Origin: Bugula neritina
Taxonomy: Eukaryota > Animalia > Bryozoa
Reading direction: 5' to 3'
DNA: 64,000 nt
Assembly (NCBI GenBank): GCA_964035545.1
Contig: OZ037769.1
Coordinates: 16,894,633 to 16,958,632 of the forward strand
In this document: one piece after another, positions 1 to 64,000 of the stretch
How the letters are laid out: each line of letters begins with the position of its first letter
How positions within the stretch are numbered: position 1 is the stretch's first letter
Made by a program: the position numbers and the translations under genes
Notes under the pieces: generated by a model
What the model saw: the letters and a program-made list of their open reading frames with translations, nothing else
Database searches by the model: none
Told to the model about the DNA's origin: nothing

Positions 1-37
1 AGGTCAATACGACGTTTTGCCCTCTATGATGACTCAC

Positions 38-3000
38 AAGATTGCCTTATTGCCGACTTGCTTCTCGCAGAAGGCCAGTTTCTCAAACTGCTCCTTTCTA
101 GCATGTTCTATCAGGTTCCTGCAATGCCTACAAGTAGCAATCAGCAATTAGTAAGTAGCAATCAGCAAATAGTAAGTAGCAATTAGCAAATAGTAAGTAG
201 CAATTAGCAACAAAGTACAGTTTTATCATGAGTTTGTATTATAAGGAGAAAACTACTCTAAAAGTCAATTACTAACAAAAACTTATTTTAGCAAGTTATT
301 GTGATATCATCCTGTGCAACCAACCTACCTGGTCACAATCCACTCACCTACCTGGTCACAATTCATTCACCTACCTGGTCACATTCACCCACCTACCTCT
401 CTCACTACCTACACTAGTGGTCTAAGAATTAGCAACGTCACAATGCTAACTCATATAATATTATGACTATAAAAGTGAACTTCGATAGAATAAAAAAGCA
501 ACATTCTGGAATACTCCTCTGCCTCTCTCACTAACTGACTGCCAGCCATAATAAAAACATTATTAAATGCAAAATATTTTCAAAAAAATCTCAGAGTTGA
601 GTTTCAGCTAATATATTGAACATAAAAAGCTTGAGGATTTGAAAAAAAATCCAGTAAATTTGATTCAACTTATTCAGATTGAAATCACTCTAATAAAGAA
701 GATGAATGTAATATATAGAGCAGTTTGTCAATGGTACAGTGTAGCAGCTAGTAGCAAGTAAATATATATTTCACGTACATGTAAAATCTTTCTAGAAACT
801 TCTCAGAGCGCAGGTTCTTGTAGTTGACAATGTTTCTCCATGCTCCAATCGTGTAGCAGACGCTGAAACAACAATAAGCAACGTCTGCAACAGATATTCT
901 CCTGTGACTGAGAGAGAGGTGTGTCTTACGAAGCAGATTTTATCTGTGTGAGAATGAGTCATAGTTTAGGAGGTCAAAGTTCACCCAAGCCTACAGCTGA
1001 TTTACCAACTGATCACCATATAGAATATTTGATTATAAACATTTCCAACATCAAGCCTTTTAGAAAAAATAAAATGGTTTAGACAATATACAGGTTTTCA
1101 TAATTATTCTTCAAATTTGAAAATCAGCATAATAAATTAGCACCAAATCGAAATAATCTGCTAGTGTTAATGTAAAAGTATACCATTATTTCACGTAACT
1201 AATGAGAAATAAGCATATAACATACTATATCTGGTAGTATAAAGTTCACGGTGTACAGATTATAGCAACCTATAGGTTGACCAATAATAATTTACAATAA
1301 AAGTACTGACTTTGATTCCAGAGGTAGGAAGCTGATGCTGGCCAGTTCCTGGAGGAGCTTAGCGACAGACAGACAAGCTGCGTTGTAATTAGAAACTCCC
1401 CTCAGATGAGTCAGTTCTAACTCTCTATGTCTCTTCTGATACTCAGCTTTCCTCCTCACAGCTAACCACCTGCAGCATTAGAGATCATTGTGGTGTGTGT
1501 GAACACAGCTCATGTTACTATATATTGTATTATAATATTATATTATAATAGTATACTATATTATAATATATATTATATTATTTCATAATAATCTTATATA
1601 AATTAAAGGCATTAATTGAAAGTTGATGGATGTAACCGACGTGTGTCCTTCAGTTGAAAAGAATAATCAAATTTAAGATTTATACGTTGATATTCTGTAG
1701 TCTGAGTTGATATTCTGTAGTCTGAGTTGATATTCTGTAGTCTGAGTTAATACTCTGTAGTCTGAGTCAACATTCTGTAGTCTGAGTTAATATTCTGTAG
1801 TCTGAGTTGATATTCTGTAGTCTGAGTTGATATTCTGTAGTCTGAGTTGATATTCTATAGTCTGAGGTCACATTTCGTAGCCTAATAGCAAGGTAAGCGC
1901 ACTCACCCGTTGAAGCAGCGTCTAATAAGATAGTTCTTGAAGAAAGGGATGGAGGAAATGGCTCTGTGGATAACAGCCTGTCTGAACCATTCTCCTAGAC
2001 TCAGAACCTCACACGGCTGGTGTCTGGAGACCGACAGCACCCCAAATGTGGAGAAGATGTAGTGCTCGGGCTTTATCTAGTTCAAACACAATTTAGGAGT
2101 AACAGAAACGAAGTTAGGGGCGTGAGACTAGAGTCCCGCATTCACTATTAACTACCAGTTTTGACACACAAAGCAAGTTCAACATATAATAATACCAAAG
2201 CTAACAAATTTCTTGATTATTAAAACTAAGACTACCAAAACTCAAGTAATCTAAACAGACAATTTAAAAATGGGTATATAATATATAATATTACAGCATG
2301 ATGTATACAATATATAATATTACAGCATGATGTATACAATATATTATATTACAGCATGATGTATACAATATATTATATTACAGCACGATGTATACAATAT
2401 ATTATATTACAGCATGATGTATACAATATATTATATTACAGCATGATGTATACAATATATTATATTACAGCATGATGTATACAATATATAATATTACAGT
2501 ATGATGTATACAATATATTATATTACAGTATGATGTATACAGTATATTATATTACAGTATGATGTATACAATATATTATATTACAGCATGACGTATACAA
2601 TATATTATATTACAGCATGATGTATACAGTATATTATATTACAGCATGATGTATACAGTATATTATATTACAGCATGATGTATACAATATATTATATTAC
2701 AGCATGATGTATACAATATATTATATTACAGCATGATGTATACAATATATCATATTACAGCATGATGTATACAATATATCATATTACAGCATGATGTATA
2801 CAGTATATTATATTACAGCATGATGTATACAATATATCATATTACAGCATGATGTATACAATATTATATAATAAATATAAAACACCTTCTGTTTGGGAAC
2901 AGCTATGAGGTCATAAGGTGACCACCTCTGCTGCTCCACTATGTTGAAGTACATGTGACGGATCTTCCCGAGATGGTAGAGTTGAGCAAAGTACGCCACG

Positions 3001-6000
3001 GCTTCCCGCGCTGTCATCACATGATCAGCAGTATCCTTGAATAGTGTAATAATATGCTGTGTCATGTATTTACAGGTAAGTACTAAGTAGGCCATTTATT
3101 TACAGGTAAGTACTAAGTAGGTCATGTATTTACAGGTAAGTACTAAGTAGGCCATTTATTTACAGGTAAGTACTAAGTAGGTCATGTATTTACAGGTAAG
3201 TACTAAGTAGGTCATGTATTTACAGGTAAGTACTAAGTAGGTCATGTATTTACAGGTAAGTACTAAGTAGGTCATGTATTTACAGGTAAGTATTAAGTAG
3301 GTTATGTATTTACAGGTAAGTATTAAGTAGGTCATCTATTTACAGGTAAGTACTAAGTAGGTCATGTACTTACAGGTAAGTGCATATTGCCAGCTGCCTG
3401 ACTCGACGCTCTCATAGCCTCATCCATTATTTTCTTAGCTTGAGTTTCTTCTTCCACAGTGCGGAGGCCCGACTGGCGTGTCCTTGGAATCAACTTGGGG
3501 TCATCTGGAAGGTCAGCTTCAAAGGCATTCAGAAGAAACCCAGCAGACGTGTTCCAAACACTTTCTCCTGTAAATGTATCACATCAGGGTGAAAGATGTG
3601 AACTCAATTCTGATTGGCTAAGAGCACACTAACATGTTACCTAATTGGCTAAGAATACCCATGTATTCTAATTACAATGTCACAATAATTATTTCTATAT
3701 GAAGAAATGCAAACAGTTACATGGAAAGACAACTACAGGTATCACCGAAATATAACTGAAATTGCTGGTACTAGTTTCTACAATGTATTCATATTAGTTT
3801 ACACTGAGAGTCAGAGTGAATGTTAAACTCAGCTGTTACAGTTTCATTATTTTATATAGTATGTATATAGTGTGTATATAGTGTTTATATAGTATGTATA
3901 TAGTATTTATATAGGATTTATAAAGTATTCAGTATTCAGTATATAGTTGGTGTATGACTGTATGCAATATAATATTGTCAGCAATAAAGTGAACTTACGC
4001 TGAGCTGCCTCTCTCCCGACAGCAGCAATGGACTTCCTCAAGTCACCGAATGTTATTGAAGTGTTGACAGGATCAAACATATTTTCTTCACCCTGTAATA
4101 TAGTAATATATCAAAAATCAATCTCTGTAAGCCATTTTGTTCAACTTTGAATACCGAAATGATATTATAACAACTTGCAGGCACATTAAAAGCTGCTTTT
4201 AGAAACCGTGACTTAAACTTGTAATCTTCCAGCTATGCCATTTTCTAGTATCTGTTTAGCTATTTTAATTCATTAGCTTTATTTCTTTCAATGTATACCT
4301 TTGATTATTTTTAATGTATACTTTTAATATTATAACATTTTATCTTATGGCTGTGGCATTTACACATTTACACTTGTACACATGTACACATGTACACTTG
4401 TACACTTGTACACTTGTACACTTGTACACTTGTACACTTGTACACATGTACACTTGTACACTTGTACACTTGTACACTTGTACACTTGTACACTTGTACA
4501 CTTGTACACTTGTACACTTGTACACTTGTACACTTGTACACTTGTACACTTGTACACTTGTACACTTGTACACTTGTACACTTGTACACTTGTACACTTG
4601 TACACTTGTACACTTGTACACTTGTACACTTGTACACTTGTACACTTGTACACTTGTACACTTGTACACTTGTACACTTGTACACTTGTACACTTGTACA
4701 CTTGTACACACGAAACTAATAATAATAAAATGCTTTATCAAATTGTATCCTACTTGCTAACTATATATAATAAAAGCACTCAGTTTCACTGTATTTTTCT
4801 GTAAGTAATATAGTAATATAGTAAGGTGCAGTGTGAATGATATAATAGGCAGTTTTGTGTAATGACAGTTCTAGTTTCTTAAAACAAAATACTCTACGGA
4901 ATACTGTATGGAATACTCTATGGAATACTATATGGAATACTCTGTGGAATACTGTATGGAATACTCTATGGAATAATCTATGGAATACTATATGGAATAC
5001 TATATGGAATACTCTATGGAATACTATATGGAATACTCTATGGAATACTATATGGAATACTCTATGGAATAATCTATGGAATACTGTATGGAATACTCTG
5101 TGGAATACTATATGGAATACTCTATAGAATACTCTGTGGAATACTCTGTGGAATACTCTACGGAATACTATATGAAATACTGTATGGAATAATCTATGGA
5201 ATACTCTATGGAATACTCTGTGGAATACTATATGGAATACTCTACGGAATACTCTATGGAATACTCTATGGAATACTATATGGAATAATCTATGGAATAC
5301 TCTATGGAATAATCTATGGAATACTGTATGGAATACTCTGTGGAATACTATATGGAATACTCTATGGAATACTCTATGGAATACTATATGGAATACTATA
5401 TGGAATACTATATGGAATACTCTATGGAATACTCTATGGAATACTATATGGAATACTCTACGGAATACTTTATAGAATACAACAGAACCAGCAGACACTC
5501 ACGGGTCTATCCAGCAGATAAGGATTCGTCCCATCTGGTAACAGGATACTCCTCTGAGATGGGCGGAGCTTATACCTCACAGCTCTGCGTGGTTCCGGAG
5601 ACACACCCCTTGCAGGGGGAACTGGGATACAATAGGCTTGTTTGGGCTTAGCCCCAGTCTCTTTCACTCTCTCTACGTGCTGGTAAAAGACACCAGAAAC
5701 ATACAACACATAGTAGACACTTCAATTATAGAGTGTAAAATTATGTTCTTCTTTAAGAGGCAGAAAATATTCTACATTTTGCAACATTTTTACTTGAAAA
5801 ATGATCCGCTAGTAACTACTAAGTGACTTTGCATATTGTAAGAATTTAAATGAGCTTTTTATGGATAAACTATTCATAGAATAGTTTGATCACAACTTGA
5901 TAATAGCTAGTTGCTATTATTATACATGCAATTTAAGAGTTATCTTCACTTTAAGAGTTGCCTTCACTTTAAGAGTTGCCTTCACTTTAAGAGTTATCTT

Positions 6001-8269
6001 CACTTTGAAAGTAATGTCACTAAGAATGGTGTGAGGAGAGCCCTGCTACAGTTAGAGTGTAAAGCTTCACAAAGACAGACTTACATCAGGAAACACTTTC
6101 TTTAGGGCTGCAACGATCTCTAGACCTGCCAATTTTTCTGTATCGACCTCACAATGCGCAATGATTCGTTCGATGTAATGTTGACACTACAATGTAACAG
6201 CAACTGCGTTAAATGTCTGTAAATTGTATTTATTCCAAGAGCATGCGAGATACATCTAATAACAGTTTACATCATCAGTTTGAAGTCAAAAGACAAAATT
6301 AGCTTTATACTTTAGCAGTACCCAATACGCAATACGGAAAGTATTGGTTCACACCTGGGTATCAATATATCATCATAATCTCTCTAAAAGGGACAATTAT
6401 GTAACACACCTCAAAAACTATGAAAAAACATTTGGCTTTTTACTATTTCATGCATATGAATTAGAGATTAACATGTACCAAAGTATGAGAACGGAAGACT
6501 CAAGTAGCTACTAAGTTAAATATGACTAAATATCTATAAATAGTATACCTCTGGAAGACTTTGAATGTACAACTTGATTGGCTCAAGTAATTCCAACACT
6601 TTGATCAGATAACTCCAAACTTCATGTCTAAAATTTTGTCAAATAATATTTCATGAATTATAAGAATATCAATAAAATAATCAAAATTATATATAAGATG
6701 AATGCAACATCATATCAAGGAGCTAATACATGTGTACAAAATATAGAAATATTAAAAATTCTAGCAAAGTTTTTGACAACTTAAATCAACCAAGGGTTTG
6801 TTGAATACAACCCAAACCCTCAATTTAGTTTAGACTGAGCACCAACTTACAAATCATGTTGTAAAGCAAGCACCATCAGAGACTGCAGCTCTCTGTGTAG
6901 AATATCTACGCAGCTTTTCACTTCATCAGCAGTTCCATCTTCAGAGCCAAGTAACTCCAACCTAACAATAGAGATTCAACCACGGGCTCAGATCGATCGT
7001 TTTTCCATGAGAGTGTCAGATCGATCTCGCGAAGTTGCCTCCTCTTAAGTGAAGAATACTTTTAAAGTATAATTTGTTCACCTATTTGAGTGATTAAAGC
7101 TACTACTGTTGAAAACAAAATGCCCGTAGTCTAAAATTTAATCCCAGCTATAAACTATACGCAGCAAAGCTTTCAGTGTATGATAATTTGGCCAATTTAA
7201 AATAATTAATTTTAATATTTTAGCTTGACAGCTTATGTAAAATTAATGGCTGTCTTGCAGATTATTAATAAACTTACAGGACTGTTAAGCTTAAAATTAC
7301 AAAGAAAATAGCTAATGAAACTAAGTTTTAATAGTCATTTAAATTTAATTTAAATTCTCCCATTTTTTCAACCTTCTACTGCATATAATTGAGTTTTCTT
7401 AATCATTGTACTGAAAGTCAAAGTTTTGGCATCTAAAAAGGTGGTTATCATAATTATTTAATACTTTGCTTAGTAATTATCAATAAGTTATCATTTTTAT
7501 TAGCAGACAACATTGTAGCGAGCAGTCTTTTTCTACTTCTCAGATCGATCTGGCGTCTTTCCATGGTCTTATTGACATGAGATCGATCTGAGTTCGAGCT
7601 CCACAGACCGACCAGCTCAGAACGACGGAGATCGATCTTTGGCGTCTTTCCATGGATCGATCTCGCCAAGATCGATCTGAGATCGGTACATGGAAAGCCG
7701 GTGAATGTGGTTAGAGTGGTTAGGGGTTAGAGGTTAAAGAGGTTAGGGGTTAGAGGTTAGAGTGGTTAGGGGTTAAAGGTTAGAGTGGTTGGAGATTGGA
7801 GTGGTTGAAAACATAGTATCATCAGTGCATATTAAGCCATGCTACCTACCATTCTCATTCTCACACATACACAATAAGTGCTGAGCTGTGAGGTTTGGTA
7901 TGCAATGCAGAAGTGCAAATTACGCCAGCTGATTACATTATAGAGATTATAGAGTGTAAGTTGAGAAAATGGTAACATGGTGGTTTCAGTTTATAAAGAA
8001 AAATTAAAGTAGTTTCAGTTTCCCCTCATAATAGAAAATTGAAACATAAAATTGAAACTACTAACTTACAACAGGTAAAGTATCAACAACTCTAAGATAT
8101 AGAATGTTTTATACCTGCGTCTTTCAAATTTGCACCAGTCTGTAGCATTCATTAGCAGCGCTTTTCCCTTGAAAGTTGATTGAGGCCCCTGTAAGGGTGT
8201 CATTAAATCCATCCCCACCTTCAACTTCAAGTTAGACTGTGTTCCATCCAAGGAAGTTTCAGCTGCCAT
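38..8269 (-). CDS. DNHD1: Dynein heavy chain domain-containing protein 1-like, N-terminal 12 exons (3' part lies beyond the window's left edge)
   Basis: Phase-consistent GT-AG exons (minus): 8115-8269, 6851-6961, 6549-6627, 6085-6186, 5503-5679, 3999-4092, 3374-3567, 2886-3035, 1907-2076, 1311-1469, 779-862, 38-127. Translation includes ...WSPYDLIAVPKQK|IKPEHYIFSTFGVLSV...LGEW...IPFFKNYLIRRCFNRW...LLQELASISFLPLE, matching as I recall the DNHD1 motifs PEHYIFSPFGILHV, IPFFKY and LLQELHSVSWLP. The start codon at 8269 is less certain than the internal exons. Confidence 0.85.
1686..1866. repeat. 20-bp minisatellite (GTTGATATTCTGTAGTCTGA), about 9 copies, intronic
   Basis: Directly visible tandem units. 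Confidence 0.95.
2275..2868. repeat. 29-bp minisatellite (ATATTACAGCATGATGTATACAATATATT), about 20 copies, intronic
   Basis: Directly visible; ends just before the donor site at 2885. Confidence 0.95.
3061..3380. repeat. 30-bp minisatellite (GTCATGTATTTACAGGTAAGTACTAAGTAG), about 10.5 copies, overlapping a DNHD1 splice donor
   Basis: Fills almost the whole intron 3036-3373; the terminal unit contains the real donor. Confidence 0.95.
4369..4708. repeat. 8-bp microsatellite (TGTACACT)n, about 42 copies
   Basis: Directly visible; explains the six spurious ORFs at 4314-4804. Confidence 0.97.
4886..5480. repeat. 12-bp minisatellite (GGAATACTCTAT variants), about 49 copies
   Basis: Directly visible; explains spurious ORFs 4761-5498, 4855-5127 and part of 5316-5651. 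Confidence 0.95.
6981..7703. mobile_element. Non-autonomous DNA transposon (CAC...GTG ends, AGATCGATCT subterminal palindromes; CACTA/CMC-like), about 723 bp, in a DNHD1 intron
   Basis: Begins CACGGGCTCAGATCGATC and ends AAGATCGATCTGAGATCGGTACATGGAAAGCCGGTG, nearly identical to the right end of the element at 26611-26696. Multiple AGATCGATCT palindromes near both ends. No clean TSD. Confidence 0.65.
7708..7806 (+). repeat. Degenerate telomere-like (GGTTAG[A/G]G) tract
   Basis: GGTTAGAGTGGTTAGGGGTTAGAGGTTAAAGAGGTTAGGGGTTAGAGG..., starting a few nt after the transposon end. Confidence 0.6.
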
Positions 8270-9829
8270 TGTGACTGATTACTAATAATAAAAAGTTACA
8301 AGTAGACACGCTACAGAGCAAACAATAGGTGTAGCTGTTTAACTCAGTAAATGATGAGTCGTAAAGTTCAAAACCTGAAGTACCCAACATTTAACTTCAA
8401 CTCAAAAAACTTAGTTAATATGGGAACAGAATTCTACCTTCACAGCACACTAGAAACTGAATTAGTCATTTCATCCTTGAATCTACAATAGAACCAACAA
8501 GTAGTGTAAGGGGCGCAGGTTTAAAGCTGCAATTACTAAATTTTAAGAACTTTGACACATATGCATGTTAAATATTTTTTTGGATTCAAAATAAAACTAT
8601 TTGATCTAAGATAAAGCACATTTGGCTATCACTTTATGTTACAGCAAAAATATATAATGAAAAAATAGTTATGAGATATCAGCCCTTTAGCCGTGCAATT
8701 TTCCAACAATTTTAGTTGATTTAATAAAATCTTTTAATGAATACAATGTCACCCCTTTTTAATTGTTGCTACAACTATATTGAATGAAAAATATAATATA
8801 ATGAAAATATGTGCATCAAAGCAGATCAAACATGGTAACAATACCAACTGCTATCACTTTTTAAATTTAAAACTGTACGGCCAGTAAATAAAAATAATTG
8901 CTAACAAATTTTTACAGCAGCATGTAATTGCATTCACAAATATTTCAATTTAAATCATATTAATTATAAAGCTAAAAATCAATAATAAACTCTTATTCAG
9001 TAAAGCAATCAATTATATTTTTTAGATTGTTTTATTTGAATTGTCTTAAAATTATGTCATTGTCATATGCTAGATTTAATTTTATCAAATAACAGCTGAA
9101 CACCAAGCTGGTGTTTAATTTAAAATAATTAATATTTCTATTTCCACTACTATTTAACTATAATTTGAATTTAATTACTAATACTCGTGACACTACAAAA
9201 TTTATGTTGTATTTGTTGAGCAACTTTGACTATTATTACTACAATTAGTAAATCACAACGACTTTCAGTTTGATTATCATCATGATACTCAGTAAATAAG
9301 CATAGACAAATTAAAGAACCCTATTGCTTTTACGTTTACGTTTAAATAGTAATACCAGTTACACTATTACATGTAATCATCACGTATTTGTAACAAACCA
9401 CTGTCATTGTGATTAAATTTTGATCATGTTTATGATGACCATAATGATCACCATAATGATAATGATCATTGTCATTTTGAGTATGGTCCTCATGATCATG
9501 ATCAAAATTTGATCACAATCACAACGACAGTGGTTTTTTACAAATACGTGATGCTTACAGTTATATGTAATAGTATAACTGGTGTTACTATATAAACGTA
9601 AAAGCAATAACTATAGGGCAAAATTCTTTAATTTAGTTTTAATCATTCAGTTAGTAGTAGACGTAGTACTAGTTTTAGTTCACAAATTGTAACAGTGCCA
9701 AAGTATCAAAATTAGGTCGTAAACTTAAAGTCAAACAAATAAACTAAATATAACTTTGAAGTTATATTATTAAAACAAAATGAATCATAACATAAATATT
9801 GCCATATAATTCTAAAATATTCTTTAAAA

Positions 9830-10260
9830 TAAAGATAGTTGGTGCGAGTGAGTGGATCGAGAATCGTTGCTTGGGCGCCATGTTGTTGTTATGCATAACT
9901 ATACAAGATCATCGTTGCAGTTTTGTAAATTACGAAGGTGTTTGCATTTGCAAATGTAGTCTAGTTTTTCTAAAAGATTATAAAGTTGACTCGTTAAAAT
10001 ATAGCAAGTCGAGTGCTCAAACTTGCCGGGCCGTAACTACTTTCACGTTTGCGACCACTGAAATGCGTGCCAGTGTTTGGAACTACGAGCTAAACGTTTG
10101 CACTCGCGGGCGACTCGTTTCAAGAACTCGTGACAATCCTGCGATGAAGTAGGCGCTGCCGTGCGTTCTTTCATTTCTCCATCGGTTTAGTGGTCTTTGG
10201 TCTAGGAGGGCAGGAGGGGGCGGAAGCTAAGTTTGACCCTCGTTCTACAATATAAAGGGG
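9830..10260. promoter_or_regulatory. Putative bidirectional promoter region between DNHD1-like and MTMR14
   Basis: Locally CpG/GC-enriched against an AT-rich background; GGGGCGGAAG (GC-box/ETS-like) near 10217 and CGCCATGTT (YY1-like) near 9876; lies between two divergent ATGs 2.6 kb apart. Confidence 0.5.
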
Positions 10261-10825
10261 ATTTCCGAGCTATAACTTACTATAGTCATTAGTTATTACT
10301 CACAGTCACAGACATTTCCCTTTTCATGCACCTACGACTAGAGTAACAGTTGGACATATTATTAGTACTAATATTGCAATCAGATTTGTTTATATTTGTA
10401 CCAAATTATAACTGCAATAACATTTAATTGTGATGTTACTAATCATTAACTTTAAGTGAATAAGTATAACTATAAGTATTACTATTAGTATAACTACAGG
10501 TGCAATCACATTTACATTGACATTCACATTACTATTAGGCTTAGCTTCAAGTCTGACTTGGATCATTGATGTTAGTTTCACTTCACTCATCGGTTTCTGT
10601 GAGATTACGTTTTACAGTGAGTGTGACTGGGAATCAATGAAAGTGACTTAATTTTAGTAAATCACTGGACATTTACAATTACTGTGGCTTTCAGTCTGAA
10701 CTGGAGTATGTTCCTGCATTTGGAGTTTCTCATCTAATAGTAATATTAAAACTGAACTCGAACAAATGACATCAGACTGAAGTGATCAGAGTACGACTGG
10801 GTACTATTTAACAGTTATAGCAACA

Positions 10826-13800
10826 ATGGCTGGATCAGGAAAAATAAAACAAAGTGACTTGAATCAGCTTGTTCATCACATGTCAAAAAAGGCTTTTCGA
10901 GCTAAAGATGCTACTGTCTTAGTAAGTTCAATTTTTTAAATGCTTGAAGTTAAACTTAAATAAACATTATGGTTGCTTGGTGATTATCAATATTACAGTA
11001 ATTTGCTGTGATTATTGATAAGTGCTTAATTGAAACAATTTTCTTGTTAATCACATGATGATAAGTTGAAGTTTGGCTTAGTATCACTCATAGTCATAAA
11101 TTTAAGAGTAATCAACATTAAGATTAATTGCATTGATTCCATCCTTTTATTGTTTTTTTATGTTCATCGTTTGTCAAATTAAAATAGTAATTATTGTTTA
11201 GTGTTTAGTCTTATAATTAGTTTTGCAGTTAGAGAAGTAATATTGTGGTTTCTGTTCCTACTTTCTCTGCTAAATTGCCTGCCTGTAGGTGTGAGGATAT
11301 TAAATTCCCCCTAAAGTCAGGCATTAGGATGATTTTAGTTCTAGTTTCTTAACTCAATACAGGCTCCTCTACACTTCTCTAAGGGTATCCCAAACACAGG
11401 TGTATGTATCTTCGGTTGTAGCCTGTATGATGATATTGTTTTGTATTTGTTGAAATACACATATTTTTGTAGTGGTGGTAGTTTTTAGGTAGTAAAGTCA
11501 GTAGCTAACGGGATGTATGGTAGTACTTTTTTGATACCTATTCTAGTACTAGTACTGGATTACTTTAAGCAGTCTCATGTTTAAAGGAAATGTAGCCTAA
11601 GTTCATAGTTATGATTTGTATTTGTTCTGCTCCCTCAATGTGTTTGGGATGACTAGTGTTGAAGAATGTGTTTTAATAACTGCGTAGGCGTTGCATTTTA
11701 TAGTTTTAAGTAGAATAGAGGTATGAAGAGAAAGGATAACTCTATATAGCTATTGTGTATTAATAGACAATTATTATTTATTCAGTGTGAGTTTTGATTC
11801 TATGACTTCTGCAGTGAAGTAACTAAACGCTATTAGGGAGGATGTAAGGTGTTGTAGTGAGTGTGTTTTGTGGAATAGGAAATTTAATTATCATGAGGTT
11901 ATCTGTTTAATGAATTAGTATTACATGTTTGTTTTATCCATCAGGACTCACCCGGAAGTTAGTACAACTGGTGCAGCAGTGACTCAACTTAAGTTCTTGG
12001 ATGAGTTTCAACTCAAACATGTTTTGAAAATAGTATCTAAAATATTGTGTGAAAGCTCTCCAGCCCTTGGCTAAATGCTGAATTATTGTCATATATAGTA
12101 GCAGTGCATTTACTATTGTGTTTCATTGGTTGACCTGGATGTGTTTCTGTTTTCAGGATGAGAAAATCATGTCTCATTGTTTGACTCTGTGTGGAAAAGA
12201 CTACAAATACTCTGTAAGCATTTAGTTACTTTCTAAAAAAAACTTTAATTTTTTGTCACAAACTTACTATTTGAAAATAGATTTTATGTTAAATTATTTT
12301 TATTCTAATAGTTTAATAGGAGATTGCTATCAGTTTAATAACAAATATTATATGTTTTTGCTTTTCAGATTTGTAAGATATTTGGAAATTGGCTTTGCTT
12401 GCATTTTGTATTATGTCTTCAGGCCTGTTGAAGGAATTTCTTTGCTCTAAAAATTTTTCCTGCCTTACTACTCTACTTTATATTTTGTTATTTATGTTTT
12501 GTTCACTGCAAGTCAAATAACAAATACTAAATATTCAAAGTGATTACTCAGTATTTAATGTGAAAATTGAGTTTTCAAAGTGAATACTAAACGTTTGATA
12601 TTGTCCTACTTGGTTACCATGGTTACTAGGTACTCGACAACAAGAATGGGGAGTTATGCAACCATTACCCTCCCAAACTCATACTTCTCGAGTACGAGTG
12701 TAGAGATTCGGCCGGTCACCATGAGTCCATTTATAACATGCAGTCACTTACAGACATGTTCAGGAAAGACCGGTTCGCTCGCTGTCGGACCAGATTCGTA
12801 GTTCCAGTCATCCTGATTGAGGGAAAGGTAGTCAAATTATATGTTTTTATCAAATTCAAAAATTCATTGGCAAATAAAGTCTATGCCCAATGCAAATGTT
12901 TTTGAATTAGAAATGAATCATATTAAAGCCAAACAAATTATGTCATAGAGTTCTATTATCTACTCAGGAAGAAAAAGTTGATGTTTCACTTGTATTGTCA
13001 TGTGACTCACATTTCCTGGTCACGCAAGTTGGTGTTTTGTAGCATATCTGTCGGTCTGCTACGATATCAGGAAGTGGGGAACTCTATGGGAGACTCGGAC
13101 TCAACCTTGTGTTCAGTAAGTACTAGTAGTGGTGGTGGTAGTAGTAGTAGTAATGGGACTAGTAGTAGTAGCACTAGCAGTAGTAGTATTATTAATAATA
13201 GTAGCAGTAGTAGTGTAGTAGTAGTAGCAGTAGTAGTCTTAGTAGTAGTAGTACTACTACTAACAGTACTAGTAGTAATACTAGCGGTAGTCAGCTGGTA
13301 TTAATATTAGTACTACCAGTAGTACTGTGTGTAGTCACCTAGTGCTAGTAGCACTACTAGTAATGTGTATTATTTTATAATGAAATGAAAATGAAAAGAG
13401 TCAGAAGTTTTGTCACTTTCTTTCATCGCTGACTTTTATTTACCAGACGCTGAGAGATCCGGCAGCTCTACCGCTACGTCCGACGAGGCTAACAATGGTG
13501 ACCCCGGGTGAGTTCGAGGGGGGAGGTGGTGGGGGTCTATAGAGCAGTCATTGACTAGAGTCAAGTGTTACAGCAACTTTCAAGTCACGTGATCAAATGT
13601 TTACTCAGATTCTTGTGCTGGTTTGATTTTAAAGTTCTCTTAGTAAATGATGAGAAGTCTGCAGAATAGTATTGATATGAATATTGATTAGGAATATGCT
13701 ATTCTGGTGATGGGTTGGGTTTTATTTGTTTTGTATGTTATATTACATTATATAACATGTTTTATTACATCACTATTTAATATAGTGTATTATATTATTA

Positions 13801-16800
13801 TAATAATGTATTATATTATTGTATTATGTTATATTTGGCATTGATGTGTTGCAGAGATATGCAGGCATTAGATAGAATACGCAGACAAGACATCAAGCTA
13901 CTCAAGGAGCTCAGAGTTAACCATATCTGTGATCTAATGTTGGAGAATAAGAAAGTCAAGTATTTCCTCAAGTAAGTTTAACACTCGGTCCTAATAGGTT
14001 AACCTAGGATACCAAGTTTGTAGTTACCTTCTTGTCTCGTATTACGTAACGGATTAAGTGGGTTAGAAATATCTACTTGAGCTGTAAGTATTTATTGGAA
14101 AACTATCCTGAACAAATTATAAAACCTTTTTTGAAACAACTGCATGAGTCATCATCAGAAAGTAAGGTGTATATGAAATGACTTTGACCCAAGGATTTGA
14201 GTTATGCAATATTTAAGTTAACTAGATAAGAGTGTGTTATGTCTATATATTTCCACAGTGTGTTATGTCAATATATGTTGACAGTGTGACATCTTCGGAG
14301 AAGGTTGATAAACTCAACAGGTACTCTGATTTCTCTCTCTGGAGTCTACCATATCCTGGATGTGAATTCTTTAAGGTATGGAGTTATCACACTTTGAGAC
14401 TCAGTTACTTGGGAGGATAACTCTGCATTATACTTTTCTACATTCATTTTTATATATTCTGTAATTATTTTGTTTGAATTTTTTTATGATGCCTAAATTT
14501 ATGATAAGACAACTGAAAGAAATCATTTTTAAAGTAGGCTGTTGGAATAAGCGTTTAGCGTGTCACTTGTGGAGTTTGTATGAGCTTATGTTTACAATGT
14601 TATGTACAGGTGTGAGTTTATATTGCTGTGTTATGTACAGGTGTGAGTTTATATTGCTGTGTTATGTACAGGTGTGGAGGGACAGAGATTACGATGCGGA
14701 TAGAATAGTGTTTGACTGGAGTCAGGAGTTTGTAAATTCCGAGTTGGAGATTCCTCAGGAATCCCCCCACCTGCACATACCTGACATTTGCTGGAAGGAA
14801 TACAAGACTTGGAGTTTGATTAAACTCACACAGAACTACCTGAATATTATACTCCGACATGTACAGTCAGGTGTGTTACTATATGAATATTATACTCACA
14901 TATATATACAGTATATTACTATATAAATATTATACTCACATATATACAGTATATTACTATATATGAATATTATACTCACATATATACAGTATATTACTAT
15001 ATATGAATATTATACTCACATATATACAGTATATTACTATATAAATATTATACTCACATATATATACAGTATGTTACTATATGAATATTATACTCACATG
15101 TATACAGTATATTACTATATAAATATTATACTCACATATATGCAGTATATTACTATATGAATATTATACTTACATATATACAATATATTATTATATGAAT
15201 ATTATACTTACATATATGCAGTATATTACTATATGAATATTATACTTACATATATACAGTATATTACTATATGAATATTATACTCACATATATGCAGTAT
15301 ATTACTATATGAATATTATACTCACATATATACAGTATATTACTATATGAATATTATACTCACATATAGGCAGTATATTACTATATGAATATTATACTTA
15401 CATATATACAATATATTAATATACGAATATCTCCACAGGAGACTCGGGTCTTCTAGTCCACTGTATCTCGGGGTGGGACCGGACCCCCCTCTTCATATCT
15501 CTGGTTAGACTGTCTCTCTGGGCCGATGGTCTCATACATAAATCCCTCTCATCTCTAGAAATACTCTACTTCACAGTAGCATACGACTGGTACCAGTTCG
15601 GGTGAGTCACCCACACTTCCTGTTTGATAGTCTTCCTGTCTGGGAGCCATTTTGAATTATCCATCTTGTTTTTGTCACTTTTTATTTCAGGATCACTCTT
15701 GTACGTTTGGGTTTTGCTTTGTGGGTTTTTCTTTTGTTGAATCTATTTCATTGTATTTCTTTCGAGTTATAGTACTCATTCAACTAACTCGTACTGACCT
15801 CAACTCGTCTGTTTGTAGCCATGATTTGCCGGATCGTCTGCAGAAGGGAGAGGAAATCATGTTCTTCTGCTTCTACTTCCTCAAGTTCTTCCAATCAGAG
15901 GAGTTCATCGTTCACTTTCCAACGTAAGACTAGTTCATTGTTCACTTTCAGATTCTACCACGTTGGTCTATCATGTGATATATTGTTGTTCTTCTACTCA
16001 ACCTATTAACCAATGGCTTTTCCCATAACCCCCCTTTTCCCACTTCACTTCCTGCCATTGCTTCTTAATCAGTCGCTTTTCATTTCATCTGCTAGCAATT
16101 GTAAAAGCTTTATTGATTGGTCCAACGGTTTTAGTAAGTGAGCTCATTAGCTGGCAAATTGCTCTTCAATAAGAAACCAGTTCATCGGTTGGCTGATTAA
16201 TTTTAGCGCGAGTCGGTCACGGAATGTCTCCTCAACTGACCTAGATATGCACTATCCAATGGGAGTGTTGCTAGACGCTGACTTTCCACCCTTCGGCAGC
16301 TCCTCTAGTCTGTGTAGTGACCAGAGCATGTCCAGTCGCTCCGATGCCGCGCCTCAGCTCTTCATGGTCGAGTCGACCGAGAAAGACGGCACGATGACTA
16401 GCTGCCCCTCCAGCTCTGCCCTCAATGGGTCAGAACCTCTGCTAACTTTACACTCCTTGCCCTTGCATCATTCTTATGTTTGTTGCTCTTCAAAACCTGA
16501 TCTGTGTAGGTTTGGTTCAGGAAATTAAATTAATGTCAGAAATTGTCTTATCTTAGTGGTTCTGTTTATATATCTTGGTATTTCAGGTCAAGGCCAGTTT
16601 CCGTGCCTCTCAGAGTTGCAGATTCCGGTAGCGGTTCATCTGGCAGGAGGAGCGACTCCCCATCTGTTGGCAGGTGTGTAGGTCCTTATATATCAGTATA
16701 TTAGCTATGTGGCAGGTGGTCACAGGTGTTACAGTATACTAGCTATGTGGCAGGTGGTCACAGGTGTTACAGTATACTAGCTATGTGGCAGGTGGTCACA

Positions 16801-17544
16801 GGTGTTACAGTATATTAGCTATGTGGCAGGTGGTCACAGGTGTTACAGTATACTAGCTATATGGCAGGTTGTCACAGGTGTTACAGTATATTAGCTATCT
16901 AACAGGTGGTCACAGGTGTTACAGTATATTAGCTATGTTACAGCTGGCAGGTGGTCACAGGTACCGGGAGTTATGTAGAGTCCGTTTCTCCGCACTCAGG
17001 AACAGACGCCCACCGCCGCCTCTCCAGTTCCGGTGAATTCTCCAGACACTCAGCTAGTCTGTGAGTTGAATATTTCTTAGCGTTTGATCCTAAACTTTAG
17101 AGATTAGACTCTGGCTCTACCATCTGAGCAACTCAATCTGTGTTCTCTTGACCTGTTTATTGCCAGAAAATAAGGCTGAGATAACTTTTATGTCTTTTGG
17201 TTTGAATCAGACGAAGTTTTGCTTGCATCATTTCTTCATATGAAATATCTGTCCGTCATTTGCCTTCTTTCTCTTGGTCTGTCCGTCTCTTATATTCACT
17301 TTTATTTACATCCTTCTGTCCTTCACCTTTATCTTCTCATACAACTGAACATTAACTCTGCTCTTGCAGTTCCGAACTTCATCACGAACCTTCCCCACGG
17401 CGGACTCGGCTGGAGGAAGTGAGGTCACTGTTCTATCACGCGTACGCTTCCACCGTCGGCTTCAAGAACGGCACCGACGATAGCTCCAATCTATTCGATA
17501 TGTTGACGGACAAAATGGTCGCCCTCGGCAACAAGCTTGCCTGA
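10826..17544 (+). CDS. MTMR14: Myotubularin-related protein 14 (Jumpy/EDTP-type phosphoinositide 3-phosphatase), 14 coding exons, about 586 aa
   Basis: Exons 10826-10921, 12157-12213, 12630-12827, 13043-13115, 13447-13507, 13855-13971, 14285-14375, 14672-14870, 15439-15601, 15819-15923, 16207-16428, 16587-16673, 16944-17060, 17370-17544 total 1761 nt with phases matching. Intact CX5R catalytic motif VHCISGWDRTPLFISL; also RFARCRTRFVVPVI, VTSSEKVD, PYPGCEFF, GEEIMFFCFYFLK, SWQVVTGTGS. Confidence 0.95.
13117..13362. repeat. Degenerate (AGT)n microsatellite in an MTMR14 intron
   Basis: Directly visible. Confidence 0.85.
14841..15430. repeat. About 36-bp minisatellite (ATGAATATTATACTCACATATATACAGTATATTACTAT) filling MTMR14 intron 14871-15438
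   Basis: Directly visible; the unit resembles the 3' end of the upstream exon. Confidence 0.92.
16702..16962. repeat. 38-bp minisatellite (TAGCTATGTGGCAGGTGGTCACAGGTGTTACAGTATAC), 6 copies plus the true exon start
   Basis: Directly visible. Confidence 0.95.
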
Positions 17545-18449
17545 CTTCCTGTAGAAATCGTGTCATATAACTATCATGTAGCGGAGTTTAAGGCATTTTA
17601 ATTATTATTATGTAAATAAGTTTATATTTTATATAATAATGTTTTAGTGCTCCAAGTAACATGACTTGCTCATTGCTGTTTATTAATATTATTAAATAAT
17701 GTTAAGTCTTTATTCCATCAGCTTACTATTGCAGCTTCCCACCCAAGTTTCTCTCCTGGGTGTAGCTATGCATTTCTGTGAGTCACTTCTACTAAACGGT
17801 GATTGTTTTTATTTTAAATTGAATTTCTTGTAACTTGTTGGGTGCTGCCTATCCTTGTTATACATGTTCAACTGCTGCCTAGTTTTACTCGACTGTAGTT
17901 AAGTATTCTGCACTTCATTTTATATTATTTCGTCTTATGTCCGTATATTATATTACAATATTCTCTTTGTAGAAGACTTGTTAATAGTTTACATGTGCAT
18001 TAGATACCTACATCATATTCTATGTTTCATTTATATTGTTTTATGTATCAACTTGTGATTTTATTTCCATTTGATGTAACAAATTGTAATATATTAAATA
18101 TTATGTTATGGTATATTGATCTTTGTTGTATATTTTATTAGAATTTAAGAGTCGTCTTCCCAATTGGGATTTGTTAAATGGTTGTTCTATATCAAAGCTG
18201 CCTGTGGAAAGACTCATTTTCAATTTTATGAGTCTTAAGGTAAAAAGTAATTGTCTAATATAACATCAATGTAAGGAAAGTTCTGGAAAACTAGCTCTAT
18301 ACTTAATAATGTAGTCGACACATGATAAGCATAATAATCTTTTCCTTGTTAAACTGTGGACGTTCCAACATATTATCAGTATGCTCTTACCCTACACCTA
18401 TTGGAATAATCTATGTGAGAGAAAGCATATGGTAGCAGTCTACTGTTGG

Positions 18450-18456
18450 TATATAA
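18450..18456 (+). promoter_or_regulatory. Putative TATA box of the D8C/NWT-repeat gene
   Basis: TATATAA about 40 nt upstream of the ATG at 18493. Confidence 0.45.
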
Positions 18457-18492
18457 GGTTCATGTTCCTTTTACATGTCTTCTATCTACACT

Positions 18493-20316
18493 ATGAGGGA
18501 GTTACGTCTTGTTCTTTCTGCCTTCTGCATTGTCATTGCGGCAGATTTGAGTTCCGCTGCCGTCTTGCCGGGATCCTCAGTACTTCAGCCAGTTTACAAC
18601 TATGACCTGAGAATTCAAGTGCTACACACCATTCTCACTCTAGAGTGTCCTCACTACTCCTACTATGACAAACCTTTGGGTCGACGGCAGCAAGACTTGA
18701 GTGACCTTGAAGCTGATAGGTTAGTATACAGGAAGTTGTACAAAGATTTGATGGAATGCAGGAGATCCAGAGAGCAGACAACTTCTTATAAGGTTACTTC
18801 CACTACAGAGTGGTCGTTAGGAAACAACACTCTGAATTCTACTGTCCTTCCATCTAACTGGACCAAACCTTCATCTAATTGGACCAAACCTTCATCTAAT
18901 TGGACCACACCTCCTTCTAATTGGACCACACCTCCATTCAACTGGACCATGCCTCCTTCTAACTGGACCACTCCTCCATCTAATTGGACCATGCCTCCAT
19001 TTAATTGGACCACACCTCCATCTAATTGGACCATGCCTCCATTTAATTGGACCACACCTCCATCTAATTGGACCATGCCTCCATTTAATTGGACCACACC
19101 TCCATCTAATTGGACCACATCTCCATCTAATTGGACCACACCTCCATCTAACTGGACCGTGCCTCCATCTAATTGGACCATGCCTCCATTTAATTGGACC
19201 ACACCTCCATCTAATTGGACCATGCCTCCATTTAATTGGACCACACCTCCATCTAATTGGACCACATCTCCATCTAATTGGACCACACCTCCATCTAACT
19301 GGACCGTGCCTCCATCTAATTGGACCAAACCTTCATCTAATTGGACCAAACTGTCATCTAATTGGACCACACCTCCATCTAACTGGACCACACCTCCATC
19401 TAATTGGACCAAACCTTCATCTAATTGGACCAAACCGTCATCTAATTGGACCACACCCCCATCTAATTGGACCATGCCTCCATCTAATTGGACCATTCCT
19501 CCATCTAATTGGACCATGCCTCCATTTAACTGGACCATACCTCCATCTAATTGGACCACATTTCCATCTAATTGGACCACACCTCCATCTAACTGGACCA
19601 TGCCTCCATCTAATTGGACCAAACCTTCATCTAATTGGACCAAACCTTCATCTAATTGGACCAAACCGTCATCTAATTGGACCACACCTCCATCTAACTG
19701 GACCATACCTCCTTCTAATTGGACCACATCTCCATCTAACTGGACCATGCCTCCATCTAATTGGACTGCACCTTCATCTAACTGGACCACATCTCTTAAT
19801 TGGACCACGCTTACAAATAATTTGACATCAATTCCTAATCAATCTAATGATAACTCATTTACAGCAAACATCTCTACTGGAGGAAATGTAACACAACTTC
19901 CAAAAGAGTGCCTGGAAGCTCAGTTTTTCACAGAGTCATGGCGTTTGCGTCACAATGGAGATGATTTCCGTGGATCCGGTAACCACTCTTTCTTTGGATA
20001 CGCCTGTGACCTGCACCAGATCCAGTGGTTCAGGTTTTCTGGTGCTGCTGGGAGTCGTCTGCTAAACACCTGCCCTCCTCCGGAGAGCTGTGGTACGAGT
20101 CTTCCAATATGGAGTGACGCAGATATGCCGGACTCAGTAGGCGTCGTTACTAATGTCGAAGCATACGCCGTCTCGTATTCAGGTGATTGTAAGAGCGACA
20201 CATACCCTCTCAGCGTTATGAGATGTTCTCACTCAGCCAATGATTTCATCTACAAGCTAGTCAACCCTGTCACTCATAATTATCCTTGCTTCACAGCTTT
20301 CTGTGGTATGAGATAA
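18493..20316 (+). CDS. Secreted protein: signal peptide, short helical region, 46x NWT heptad repeat, C-terminal D8C/D10C (uromodulin/GP2/OIT3-type) domain
   Basis: Single uninterrupted ORF (track ORF 18475-20316). The second Met (18493) gives the signal peptide MRELRLVLSAFCIVIAADLSSA and lies downstream of TATATAA at 18450. The C-terminus CLEAQFFTESWR...ACD...QWFRFSGAAGSRLLNTCPPPESCGTSLPIW...C...VMRC...FIYKL...CFTAFCG fits the D8C pattern. No ZP, TM or GPI segment. AATAAA at 20501. Confidence 0.88.
   Translation: MRELRLVLSAFCIVIAADLSSAAVLPGSSVLQPVYNYDLRIQVLHTILTLECPHYSYYDKPLGRRQQDLSDLEADRLVYRKLYKDLMECRRSREQTTSYKVTSTTEWSLGNNTLNSTVLPSNWTKPSSNWTKPSSNWTTPPSNWTTPPFNWTMPPSNWTTPPSNWTMPPFNWTTPPSNWTMPPFNWTTPPSNWTMPPFNWTTPPSNWTTSPSNWTTPPSNWTVPPSNWTMPPFNWTTPPSNWTMPPFNWTTPPSNWTTSPSNWTTPPSNWTVPPSNWTKPSSNWTKLSSNWTTPPSNWTTPPSNWTKPSSNWTKPSSNWTTPPSNWTMPPSNWTIPPSNWTMPPFNWTIPPSNWTTFPSNWTTPPSNWTMPPSNWTKPSSNWTKPSSNWTKPSSNWTTPPSNWTIPPSNWTTSPSNWTMPPSNWTAPSSNWTTSLNWTTLTNNLTSIPNQSNDNSFTANISTGGNVTQLPKECLEAQFFTESWRLRHNGDDFRGSGNHSFFGYACDLHQIQWFRFSGAAGSRLLNTCPPPESCGTSLPIWSDADMPDSVGVVTNVEAYAVSYSGDCKSDTYPLSVMRCSHSANDFIYKLVNPVTHNYPCFTAFCGMR
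18856..19806 (+). repeat. Coding 21-bp tandem repeat (consensus AATTGGACCACACCTCCATCT; NWT[T/M/K]P[P/S]S), 46 units
   Basis: First AAC at 18856, last AAT at 19798 (44 intervals of 21 nt plus one of 18 nt). The frame is kept throughout. Confidence 0.97.
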
Positions 20317-21807
20317 TTTATTATATGACTTATTTGTTGATCCTAGTTGTCACATGATCATTTGTTGGTCCTAGTAGTCACGTGATCATTTGTGAAGAGC
20401 TTTTTATATGTGTTGTCTGGAAATCAGTTTTTGATTTTAAAGACGAAGTCATATATATGATTTAACTGCAAAAAGTTGCAAAATTATATTATTTTGATGG
20501 AATAAAGTAAAATTGACAACTTCAAAACCTAGCTGTGCTACCCAATATTGAAAATATTCTATAACACTTTTAACTTTGTCAATCCCATTAACCTGTTGGT
20601 GTATTCTCATAGTATAGAGCTATTTTAGAGACTTCACCTTGACCTAGCAGACTGGTATCTGGCAAGCAATGTGTAGTGTCTGTGCTTAATCTAAACTTAG
20701 CCAAGCCAAAAAATGTAGACAGACAGACAAGCCAAAACATGCAACTTGATGCTAAACATATATTGCTACATTCTCCATAATTCTTCAGATCAGACAACCC
20801 TGACATATGTATCCCACTGGAAAGCAGCAATCAATTTCTCCCACATGCACACAGTGTGTTTATACTCGTTTGGTGTACAGAGACAGCTGCAATCCTACCT
20901 GCGCTGAATAGATCACAAATATTAAATACTCCTTCTCCCCCTCTCCCCCTTTACTGTATCCCCTAAGTTATATCTCATAGCACAAAATTGTTTGCGTGTA
21001 CTTTAATAGATTTCTTTCAGTTTATGCAGATGTTACTCTGGCACACTTTTTCTCGACACTGCTTATTTTATGCCTAAACTGTCACCTTGAAACATCTCGG
21101 ACTGAAACACAATACGCCAATACTACTTGCTTGCTTCATAAAAAGTGGGCGGAGTTTGTTGGACTATGCATTTTTGAGCTCAAAATTGTAACAAGTTTCC
21201 TTTTCCTTCCACAACATTTCTCAGCACATTATATTAAAATTTATGCTTTTCAAACCTCAATGACAATTTTATTTTTTACTGCCCTGTAAATTATTTACTT
21301 TATTGAGTCCAATGAAATGTATATCTCCTAAACCTTTTAATTTATAGTTTTAAAAAGGTAAACGGTTTTTAATTTGTCTGACATATAAATATGTTTTACA
21401 TTTCCTTTAACTATAAAAACATGAATGTGGAATTTTTAAAAGGCAAGAGTTATTAGCTGGATATTATATGGCATGCATATTTCATTGCAACATGCAGCTA
21501 GAATAGATACCATGTCAACATCAATCAATCACTTTTCAATGTATCTTATTTGCGTGTAGCAATTGGTATGTGACTGTCATTAATATATTGGAAATATACA
21601 AGACACGCCTATCACCTCCCCTACCGACAAATGCTTTGGTTTTCCAACTAAATATATGCTGATGATAACAGAAGAATATAAACTCACAATCTCGACTGAT
21701 CAACGCACTCTGTACCAGATCTGTGCAACGACAAGACCTTAGTAGAGTTGACTGCAGCACGCGAACAGCACACTTAACGTCTCCTGGTATATTGCTGCGA
21801 GAATAAA

Positions 21808-24800
21808 ATGGATTCTCTATTTTTATTTGGAGTAATTTGTATGGTAAGCAAGTTTTTATTGTGTTTATAGGCTTAGAGTATAAAAATGTAATACTAATAT
21901 TTAAATCAATTTATGTAATATATTGCACAACCAATAAATATTGCATATAAGGCTACAAGATATATATAACAGTAAATCTAATTTGTTTTAGTTATTGTGG
22001 CTTACGACTGTTGTTTTTATTTATACTGTTTATATCTCTAGGGAAGAAGTTAATCCTTTGGTATTACATATAATATACAAGCCTTTAAAACTTGTTAAAA
22101 GGTGCTTCATTGCTCAGGCTTTAAAGCATTTATGTAGCTCATGGCTTTCAGCACAATTAAGTGTTGCTGCAACTTTATTTTGAAGTTGAGAATTGACTAG
22201 AAGAATAAATTAATATTCCATCAAGGGAAAGGGCGTCCACCTATGCTAAATTATGTATATTAGCTAGAGCAATTGTATTATCATTGTTTCATGAAGATGA
22301 GGAGGTGAGCATGTTAGTCAGGTGTGTATGTCTACAGCTGGGTGGGACCGGTGAGCAACATCTAGCCTGTGATCTATGTGTTTACTAGGTTCTCTCAGGG
22401 GTGGCTGGCTGGTGCCCCCCACACACTAGCATCAGAACTTCACCTATCAGAGGTCTAGATTTCCCCAGAGCGCTCCATCAGTCTTGCTGCCAGGGGAGAG
22501 GCAACTCCTGTGGATGTGGTGGAGGACTTCAGTGCTGCCCCAACACCGACATCAGATTCATGTGTGTAGGTCAGTAAGACATCAGGTTCATGTGTGTAGG
22601 TCAGTATGGCAACAGGTTCATTTCGATAGGATTTCTGTTTGGAGCTGTAAATGTGTGTCATTGTAAAAACACAACTTATATTAGATTGCAGTTGCAGTTT
22701 GTATTACATTTATATATTTATTTATTTATATATTACATTTCAGATGCGTGTAATATGATGTATTTAGTAATGTTATTACAAGCCCTTTAACGCAAATTTG
22801 ATCCATTAAATAACAATTAGAAAAAAATTGAGCTTCCAAATAATAAACCATGTAGCACTTCTTCATTATCACATTTTTAATGATTTCTTAAAACTATGCT
22901 GTTGGGGGGAATACCTACTGATAACCTCTGCTGCCTGAATGGTGTTCTAATGCAAACCCTTGGTGTTAGTATACAGGTACTAAGCTCCATGTACCTTTAC
23001 CAGGTTAATAGTTATGCTAACAACTGTGCTCTAACAACAATAGTTGCCATGGTTACTGTATCAATTCGCCATCTCTACAACAATGTTTCCCTGTGTTTGA
23101 ATTTACCTCACGCAGCCAAGTTCTGCTATCAGCTGCTGGTATGCAGTAGAGTTGGTTATTTAGTTGTGTTGAACTTTACTCTCAGCTACATGAATATAGG
23201 TGTATAGTAAACTTGTAGGAGTTGTCTTTACTCTTTCCTTGCGAGACTCAAGGGGTCTTTCAGTTTAGTTATTGTTTTTATTCAAAAGCTTTGAGGTTAA
23301 ATTTACGAGTTTTCTTGTCATATATTTACAATTTCCTATACAAGAAAAATTCTTATTACTTTTGTTTATAATCTCCACTCCTGTAAGAACCCCCCCCCCC
23401 CAAGGTAGCTACAGGCTGTGCCATGCTGGCAATGTGCTCTTTGTGACATCATGCCAATGTTTTGCTGGAACTGAACTCATGACCTCTGCTATACTAGACC
23501 CGAGCTCTCACCACTAGACTACAACTACCACCCTAATAGTGTCTGCAGGAAAAACCTAGAACAGATGTTTGATTCTATACAAATCTCACAGTTATAACTA
23601 TAAATTTCTTTTTCACTGCTAAATTAATAAGCCCCACTCATTCACAAAATTTACTGTAAATTTTATATTCCTTATTAACAAGCTCTAATAGAGTTTGCAG
23701 AAAGCCTAAGAATATATTATTAATTATATTTTATTATATTACATAATTTGTATATTGGAAGATCTTACATATATTATATTACACTATGCTGTACTATACT
23801 GTATTATATTATATTATATATTATATTACATCCTATTATATTATATTATATTATAGTATATTTTTATGTATTGGAAAGATAAATATTATATCAGGCATCC
23901 TTTGAAGACAAAGAAAATATTTGGCTGGAGAAGTTTTGTTCTTGTCAGTTGGCCGATGTTCAAATACTAATATGAAATATTTGGCATATTTTAATCTACC
24001 AATTACTATTTCCTGACGACAGAAAAGTATTTTACACAAAAAAACTTTTTAGTTTTCCTGCTTCAGAAATTATCTTTTTCTATTTTCTTTTATGAGTCAT
24101 AAAATACCAAAAGGGCGTATATTTTTATTAGCTTCAGCACTTTAGTTTTGGTGTAGCGTCAGTTTTGTATTAATAGTTAAATATTTTTATTGCATAAAGC
24201 AGCTAACGACCTATTTTTTTGTAAAAGATATTAACCAGTGATAACTGGTAAAAGGTGAAAAATATATACCTATATAGAAAGAGAGGAGTAAAATGTTTAG
24301 TGTACTCATTAAATCGGAGTATTTATGGCCAATTCTTCTTCAAGATCTGCTGAGGTCAAAATTTTGAAAAGCTTTTTTGAACTTAAAAATGTCAAAAATT
24401 TAATTTAACTCTGGCACCACTAAGTTTCAGCTGAATATATATGGGTCCTCTTTATTTGTTCATTCATGGAAGGAATTTACAGTAATTGAACATAGCGGAA
24501 GGGAATATTTTATGTTATTATAGAATGGTAAGTCCCGGAGGCAATATTGTACAGTCTGTTAGGTGCCCGTCTGTTATACCCAGCAAAGTATTTTAATTAA
24601 CTCAGCTAATATGGATTAAGGGATTAGTGGTAATAAGTGGTTTGCCTGTCGCGGTTATTTATGGCTACAGTTGAAGCTATAAATAGCTGCGGTCATTTAA
24701 TCTAATGCAAGTAGAGAAAGTTTAAAGGGAGTTCCTATAATATCATGTTACACAATCAAACTGGAAGTTTTACCTTGATGTGCATAATATTATATCCTAA

Positions 24801-27800
24801 TTATTAACCAATTAGCAACTATAAACTTAAGTGGTTTCATTACATCTTGTAAAAGCTACTTCATAAGATTTATGTATACATTATATACGTAATCACAATG
24901 TTAGTACACACATGTTCTGTCTATTCAATTTAATATTCAAAAGATTATAAGTGTGTCGTTGGATTTATTTATCCTGGGATTTTCTCTTAGAAGTTGAAAC
25001 GCATTCTAATAGCCTATACACTAATATACTACTATATGATTATACTACTCACAACCTATATTATTTCTAGCCTATAATAATGACAGTTGATAATCACAGG
25101 TACATGTTATATAATGCAGATATACCTCTCCTTATCAACTAATATTCCGATGAAAATATTTGGTTGTTACCCTCAAATAGGAATAAGTATTTATAGAGCT
25201 GGTTGTATGCAATCAGTTTTGTGTATTCAGTTGGAGATATAATTAAGTGTGCCTTCATTTAAATTTTCAAACTATTTTAATGATTATGCTATAATATACT
25301 ATAGACACCTGAAACCATATTTATGCCATAAATAGTAAAAAAAGTTAGCTTTTTCCTTTTGCCAATTTGTTGATGTTTTAGAAGTGCCATCTTTTTTACA
25401 ATCAAAAAGAAGCTGTGTTGGTGTTTCAAGAAATGATATTTTTTAAAAATGGGTAAGACAAGAAAACAATAGACTAATAATACTGCCTTTGTGTCCCTCC
25501 AAGGGTTTGACAGTCAATATGAAATCATGGCCGACCACAAGATAAGTCACCACTCCAAGGATTAGGGCTATAATCTTAGCTGTGGTTTTCATACCACAAA
25601 TACTGAACTTAAACCAATTTGCTTCTGAAGAGGATTTTTTGCGAAAAATCATATCCTGGGAGACTAGTTGTCTCAGTTCTCTCAGGATACTCTGAACGTC
25701 TGCTTTTAGAACGGATTAGTAAAAAACCATCTGGCAGACTTGCACAGATGTCTGTCAAGAGAGCATGTTCAAATGTTGGAATTAATTTACACTGTTGTAA
25801 AATGAGAAACTTTGTCTTATCCCTGTTAGATATAACACAAATCTATATAAATGTCATTAAATGTTCATCTTCTTATAGAAGGTTTCTTTGTTTGGAGGTG
25901 TCAATTAATTTTTCAGTTTTACATAAACTATTATAATATTTCTATTAGAAAAACAATGGCAGCCAATTTAGATTTTTATTAAAAAGGGGATCAAGCAAAT
26001 GTAATTCAAATATTTTATATTTTCATTTATTATAATATACCCATTGCCCGATTCAGTTTTCTTAATTAAATTACATTTCCAAACCTTTTGCAGTCTCTGA
26101 GCAAAACACCAGTTTTACATTTATAATTAGTTATGTTGATGAATCTCTTCCCTGCTTGAGCATATTTGAGTCAAAGTTAACTGCGTGCAGGCAGTATCTT
26201 GATTATACGGTATATTTTTCAGTTAAATCAAAAGAAGTGACATTACCTTCACATTGAATTTTCTGTTGCAGAGGATCCATGTGACCCAAATCCGTGTGGT
26301 AACGGGATCTGTGCTACCGATGGAGACGGCAGAAGACGGTGTTTCTGTGCTGTTGGGACAATTCAAGACAGTGCAGGGCTGTGTAGATGTAAGTTTATTA
26401 TCAAATGACCTTTAACCTCATCTACAACAACCCTGAATGACTTTTAACCTCATCTACAATGAACCTTAAATGACCTCCAACCTTTCCTACAATAAACCAT
26501 GAGTGACCCTTGACCTTAACTACAATGATCCCTGAATGATCTTTGGCCTACCCTACCCATACCTACCCTGCATGAATGACCTTTAACCTTATCTGCAATA
26601 GACCCTGAATCACGGGCTTTCCATGGATCGATCTCAGATCGATCTTAGATCGATCTCAGCAAGATCGATCTGAGATCGTTACATGGAAAGCCGGTGATTG
26701 ACTATTAGAGCAGTTTGTTCTAAAACTACTTGTGTAAAACTAGCTTTTGCAGCTTTTTGATAGTTTTACGAATATAGATTTTTCTTCATATTTTCTTAAA
26801 ATAAAATACCATAGCCAAGAGAGTTAGTCTGCACTGTGACACTCAGTCATAGTGTCACAGATGATTAGAATATGTTGATTGTCACAGCTGACCCTTGTTT
26901 CCGTAACCCGTGTGGACGGGGCGGTAGATGTACAGCCCTAGAGGGAGACAGGTACAACTGCAGATGTAGTGGCGGACAGATCTTCAACGGCAAGACCTGT
27001 ATAGGTACATAACATAGTCATAGTTCTCTACATCTTATAGTCTTAGTTCTATTATGAGTTGGTAGATCTTTAACTTAGCATTGTGAGGGCAGTTGTGATT
27101 CTGCGAGATGGAAACGGACATTTAGCACAGTGCCATGAGAAAAGTTGAAAGTATACAGTAATGTTAAATAGCAATAAGAGTATAATTATTTCTATTCTAT
27201 ATACAATCTCAGGTTTTATGTATAACTTCCCTTTCCCCCTTCCCCCCTCTCATTTGTACCTCAGTATATTTCTTACTTGTAACAGCCTCCCTCCTAGTGA
27301 CGAACATGCCTCCTTCCCCTCTTCTCCCCTCTTTCATACTCCACCTTACTATGAAATCCTGTAATATTTTATCAATCTTTCAGTTATAATGATTCACCAT
27401 TGTTTAACATGTCATATATCAGGAAATTGAAATTGTTGGCATTGCTACAGCTCAACTCTGTTGCTATAGTTGTTAGGTTGGTTCTGTATGTATGTTCACG
27501 AATATTACACATACACATCACTCTGAGCTAATTACTTAGTAGTTATGTTTGTCATTTTGAATTATTGAGCTGCTTTTTCATAAAATAATGAACAATAGTT
27601 GCAGGATAAGCTTGAAGTTATGTCATAACGATATGTCCTTATATACTATCTGGTCCTTTTTAATGATGTTTTCTACTACTGGTAGTTGATATTATACAAA
27701 TTGTTAAAAAGAGTCAAGTAGAAGCTGATCACCCATTGAACTATTTTCCACTTGTAACATATAAATCTAATTGAACAGAATTATATTTGTTTAAAACTGA

Positions 27801-30800
27801 TTGTTTAGTGCGACATATTTTGCCCATGCATACTGTTATTACAGCATTTAGTAATATTATAAATATACATATATAGTCTCACGTTCTGTCTTACAGCAAA
27901 CACATGCGGTAAGCTGAGGTGTGGCGGCTCCAGGTGTGTGATAAGAGGCAGTACAGCCGTATGTGACTGTGCGGCTGGTACTAGGTTTGACGGACGTTCA
28001 TGCGTAGCAAGTAAGTAGCTCTCTGACTTTATATAATAAATAGATAGGTTCTAAGACTAGTAGACAAGACGTTCTAAGGCTATGTGTAGCTAGTAGACAG
28101 GTTCTAAGGCTATGTGTAGCTAGTAGACAGGTTCTGATATAGCAAAAAACTGTAATTCTGTGTGACATGAGCTGTAATGAATGTTATGTCTTCACTGATT
28201 GGACAAGCAGGTGTCCTGAGAGTCTCAACCCCTATTTGTTTATACTTGGACTATGTATGTGAAGTTTGAGGTGTAATAATACTTTTATACGATATTATCC
28301 TTTCTCTTCAGTTGATCCATGCAGAATACACTCCTGTGGTATTGGAGGTCATTGCAGAGTAGTCAATGATAAAGCTAATTGTCAATGTCGCCGGGGATTT
28401 GCCATTGATGTCAACACGAACTCTTGCGTCCCGGGTGAGTTGTTCCCCCTACCTCTACTAAACTAATTTTTTTGTTTAACAAATTCTCTAATTTAGATTA
28501 ATGGCTTTTTACGAGCAACTTTTAAAATACTTTTTTTTTTCTGTCTAATGTTTGAATTTTATCAGCCATATTTGCTATCTCTCTTCTATGAAATTGTGAG
28601 AGAGTTTATACAATAGAATGCTCTATTATCTAACTATGCTCTATACAATTTCTAAACAATCCTTGCAACAGAATATTTTGCGGGACCGGCACGTGCTCAC
28701 GGGCCGGCTCCAGGGCCGTCTGCAACTGTGACGCAGGTTTCAGGTTCGACAGCAGATTACGAACCTGTGTTTCTCTCAGTGAGTGTACCCCAGTCTATGT
28801 TTCATACTTAGTGACACCCCTTCTTTCCCCTTTCCTTCTCCCACTCATTAGTACCACAGCTTATTTCATACTTAGTGACACCCATCTCCCCTATTTGACC
28901 AGTTCCGTAATACTTGTGACACCCCTTCCCCCCTCATATTTCACTTTTATGATGTTTATGTTTCTATTAGCTGTGAGCAACACTTTATTAAATTACTTTT
29001 TCAGTTTGAATAGAAAATATTAATGCAAATTGCTTCCCTTCATTAGACTATTATATTAGTACACATTACCTTTAGTTTTAATTAAACATTTACAAGAGTT
29101 GGTATCACCTTTCGTCTGACACATTTTATAATTGGATTCTTTGTTATTTATAGTTATTAGCTAATTTAAAGATTTCCAGTTTTACTTAGGGAGCAGCCAG
29201 GGTTTAGGGGTTAGAGTGTTTGCCTAGTAAACACAAAGTCTTAAGTTCGAAACCTGACAAAGGCCATTGGTGATGTTAGGAAAAGCATCCAGTCATAATT
29301 GCCCCTGTGCCTCATCTGAATAAGTCCTTGGCCCAATTTAACAAAAACCCTTCCCATCAGGAGTTTCTCACAGGGATAGCGACTATAAACTTGTGTGAGT
29401 TTTTTATTATAGGCTCTCAAACTTTTCATTACCTCAAATTCTTCATTTCTCATCATTTTATATTACAAAAAACTGATTATGAAATAAAATAAGCATGGTA
29501 TATTCCACTTGATAGGTAATTCGGTATTGTAGTTAGTGCTATGTTCCGTAAGAGTTATATTCCCAGTAAATGTTCTGCAGATGATCCCTGCCAAGGTGTA
29601 GACTGCGGAGGAGGGAGCTGTATTACAATCAGAAACCAAGCAACTTGCAACTGTTTCAGCGGCTTTGTGCTTGACGCCAGACGGAACTTGTGTGTCTTCG
29701 GTAAGTGACTGCATCAGTTCTCATAATGTATCAGTTCCCATAATGCATCAGTTCCCATAATGCTTTTTCCCATAATGCCTTGTACCCATATTGCCTTGTA
29801 CCCACAATGCTCTGTTCCCACACTACTCTTCCCTAGTGATAACGATTACACCAGCTCGGGTGTTCTATGAAGCTTTCCCTTCTTGGGGTTGATAAGGTTG
29901 GTGAACATACAGAGTTTGTCAATTTGTTTTGAGAATTATCAACCCCTGTTCTATTCTTTATTCATTCCAAGCAAATGGAAACCTTCAGGAAAGTTTGGTT
30001 TTTATGCATGTACAAAAATCTAATAAAGTTTAAATAAGGAATTATTTTAATATTTTGCAAAATTCTAAATACTGAGCTGCGGATTTGATTCAACATGCAT
30101 CTTGCTAAATAAAATTTAAAATATGGCAGCAGATGCTATTCCTGTCTCCATCATAAATAAAGTAGTCCAAGAATAATTATTATTTATTACTGACAGTTCC
30201 AAATGTGGCCAAGTTGAAACATTTGAATTACGCTCAAGAGTGTCAATTATATAAATTATATCCAACTAGAATTTAAATATTAGACTCAAGTTGAGACAGA
30301 CCGCGCAGTGTGCCAAGGTCAAGGTAGCTCTTTCAAGTTGAAGGTATTTTGTCTGCCCTCGGAAAGGGAGTCCACTGGTTACTTCACAGCTCATACTTGT
30401 TGATACGTCACTATACTTGTTAATACCTGTTGATACTTTTTGATACCTCCATAATTGTTGATATTTTAATACTTGTTGCTACCTGTTGAAACCTCTATTC
30501 CTGTTGATACTTTCATACTTGTTGATACTTCGATATTATATTGCAGTCTTCACTGCCAAGAAAATTCTTTAGGTGCATTATGGGATGCGTCAATGCTCTC
30601 ATTGTTCTATCCACTCACTTGCCATCAGTTAATTAGAAATGCAGCTAACAGCAACCCAACTGCTTTTTAATTCTAATTTTTTGTTCCAAGATTTAGGTTG
30701 TTTGGTAAAATATTTTGTTTACGTAACTCAACGTAAAACACCTACTCAAATGAACACCTCAACCTGCCACAAAAACTTCATATATATTTCGTGATAATTT

Positions 30801-33613
30801 CTCATTCTTTTATGCACTTCCTAAAATTTTCTTTTGATACTTTGTTGGCAAAATTTATGACATAAAACAATTTTACGTTTGACCTGACCTATTTTGTTTG
30901 TGAGTCTATATTTCATTTTAAACAATTTGTCTTCTTTCATAAATCTAGATGATAGATGTGGGCTGTGAGGTTTAGGTTTGAGGAGGTTTGAGCTGTATAG
31001 TCTAATTCCAGATCTCCTCTACACCACTAGCCAAATGTCAGCTTTTACCTGCGTCAACCTGCACCCATACTCAGTCTAAATCTATTAGATCTGGTGTTTT
31101 CTTAGACTTTCATCCTACAGTATTTTAGTTAACGTGCTGTATCATTCACATCCCCCCTCGTAGAATAGCCACCCGAGAAATGCCCCCTATAGGATAGCTA
31201 CTCTTAGGTATTTTTTAATGCTATGTTACCTACGAAGTTATTTTATGGTCTCTGCTATAACTTTACCTACATGCAGCCTTTCCTGTGACAGCTAAACTTA
31301 TGTTTTGTATGACCTTCAGATCCCTGTGTCAAGGTCAAATGTCACTTCGGTACATGTGTACTAACTACAGTAGCCTTGGGTCTCGTAAGGGTTTCTTGTA
31401 GTTCTGGTAAGGTGGCTACTAGCTCCCCACAGCTGCTCAAACTTTAACACTTTTGTTAGTTTTGGTTTATATTCCATACTAATTACAGCTGCTTTTTGCT
31501 GCTAGACATAATGCTGTGATAAGTGTGAGCTTCTATGTGTCATCATCAAAGTGTAAAAGTATCACTTAATTAACAAATTACTGAAGTTGTTTAGCTCTTA
31601 ACATTCATAAAATAGTTCTACGTGACTTCTCATAATAAATTATGTGATTACGACTCATCATTAATTATATTGAATGTTTCAGCTGAGGGAAAATTTATGA
31701 CTTTTTTGTAGTGTTTATTACAAAGTACTTCAAAAATATGCCCTATTGGCTGAACTGCATTTAAGGAAAACTTTTAGATTTAAATTAACATGGGAAATTA
31801 AATAAACTTTAATAAAGATACTATAGAGCCATAATATTATAAAGTATGAAGTACATTATTATGTTGAGTATAATATTATATAGTATAATATTATGGCGTA
31901 TAGTATGGAGTATTGAATACACTACAGAGTATATTATTAGATAATAAATTGTACTAAACTTACCACATCTCATATAATTTAGAAGCTGCGACCACAATAC
32001 CCACCAGACCCACAATTCCCTTCACACCGACTATACCCTTCACACCCACAACTCCTCTACCTCCAGTTATCACAACCAGAAGGGGAAATAATCAACCGAC
32101 AGCAGAGTTGGGAGGACGGTGCACCAGGACTTCCTGTCTGTGTGATCATGGCTTTAGATTCGACACATCAACAGCCACCTGCCAAGGTGACGCTACTAAA
32201 TATAGCCTATAATTTCAGCTGGTGTGTTTGTAGAACTCATACTAATATTCAGATGCTACGTGTGTTATAGCTGTGGCTTCCATTGAAGAAGTAGAAGCCA
32301 GTTGCAGAGTTTTGAGTCTTGAGTTGCAGTAGCTTGTTTATCATTGTAGTCCTGAATCCTTGCCACGCTGCATCTTCACCAGATATAACTCAGGGTGTTA
32401 GAAGCAGAGCCCGCTCTGGCTGTCTTCGCAGTCCTAACTTTCCCAACAACTATCCCAATGACATATTTGATGAAGTTGCTATTCCCACTTTGGGCTTCTC
32501 AACTCTAACTTTTGTAATCCAAGAAATGCAGGTAAGAAAGCTATGATGAGGTGTTTCTTTGTTCAATTTTACTGGCTATGCAAAATATCAAAGCAATCTA
32601 ACTTGCTTAGTTTGGTTGTAAACGCTTATAAATACTTTGAATGAGCGGTTATTAGAAATAATTCAACATAGTTTTGACTTTTTTTCTAATTTTGTTCATG
32701 CCTAGCTATATTATAGCCAGTATTTATACCGAATTTCACAACGTATTTTCATGTCTGTGGTATGTAATAAATTAACCAATCGATTATGAAAGCATAAATT
32801 ATTAGTGGTTGTCTCCCTTGCACTTCAAATTTAGTTTTACTTCATTTTACATTCAAAATATTTTATTTTATTTTTAAATTTATGTTTATAATTTTAGTTC
32901 AAAATTTTATTTTAAAATAAAAATTATGATTTATAGCTATTTGTTGGATTAGTTCAATTATAATAATAGTAACACCACCTTATTATAAGTATTGAAATAG
33001 ATAAGTTTGTGTGTAATTGAAGATATCAGCAAGATCATACTCTTAGGGATCATTTCTATAGTATGAATCGCAAGGATCTCAACATCATTTTGAGTCCTGA
33101 CCCACACCACGATGACGACGAATAATGTCAGTTTCTGAGCGTGAAGCGGGCTTTGAGTGCTGCCATTTTAGGCAGCTGCTCTCTGCCATTGAAGACCGTT
33201 CTTCGTACATCTCTGTGTACAAAGAGGAAGCTGACATATTCTGAGTGGTTTCATAATAAAATATTAATAAAATAGTTGAACTTTGCCCCTCAATCCACTT
33301 CTCCTTTAAATTACGTTATGGTTTCAGTAAAGGCCGACACCATGACATAAGGTATTGCGTATTTAAAATTTTTGATCTGCTGTTCTTGTAGATTCAAAAG
33401 AGCGGTGTGGACACATTTGGTTTCGTCCAAAACACTTGTTTCCATGATTTTCTCTTCATAAATGGGCAGCTATTTTGTGGTTCGTTAGACTCGGAGGGAG
33501 CTCACCGACGTCTGACAGTGGATGTTAGAGGTCGAGAAGAAGTTGTCGTTGGGATGGCATCAGATGAGACAATTTCTTCTCGAGGCTTTTTATTAAAATG
33601 GGAGTTATCATAA
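21808..33613 (+). CDS. Secreted protein: signal peptide, 8-Cys WAP-like module, 5-6 EGF-like repeats, split EGF with Pro/Thr linker, C-terminal CUB domain
   Basis: Exons 21808-21843, 22389-22569, 26272-26388, 26888-27004, 27897-28010, 28312-28434, (28656-28778, non-canonical acceptor), 29581-29700, 31320-31406, 31983-32186, 32350-32531, 33392-33613. Signal MDSLFLFGVICMVLSGVAG. Phase 1-1 EGF exons such as EDPCDPNPCGNGICATDGDGRRRCFCAVGTIQDSAGLCR. CUB motifs LRSPNFPNNYPND, CFHDFLFING..FCG, SDETISSRGFLLKW. Linkage of the first two exons across the 3.7-kb intron is inferred from phase. Confidence 0.8.
23410..23528 (-). mobile_element. Degraded tRNA-derived SINE head
   Basis: Minus strand reads GGTAGTTGTAGTCTAGTGGTGAGA (A-box) ... 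GAGTTCAGTTCC (B-box-like). Confidence 0.4.
26611..26696. mobile_element. 86-bp minimal MITE of the same family
   Basis: 15-bp TIRs CACGGGCTTTCCATG / CATGGAAAGCCGGTG (1 mismatch), interior made of GATCGATCT palindromes, flanked by AT on both sides (possible 2-bp TSD). Confidence 0.75.
29190..29330 (+). mobile_element. Degraded tRNA-derived SINE head
   Basis: A-box-like GGGTTTAGGGGTTAGA (about 29200) and B-box AGTTCGAAACC (29244-29254) at tRNA-like spacing, followed by non-tRNA sequence; no intact cloverleaf. Confidence 0.45.
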
Positions 33614-35278
33614 GCAGCTCATTTAGAAAAAGTATTTCGCAATGAAAATTAGTTTTGTGCAATCAGAAATTTACAAAATTTCAATACACAGTAATGAAGT
33701 GTTAGTTGTTATGTTTGTATATAGTATTAGGTTATCGGAATTATGTATGTATATATTGATCACATTAAATTGGGGAGATAACAATTGGGATATAGTTATG
33801 CTTTTAGTTTATCAATAACAAAAATATGTGAAATATAGCTTTTATATCAAACTATTCTGTGTCTTGTAAAACTATAAGCTGCACTATAAGTAAAACTATG
33901 CTTATATAAATATGTATCGTTTAAAATTATTAGTGCAGGGAATATACTCTCAAGGTCATTGACCAACATTGTACGCCATTTGCCATCTAATCAGCTTGCA
34001 CAATTTCTATAATTTATATTTTCCAATTATTTTTAAACTGTAAAGGGGTTTGTAATAAATATATCCTTTATTTCTTGTATAATCTCATGTAGCTGTCTTT
34101 AGCCCATAGTTCTGCAACATCCATTGGATTCTGGAAAGGGGGTATGTACAAATATACATGTAGTTTCTTTAAATGTCTCAAATATATTGCTTTTAGCTTG
34201 AATCATTTAGAGAAAAGCCACATGCCAACAGGAAATACCTAATACATTAGGAATTAATTTCTTCAGTTGACTTTGTTTAGCCAAGATGTTGCTTTGACTC
34301 TGCGTAGTTTTCACTGTAAGCCGTTGCTAAGGGAGTGAGCCGTTGCTAAGGGAGTGGGCCGTTGCTATGCAACAGCAGAAGACTTGTTACATGACAGATG
34401 CTTGTATCACTGTATTTATTAGAAACATGGTTACGAAATATAACATTGTATTAATACACTGTAAATAATATATCTATTACTAATATACAAAAATAGCTGG
34501 TGATGAAATTCCCAATTTGGCCATTTTGGTCAATCGGAGAAAAATAAATAATAAATTTGGTTATTCACTTCAAGCTATCTGCTCTAAACACCAAAACAAC
34601 ATAATTAATCATAATATATAATATCACATTATATAACTACAATACATAATAATATCACATTATATAACTACCATGCATAATATCACATTATGCAACTATT
34701 TTACATATTATATTATGCTTACATGTTATGAAAGATAAGAAATAGAAACATAAAAACAATAAAAATTACCCTAATAAATGTTTGTAAACCAGTAATATCA
34801 ATGGTTAATATCAGCTATGTGGTAGCATGACCATTACAATGGTACAACAGGAAACAGAAACTAATATCAGTGGTTGAACAAGCATTGCAGAGGTACAAAA
34901 GCTTGCTATGTATAATAAAATGTCTCCCTTCAACTATGTACTACCAACATGTACTACCAACAACTACATTTGTTACTAATTAAGCGCAATGCTAACATCA
35001 CTATCGGCTTAATAATACTACGATAAAATATTATAACATTTATAAAATAACATAATTCAATAATGAGATTAAGAAATAGAATTGGAAGATCCTAGCAGTT
35101 CTTAGAGCCAGTCTGTCTAAATATAATCTCTGTGGGTATCTTTCTATAGTCTATAATTTCATATACAAGTTTCTAGATCCTAGACTAGCAGCAGATGTAA
35201 TTGTCTCCCCTGTAGAGAAATTACTTGAGCTGCTGGTTACTATGAGTATGCTGACAGCTGCCGGTGGGCGGAGTTTAC

Positions 35279-38200
35279 TCACCGCTGCGTGTGTGTATTA
35301 GCTAGCGTCGTCTCTATGCACAGCACAGCCAGCCTCGTGTCACATCTGTACAGCGATTTGTCCAACACCTGTCCCGTCAGGTACGAACTCGCTGCTCCCA
35401 CTTCTGAGCTCTCATTGGACGTCCAAGCCTGGCAGTAGGCTTCAGGGTCTGCCACGCCAGTCGAGCTGGCACCGTGCCAAAAGTGCTTCTTACTCCTTTG
35501 AAACACAACAATTCCAGTATCTCACTTTTTGCACCAACAAAACCTGATGTTCGTTCATCACGTACAAATAAATGAAAGCTGATTCTTGGTGAACTGTAAG
35601 TGTAATAATTCATGAGGCATAAAAATGTAAAAACTGACAAAAGATTTCTAAGGCTCTGACTCACCATATGCTGTCGGTGTGGATGTTGCTGCCGTTAAAT
35701 GTGTATATCGGCACATCAGCCGCCCAGAAGCCCTTCTCTCTGGAAACACCGGACCACGAGTCCAGCAATCTCTCTCCCTGCAAGCAGTTTCAACTCGTCA
35801 CGTCACTCAACAGGATGAGGAAACACATGACAATATACAGATGTATAACAGACAGACACAGTCCACTTGCATTCTCTCAATGTCTCACCAAGTGTGAGAA
35901 AATAAAAAAAATTATTAACCACTTAGCAGTGGTTGTAAAGATTCAAAAGTGACTTTGAGTTTGCAAAGAATTGCAACTTTTGATAGCAAAAATTCATTGT
36001 ATAAAATGCATCGCAAATTAGTGCCCCATTTGTAAAGATACAGTGTTAAGGAAAATATATCTTCTCCATAATTCTCAGTGAAATACATTTTTATTCTACT
36101 AACTATGTTTTGTGACTAGTATTCAAAATGTGAGCTGATGATAGAAATTTGCCAAGTTGTGCTAATTATAAAAATGTGCAATATCTGTTATTTCTTCAAC
36201 CAGGTGACATATTTACGATGTCCATGGAAACCTCACGATTCATAACAAAAAGTTATTCTAAATATTTACTAAGCACTTCCACATTTTTACTATAAATTCA
36301 TTCACATGACCTAAATAATTCCTACAGCTGGCCAACTTAGCAACTTCTCAACAATAATTCTATTCCGATCTTCTATCGTACTAAAGAGTTTATTTACTAT
36401 ATGACATCATGATGATGTCATCTTCTTCCTATATCCTTTAATTTTTAATTAATAAATAATTAACTGAGTTGAATAAATGAACTTGTTTATTGTTCCTATT
36501 TATTTACACCTGCCATTCCCTAATGCACTGAAGAAGCTTAAAGGTTTTTTTTCATAAGCATTAATCTCTTTTCAACTAAAACCAATGGTCTCTCAAGGAA
36601 TAAGTTCTACGCAACGAATCAGTGAGTTTCTTAGCCTGTGTACCTGACTATTAGCTACAGCCAAGTCCCGGTCTTTGTCAAAGACAAGAGAATCCACAGA
36701 CTGCAGTCTAGACGTGAGGACAGCTCGGAAAGTTCCGGAAATACCAGCTTCTCTGGACTGTTTGTAGCACAAGTAGTCTGCTCCGGAGACACCCCCTATC
36801 TCAGCACCACTTAGCGGAGTGTTCAGGGCATATAACCTCAGCTAAATAGAGAAATGAGGCTACAGTGAATAGACATTTAGCTACACAAAGATAACATCGT
36901 TTATTCTTTACTTTTCAGTATTAATTAAAGTGTAGATTCAATGCAGAACATGTTTCTGTCCGTATACTAGAAGAGGAAGTCATACTATGATGTCTAGATG
37001 ACAACCAAATGGCATAATATGACATTTAGTAGGCAAAGCCTCACTTTAAAGAAATTATGAAAACCCGACTTGAAATATTTTATAAAAAATTATAATGATT
37101 GCACACAACAAATTCACACATCTAAAATAGGGCATGCATTCATCCTGCAGCAAATAAACGACAAACATGAAACACCACACATTGGAAAGATAACTCCAGC
37201 CACCACATGTAAATATTATATAACAATATAATTATGTAAGTTAAACTTCTTTAAATTATAAACTAATCACGTTTTCTTAGTAAAGAGACAATACAGTTTC
37301 TGTTAGGCAAACCTTTGAGTCCGAAGTGATACAAGCTTCAAGTTTAAGGCTGAAATAAACTTATTAATAGCAGACTGTGACACCCAAGATTAAACACTAA
37401 ACTAAGGGAAGATAGACAAGGGAAACACAACACAGCATATGTGTCACAAACAGGGTGTCACGACACAGGGTGTCACAACGCATGGTGTCACGACATATTT
37501 AGCTCATATCATGTACCAACCCTTTCATATGGTTTTAGCGTAGACGTCTTTCGCTGTTAAATTAAATTTATACAAATTAAAAAGATAAACTGCTATAAAC
37601 TTTTCTATGATCTTTTGAAAATAGAAAATTGTTTTACTAAATAAGTATTTTAGCCTATGATAATGTGACTATGTAGTGGTGTGACTAAGTAGTGATGTGA
37701 CTATGTAGTGGTGTGACTATGTAATGATGTGATTATGTGGTGATGTGACTAAGAAATACTGACCAGACCAGAGACTTGCTGTTTCCCGGTGGCTGCCGCG
37801 GCATCCTTCATGTTTCTGATCGTAAAGTCTTGTAAGAAAGGAAGTGAGTTGGTCTCTCTCATCGGGATGGTTGGCCCAGTCTGTAACATAGTAGGAGATA
37901 GTGTGAAAAGCTGTGAGATGTTTAGAGATAATGTGAGACTCTGTGAGATATTATGAGATAATGTGAGAAACTGTTAGATATTATGAGATAATGTGAGAAA
38001 CTGTGAGAAGTTTAGAGATAATGTGAGAAACTGTGAGATATTATGAGATAATGTGAGAAAATGTGAGATATTATGAGGTAATGTAGGATAGTATAAAGCA
38101 ATCTGCAATATTAAATGACTATTATAATCCCTGACAAGGTTAGGCTGTGTCAAAGCTTATTGCTGAGTGCTAAAGGATTTAAATTCTTGTATCCTAAATT

Positions 38201-41200
38201 AACAATGACACATGTCAAATAAATATTATTCTAAACAAATTAAAATATTAATATTATATTTCTCAAATACATAAATCATTAGTTTTTTAATAAATATTTC
38301 AAGTAATACAATATCATTAGTATTTCTCGATGGCATGAATTATAGAAATTAAAAGATTAGGATTAGTGTAATGCCTTTAATACGAGTGGAGATGATTCAG
38401 GGTACGAAGGCGTATGATGGGGTGATAAAACCCCCTGAATAGGTGCAGGTGTACTCAGTTTGCCTACTTATTGACTGACAGTGTATTTACTAATGCTTTG
38501 TAATGTAAGTTCAAGCATGAGACTTACTTTCTACAAACATACTCTGTACTTACGAATCACCAACAACGTACGTACCATGATAGCCTGCCAGCCTAGATTC
38601 ACCCGAATGTAAAGTCGCTGTTCGTCTGCGACGAAGCCGAGAGTTCCGGACGGGATGGCGAGAGACGAGCTGCTCATCATACTCTGGTCACTGAACATGA
38701 GAATCTGTAAGAGGTCATTGTTTGTATACCAGTAGAGGTCAATGGGTTCATTATACACACGCTACTCTCTGGTAATACAACATCATTATTCAGGAAGTTA
38801 GCTGAGCACGGAGTAGCATAACTTCTGAGCTTGAAGCCAAGACTGATTCATGCTTAGGCCTAATATAAAATATCAGAACTTCTTTCTACTTTTACATCAC
38901 CACTGCAAGATCTAAGGCTATTTTTAAAAATTGATTCAGTTTAGTAATGTCCATGCTATTATGAATTGTTAATATGGGCAGGGAAAGGCAACTACTAACA
39001 ACTAATAGTTCTACGTACTTCACTCCAATTATGAATACAAATCATAGGTTCAACTAAACGGGTAGAAGTTAGTTTTCTACATTCACAACGCAACATAAGA
39101 AACCATGAATAAAACTGCCAGTAGTAGGCTATTTGTTACTTGGAACTCAGGCAATTTAGTAGTCATGGTAACAGGTTAAACAAATAATGCTGAAACAAAT
39201 GGAGGTAGTAAGCGGGGTGCCGGTAACTCCCCCCTTACCGACCATAGCATGCGGGTTTGATTAGAGCTAAACTGAAAGAACTTACTCCTGACTCAAGCTG
39301 ATAGTACTACAAAGTATAACATGTTACATGCAGCCACTCAGTCCAACAATCAAATCGATTAATATGAACTCAAATTGATTTCCAACTGACTGAAATAAAA
39401 GTCTCTCTAATTATCATTGGCCTAAAATCGCCCAACAAAAAAAGGTAAACAGAACTGAGCTTAGCATGTACTATTCTATTTATAGAACTAATTTATTTTA
39501 CTTTTATTTCAAATTCTAGTTGATCATAACTACTTCTTTCAGGACTCAAGACAGTCACATTGAAAGCAATTAATTATTTTTGTAACAAACATTCCTTTCC
39601 AGCTAGTAATATGTAGCCACTTGAGGGTATAAACTTGGTGCATTTATTGCTCTTTTGCATGATATAAAAATTATTGTAGTATAAAACCTGTAGAGAAATT
39701 AAAAAAGCCATTCGCCAAAATTGGCAGCAATTGAAACATTTTAGTTAATTTTTGTTACGCAAAATGCATTTCTATTTTTACACCCCTCTTCCCTTTACAC
39801 TCCTTCTAGCTATCTGATTTCTCCTTCTAACTACACTCTTTGTTCTCATTATTCACAGACAAACAAACAGACAGACTTACGTTGCCTAAGCTGTTTCCAG
39901 TATTCAACTTTATTGCACCACCGGGTAAACCTGGAGGACCTGGAGGTCCAGGTGGTCCAACGATTGCTTCTCCGGGAGCACCCTAAACACCAGAAATTCA
40001 ATAAACACACTGCATATAATACCTAATATATAATAATATAAGACCACAGAGCTATACACTAGTATATTTTAGTTATATATATTGCTATGTATTTATATAG
40101 TATATTTATATTACAGTATAAATGTTACAATTTATGCTTTACTACTTTCACTATATTTACCTGCGGTCCAGGGGGACCCTCTACAACTGCAACATCCTTC
40201 GTTGACCCTGAAACATGAGTCAGCAATGATGACAGCATATAATGACAGCATGTAATGACAAAGTTTATGTTCACACTGCAGCAAAAGTTTGAAGGAAGGA
40301 AACAGTCACAGGACAGGAAATGACATACACAGATCATGTGACCTACCAGTCTCACAGCTACAGCCACCCGTATCTCCCTTTTCTCCTTTAATAGAGTCAC
40401 CAGGAGTGCCTGGAGCTCCGGGTATTCCATTTTGTCCCTGCAGTAACACCACCATAATATTTACAACATCTCTCTTTTTAGCAGCTTATAAAAGCTTATA
40501 GAAATGTGATTATATGTTTACCGGAAAGCCAGGTGCTCCGATCATTCCCTTTGGACCCGCAATGCCAGGATGACCTTTGACACCTCGATGACCTCTGCGA
40601 CCTCTCTGACCTTTAAATGTGAGACATGTTCCCTCCTCTCCTTTTTCTCCGGCATCCCCCTTATCTCCCTGGTGTCAATATTATTATATACACTGTCTGC
40701 ACAATGCCATACTCAAATATTATATATGTTATGTTATTTATAACATATTATATTATATATTTAGCATGTATTATACATAATATATTATAAATTATATATT
40801 GGCTACTACTGTATGTTATGCTAATAGGCTGGGTTAATTGAAAAATTGTCTAACCTTACAAAAAGTTTCAGCAGAAACTCTTCAAAAGTAAACTACATAA
40901 CTCTATAATCAATAAATCAACAACACAACTAGTTGTGGTAAAATACACATCACATGGTGAAATCTAAAACTCTCTAGAAAGTTCTCAAAGCTTCTGGAAA
41001 TTTGCAGTGAGATGAAGAGATAATGCAACAGGAAACAGACTAGTTGGGATGTCTGGCACCTTCTAGAATTATAAGGAGGAATGAATTCCACTGACAGAAT
41101 TTATATATCAACAAATTCTTAATAAATTATTGACCTACTTATGGTGGCATGAAACTTCTTTGTGTAAAGAAGGCGTGTGCTATTTTATCACAAATTTTCA

Positions 41201-44200
41201 ATAAATCAATGGTTGGCAATTTTTTGGTTCACTGTTGGGGAGGAAATTTCAAAGGGGACATAAATCATAAAACAGGAAATAAATTACTTTACTGAACTGT
41301 GAAAACAGACATACTTTATGTTTGTCACCAGATGAAAGGTATTTGACCCACTTATAGGTAAAATATCATAAATAGTGAAATACCTTTTCTTTTAGCAACG
41401 GTATTATATCCGCCAGGTCACCTAGATCTAGGGCTCCTGGTGCTCCGGCTACTCCGCGTTCTCCCTTCTCACCCTTAGCACCAGCTGACTGCAAGTGCCA
41501 ATAGTAAGTAATATGATAGTTGCCAATTATGTTCAATGTGCATGTCATATCTTATTCTAGAATATTCTTTTCGTAAAGTATGCTTAATTACAGTTTATAT
41601 CATTGTTAGTAAACTTATGTGAGTTGGTAATTGTCTTCTCTTTTTGTCAGCAGTAAATTTATAATATTTCAACTGATACAACTGACACAGTAATTTTATG
41701 TTCTATAGTTAAAATAAATTTGAAATTTGAAAAAAAATTGCTGCTGCACTAAAAAATTATTAAAATTAGCAGTCGTGAATAACCAATATAAGTAGAGAAG
41801 ACAACTCTAAGTAGTAAAACTAGTGAACAACACTTAAAACTTGACTAAATCTACTCACCACATTCTCTGAGAGGAATGGTCTACCAACAGCGGTGCCTGG
41901 AGGGCCAGGTGGTCCGACAGGGCCCGGCAATCCTACACCAGCGTCTCCTTTCTCTCCTTTAGTACCATTTACTCCCGGTACTCCTTGCTTACCAGTTGCA
42001 CCTGGCAGTCCAGGTTGTCCATTTATTCCATCAGCACCTCGGGCTCCTTGAGGTCCCTCAGCACCATCTTCACCTATGAAGACAAACCTAATTATTTACC
42101 TTGCAAAGTGTAACAGCTCGAAGATGATCTAATTAAACTCAATAAAAACATGTAAAGTTAAAACAATACTTCAGTTTATATGCAGTTATGTAACTATTCT
42201 TTGGGGTTTAGTTAAACTATGCAAATTGTGTTAAACAATTTACCTGGAACTCCTTTCTCTCCAGACACTCCTGGTTCACCAACAGCACCCTTTTCTCCTT
42301 TTTCACCTTGAAATCCAGGTTGTCCGGGAGCACCTTCTTTACCAGGTAAACCTTCTTGGACTACTCCATTACTCTACGATTAGGAGATTAAAAACAATTA
42401 CTTAGAAATGCATGAAGCTTACTCTCAAAAGAGGATACAACTCCTTATGTATATATGAGAGCAGAAGATGGCTAGCTATGAGTTGAGTGAACACAACTCT
42501 CTGGCGTGTTGCGTACATCTTAAAAATTATGGAGACTGTACATGGTTACTGTCTGTCATAGTGATGTGCACAGTGTTAGTCACAGTCACACTGTCACAGT
42601 GATGTGCTCAGTGTTAGTCTCAGTCACACTCTGTCACAGTGATGTGCACAGTGTTAGTCACAGTCTCACATAGCTAAAACTCAGCTAAAACTTAAACACA
42701 CCTGTGCAGCTGGTGGTCCAGGTGGGCCTTGTATCCCCTGTGGTCCGCGATCGCCAAGTTCTCCCTTCTCACCTTTGAGTCCAGCTATACCAGCCTCTCC
42801 TTTACTGCCAGTATCTCCCTAAAATAGAATGCATCTGGTGTCGTATGTGTAACCAAGCAGACTGCTATACTATACGCTGCTATACTATATACTGCTATAC
42901 TACACACTGCTATACTATACACTGCTATACTATACACTGCTATACTATACGCTGCTATACTATATACTGCTATACTACACACTGCTATACTATACACTGC
43001 TATACTATACACTGCTATACTATACACTGCTATACTATACACTGCTATACTATACACTGCTATACTATACTCTACTATACTATACACTGCTATACTATAC
43101 ACTGCTATACTATACACTGCTATACTATACACTACTATACTATACACTGCTATACTATATACTGCTATACTATATACTGCTATACTATACACTAATTATA
43201 TGTTATATACTGCTATGCTAGACACTGCTATACTATACTCTACTATACTATACACTGCTATACTATACACTGCTATACTATACACTGCTATACTATACGC
43301 TGCTATACTATACACTGCTATGATATACATTGCTATACTATATACTACTATACTATATCCTGCTATACTATACAGTAATATACTATACAGTAATATACTA
43401 TACAGTAATATACTATACAGTAATATACTATACAGTAATGCAGTGTTTTGTATTAACTGGGAGGGTCAACCAGTTCAATACATGCTGTTCGATTAGTTCT
43501 CCATAGACTGTGAATTTACACAGCAGAGTAAACACCTGGTTTGATACATCAAAAACCCACCCTTACTACACATACATTTAATGCAGTCAGATTATCGACA
43601 ATTGGATATCATAGCCTTGATATTTAACCTCCAGTAACAAAGAGCTTTTGAATTTTTAAGTTTGATAACTTCCAACAAAAGAAAACCTGGTCAAATATAA
43701 CCCTGACCAGTTTACTTTTGCATACTGGGCGTCCCGTAGCCCCTTCCATTATTTGTACACAATTGCTGTGGTACTAAGGCTAGCATTAAATATTCTATTC
43801 AAGTATTTCCTTTTAGACTTTAGATTTAGTGTTCAAAATACAATGTTGTGTCATAAAAGTTAGAAACAAGACTTCCAGAAATTATTAAACACAATAACTT
43901 TGTGGAGAATTTCACTGTTTTACAGCAGCCACCTTACGAAAAGCCTAGTGACTGCATCTTGTAGCTTATGGGATAAATGGACTCGTCAAAGTATACAATC
44001 AAGTATATAATTAGACAGTTAGAACAAATTGAATCATCACAATACCTTTGAGCCATGTGTACCTGAAGCTCCACGTTCTCCTGGCTCTCCCCGTTCTCCA
44101 TGTGTTCCCTGTATAAATAGAAATTAAGAAATTAGGCAATACGTTCATCTGTTATGTCTTAATGCATATTCTACTTAGTCTATGTATTATTATTCTCATA

Positions 44201-47200
44201 CAGGAAGACCAGGAGCTCCAGGTTCTCCGTCAACACCATCTCTACCCGGTGCACCATCTACTGCTGTACAGTTGCCAGTTTCACCTACAAAACCAAGTAT
44301 TTTATAGCAAATGTTTCTCTCCACCCTCAATAGCAATAGTTTCTTCATTGGTTGATGTCTTTGGGGAACCTACCTTTAGGCCCCCTCAATAACTCTAAAG
44401 TAGGAACTCTACTAAATATATCAGCACTAGGCTCCTCTCCTGACCCACTCTCTGCCAGAACTTCTTCCAGTTCCATAAAGAAAGACTTTCCTGGAGGTCC
44501 TTGAGGGCCGACCACAGTATCCCCCTACCAATTACGTTGAGATGTTGTATTCAGAACCATGGCTATTAGTTTCCAGCAAAACTAAACCACTTTTAGCTGA
44601 GATTCTTTTTTCAATCAATCATAATCGCTGCCGCTACTGCTACTGCTGCAACGTTTTGATTAACTATTTTAAATTTTGACTTTGTGCATGGCTCTTCTGG
44701 ATCAAACACTACTTCACCCCACCCTTCTTTTCCCACCCACCTTACCCCACCCGTCTTCTCACTCAAATAGTTGTACAAAACCTGCTAATCAAGCAGAAAA
44801 GTAGACTTGAAATATTTCTCTCAATTTGATATGAAAATGCAGCTAAGAAAACAATATCAGAGTTAACCTGTGGTAGAAAGTATTATAAGAACGTAGCATA
44901 TGCCAGTATAAAGTCACTTGGACATTCCACCTCATACTTCACATGCCCGTAAACTTGTCCCATAAAATATAACAATACACTAATTTGGCTGATTACATTC
45001 TCAACAATAGGAGAGAGAAGCTAAACTGGTCTGTAGCTTGTAAATGTGTCTATTCAATTTTAATGCTTTATCACACAGGAAGTGTGAACAAGAAGAAAGG
45101 GTATAATGGGTGGTTGTTGGCATCATAACTATTATTAAGTCTGTTAGGATTGTACATCGTATAAACGCTAGTCATAACAGAGCAATGAGTCCCTCTTTCT
45201 GATTCGCTAATCAACTGTAATGGTAGAAAGGAAGTGCGCAGAACTGAGTACCTAATTAAGGCTTCAGCTGAAATCGTATGCGGCATTTTACTCGAGACAA
45301 CAATGTCTCAAATTAAATTAGGTTAATGAGTTAATTTTTCTCGACCAGCTCTTACAACTAATAAATTAATGAATTTATATCAAGTTTAACACCGTGACAA
45401 ATATTAAGCTTTCATGCATGGCTTTCGTGATACTAAAGTAATAGACTGCTACTTTTAGATCAGAGAGAGATAACTTCGAATAATACATACTGTAATGTAA
45501 GATATTAACTCTTTTATTTCAATACGGCTTCAACTGCATCAACATATCTCCTATCTACTTTATATTGTAGGTGTGACTTAGTCATGTGACTCGAATCACT
45601 GATGAGGTAAAGGAAAGACAACTCCTGATATAGCGTGATATCCAACATCCAAGGGAATGCGTATAGGGGCCTGTATACTCTACCCAACTTCATAATGAAA
45701 CTGGACTTGCCACTTGACAACTACACTTACATCAACGACATTATAACTTTCCTATTTATAATGATACTAGTTGTAATAGCGCAGTGTGGAGGATATTTAT
45801 CCCCTTCGCTATTAGGACATGTCACTACGCAGTGTATATTGATGCACACAGCTAATAAACACACACTCTCACAGATCCATATAAATGTGTACATTGAGTA
45901 AACTTACCATTTCTCCTTTAGCACCTTTAATTCCCTTTTCTCCGATATCTCCTTTCACTGATTCTCCAGGAACACCGGGTTTTCCGGGTTTTCCCACACC
46001 AGTTTCTCCTTTCTCTCCCTGCACACAATATAAAATGTATATAATGTCTTCATGCATGACTAAGTATTACACATGTAACAATATAATATATAATGCTAAT
46101 GTGAGAAGATACTGTATTCTACCTTAGCGCCTTGCAATCCTGGAGGTCCAATTTCACCCTCCAGACCTGGAATACCATTTATTCCATGTTTACCAGGAGT
46201 TCCGGCCATTCCAGCATCTCCCTTCTCTCCTTTCAACCCTTTATAAATATTGATCAAAAACTAAGTTAGCAGTCAGTAAAACTGCATACATAATGGTTAG
46301 TGTGACTCATGGCTCTTTGTATAAAGTGTCCAATAGCACAGCAGACGTAGAGTTGGGATTGTGTCCCTTGATATATCTCAATTCTTGTAAGGATATAATT
46401 TGCAGATGCTTTACAGGTGAGCAGAGTTAAGTCACACAAACAAGCAGCATTGGCTACAAGAACTTGTGGCCACAGAGGTCTAAGAGACGTGGGAGCTAAC
46501 ACACATGTGCTTTGAGCTAGACCTCACTGTTCAAAGCTGCTGAGAACACTGCAATAACTAGCCTGGGACCACACAGTGTTTACCTATAAGAGAGGGTGCC
46601 GATATCAGGTTCCCACTAGTTGCCTCTCTCTCTGAAATACAATGTTATACTCTAACGAACATCTAATGCTAACAGCTTCAGTAGAACCGCCAATTATCTT
46701 TTAAGTTGTTAGAAAAGGAGTTTTCTACTTATTACTTAAAGTCACAAAGGCGAATAATTCTTTTAGCGGTAACTAAAATGAGCAATCAGTACTATTATAT
46801 CTAATGTGTTGATCTACACTCACCGATACCAGCAGGTCCCATTTCTCCGGGGGCACCCTTCTCGCCCTTTGGTCCGGAGACAGAGACAGGAGAGCGCGTC
46901 TGCAGAGCTCCGTCAACTGCCGGGGCCGGAGCTCTTTCCTTCAGAGATTCTGTCGAGTAGAGAGCAGTTGAGGTCCACCAGACAAACGGCGTCGTTGTTG
47001 AGGAGTCGCCGAGTAACGCTTCAGGATCAACTGGTTCCCTCGGTGGACCCACTGCCAGGAAACCACTTCCCGTTTCTACCTCGTCTTCTCCCGGCTAAAA
47101 ACCGTTACAAAATTGATTATCGTGTATTCAGCTGTGGAGGAAAAGAAATAGTGTAACAGAAAGATGGTGCCATATTAAGAGTAATCCCCCTTGCAAATAG

Positions 47201-50200
47201 TAATAATGCTAAAAGCAGTGATTTTAGGTTTAGCAAAATCATGTTAATCAAACAAGCAAGTGATGATTTGAAAGTTAGTAAAACAGAGCATGCAGCATGA
47301 ATTTACTAAATGTCCTTCACCTTCAAAGAAGTCATAACCTTAGCATGATCAGAAGTGATGACCTTGACAGTAGTGCTGCCCATAGCAGATGTGTAGCCGG
47401 CATCGGTCGCTCCGTTACTAGATGGAGCTGTAGTGTGGGATGGAGGGAAGGAAGAGCTAAAGTTAAGGGACGTATTCGTAACCGCTCTCAAATCAGTGAG
47501 TGAAGTGGTGCTAGTGAGTGAATCCAAGTCTGAGACTGTTTCTGTTACAGAGGAAATCGTCTGCAGCACACTGATTGGCTGTTTAGTTGTAGGAGTTTTC
47601 TCTCTTTCAATAGTCTCGGTTGGAGTAGAGAAAAGGGAAGTTGATGTGGTTAGTTCAGTGGGAGTTGGTGATGCTGTTGCAGTTCTAGATGCCAAAGTGT
47701 CCGTAAAGATCAAGTGGGTTGTCACATTTACCTCTACAACATTTTGATTGTCTTCAGGTATTGTTGCCACTTCTTCTAGCAGTTCAGCACCTGGTATCGA
47801 GTTATTTGACCTTGAGTTATTTGACCTCGAGTCCGAGTCGACAGAGACAGATTCATGAGTGACATTAAGCAATGTCTTTGCATCATTGTGTTCAACTGTT
47901 GATGCTGACGGCGGAAAAACTTCTGTGTCAAAGTTAACCACCGATATGTTGAGGCTAGATACGGGCGGGGCAGGAGCCCCCGCTGCGGCTGGCTGCTGCT
48001 TAGAGTTAGATTTGTGCTGATTGGTTGGATGTGCAGAATCATTAGTGGTTAGTATTGGTGCAGACTGCAAAGCATAAAGTAAGACTCAAAAGCAAGCTGG
48101 TGATCACCTTATGATGCTACTAGTTTACTAGTCTACTAGTCTACTAGCTACTAGTCTACTAGTCTACTAGTCTACTAGTCTACGAGCTACTAGTCTACTA
48201 GTCAAGGTGATCAGTCGGTGACATGCTAAGAAATTAGATTCACAATCTCTCACTAGCTGGATTAGTGTTTGTTTCAGCAAAGTTAATAATTTGTTGAAAT
48301 TGACTTGTAAAAAGGTATGAAAATTTCACTTTTAAGGCAAAACTTCTTTTGTAATGGAGATACTAAAATCATGCATAATGTAAAATAACTTCTTGTCTGA
48401 AAAGGCAAACTAAATACTAAGCAATAAGAAAAAAACTAAACTAGGGTGTCCTTAGCATGCAGAAAAGTTCAAAGGTGTGTCTAAAAAAGCTGAAGACGTG
48501 CTAAAAACTAGTGCATAATTATATTTCACTCAACAACCAACACTGCATCACCAATCTTATGCTTTGTGTGCAAGCTCGAGGTTAGTAGTGTTGCATATTG
48601 TGTATATATTGTGTATATATTGTGTATAATGCAATATATTTACTAGCAAAATTATAATGTATTACATGTATATACGATAGTTCTTGGTTAATTTATTGTC
48701 AAGATGATTATATGACAAGACAGAAAAATATAAACTGTATTATATATCACTATACAGTATAATATTATATATTACAGTATAACATATTACAGTATACTAT
48801 ATTACAGTGTATTATATTACAGCTATATTATATTACAGTATATTATATTACAGTATATTATATTACAGTATATTATATTACAGCAGTATATATTACAGCA
48901 GTATACTATATTACAGTGTATTATATTACAGTATATTATATTACAGTATAATTATTATATTACAGTGTATTATATTACATTATAATATATACCTCAGTAT
49001 CATCAATAATCTGTCCATCCACCACATACTCTCCACCAGGTAATTGTTCCTACAAGAATAGAGGCGGAAAGCTTACTAAGACATCCTGTTGTAACATTTC
49101 TCTTTCACAAAACTCACACCTCAATGGCTTGTTGCAAGACATATTATATTTACTTGAGCACTGACGCATTACCAACTAGCGTTAACTTGTTTCAAGTGCT
49201 TGTAGACTTGATAATGATACTTGATTACTCCTCAACTTAAGTCTCAATCATCCAATCACATTAATTGTTTAATACGCATTCTTTTGAGTAGATGAAAATT
49301 AGCTAATCTGTCACAAACCTCACTGTGTAAACTTTCAGCTGTAACTTAATATCATGTTTGTTGTCCAACTCAAAACAACACAAACATGCTGTTGCTGTTT
49401 GAGAAACAATATTGAATAATGAGCCAACATCTTTGATCTTGTTTTGTCATTTGACACTATGGATTTTGCAGCTTTGTCTCAAGTGTAGAAAATTAAGTAC
49501 TCATTGTTAAACTGTAAACGGCACCTTTTGAGTGATTATGGTATTTATAGAAAAAATCTGTTATGATATAAGCTGATCTTCTGTCACAAGTTGACAGCAT
49601 TTTTCTACCTTAGCAATTGGACCACATAGCCATTGGACCACATAACTATTGGACCACCTGGTCTAATGGACCAGACAGCTATTGGGCCACGTACCTAACA
49701 AATGGGGCCATGCACAGACTGGCCCAAAGAAATAACTAAATTTATGCTGTCATGTAATACTTATGCTTCTAAGCTAAAACAACATATTCATGTACAACTA
49801 TGCAGGAGATACTGCGGTTTTATTATCACTATATATAGAAACTATTGTGGTTAGAAATATTTTACAGAATAGTAATTCGTAGCACTTTGTAGACACCCAC
49901 CTTCTTATCATCTACTCTAATCTCACATTGTCTAGCAGCATCTGAAGGGTCATTGGTTAGCAGAAGCTCCTGTATTTCTCCCTGAAAAGACAAGACAACT
50001 CTAATGATGAAACTAATAATATTGTGTTTGAAAAGTGCGGTGAAGTGGAATCCTGAATTATAGACTGCTAGCCCAAATCACAGAAGAGAATGCTTGCAAC
50101 ATGTACTAATATTTATGGAGTTTTAAATATAATATTAACTACAAATATACAGCATGTGAAGTTGAGCATGTAAATATAGTGGAAACAGACCAACAATGAG

Positions 50201-53200
50201 GTATATTTATATTGTACAGGTTAACAATTCTGTTAAAATTGTTTGTTGTTTGAATAAAGAACTTTTCTTAGTCTGAATTTACTCCAAAAACTGTTTCAAG
50301 GCTGCCCTGGCTCTCTGCACTTTCTGACATGAGCAGTCTAGACGAAAATTTAGAAAGCAGGCTTTTAATGTTAGGGTCAGCTCACAGCCCCCCAGTGTTA
50401 CCCATAAGAGTCTAGGAAGGCAGTCTACGTGTATAAAGAAGATTCTATAGCATTCCAAAAGCTCACATACTTTTACTGGCTTTGAACAAGTCAATTGTAG
50501 CTCAAAATGCAAATTGTTTGCGTTTAGCCGATAGCTTTGATGCATTATTGTGGGCAAAAGCTACATTATATTTTATTAATAACACCTTAGGTGTTGTGCA
50601 AATTTACACAAGCATATAATGAACAAAAATAATTAATTATTAATGGGGCTGATGAAGCATTATAATGGATATATTTGGGCATTATTTAAATGAACTGGCT
50701 TTTCACAGGTGAGCAAGATTGACTCTAAGGTGGCTGTAAATGGCGTGTAGATCAGGTGCTTTGTACTGACTGATGGTGCTCCCCAGACTGCTTAGTATCA
50801 ACATCCTCCTCCTTTGTTCTCTACATCAACTTTACTTACTAACCAAACATTCTCTGAGAATAGAAGGACCTTTGACTCAGAAACATACTTTGGAATAGTT
50901 AAAGTTGAAGTTTAGTTAGTCCTAGTAGCTACTAGAACTAACCAAATGTGTTCTAAGATATCGAGAATTGATGTTTGTTCATATCTTCTACGAATACATG
51001 CTTTTATGTCTGAAAATATGTTCATTAACTCACAAAAACCGTAATTCTGCTTCAGATAAAATTTGCCACTAACACTCCTTTAAAGTTGGAAATTTTCAGA
51101 CAGAAGTTGTGTTCTATAATTTGAAATAATGGAAATAAAAATAGTCTGGTGAAAAGGTCCTCTGTTGGCTAAGCTACCCAAGGTTTTGCATCTTTCATTG
51201 AATGTTTTTAGCAGCCATGATCTAATTGGGCATGGCATTTATGTTCCAACCTTTGGGCTTGTCCCTTTTACACCTAACCCTCACTCTATGCCATTTACCC
51301 TAACCCTCACTCTTTACCCCAAAGCCCTCGCTTGTTACCCTAAATCTCTCACCTCAAACGGTTGAGTGAACACATCTCCTCCGTGACCTATCAACAGATA
51401 TGACCCGTCCACAAAGTTCATGTTACTCAGTTCCCTCTTGTACTCCTGGTTGGCATAGCTTTTACAGTACAGGTGTAGACCTATGTTTGTTCCATTAACG
51501 CCAATAGCAAACTTTGACCATCTTCCTACCATCACTGGAACTGTAAACTCTGCTATCTTTTTGTACCCCTGCAGCACATCACGACGTAAAAAGTTAAATC
51601 TCAAAGTCATAAAATGGTTTCAAACGGCTTCAACTGAATGCTATATATACTGATGGCTGAAAGAAAACACTTACTTTTTAAATTATAGAGTTAATATTTT
51701 AAGTTTAGCTATATTTATGATAAGTATTTTCAATTAGAAACATTGTGTTCACTTGCATATATTCCTTTTGCAACTCTGACTTTCAAGCCATGGTTTGAAA
51801 GTCAGGTGACTGTTTTTCGTAATGAGAAAGAAATTTAATGCTAATCATTTGCTAAGACACTGATGTCTAAGCAATGACTTCTACACTCACATCTTCCAAG
51901 AGGTTCTCTGAGTACCAGAGGTTGATCTTCTGAGTATACTCATTATCTCCGCTAGAAATACTCAGACCAAGTTGGATCACCGTCTCTAGACTGTCTACCA
52001 CAGCAAACAGAAACCCTCCTTCTAAAGTCATGGGTTTTACTGTTGCTAGTATAGAAAAGTCAGACCAGAGGCTAGGTGGAAAGTAGTCGGTTACCTGTAG
52101 GGTCAGTAATTCAACAAGATTACCAAATGAATGTTAAACTAATACTACTACTACTACTACCACTACTACATACTAATACTACTACTACAGTACTACTACT
52201 ACAAACTAATACTACTACTGCTAATAATAATAATAATAATTTACTTACAAGTGTATAGATGGTGCGAGATGACTGAAACTCGTAAGATGGTTTGTCTTCA
52301 AAACTTTCTGCGATGAACACGATGTCTTTTCCTCGGTGTTTAGCAATGGCCTTGACAAGGTCAACCTCTGTAGCACCTAGAGCTGGGTCTAGAATTATAG
52401 TAGATTCTTAGGTTAGTAATGGCGCATGTAGAGATTTCTGCTTAGTTTGGCTACGACTAACGCTAAGAGAGTAGGCCTAAGAAAATCACCCGTCTTTACG
52501 TCTATGATCACAGGCTAAGCAGAGCAGAAGATGCCACTTTAGGAATTGAGCTAGGCCTTTACTACAGAATGAGATAGTAATACGGATGGCTCACACTCTC
52601 ACAGCATATACTAACACAAACAGCATCAGTTGCTTAGTAACACTCAGCTTTTACCACAAGCTGTAGCTCTTCCATTAGCAACAATACTACTAGCTTGGAG
52701 TTGGGAATTCTCTCAACCACGGTTTCGTGTTGTAATATAATTTAATACACAATATCATAATCAAGTGGAGAATCGAATTGTTATATGGACACAAATCTAA
52801 GAGTTATGTCTTCTTACACAATCATGTTCACAACTATCTCTACAGAAGCAAGCCTTACTAACACTACAAGCCGCTAGAGACATCAAGTATACCTTGCAAG
52901 CTGTAGTAGCCACCTAGCGCTGCAAACAGAACATTTAAAGTTGAACTTGAAGCAGCTTTGTGTTCAAACAAGCTAACCAGCCTATGGTGTTACTCTGTGC
53001 TGTTAAATACTATACAAGCATTATTAACACAGAAATATATATAGTAGATAAATAACTCTTTTTTAAATGGTTTTTATATTTAATTAGTTGAAATCACATC
53101 AGTTTTCTATAAAAACTACAGTTGCATCTTTTCTAAACAAGAGTGTGAACTAGCAGACGTATACTTGTATAAACTTGGACCTGAAAATTTTGAATGGTTG

Positions 53201-56200
53201 TTGAAGTTTGTACTTAATTGTTTAGTTTAAACAAAATAGAACAACGCAAATCTTAAAGTTTTAGTAATTTCTTCAAATCACATTGAAAGAACCTTAATCA
53301 TCTTCAAAATAAATTCTGTATATTTGTAAATAAACTACTTGGAGTTTTTACGAAGTATATAAATAATATGTTAATAAATATGAAGCAAGTGCGGTTACTG
53401 TCAAGTGAATGTATAACAGAATTCAATTCAACAAATGATTTTGGTTGTTACTGTTTAACACTAGGTTAGCAGAAGTTCTTTCTATGAGGTAGGAGGTTCA
53501 AACACCCACCCAACATCTCACAGCATTGTTAATATATTATATTAAATTCTCTACTAGACTAAGCTCCAACTGGACGTAGGAGCGTTGTGAACAGGCAACT
53601 AAAGTAGTGGTGTGATAAAACATACAAATATATCTACTAAACTCTTCACAGCATACTCTCCTACTTACACTCTCCCGGCATTATTATCTAGGTCAACCGT
53701 ACTTACACTTGGCTATATAGGTCAACAGAAAACAAAACATGCGTGTACATTAGACGACAGATGATTGAAAACTAAATTCGTGTTACTATATAGCAGCAAG
53801 TTTAGCAAACTATGCTCTCATGGTAACAGGGCAGCAGTACTAGTTGGAACTACCGAACCAAATGCTGTATCAAGCTTTTAGCCTAAACTATTTTTCAGTT
53901 GTTATTCTTTATTCATAATTTTGTTTAGAATCTAAACGATTAATTTAGGAGCATACTAAACTACACATGCTAGAGGTCAATTGGTAGATGTATGCTAGAG
54001 ATCATTTGGTAGAGGTATGCTAAGAGATCATTTGGTAGAAGTATGCTAGAGATCAGTGGTAGAGGTATGCTAGAGATCATTTGGTAGAGGTATGCTAGAG
54101 ATCAGTTGGTAGAGGTATGCTAGAGATCAGTGGTAGAGGTATGCTAGAGATCATTTGGTAGAAGTATGCTAAGAGATCATTTGGTAGAGGTATGCTGGGA
54201 GATGGACTAAAAGGATATACTGCCATCAGCTTTAGTTACTCAAGTATTCTGAAACACAGCCCCTTGTATTAGCCGAGAAGAAATAGTTATTTAGATAAAT
54301 CTGGACTATTGTAACAATAGCATTGTTATAGATGGCTGGTTATTAGTTTTATTCAAGACTTCATGCCTTCAAGCAATTTTTCCAACATTTCATTGTTGAC
54401 GGTATTATGAATTTCTAACAGCTTTCCTCCAGCTGTTTGTTTAAATAAAACATCACTGTATTTTTACAATGCAACTTTATACTGACTGCAATCAGACCTG
54501 TAAAGAAAGGGTATTGTGAAATGTCTGTCTGTTTGTCTGTGCCTAGACTTGGAGTGTTTTAACACATGTAATATTCATAAGATGAAGACAAAAGTAAAAT
54601 CATAAATGTAAATTTCCTAATAAATTATAGTAAATGTTTTCCATAATTTCCGACTGAAAGCAAACCAAATACAGGCTGAATGTGGACTGAATACAGACTA
54701 ATTGTGGACTGAATGTATGTAAACTTACAGTCACAGTTGGGAATGGAGGGTTTGAGAACCCTGGTATTAGCAATCTCCTCCCCTGTCCTGGTGTGCACGC
54801 AGTAACACTCACTGGTCTTGGAGTCGCACTGTATGGGCTCAAAGTCTCCCTTGGGGTCACACTTGGGGATGAACCCTCCATCTCCTGCCGCCCATATTGC
54901 TAAAATCTTCTGTTCGGTGCATGTGGCTGCGTAAACATGAAACACTGGTTTAGCATAATATAGTAATGTTTGGTAACTACGGCAACCAATATATTTATTG
55001 ATGACACAAATGCACACTATACCAATGTGGTAAACTTATCACTGGAAATAGAAAAGTATTTGCAACATATTGGCATTAATTTCTAGAATTTCAATTGCAA
55101 AACCACAGAATAAAATATATTTGAGGTAAGAAATACTTAACTAAGTACCCATAATAGATTATGCATCTATATGCCCATATTATGGGGGTGTAAAAGCTTT
55201 TTGCTAACAACAAGCGAAAGGACAATGCGTTTTTGGGGTCACACCACCTTTATTCATTTCAGTTGTGAATGCTATTAACTCTATCATATAATCAGGTTAC
55301 GATCAGGTGAAGGGGAATGGAACTTTATCACAATACATCTACATACTTGCTTACATGTTGTGAACCCAACTGAAAATTCGGGCATTAAAGTTGATACCCT
55401 ATTTACCCCGGTTACGTTTTTATGTAAACTGAAATTGAATACTTTTTCTGTGGCCCCATTTTTAAAAGTCTGAAATAAACTGGTCGTCATGAAAAGAATG
55501 CATTCCAATTCAAATTATCTGCTTAACTTATTTTTCAAATTTCATCTTGGTAGTAATAATACGAAATTTATTTTCATCAAATGTTGGTGTAGATTTAATC
55601 AAATAATATAATTAATATAAATTTGAGTTGATAATACAAGAATGTGCATCTCTTTTATGCTGCCGAAGTGCTATGGCCAGTTAGAGATGAAAAACGTGCC
55701 GCATTTCTTCTAGCAGTCAGCTTAGAACTGGTTAAAAGGTAAGCATGTCTCTACGTCAGAACTGCAAAACTCTCAAGGCTTTATGTGTTGACAAAGCAGT
55801 CATCACCTGACTATAGGAACCCTTATAAATATGCAAGTTCCCACTCTAGTAGAGTTGTTTGGGGTAGCGCTATGTTGCATAACATTGCAGAAGTCAATAA
55901 CAATATTTTTGTAGGTTTATAATAGAGAGTTTTGTTGAGGTTACATCACCTAGAAACTCTAGGATTAGCTGTCTAGACGCTTTGCAAAAGATTGCCAAAA
56001 CACAAATTACTCAATTTATGTCAACTTCAAAGGAAACATTCAGATGTACAGAAGTAGAGGCGCCAAATATTTATAGTATTTACAGAACTTTCTAGCAGAG
56101 TGGGTAAATGCTGCACTTCTATTATGGTGGTGCGAGTAAGTGTAAAATGTGTGCATTGGGCAACTTGGAACACTTATGAGCTATGAGTGGTTACAGACTA

Positions 56201-58937
56201 CCTACAGCCATTATAATGTACGTGTGTGTGTGTGGGGGGGGGGGTAAAGAAGGGAGCAGCTTGTAAACTAAATGCTTTGAAATATTACATTTTTGCTTAG
56301 TATATTTTAAACAACTTTTTACATTATAATGTATAATAATTGGAGTTGTCTTTCTAACTGTTCTCTTGGGCTGAGCTCGTGTTGCAAGTAAATTAGATTT
56401 TACCCCCTTAATTTAATTACATTTTCCTTCAATCCAACACTTTCTTTTCAGACAATAAACAGGCATTTACATATTTACCTGCATGTACTTACATACTCAC
56501 CTATTTACATACCCTGCTACTTACACACTTACTATGTAATGCCTTACATCTCAACATTATCCCCACTTACTTAGTGTCTCTCACAAGCACTGTAGGCATG
56601 TATAACAGTCAGTATTACTGCCTGTCATATGATAATCCTACATGTAAAAATGTATTTATTTAACTTATTACTGCTCTATACTTCATCATTGCTGCTCGTG
56701 CAACTGTAGTGTATACACAGTAGTATACTGTAGTATATTGTAATATACTGTAGTATAATGTAGTATATTGTAATACACAGTAGTATATGTTGTGTGTAGT
56801 ATGTATCTATTTATATCTTACTTCCCCTGTATTAGAGTTTATAGACAGCACCACCTGCCCCCCTCCCTCCCCCCCCCCCCAGCACTTGAATTGTGAAACA
56901 TGAATCTTGGTGGCAGAAGCTCTTCCAATCTGATAATATTTAACATTTTACATGATTAGCTGCACGTGAATATTTCCTCTAACCATCTACAATGAGTTAG
57001 ACTTGATGTTTGCTAACAAGCAGGGGCATGTGCCCTAATTAATGTAACATTTATTAATTTCCCAATGAATTGCAACTTGCATGCAAATTAAATATGTGGC
57101 AGTGATACAATCTTTGGCCTAAGTTTCTAAAACTTATCAGTTTAGCCTCAGATCAGCAGATTACAACTAGATAGGAATTTATCAGTTTATTTATGGCTCA
57201 ATTTAATGAAAGCTTCGCTGTCTATTTTCATTCCAACTCTTCCCATCTGTTTTAGATATATCTATAATTATCCCTAATCATAGATCTAGAAATATCAATA
57301 TTTAAAATAGCTTTGTAGAGCTGTCAAAATATCTGATGAGTTTTTCAAACAGAAATTTTGACATTTGCAAGCAGGTGTCTGTGTCAAGACACCCAGTTGT
57401 GGCTTCGGCCAATCACTGATCAGCATTTTATACCACACACACTTCTGGCCACTAAGCTATTTAGAGGAGATTTTATATTATATATGGAACTGACAGATCT
57501 TGATTTCTGGTTAAAAAATAGTCAAATCTTAACTCATGAATTTCTAGTGAGCTTTTAGCCACAAAGATGTTTCTAGAGAGACTCAAAGTACAAAAATACT
57601 CCAATTAGACAAACATAATGAGCAAGCAAACAGCGACATGAAACTGTGTTGCAGTAAACACTGCATATGTTTGAGAAATGGTGAAATATAAATGGAGTAA
57701 ATATGAGAAAAGCAGGCTGGGCACTAAATGTTCACGTCTCAACAATGCAGCCTAATCAACCAAATTCTTTCACTCTTTTTATTTACTACTTTGAGTAGAA
57801 ATTGACCAATGAGCCTTAACAACTCCAGTTTTATATTGTCACTGTAATTACACTTACAATAACTCCAATACAAAAGAAATACTTCATAGTTCAGTAATTA
57901 ACATTGTTTCTACAGAGACCAGCATAAGTTAATAGCTTTAAAACACCCCCTTGTAACCAGCCCCACATTGTTCTTAAATAACAGACCGCAATCTGCTAGC
58001 TCTCTCCCCTGTCACGTAGTGCAATGCTGCAAACAATGCCACACTGTGCATATATTCCCGTATAAAGTGCTGAACTGTAAAGTGTGACCTATATTAGTAT
58101 AACAACGTCGCAGACTGTATAAGTGTGGAGGAAATGCAGATAATACGAAGATACAGCCTTTCTATGGACTCATTCATAAGGCTGTACCTCATTTATCAAT
58201 CGTTTTGTTTTAACAAATTTCGTATTCTTATCTTTTAATTGCATGTCCTTGACATCACCATCTGCTGATTAGTATGAATGGCGCTGCCTGGACGCAGATG
58301 TAACCAGATAACATTACATTGATGAGTTCAATTTCCAACGGATCACATTTCAAATGGCTGTTTTAATAACTTCTAACCCTTCTAGAGGTACATCAAACAG
58401 ATCTGCTTTGATTAGGTAAGAATTAAGACTGGCACATGACAAAGTGTATAGAAGTGCTGTGAAATGGAGCCAGCTCAAGTTACCCTACATATGACTACCC
58501 TCTGGGTAATCTTCCCTTAAGATAACATACACAGAATCCAACTCAAAGTGCCTACACGGTGAAGGCAAATTTTTTCATGATATTTTTAAATGCGCATTTG
58601 GCTGGTTGCAGCAGCAGGAGGGCTGGCAGCAGTTCAGACAGAGTTCAAAAACTGAGAGTGATTTGAATAACATACTCGAGTCTTCTCAATTTTAAACTTG
58701 AAAATGGGGCTACTGTTTGGATATTCAGTTAGAGATATTCATTAGGTTACGTCATCATCAAAACTTTATTTTAGTTTAAACTCATAATTTGGCTGAAATT
58801 ACACAGAGTAGAGATCATTTAGTTTATGTTCTCGCAAGTATAAATTCAATAGAATACCTACCTGCGTTGCATACTAAGGTGAACTGTAGCAAGCAGAGCA
58901 AAGCACTGAATAACAGCAGCCGGTTTCCTCCCACCAT
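35279..58937 (-). CDS. Multiplexin (collagen XV/XVIII family): signal peptide, thyroglobulin type-1, TSPN/LamG, Ser/Thr-rich region, interrupted Gly-X-Y, trimerization domain, endostatin; about 1420 aa, 28 exons
   Basis: Phase-consistent minus exons: 58862-58937, 54729-54926, 52249-52388, 51891-52094, 51353-51568, 49901-49981, 48993-49049, 47321-48064, 46824-47094, 46123-46238, 45908-46018, 44374-44524, 44202-44284, 44046-44108, 42702-42818, 42244-42373, 41859-42073, 41384-41488, 40522-40668, 40347-40437, 40161-40207, 39881-39982, 38576-38704, 37764-37880, 37521-37553, 36644-36841, 35665-35777, 35279-35495. TSPN motif [17 protein letters not shown]; trimerization motif [21 protein letters not shown]; endostatin motifs [28 protein letters not shown] and FWHG..YCQAW..LAVLCIE. 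It cannot be called COL15A1 or COL18A1 specifically. Confidence 0.92.
37660..38085. repeat. Two intronic minisatellites (16-bp GTGACTATGTAGTGGT at about 37660-37750; 20-bp GTGAGAAACTGTGAGATATT-like at about 37900-38085) flanking a multiplexin exon
   Basis: Directly visible degenerate tandem units. Confidence 0.8.
42861..43439. repeat. 15-bp minisatellite (ACTGCTATACTATAC), about 38 copies
   Basis: Directly visible; explains spurious ORFs 42785-43496. Confidence 0.95.
48118..48202. repeat. (TAGTCTAC)n microsatellite
   Basis: Directly visible. Confidence 0.85.
48750..48980. repeat. 15-bp AT-rich minisatellite (TATATTACAGTATAT)
   Basis: Directly visible next to the donor at 48992. Confidence 0.85.
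52138..52240. repeat. (ACT)n/(AAT)n microsatellite in a short multiplexin intron
   Basis: Directly visible. Confidence 0.85.
53966..54197. repeat. About 25-bp minisatellite (ATGCTAGAGATCATTTGGTAGAGGT), about 9 copies
   Basis: Directly visible. Confidence 0.9.
54729..54926 (-). CDS. Thyroglobulin type-1 (6-Cys) domain exon, phase 1-1
   Basis: [66 protein letters not shown]: F-I-P-x-C, G-x-F-x-P-x-Q-C and CYCV (canonical CWCV), G-E-E-I motifs. Flanked by ...ACGCAG acceptor and GTAAGT donor; 198 nt. Confidence 0.9.
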
Positions 58938-60067
58938 GATGTCTACAAAAGTCACATAATATGTAACCATCAACTACACTGATATCTTCAGAGGTTACAC
59001 TGTTAGTGCAGAATTGTGGAAGTAGTATAGGAACATCAAACAGAGCAGAGCTAGCTGGTTTTATGTAAGCACCAGTGATAGTAATTTGCCATGTGATAGT
59101 GATTTATTGGCCAGGATTTAAGGGCAATAAATGTTGTACAGAGTAACAAATGTTTTGTAACTGCTGCTGGTGTGAGTACAAGCAGCTAATCACAATTATA
59201 ACTCTGGCAGCTGTACAACTTCCTAGCTAACAATTACTTAGTTCTTACATATCCATCAAATTATAACATTCTAGATCATTCCTTAGACTCGTAAATTACG
59301 GCTTCTATGGGCTCCTAATACTTGTCCAAAACACAAATTGGGAAATCATTTGTATTTATAAACTTTTTCAAATTAAGGCTTAGTGCTTAGATAAATATAT
59401 TTTTTGCGAAAATTAAAATGATGATAAAATAATTTTTAGCAGATAAGTGTTTGCTGGTCAAGGTGTAGGATATGAGCTGATGGGTCCGTAAAATGTCCTT
59501 AATTTTGCATAAAATGAAAAAGAAGCATAGCAGAACGGTAATGGCAGCATGTTAAGATAGGCAGCATATATGGTACAGTGAGGAGTACAGAGGCAGCATT
59601 GGCATCATTCTCATTGTCAGTCCCACTGATATCCTTAGAACTAAATGCAAGATAAACCTTTCTGCATGAGTAACACTACAGCCCTAGTTTCAATGACAAA
59701 GTGTGTCAAAATTAAAGGAAATGTATTTGTTGGGATTTTTGAATTGTTAAAATCTTTAGTCCTTTCAGCAAATTCCACCACAACATATTTTTCTAGTGAG
59801 ACAAAGGAAAACATCTGAGGAGCATACTGACAATGAGTTCTAAGGAAATACATGTCTAAGGATAATAGACATGACTGTCAGGATACAGGTTCATGGATGT
59901 CTAGCATAAAGGATTTTATTCAGTTAAGGTTTGTATCTAAGTACATTATCTGTTATGATATGAGGGAAAGTAACAATAGGGTCCTTGTCTTTAGCCTTCA
60001 GCTCATCAACGTGATACAGTGTCTGTGTACAAGTGTACAGCACATGTGGACCAAAACCCTGGTGTCT

Positions 60068-60272
60068 TCTCATACCCCCTTCTACTGCTTCCCATACCCC
60101 CTTCTACTGCTTCCCATACCCCCTTATACTGCTCCCCATACCCCCTTCTACTGCCTCCCATACCCCCTTCTACTGCTTCCCATACCCCCTGCTACTGCCT
60201 CCCATATCCTCTTCTACTGCTTTCCATACCCCTTTCTACTGTTTCCCATACCCCCCCCCCTCTTCTACTTCA
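60068..60272. repeat. 22-bp C-rich minisatellite (CCCATACCCCCTTCTACTGCTT), about 9 copies
   Basis: Directly visible; explains spurious ORFs 59852-60366. Confidence 0.92.
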
Positions 60273-63200
60273 AGCAACAATTGAGTTCAACAGAAAAATT
60301 CAAGTTGTTTTGCAGTCGAAGTATTCAAGACAAAAGTTAGTTAAACCTTCTAAATTTTTTAGCTAAACCATAAAAAAGTTGCCATACTGATGGAGCTATT
60401 GGTTGGATCTGTAGTGACATAGAAGCAAACCTTTTCTATATTCTAAGAAGCTATTTGATATATGTTCAATTTCTTTTAATTTAACACTTTTTCACAAAGT
60501 TACAAATGCTGTTGTACGCGATTAAATTTGAAAACATTCTAGTACTTCTGTGAATCTATAACTGTATAAGTGACTAAAGATAATAGACAATCACTATCAG
60601 GAGTAGAAGATTTTTAAGAAGTTAAAGATATCAGTTTGTAGCAACTTTTACTTGTTTTAAATCAAACTGCCAATAGAAATCAAAGGGTTTGCTTAGAGAG
60701 ATAAGCACGTATCTTATTTCATAGTCTACTCTGTTGCTCTATTTGTTTAGATGCGTTTCATGCAATATTCCAGAGTGCAGCTATTTTTGAAGACAGCTGA
60801 AAGACTGTTATTATTCTAAGATAAAATAATATAACTTGTATGTTGCTACAGCCTCGCACTATCTCCGAATTTATTAATTGGAGCAAACAAAAATGATAAC
60901 CAGAAAACCACAGGGCCCTCATTAGACGCCTTGCATCTTCACAAATATTGTGATAGATGAGAAAGTTGACTGCAAGTTTAAGTGTAATAATACGAGGCCA
61001 ATTAGTTGGTGGTTAGAAGTGTGGACTTCAAGTGTTTAAATAAAACAGTATTAAAAAGTAAACATTGAATAATTAATTAGTGGTGATCAGTCATTAGTAG
61101 ACAGTCCTGGACAATTACTAGGTGATTAACTTGGCAACATTCACTAAATGGCTTTGCAATACCTTCTGTTTATTTTCACTGCATTTAGCTCATTGTAACT
61201 AAACATTATTTTATTTCTTTCTCTAGAAGAAGCAGAAAACAAGTAGCAGACAAATAAAAGCAAATTAATTAAATTCAAGATTTTGGAAATATTCAAGATT
61301 CAGGAGCTTTTTTAAAGCCAAAGTATATGGTAGCCTCTATAAAATCAGTTTTTGAATGGAAATTGTTCAACAAAACTTGTAGCTAATGTTTAATCGAGTA
61401 AATATTTTGAATTCACAGCTAATTTTACTCAGTTATTTTCAAGAGAGTGTATGAGTAAAGGGGTGGATACTGAGTGGGAGTGGATAGAGAGTAGGGGTGG
61501 ATGAGTTATCTAGGACAACGGGCCAGAAACCTAAATTGAACTTCCAATTTTTTACTCTGACAAAATGTTGGATCTCCTTCTACTTTTGAGAAACTAAAGC
61601 CACGTTAAGACAAGTTGTTTTTTGTCGGCTTCAATAGAAAAAAAGTTGTTATTTCAAGTGTCTGAAGTATTATTTTTCTTAGAGGCCGGGAGTTATGTCA
61701 TCTAGTACTGGGGGAGTGAATCACTACCCACCCTTTGTCTGTGTTCATCTCAGGTTAATTCACAGCACCAACAAAATAATGCAAAGTTAAACGACCACAA
61801 TGTAACTATTGAATGTTTTTTAGACTTTCTAGAATTATTTCATCTCCAGGGACGCTACCTGACTAGAAAGAAGCAGTTGGAGTATATCGGCAAAGTATTT
61901 TACAGCATTCAGTACCAATTTGCTTAACTTTATACACAAACAGTTGGCATTGAAGTATGTATAATATACTATAATATATATTATATAATTATTATATATA
62001 GTATTAAACGATGTTATATAATATATAGAATATATAATATACTGTATACTGTGGCATGGTTTAAATCAATTTGTAAGCTATTTTCATATAACTTCATGGG
62101 CTGTCATATGGCATCAATATTTATTATCAAAAGCTGATAATTATTGATAATATTGATATAAAATAAAACTATTGTCAACAAACAATTAATGAAGTGCTGC
62201 ATTATCATTCCTCACATGCTAAAGAGTTAATACAGGTAGAATAAAATTTAGAACATAACCACAAAGTCTTGAAATAGTCAAGTTTTTTTCTACTACAAGC
62301 TGGGATATCAGCTGGATACGCTCCTATATTTATAAATTCTAAGTTAAAAGAGCCACCACACTTGGTAAAGCTGACGCACTTTATTCTCATCAAATTCCCT
62401 CTGGACTGATTGTATAAACAACGCAGCATAAAACTTTGTTGTTTTTTTCAAAAATATGTAATTACTTTTATTTATTAAAAGCACTCTAGGGTCATCAGAA
62501 AATTTGTAACATGTCACTCTATGTATCAATGTCACACTGTGCTCCTGATGGTGATAAAGCACGGTTTATTGAATATAAATTGTAAACACATAAATACTTA
62601 AGTAAGTTTGCTTTTCAACTTTGGGATTCAGGAATTCAGAAACTGATACTGAGTTGAAAAAACAATGACGACAAATTACCATCTTCAAATTTCTTTTATC
62701 TTTAGACAGACACTTACGGTTTAGCCAATGAACTATACAACGAGACACCAAATTGCAAAGGCATGATATTTATAAAACTTTAGGCTTTAAAGCAAATAAT
62801 ATTAGCAAGCTCATAGCTAACAAAATAAATCTACATAATAAATTTACCTTTTCTACCTTTAGTAAGAATTTAGGAACTCCTTGTTGAAATTTCAGACCGT
62901 CTTTATCTCGTCAAATATAATGCTATCCAAAACCAAGAGATTAAACTTTCTCTCTCTTCATCTATCAGACAACTTACATAAGATTATTTGGGAGAGTGTT
63001 AATGGATTCCTCGGCCTGTAATATACACTAGCAACCTTTTCGGACCCAACGCTGTGTAACATTAGCTGTATAATCCTAACGCACTTCAACTCATGGCCAA
63101 AATTGTAAGTGGGCGGAGCTTAAAGCATAGACCAAAGTTTGTTGTCTGAAATAACACAGGTGAGGGGCAGCTGCTTGCTCCCCCCCACCTTCGTGGCTAA

Positions 63201-64000
63201 AGATTCTTGCAATTGAAAGTATTGTTACATTCGAAACCTAAAGAATGGCATGAAAGAATTGAAAAGAAGTTTTAAATCTGATATAAGAAGAGAATAGATT
63301 CCATAGATAGTATCCGGCTACTGTCTATATTCTAATCCTAGATAAATCTTAGCCCAGAAACCTAGTGAAATGTGAGGAGACAGGGCTATTCCTTTGCTGC
63401 CATCATAATCAAAGGACAGCAAGTAGGTTTCATAAGATAATATTTTCTATTATTCTCTGGAGTAGAGTACAGCATGCAACTTTCATATGACTTCACAGCT
63501 GTATTACATAATGCAATATTTGGAATTCCCGATTGCATAATATTTGGAAAACGCCAAATATATGTGAAAATTCTAGAAAAATTGCTATGATGGCAGAAAA
63601 CCGAACTGAAAGCCAGAAAGTGGAGAAGCCTGCAGCACCTTGCAACAGCAATTAATTTTAATGTCATGATGCATATGACACATGCTGCAGGTGTGTTCTT
63701 TGTGATTTGTCATCGCTAAAATATTCATATTCGCAGCTATTAGTATTTCCAGGGGATAGCATTTGATTAAATCATACGTCAGCCTGTCGCAAACATCCTT
63801 CTGTTCGTTATTAATAGCAAGCTTACGTCTGAGGTCTGCTGTGTGTCTTTATTCCCTCTACTTCCATCTTTATTGTTAACAAATCAACAGGTGGTCCCAC
63901 TTATTACAAAGTCAGACTATATCCCAAGTAAATAGTTGTAACTACAATTAGTGTGTTCTAGTTGCATCATCTATCAGTATTAGTTGCGTGACTATTGTTT

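Follow-up and report, generated by a model that had tools for sequence, protein, structure and literature searches.

The window that we analysed, a 64,000-nt stretch of the Bugula neritina genome, contains an intact single-exon ORF of 613 aa at positions 18475-20316 of the + strand. A second in-frame ATG lies upstream, at 18475, making the ATG at 18493 Met7 of this ORF. We consider Met7 the better start because the paralogues begin with an equivalent MR.L.. signal peptide, and because a TATA-like box (TATATAAG, 18450-18457, + strand) is placed ~36-43 nt 5' of that codon. Counted from Met7, the coding sequence extends from 18493 to 20316 on the + strand, stop codon included, and encodes 607 aa. 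The TATA-like box is a putative element found by motif scan; it is unchanged in a contig from a sibling lineage (L160), where the surrounding upstream region is only 83% identical. Motif scanning also located a putative AATAAA polyadenylation-type signal at 20501-20506 (+), 185 nt 3' of the stop codon. An antisense ORF of 340 aa (18786-19808, - strand) is the mirror of the repeat described below and was not counted as a gene. A DNA sequencing run covered genic and intergenic sequence evenly over 16600-22500, at ~100-130x; this evenness indicates that the run represents DNA and says nothing on expression. The coding variants in the run comprised five synonymous changes and one non-synonymous change.

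The predicted product looks secreted. Its first ~22 aa (18493-18558, + strand) form a predicted signal peptide with a charged n-region (MRELR), a hydrophobic core and a likely cleavage site near the SSA-AV junction, and AF2 models a helix at residues 2-22. The initial annotation had proposed this signal peptide, and the proposal is supported by inspection of the sequence and by homology to the paralogue N-termini, which align with it. A family-specific N-region follows (18583-18783, +), identified from the AF2 model and the family alignment, with two helices at residues 31-51 and 71-97 (pLDDT ~64-94) and two nearly invariant cysteines, C52 and C89, which are at least 90% conserved among 45 family members. 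A Pfam search of the N-region gave no match.

The central feature of the ORF is a tandem array in which the tripeptide NWT recurs. Tandem Repeats Finder reported a period of 21 and 45.9 copies over 18849-19808, with 86% matches. The initial annotation had described 46 NWT heptads; the number of NWT sequons was correct, but repeat and codon tallies resolved them into 44 exact heptads (18856-19779, +) and two degenerate end units, NWTTSL and NWTTLTN, which retain NWT (19780-19818, +; sequence inspection). Successive NWT triplets are spaced by exactly seven residues in 44 cases and by six in the last. The exact heptads read N-W-T-[T/M/K/I/V/A]-[P/S/L/F]-[P/S]-[S/F], as had been listed for positions four to seven, and Pro never directly follows the Thr (the +3 position of the sequon), though the unit is Pro-rich. 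Ser or Phe precedes the Asn at -1, Lys directly follows the Thr in 9 of 44 units, and the Thr is never replaced by Ser. The claim that the codons change while the tripeptide does not also held: across the 44 regular units, Asn is encoded by AAT or AAC (34/10) and Thr by ACC or ACT (43/1), with the Trp codon TGG throughout the array. Diversity within the array amounts to 21 distinct DNA unit types (mean pairwise identity of units, 86%) and 11 amino-acid types, the commonest of which accounts for 14 of 44 units. The array also contains an exact 166-bp duplicate of part of itself, shifted by 147 bp, which indicates recent turnover. An ordered, solenoid-like repeat was considered and found no support in the AF2 model, which gave the array a pLDDT of ~40 and no secondary structure, a result of little weight for an array without alignment depth. 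C-mannosylation of Trp was likewise rejected as a general explanation: its consensus is W-x-x-W/C/F/Y, which fits one unit only. An ESM Atlas feature search with the array returned no usable match.

Seven further sequons, all of which had been named in the initial annotation, lie outside the array (NNT, NST, NLT, NQS, NIS, NVT and NHS), bringing the total to 53 in 613 aa. NNT and NST occupy a pre-array linker (18823-18855, +), and the NST is retained in the sibling-lineage orthologue. NLT, NQS, NIS and NVT were found by inspection in a non-repetitive tail (19819-19896, +), the last three being conserved in the orthologue contig L028. The entire stalk between the N-region and the C-terminal domain, array included, measures 382 aa and is 21% Thr, 16% Ser and 20% Pro, together 57%; every heptad retains Thr or Ser adjoining Pro. 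The sequence thus has the long Pro/Thr/Ser-rich tandem repeat, in a predicted secreted protein, that marks mucin-type PTS domains, and also the 53 sequons free of Pro at +1, on a chain with a predicted signal peptide, that are expected of an N-glycoprotein.

The last 139 aa (19897-20313, +) form a D10C (D8C_UMOD-type) domain with eight invariant cysteines and the sequon NHS, assigned by profile and fold. The initial annotation had expected a domain search of the C-terminus to recover the UMOD/GP2-type module. The single sequence reached only 20 bits (E 7e-4) against Pfam PF23283, below the cut-off of 27, but a profile built from 25 paralogues and searched against the PDB retrieved UMOD and GP2 chains only (E 2.7e-10 to 4.7e-9), and PF23283 is precomputed on database homologues. 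The AF2 model of the domain has a pLDDT of 95.4; its top 12 Foldseek matches in the PDB all belong to the GP2/UMOD decoy module, with a probability of 1.0 and TM 0.66-0.71, and the next match has an E of 0.3. Family profile and modelled fold together mark this domain as a true UMOD/GP2-type D10C. The D10C as described in PMC8930769 has ten conserved cysteines in five disulfides, C1-C8, C2-C9, C3-C6, C4-C10 and C5-C7. Inspection of the alignments assigned the eight cysteines present here to C1, C2, C3, C4, C6, C8, C9 and C10 of that scheme; the UMOD alignment places the missing positions at C5 and C7, so four disulfides would be expected.

As had been claimed, this domain is accompanied by neither a ZP module nor an anchor: ZP module, EGF domain and hydrophobic tail are all missing from the protein (Pfam finds D8C only), and the ORF stops two residues past the last conserved D10C cysteine. 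It therefore falls outside the ZP-module glycoproteins (UMOD, GP2, OIT3/LZP). No β-hairpin like that of the decoy module was recognised ahead of D10C, where the sequence is instead the disordered sequon tail and the repeat, and the stalk has no Cys pair upstream of C1. The bipartite arrangement of UMOD and GP2, in which a disulfide-stabilised hairpin packs on D10C and a high-mannose N-glycan lies protected in the groove, was accordingly not recognised here. Of 25 paralogues, 21 have a sequon five residues past Cys1, close to where GP2 N65 lies; the focal gene reads QFFT there, and its orthologue has lost the sequon too.

We searched the B. neritina genome (tzBugNeri2.1) for related genes and obtained 31 D10C matches, ~27 of them full domains, representing at least 27 paralogues that are mostly intronless. 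The paralogues have the signal peptide and N-region in common, and their stalks are Thr-rich, with up to 68% Thr. Named homologues include KAF6016429.1 and KAF6036150.1 of B. neritina and 'OIT3-like' proteins of Watersipora subatra. The initial annotation's statement that no described protein has this architecture was therefore too strong, as a signal peptide, a stalk and a lone D10C characterise a large bryozoan family. Its suggestion that paralogues might carry other sequon-bearing repeats was realised in one of them (L022), with 20 NTT/NTS sequons in a 13-14-aa repeat; the other stalks are Thr/Pro-rich with 0-5 sequons. Sequon density is 8.6% in the focal protein and at most 3.1% in the 150 best family representatives. 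Phylogenetic analysis grouped the focal gene and its orthologue in one clade (support 100/98). The sister of that clade (89/87) is a paralogue whose stalk is of PTS type, and both fall within a subfamily in which PTS stalks predominate.

Literature searches (D8C and bryozoa, Bugula uromodulin, sequon repeats, Bugula adhesive glycoproteins) found no description of the family or of a comparable array. Within the B. neritina genome, a two-unit AAYTGGAC pattern matched only this array and short arrays on C4, C6 and C7, where no NWT frame was found to stay open for 90 aa or longer. At C6 the repeat is instead covered by an open frame of 290 aa from the other strand, which reads GPVDRAG. A metagenome scan for three AAYTGGAC units at 21-bp spacing yielded, among the matches listed, unrelated 21-bp repeats and none resembling the gene. 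Database searches with the focal C-domain, C-piece and N-piece recovered no full-length orthologue, only two JGI fragments.

We reasoned about selection from the distribution of variation within the 21-nt unit and from the orthologue of the sibling lineage (contigs L028 and L160). Twelve of the 21 repeat sites vary: none of the seven non-degenerate NWT sites, and 12 of the 14 others (hypergeometric P = 3.1e-4). The synonymous sites of Asn and Thr both vary, and variable third-codon positions number 6 of 7 in the NWT frame as against 3 of 7 in the other frames. In the orthologue, NWT was present in all 26 units seen, although only 2 of 17 amino-acid unit types are common to the two genes; sequon loss in a diverged orthologue, which would have pointed to recent expansion, was thus not observed. 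The comparison gave a dS of 0.17-0.28, and dN/dS was 0.21 in the N-region and 0.26 in the C-domain. The 450 nt compared in the C-domain had no indels; the 3' flank had 37 gap positions over 554 nt. The per-position tally and the persistence of NWT in the orthologue uphold the proposed selection on sequons, and these sequence comparisons support the conclusion that NWT is kept by purifying selection and not by recent expansion alone. The Trp is invariant in 72 units (46 here and 26 in the orthologue); a sequon needs no invariant Trp, so there is a constraint beyond the sequon itself. In L160, the only 5' contig from the sibling lineage, deletions of 15 bp and 10 bp just 5' of the array place the array and D10C out of frame with the signal peptide. 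That lineage may be able to do without the gene or may be losing it, or else the L160 contig may contain an error.

Work in human cells indicates that NWT is glycosylated more efficiently than NWS, that Trp at +1 is tolerated and that Pro at +1 or +3 is disfavoured (preprint 10.64898/2026.09.03.749169). The sequons of this array offer oligosaccharyltransferase (OST) a favourable context: Thr occupies +2, Pro is absent from +1 and +3, and the residue at -1 is Ser or Phe. We lean, with modest confidence, towards the view that this is an intronless family gene whose PTS stalk was re-patterned into 46 selected NWT heptads and now supports a brush of N- and O-glycans, where secretion, site occupancy, the brush and its role are all predictions from sequence. 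The nascent chain would enter the ER, where many of the 53 N-x-T/S sites, those of the array lying seven residues apart, would be glycosylated by OST; the T/S-Pro remainder of each unit would probably be O-glycosylated as well. The expected outcome is a stiff, hydrated, protease-resistant brush of ~320 residues that would space the D10C head from the N-terminal helices and might serve as a component of mucus, cuticle or an adhesive layer, or as a multivalent lectin ligand. The initial annotation had called the protein a mucin analogue built on N- rather than O-glycans. The first half of that description fits the context, since paralogues have Thr/Pro mucin-like stalks at the same place, but the exclusion of O-glycans was too strong given the T/S residues beside Pro and the T+S+P content. 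A more specific version is one that we entertain tentatively, at somewhat less than an even chance: a natural 'N-linked mucin' whose brush would consist mainly of ~50 N-glycans, one per seven residues of a disordered Pro-rich chain, and would have evolved from an O-glycan PTS stalk inside a stand-alone D10C family, with Trp tuning acceptor use or glycan-core stacking.

The invariant Trp could also be read as the constrained element in its own right, a structural or binding motif in which spaced Trp residues on a Pro-rich extended chain, often beside Lys, would mediate cation-π or hydrophobic adhesion, or would bind chitin or another polysaccharide of the cuticle, or biofilm, with N-glycosylation partial or incidental. 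We regard this as unlikely. It would account for TGG in every unit of both genes at a position, X, that tolerates almost any residue, for the Lys after Thr in 9/44 units, and for the novelty of Trp relative to the paralogue stalks, which have none; Trp at +1 is, moreover, under-represented among human glycosites (preprint 10.64898/2026.09.03.749169). However, Asn and Thr, exactly the sequon residues, are as invariant as Trp; Thr is never exchanged for Ser, a choice that matters most when X is Trp; and Pro is avoided at +3 despite the Pro-rich unit. The non-repetitive flanks have accumulated sequons as well, conserved in the orthologue, while AF2 gives no ordered structure and the C-mannosylation consensus occurs in a single unit.

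We consider it improbable that a dispensable member of the family carries a minisatellite that has expanded recently and evolves in concert, with NWT constancy mostly a founder effect and pseudogenisation of the gene under way. The exact 166-bp duplicate, the predominance of one amino-acid type (14/44) and the frameshifting 10-bp deletion before the array in the sibling-lineage contig are all consistent with such a history. They are set against 21 DNA units at 86% mean identity that vary at none of the seven NWT sites (P = 3e-4), a coding-like third-position signature, two lineages separated by a dS of 0.17-0.28 that retain NWT everywhere with 2/17 unit types in common, dN/dS values of 0.21-0.26, a C-domain free of indels beside a gapped 3' flank, and a 5:1 excess of synonymous variants. 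Slightly more improbable still, in our estimation, is that the protein acts specifically as a soluble decoy against bacterial adhesins that bind mannose, in the manner of UMOD/GP2 but with 46 high-mannose glycans. Homology of the D10C, its fold match to the FimH-binding decoy module and the dense sequons speak for a decoy, as does the way of life of B. neritina, a filter feeder living in biofilms. Yet processing is to be expected of glycans on so exposed and disordered an array, no hairpin half of the module was recognised ahead of D10C, the family sequon closest to GP2 N65 is lost, and there is no ZP polymer scaffold.

To our knowledge, dense glycan brushes on secreted proteins are built on O-glycans, and what is understood of D10C comes, so far, solely from ZP-module proteins of vertebrates that serve as decoys against bacterial adhesins. 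A brush encoded as a strictly conserved N-sequon every seven residues would show that the co-translational OST pathway can serve the same end, and would offer a natural test case for the limits of N-glycan packing and for an aromatic residue at X. The narrower 'N-linked mucin' reading, if true, would amount to a new way of building glycan polymers outside the cell and to a scaffold ready for displaying N-glycans multivalently. The gene also points to a large bryozoan family of stand-alone D10C proteins that has gone undescribed. Because B. neritina is among the major fouling species and its bacterial symbiosis is well studied, involvement in adhesion, in the cuticle or in dealing with microbes would be of practical interest.

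With the D10C of UMOD and GP2 (PF23283; PDB 7P6R, 7PFP, 7Q3N) the protein shares the fold (TM ~0.7) and homology at E 3e-10, but it has eight cysteines instead of ten, the C5-C7 pair being missing, and no sequon at the equivalents of UMOD N275 or GP2 N65. Zebrafish omcins, considered as possible lone-D10C proteins, were set aside as they have EGF and ZP modules. The D10C of this gene is stand-alone and C-terminal, with no detected β-hairpin, EGF, ZP or GPI/TM anchor. Mucin brushes are O-linked. Like the PTS repeats of secreted mucins, the array is a long, low-complexity, Pro-rich tandem repeat predicted to be disordered, in a stalk that is 57% T+S+P, and it shows the turnover typical of mucin VNTRs; unlike them, each unit has a strictly conserved N-sequon and Trp, and vWD, CysD and cystine-knot polymerisation domains are absent by Pfam. 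In the bryozoan D10C family, the architecture, N-region and D10C (40-60% identity in D10C) are the same and the stalk sits between the same two anchor points. Some paralogues lack a stalk, and the stalks of the others are rich in Thr and Pro, contain 0-5 sequons and have no Trp, whereas this gene alone has NWT heptads, in the longest stalk of them all (382 aa).

Every sequence feature that the initial annotation described for the focal gene was present at its coordinates. A single uninterrupted ORF of 613 codons occupies positions 18475-20316 (+) of the window (G000:C5:16894633-16958632), closes two residues after its last Cys, and is followed by an AATAAA poly(A) signal 185 nt 3' of the stop codon. 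Met7 of this ORF is the equivalent of the paralogue starts (MR.L.., then a hydrophobic core), and a TATATAAG box (TATA) at 18450-18457 (+) is conserved in a sibling lineage; 18493 is therefore the likelier start.

Tandem Repeats Finder placed a 21-bp repeat of 45.9 copies (86% matches) at 18849-19808. Its translation contains 46 NWT motifs, none with Pro at the residue after Thr; successive motifs are exactly 7 residues apart 44 times in a row, and the last interval is 6. Seven other sequons (N-x-S/T) occur in the non-repetitive sequence on either side and in the C-domain, bringing the total to 53 per 613 residues. Among the 44 regular units there are 21 distinct DNA sequences and 11 amino-acid types, and pairwise identity averages 86%. 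Of the 21 sites per unit, 12 vary, namely the synonymous site of Asn, that of Thr, and 10 of the 12 in codons 4-7; none of the seven non-degenerate sites of AAY-TGG-ACN does (hypergeometric P = 3.1e-4). This demonstrates constraint on all three residues, N, W and T. Third-codon positions are variable at 6/7 in the NWT frame versus 3/7 in either other frame, and therefore the NWT frame is the translated one. There has been recent turnover within the array too, as a 166-bp exact internal duplicate attests.

Repeats at two other places bear mention. A locus on C6 (L037, G000:C6:15789500-15796500) was rejected as a second NWT protein: its 21-bp repeat (C6:15792901-15792992), which reads NWTTGSV on the minus strand, is overlain by a plus-strand frame of 290 aa reading GPVDRAG. 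Within the window, a 245-aa open frame of pentapeptide repeat (HRVFH / HIVFH) at 4761-5498 (-) is most likely a mere stop-free 15-bp tandem repeat.

An orthologue from the sibling lineage was found on two JGI metagenome contigs (samples 3300003318 and 3300002729), presumably B. neritina-associated. The first, L028, covers 15 NWT units together with the sequon tail and D10C domain; it is 91% identical to the focal gene (dS 0.167, dN/dS 0.26), with no indels over 450 nt of coding sequence versus 37 gap positions in the 3' flank (82.5% identical). The second, L160, carries the N-region (dN/dS 0.21, dS 0.28) and 11 NWT units, and its upstream DNA is syntenic over 7 kb at 83% identity. Orthologous repeats lacking sequons had been named as evidence against selection on the motif; NWT is kept in 26/26 orthologue units across the two contigs, and only 2/17 unit amino-acid types are common to both lineages. 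A serious caveat comes from L160:6820-6870 (window about 18790-18830), where two deletions lie between N-region and array, one of 15 bp that keeps the frame and one of 10 bp that shifts it; in this contig the array and D10C therefore no longer share the reading frame of the signal peptide. The alternative frame (..LIGPHLH..) is open throughout the array and meets a stop soon after. Either a null allele, recent or polymorphic, or a misassembly could account for the frameshift. The same junction in the focal gene is crossed gap-free by one contig of DNA run X1, which may derive from the assembly's own sample.

Six variants fell in the CDS in run X1, five synonymous and one non-synonymous (Pro-to-Ser); 1-bp indels occurred upstream of the CDS, and within it only substitutions. 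Variant contigs at about half depth (window 17567-18615 and 19404) suggest two haplotypes, and some loose ends belong to L003, a paralogue on C8. From the intact ORF, dN/dS well below 1, the variant ratio, the conserved TATA box and the poly(A) signal, all of them indirect support, we infer that the gene is expressed.

The lone D10C domain is not peculiar to the focal gene: a family with the same layout is present in this genome (Bugula neritina tzBugNeri2.1, GCA_964035545.1, Plymouth; 216,009,554 bp, the size given in its genome note, PMC11480708). The domain had 31 matches, about 27 of them full-length, with clusters on C5, C8 and C2. Each of the 15 nearer paralogues (L002-L016) consists of one ORF, 205-380 aa long, and shares the focal signal peptide and a two-helix N-region with two conserved Cys, followed by a stalk of 10-155 residues and D10C. 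Several members of a more distant subfamily (L018-L027), L022 included, have no signal peptide in the ORF read, and probably have it in an upstream exon. Paralogue stalks are rich in Pro and in Thr, which reaches 68%, and lack Trp; L022 apart, they have 0-5 sequons. Five closely related stand-alone D10C genes (L002, L004-L007) lie in tandem at G000:C5:15.60-15.63 Mb, with Thr-rich stalks of unequal length (53 to 134 aa). With E up to 1e-3, an exhaustive profile search returned 1,680 representatives; with E up to 1e-30 it returned 150. The named matches with a single domain came from B. neritina and Watersipora subatra, the closest to the focal protein being B. neritina hypothetical proteins, and one coral protein held many D8C copies. 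Sequon content is 8.6% in the focal protein versus at most 3.1% in each of the best 150 of the 1,680 representatives. The ML tree unites the focal gene with its orthologue (100/98); the sister of this pair (89/87) is a paralogue with a Pro/Thr/Ser-rich stalk, within a subfamily mostly stalked in this way. By this placement the NWT array is derived from a mucin-like stalk. Our literature search found no paper describing a bryozoan D10C family. The focal gene is a real, unusual member of a large, undescribed one.

A second, independent sequon-bearing stalk occurs in this family, in the 457-aa ORF of L022 (L022:1508-2878 (-), within G000:C2:33233200-33236700). In it a unit of 13-14 aa (..AIPFNTT.TTT..) recurs about 18 times, every copy with an NTT or NTS sequon and Phe at -1, giving 20 sequons per 242-aa stalk. 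Back in the window, a 254-aa Ser/Thr-rich open frame with many N-x-S/T sequons at 47306-48070 (-) may be an exon of a further secreted, mucin-like protein.

A full-length AlphaFold2 model from a 45-sequence family alignment gave a signal helix; two helices and the D10C were modelled with confidence, and the array had pLDDT about 40 and was devoid of secondary structure. The glycosylation and function that we ascribe to the protein are putative. The NWT context suits oligosaccharyltransferase: Thr, not Ser, stands at +2, most important when X is Trp; Pro is absent at +1 and +3; and Ser or Phe stands at -1. In human cells NWT is glycosylated more efficiently than NWS and Trp at +1 is tolerated, and at human glycosites Trp at +1 is under-represented (2026 preprint, 10.64898/2026.09.03.749169). 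The invariance of Trp is absolute, beyond what a sequon requires, and points to an extra role, for example in tuning acceptor use, in stacking on glycans, in adhesion or in binding. It is also the basis of an alternative in which a Trp-centred structural or binding motif is the constrained element and N-glycosylation is partial or incidental. If the sequons are used, the brush originally proposed to carry N- rather than O-glycans would need amending, because what is left of each unit (T-P-P-S, K-P-S-S) is sequence of the common O-glycosylation type; N- and O-glycans would be expected on the array together.

The C-terminus had been read as a UMOD/GP2-type D8C/D10C domain with no ZP module or anchor, and profile and structure agree. 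By itself the domain scored 20 bits against Pfam D8C_UMOD, under the cut-off of 27; the profile of 25 paralogous domains, with 8 invariant Cys, matched uromodulin and GP2 (E 2.7e-10 to 4.7e-9) and no other PDB entry. An AlphaFold2 model from that alignment (pLDDT 95.4) had significant Foldseek matches to the GP2/UMOD decoy module only (12 chains, probability 1.0, TM about 0.7; next match E 0.3). No beta-hairpin, EGF domain, ZP module or anchor was found in the focal protein. In UMOD and GP2 a groove between hairpin and D10C protects the glycan (PMC8930769). Five residues past the first D10C Cys, 21 of the 25 paralogues carry an N-[F/L/Y]-[T/S] sequon (alignment A1 columns 9-12), near GP2 N65, the FimH-binding glycan site, as judged by position relative to Cys1. 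At window 19909-19920 it is replaced by QFFT, in the focal gene and orthologue alike. A FimH-type decoy reading is weak, because the groove is not reproduced and this sequon is lost. Compared with the ten-Cys D10C of UMOD and GP2 (PMC8930769), the focal domain is a version without the C5-C7 pair.

What the first reader, a model, noticed from the sequence alone, without database searches (positions are those of the whole stretch)
52249..58937. Multiplexin with an N-terminal thyroglobulin type-1 domain: a possible built-in cathepsin inhibitor on the endostatin precursor
Seen: a signal-peptide exon (58862-58937, ends phase 1), a complete 6-Cys thyroglobulin type-1 exon (54729-54926, phase 1-1) and the first TSPN exon (starts phase 1 at 52388) join in frame. 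I found no other signal exon in between. Known: vertebrate collagen XVIII long isoforms place DUF959/Frizzled modules here, and I know no multiplexin with a thyroglobulin type-1 module. Some such domains (thyropins: p41 invariant chain, equistatin, saxiphilin) inhibit cathepsin L-type proteases, and cathepsin L releases endostatin from collagen XVIII. Inference: exon shuffling may have coupled the substrate to an inhibitor of its own processing protease, or added a nidogen/SMOC/testican-like matrix-binding module.
Basis: partly seen in the sequence, partly recalled or inferred. Interest (0 to 1): 0.8.

Follow-up and report, generated by a model that had tools for sequence, protein, structure and literature searches.

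The report
Basement-membrane collagen with thyroglobulin-type head
A moss-animal (probable Bugula) version of the basement-membrane collagen XV/XVIII starts with a small thyroglobulin type-1 domain that is spliced into the mRNA and kept in a second gene copy and in two other species; this is a new domain combination, and its suggested protease-inhibitor role is untested.

Summary
On the minus strand, a signal-peptide exon (58937-58862), a 198-nt phase 1-1 exon and the first TSPN exon (52388-52249) have canonical AG/GT sites and join in frame. The 198-nt exon encodes a six-cysteine thyroglobulin type-1 (TY) domain (Pfam 4.9e-16). Downstream exons give multiplexin hallmarks: collagen repeats, the XV/XVIII trimerization domain and endostatin. 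RNA-Seq contigs from a ~93%-identical relative carry both junctions. One 329-nt contig runs 5'UTR-signal-TY-TSPN.

New here: the genome holds a second, deeply diverged multiplexin paralog (42-74% amino-acid identity per exon). It has the same single-exon, phase 1-1 TY module directly before TSPN. Metagenome contigs from two further unidentified organisms show the same order. The four TY domains are each other's closest relatives, so this is an old, maintained architecture, not a recent shuffle or a prediction artefact.

None of 115 long multiplexins fetched (chordates, arthropods, one nematode) has a TY domain, and no paper found describes one. Lophotrochozoan databases could not be surveyed.

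The cathepsin-inhibitor idea is plausible by analogy (p41, saxiphilin, testican, EpCAM) but untested. I rate it about 0.3. Verdict: a real new variant of a known collagen family, of moderate interest.

The parts
58862..58937 (-). Exon 1: start codon and signal peptide (25 codons + 1 base, phase 1 donor)
   Evidence: Read directly. A hydrophobic core follows a basic n-region. X2 contig 12 continues from the TY exon into 58868-58897 with 1 mismatch.
54729..54926 (-). Exon 2: complete thyroglobulin type-1 domain, 198 nt, phase 1-1, six Cys
   Evidence: AG/GT sites. Pfam PF00086 E=4.9e-16. PDB sequence hits to thyroglobulin, saxiphilin and p41. RNA contigs cover it at a depth like that of the TSPN exon.
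52249..52388 (-). Exon 3: first TSPN exon (starts phase 1, ends phase 0)
   Evidence: Joint 52388>54729 in X1 and X2 contigs. Homologous exon in the C4 paralog and in L019.
51891..52094 (-). TSPN exon 2 (204 nt, phase 0-0)
   Evidence: for the boundaries. tblastn gives 54% identity to residues 82-145 of a 'Thrombospondin-like N-terminal domain-containing protein' (P0077) and 41% to amphioxus multiplexin P0116.
51353..51568 (-). TSPN exon 3 (216 nt, phase 0-0)
   Evidence: tblastn to P0116 residues 153-200. 42-51% identical to the matching exon of the paralog, L017 and L019.
47306..48070 (-). Ser/Thr/Pro-rich mucin-like open frame between the TSPN and collagen exons (exon limits not refined)
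   Evidence: ORF list. No Pfam hit. No counterpart in the paralog.
39840..47052 (-). Interrupted collagenous region: several Gly-X-Y exons (46801-47052, 46096-46257, 45869-46057, 44345-44515, 44196-44348, 41366-41548, 40306-40455 and more)
   Evidence: ORF list. Pfam Collagen hits reach 2e-8 at best, and only 46099-46257 passes the cut-off. Exon limits were not refined.
38534..38758 (-). Collagen XV/XVIII trimerization domain exon
   Evidence: Pfam PF20010 E=7.5e-10.
36596..36859 (-). Endostatin exon (N-terminal part of the domain)
   Evidence: Pfam PF06482 E=2.7e-7. Own-genome scan gives 56 bits. tblastn to multiplexins.
35279..35506 (-). Last endostatin exon with the stop codon
   Evidence: Pfam PF06482 E=1.1e-14. 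207 endostatin-bearing relatives in the representative library.

Best explanation
Shown: the window carries a multiplexin (collagen XV/XVIII-type) gene on the minus strand, 58937 to 35279. The domain order is signal peptide, one TY-1 domain, TSPN, a mucin-like stretch, interrupted collagen, the trimerization domain and endostatin. The TY domain is one symmetrical phase 1-1 exon. In a close relative's mRNA it is spliced between the signal exon and the first TSPN exon. A deeply diverged paralog in the same genome has the same module in the same exon phase, and so do two other organisms. It is therefore an inherited, selectively maintained part of this multiplexin lineage.

Inferred: multiplexins are homotrimers, so each molecule would display three TY domains at its N-terminal tip, away from the endostatin end. 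My best guess at the mechanism is a matrix-anchored binding module for a secreted partner. The single most likely partner class is papain-like cysteine cathepsins, in thyropin-like binding or inhibition (about 0.3). That would limit pericellular cathepsin activity at the basement membrane rather than act in cis on the distant endostatin hinge. The stated confidence applies to the anatomical and evolutionary part.
For: - Exon limits and phases.
- TY domain: Pfam 4.9e-16.
- Multiplexin hallmarks on downstream exons.
- RNA contig joint 52388>54729 in two runs. One 329-nt contig spans 5'UTR-signal-TY-TSPN1. TY-exon contig depth (227; 138+126) is similar to TSPN1 depth (279), against 11-45 in the introns.
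- Paralog on C4: colinear TY, TSPN1-3, collagen, trimerization and endostatin exons at 42-74% identity. Its TY exon is 186 nt, phase 1-1, Pfam 3.3e-13.
- L017/L020 and L019, two other organisms: TY exon of 186 nt, phase 1-1, followed by TSPN and collagen exons. In L020 a signal-like phase-1 exon lies about 240 nt upstream of the TY exon.
- All six Cys and the G-E/D-E...T-R...N-C tail are conserved in the four TY domains.
- The four TY domains are each other's best matches (57-91 bits), against at most 37 bits to other TY exons of this genome.
- For the functional guess: sequence similarity to p41 (4.7e-8) and saxiphilin TY domains (4.7e-16). Several TY domains inhibit cathepsin L (PMC8114703). 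Cathepsins L and S release endostatin (PMC6468544).
Against: - The transcript evidence comes from assembled contigs of a relative (~93% identical), not from reads of this individual. The library is only guessed to be RNA, although a GT..AG-bounded intron is precisely removed.
- The exon is symmetrical, so skipping would stay in frame, and a TY-less isoform is not excluded.
- Only the first three exons are shown to be joined. The rest of the transcript is inferred from colinearity.
- L017 and L019 end before any endostatin exon and come from unidentified organisms.
- For function: no assay. The best single-domain matches are thyroglobulin repeats, which are not inhibitors. The AlphaFold model was too poor (pLDDT 58.5) to inspect the loops.
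Confidence: 0.85

Rival explanations
1. The TY domain is a non-inhibitory interaction module. Like the TY modules of nidogen, SMOC or the IGF-binding proteins, it would bind another matrix or signalling protein, or simply stabilise the N-terminus. It would have no role in protease control.
For: Many TY domains are not known inhibitors. The best single-domain PDB matches are thyroglobulin repeats. The conserved residues across the four multiplexin TY domains are mostly the structural core: Cys, Gly, Pro, QC, CWCV. The position next to TSPN, itself an interaction domain, fits a binding role.
Against: Nothing excludes it. It is hard to separate from the best explanation without experiments. p41 and saxiphilin similarity is also significant.
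Confidence: 0.45
2. The TY exon is a regulated cassette exon, like exon 6b of CD74 that makes the p41 isoform. In that case only some tissues or stages make the TY-bearing multiplexin, and a TY-less signal-to-TSPN form also exists.
For: The exon is phase 1-1, so skipping keeps the frame. The X1 contig of the TSPN1 exon breaks exactly at the exon edge 52388, which suggests more than one upstream path in the assembly graph. Vertebrate COL18A1 also varies its N-terminus (my own knowledge).
Against: No skipping joint or matching loose end at 52388 was listed, though the list was truncated and the signal exon lay outside the stretch I laid. TY-exon depth is about equal to TSPN1 depth. The contig break is also explained by the unspliced contig 52359-53038.
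Confidence: 0.25
3. Artefact: the signal and TY exons belong to a separate small upstream gene, and the fusion to the collagen is only a reading-frame coincidence.
For: Introns of 3.9 and 2.3 kb separate the exons. No full-length transcript is available.
Against: Spliced contigs join TY to TSPN1 at the exact predicted sites in two runs. The same TY-TSPN adjacency and phase recur in a paralog and in two other organisms.
Confidence: 0.03

Closest known systems
Vertebrate collagen XVIII (COL18A1) N-terminal variants and collagen XV
   Same: The core order is the same: signal, (variable N-terminal module), TSPN, interrupted collagen, trimerization domain, endostatin. An extra cysteine-rich module can sit ahead of TSPN.
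   Different: Vertebrates use DUF959 and Frizzled modules from alternative promoters or splicing (seen). Here the module is a single TY-1 domain placed directly after the signal peptide. No vertebrate, amphioxus or ascidian sequence retrieved has TY.
Invertebrate multiplexins (Drosophila Multiplexin, C. elegans CLE-1, echinoderm and Nematostella collagen XV/XVIII-like)
   Same: TSPN plus interrupted collagen plus endostatin. Nematostella also has a mucin-like insertion (PMC12549020), as does the window gene.
   Different: None is reported with a TY domain (PMC10381214; PMC12549020). None of the arthropod or nematode sequences fetched has one.
MHC class II invariant chain p41 isoform (CD74 with its TY exon)
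   Same: A single TY-1A domain encoded by one exon and inserted in frame into an otherwise unrelated trimeric protein. Sequence similarity is E=4.7e-8.
   Different: p41 is a membrane chaperone of the endosomal pathway and a proven picomolar cathepsin L inhibitor (my own knowledge). Here the host protein is a secreted collagen and activity is unknown.
Testican/SPOCK, SMOC, nidogen (matrix proteins carrying TY modules)
   Same: Basement-membrane or pericellular matrix proteins with one or two TY-1 domains. The testican TY domain inhibits cathepsin L (reference list of PMC8114703).
   Different: They have different host scaffolds. Their TY domains are internal, not at the mature N-terminus. In this genome the other TY domains are split over two exons.

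Membership tests
Multiplexin (collagen XV/XVIII type) | C-terminal endostatin domain | tested here: met
   PF06482 on two exons, E=2.7e-7 and 1.1e-14, both over the cut-off. Confirmed by the own-genome scan.
Multiplexin (collagen XV/XVIII type) | XV/XVIII-type trimerization domain ahead of endostatin | tested here: met
   PF20010 E=7.5e-10, 39.1 bits against a cut-off of 23.8.
Multiplexin (collagen XV/XVIII type) | Collagenous domain with multiple interruptions | tested here: met
   Several separate Gly-X-Y exons between 47052 and 39840. Pfam Collagen scores 2e-8 on one exon and below the cut-off on others. Exon limits were not refined, so the interruptions were not counted.
Multiplexin (collagen XV/XVIII type) | N-terminal TSPN (thrombospondin N-terminal-like / laminin-G-like) domain | tested here: met
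   There is no Pfam hit on the single exons. However, tblastn places window 52127-51419 on the TSPN region of named multiplexins (P0077 54%, P0116 41%).
Multiplexin (collagen XV/XVIII type) | All modules on one transcript or protein | tested here: inconclusive
   Only 5'UTR-signal-TY-TSPN1 is shown joined. The rest rests on same-strand colinearity, repeated in the paralog.
Thyroglobulin type-1 domain (PF00086), type 1A | Six cysteines with QC and C-[WY]-C-V motifs; profile match over the cut-off | tested here: met
   58.4 bits against a cut-off of 20.6. Six Cys, QC and CYCV read. CWCV in the paralog, L017 and L019.
Thyroglobulin type-1 domain (PF00086), type 1A | TY fold (helix plus beta subdomains with three disulfides) | tested here: inconclusive
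   The AlphaFold2 model from a 4-sequence alignment had mean pLDDT 58.5. That is too poor for a fold search, so none was run.
Thyropins (TY domains that inhibit cysteine, aspartic or metallo-proteases) | Measured tight-binding inhibition of a protease | not testable with these tools
   This needs recombinant protein and enzyme kinetics. Sequence similarity to p41 and saxiphilin is a lead only.

The most novel reading that the evidence does not exclude
The N-terminal TY trimer is a true thyropin. These multiplexins would then be matrix-anchored, trivalent cathepsin L-type inhibitors that tune basement-membrane turnover, including release of their own endostatin domain from neighbouring molecules. 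That would be a substrate carrying an inhibitor of its processing protease, kept for a long evolutionary time in at least one animal lineage.
Probability: 0.2. Interest if true: 0.7.

Novelty: new variant of a known kind. Interest (0 to 1): 0.5.

Why it matters
Multiplexins are among the most conserved basement-membrane components, and their N-terminal variability (the Frizzled and DUF959 modules in vertebrates) is tied to distinct functions. A conserved TY-headed multiplexin adds a third kind of N-terminal module. It shows that this end of the molecule has been a repeated site of domain acquisition. It also gives a simple hypothesis to test: a collagen that carries a protease-binding domain into the basement membrane. 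If the domain inhibits cathepsins, it would link endostatin biology to thyropin biology in one polypeptide.

Tried and rejected
- **Word search, TY-containing open frame:** candidates of 72-227 aa gave no candidate.
- **Endostatin-seeded searches:** the representative search and the word search from amphioxus P0116 returned mainly fragments plus arthropod and chordate multiplexins. They returned no full-length lophotrochozoan, so the claim 'no other phylum has it' could not be tested.
- **Protein atlas:** it gave only generic TY clusters.
- **AlphaFold2 on the TY exon with a 4-sequence alignment:** pLDDT 58.5. I ran no fold search, because matches to a poor model are meaningless.
- **Literature:** multiplexin + thyroglobulin (type-1), endostatin + TSPN + thyroglobulin, and thyropin + collagen XVIII gave no description of this architecture. 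The 2006 TY-superfamily survey (Novinec et al.) is not held.
- **Alternative first exons:** a crude scan for phase-1, signal-like exons found none in the TY-TSPN intron and only poor-donor candidates in the signal-TY intron.
- **Rejected, haplotig:** the C4 copy is not an allelic copy, because it is only 42-74% identical at protein level.
- **Rejected, separate upstream gene:** see the rival explanations.
- All searches and the fold were done exon by exon by reference, so no full-length architecture search or full-length model was made.
- **Single-use tools:** the reads tools were used once each. The first junction (58862>54926) lay partly outside the 6,000-letter stretch and was recovered from a loose end.

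Full report
**1. Is it there?**

I read the three exons on the minus strand.
- Signal exon: 58937-58862. It encodes M-V-G-G-N-R followed by a leucine-rich core and ...V-C-N-A, then one extra base before the donor GTAGGT.
- TY exon: 54926-54729. It follows ...TTTACGCAG and ends before GTAAGT. It is 198 nt, phase 1-1, with six cysteines and the QC and CYCV signatures.
- First TSPN exon: 52388-52249. It follows ...TTCTAG, completes the split codon and ends in phase 0 before GTAAGT.

Pfam Thyroglobulin_1 matches the middle exon at E=4.9e-16 (58.4 bits, cut-off 20.6). Against solved structures the exon matches thyroglobulin repeats, the saxiphilin TY domains (4.7e-16) and the p41 invariant-chain fragment (4.7e-8).

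**2. Is the gene a multiplexin?**

Each downstream minus-strand open frame was scanned on its own.
- Collagen XV/XVIII trimerization domain: 38534-38758, E=7.5e-10.
- Endostatin: 36596-36772 (2.7e-7) and 35282-35506 (1.1e-14).
- Collagen repeats on several Gly-X-Y exons between 47052 and 39840.

I refined two further TSPN exons, 52094-51891 and 51568-51353, both phase 0-0. They align to the TSPN region of named multiplexins: 54% to an ostracod 'Thrombospondin-like N-terminal domain-containing protein' and 41% to amphioxus. A 254-residue Ser/Thr/Pro-rich frame (48070-47306) lies between the TSPN and collagen exons.

**3. Is the TY exon spliced in?**

Only three runs held the stretch. One is a DNA run that is probably the source assembly. 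The other two are 'symbiont metagenome' RNA-Seq runs from one sample of a ~93%-identical relative. I laid them on 52200-58199.
- Both RNA runs have a contig with the joint 52388>54729. It skips 2,340 nt bounded by CT..AC on the plus strand, which is GT..AG on the gene strand.
- X2 contig 12 (329 nt) has 30 nt of TSPN1, the whole TY exon and 95 further letters. The first 30 of those match window 58868-58897 with one mismatch.
- The 6-nt offset is expected, because the signal exon and the intron both end in ACGCAG.
- One contig therefore reads 5'UTR-signal-TY-TSPN1.
- TY-exon contig depths (227; 138+126) resemble TSPN1 depth (279), and intron contigs are at 7-45. The tool warns that contig depth is a poor measure. 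I conclude only that the TY form is a major form.
- Because the exon is symmetrical, a TY-less isoform cannot be excluded.

**4.

*Paralog in the same genome.* A Pfam scan of the window's own assembly found a second set of endostatin exons on contig C4 (about 89.9-92.0 kb). It also found a TY exon about 14 kb upstream on the same strand. tblastn with the window's single exons shows a colinear paralog:

| Exon | Amino-acid identity to the window gene |
|---|---|
| TY | 45% |
| TSPN1 | 45% |
| TSPN2 | 74% |
| TSPN3 | 42% |
| Trimerization | 63% |
| Endostatin | 51-53% |

The paralog's TY exon (L013:6242-6057) is 186 nt and phase 1-1, with AG/GT sites. A TSPN1 exon follows it in the same phase. 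Pfam gives 3.3e-13.

*Other organisms.* A profile of the two TY exons found two short proteins, and I fetched their contigs.
- L018 is the same paralog in a Bugula-complex metagenome.
- L017 is a 12.4-kb ENA contig with no nucleotide similarity to the window or to the C4 paralog. It carries TY, then TSPN1, TSPN2 and TSPN3, then collagen exons on one strand.
- A metagenome scan added L020 and L021 (the same organism as L017) and L019, a third organism with the same order in a compact gene.
- In L017 and L019 the TY exon is again 186 nt and phase 1-1.
- In L020 a signal-like phase-1 exon with a GTAAGT donor lies about 240 nt upstream of the TY exon.

*Relationships.* Per-exon identities group C4, L017 and L019 together (51-70%) against the window gene (42-74%). 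The window gene is therefore the more divergent of two old paralogs. The four TY domains share all six Cys and a G-E/D-E...T-R...N-C tail. They are each other's best matches (57-91 bits). Against the other TY exons of this genome they score at most 37 bits, and those other domains are split by introns. This points to a single acquisition followed by vertical descent.

**5. Is it known?**

- The endostatin-seeded search of 1.84 billion representatives gave 207 hits. The 21 long ones are insects, a mite, an ostracod, a springtail, amphioxus, an ascidian and amphibians.
- Their Pfam content is Endostatin, Collagen and Collagen_trimer in 21 of 21, Laminin_G_3 in 4, DUF959 in 2, Fz in 1 and Thyroglobulin_1 in 0.
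- Fifty more multiplexins found from the amphioxus endostatin region, mostly vertebrates, have no PF00086.
- A profile of the four TY exons hits none of the 115 long proteins fetched.
- Reviews of echinoderm and sea-anemone matrix proteins describe multiplexins as signal-TSPN-collagen-endostatin, without TY.
- No paper in the library links TY with a multiplexin.
- Limit: I retrieved no full-length lophotrochozoan multiplexin. The architecture may therefore already sit unremarked in automatic annotations of related phyla.

**6. How it probably works**

Shown: the mature chain begins with the TY domain, immediately followed by TSPN.

From established knowledge: multiplexins trimerise through the NC1 trimerization domain, so three TY domains would sit together at the N-terminal tip.

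Inferred: the module is a binding head.
- Several single TY domains are tight cathepsin L-type inhibitors: p41, saxiphilin, testican and EpCAM (PMC8114703 and its references).
- Cathepsins L and S release endostatin from collagen XVIII (PMC6468544).
- A thyropin-like role is therefore the most specific candidate, at about 0.3.
- It would more plausibly act on proteases near the matrix, or in trans on neighbouring molecules, than in cis on a hinge that lies a full collagen length away.
- A non-inhibitory binding role is at least as likely, at about 0.45.
- Sequence alone cannot decide, and the structure model was too poor to inspect the inhibitory loops.

**7. Organism**

Earlier notes of this scan name the genome as the bryozoan Bugula neritina. 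I did not test this independently. It fits the 'symbiont metagenome' RNA runs of a ~93%-identical relative.

That joined step was left out.
- Read laying was given 6,000 letters.

**Verdict**

This is a new, conserved variant of a known collagen family. The functional idea is open and testable. Interest is moderate.

Noticed in passing
G000:C4:~89,900-107,100 (loci L011-L014; TY exon L013:6057-6242): A second, deeply diverged multiplexin gene in the same genome, also with a TY exon ahead of TSPN. It seems to lack the large mucin-like exon of the window gene.
   Followed up: yes
L013:5400-6030: The intron between the paralog's TY and TSPN1 exons consists almost entirely of a ~23-nt tandem repeat.
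   Followed up: no
window 47306-48070 (-): A 254-residue Ser/Thr/Pro-rich mucin-like open frame lies between the TSPN and collagen exons. It has no Pfam hit and no counterpart in the paralog. Nematostella collagen XVIII-like is also reported with a mucin-like insertion.
   Followed up: partly
window 26872-33613 (+): A run of EGF-like cysteine-rich exons (26872-27012, 28266-28466, 29541-29708) is followed by CUB-like exons (32319-32546, 33407-33613). It is probably another secreted matrix or protease-related gene.
   Followed up: no
window 56703-56767: A short element inside the signal-TY intron is covered at 16-25 times the flanking depth in the DNA run, so it is a dispersed high-copy repeat.
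   Followed up: no
window 18475-20316 (+): A long open frame with dozens of P-S-N-W-T heptads and a cysteine-rich tail. An earlier report of this scan already describes it as an NWT-heptad glycoprotein with a D10C domain.
   Followed up: no
window 4314-5500 (both strands): Long tandem repeats of 24-nt units give repetitive open frames on both strands. They are probably non-coding satellite-like DNA.
   Followed up: no
G000:C3:10360001-10362820 and G000:C5:5701308-5703160 (L007-L010): These are the only other TY-domain hits in the genome scan. Each domain is split over two exons, unlike the single-exon multiplexin TY. The genes were not identified.
   Followed up: partly
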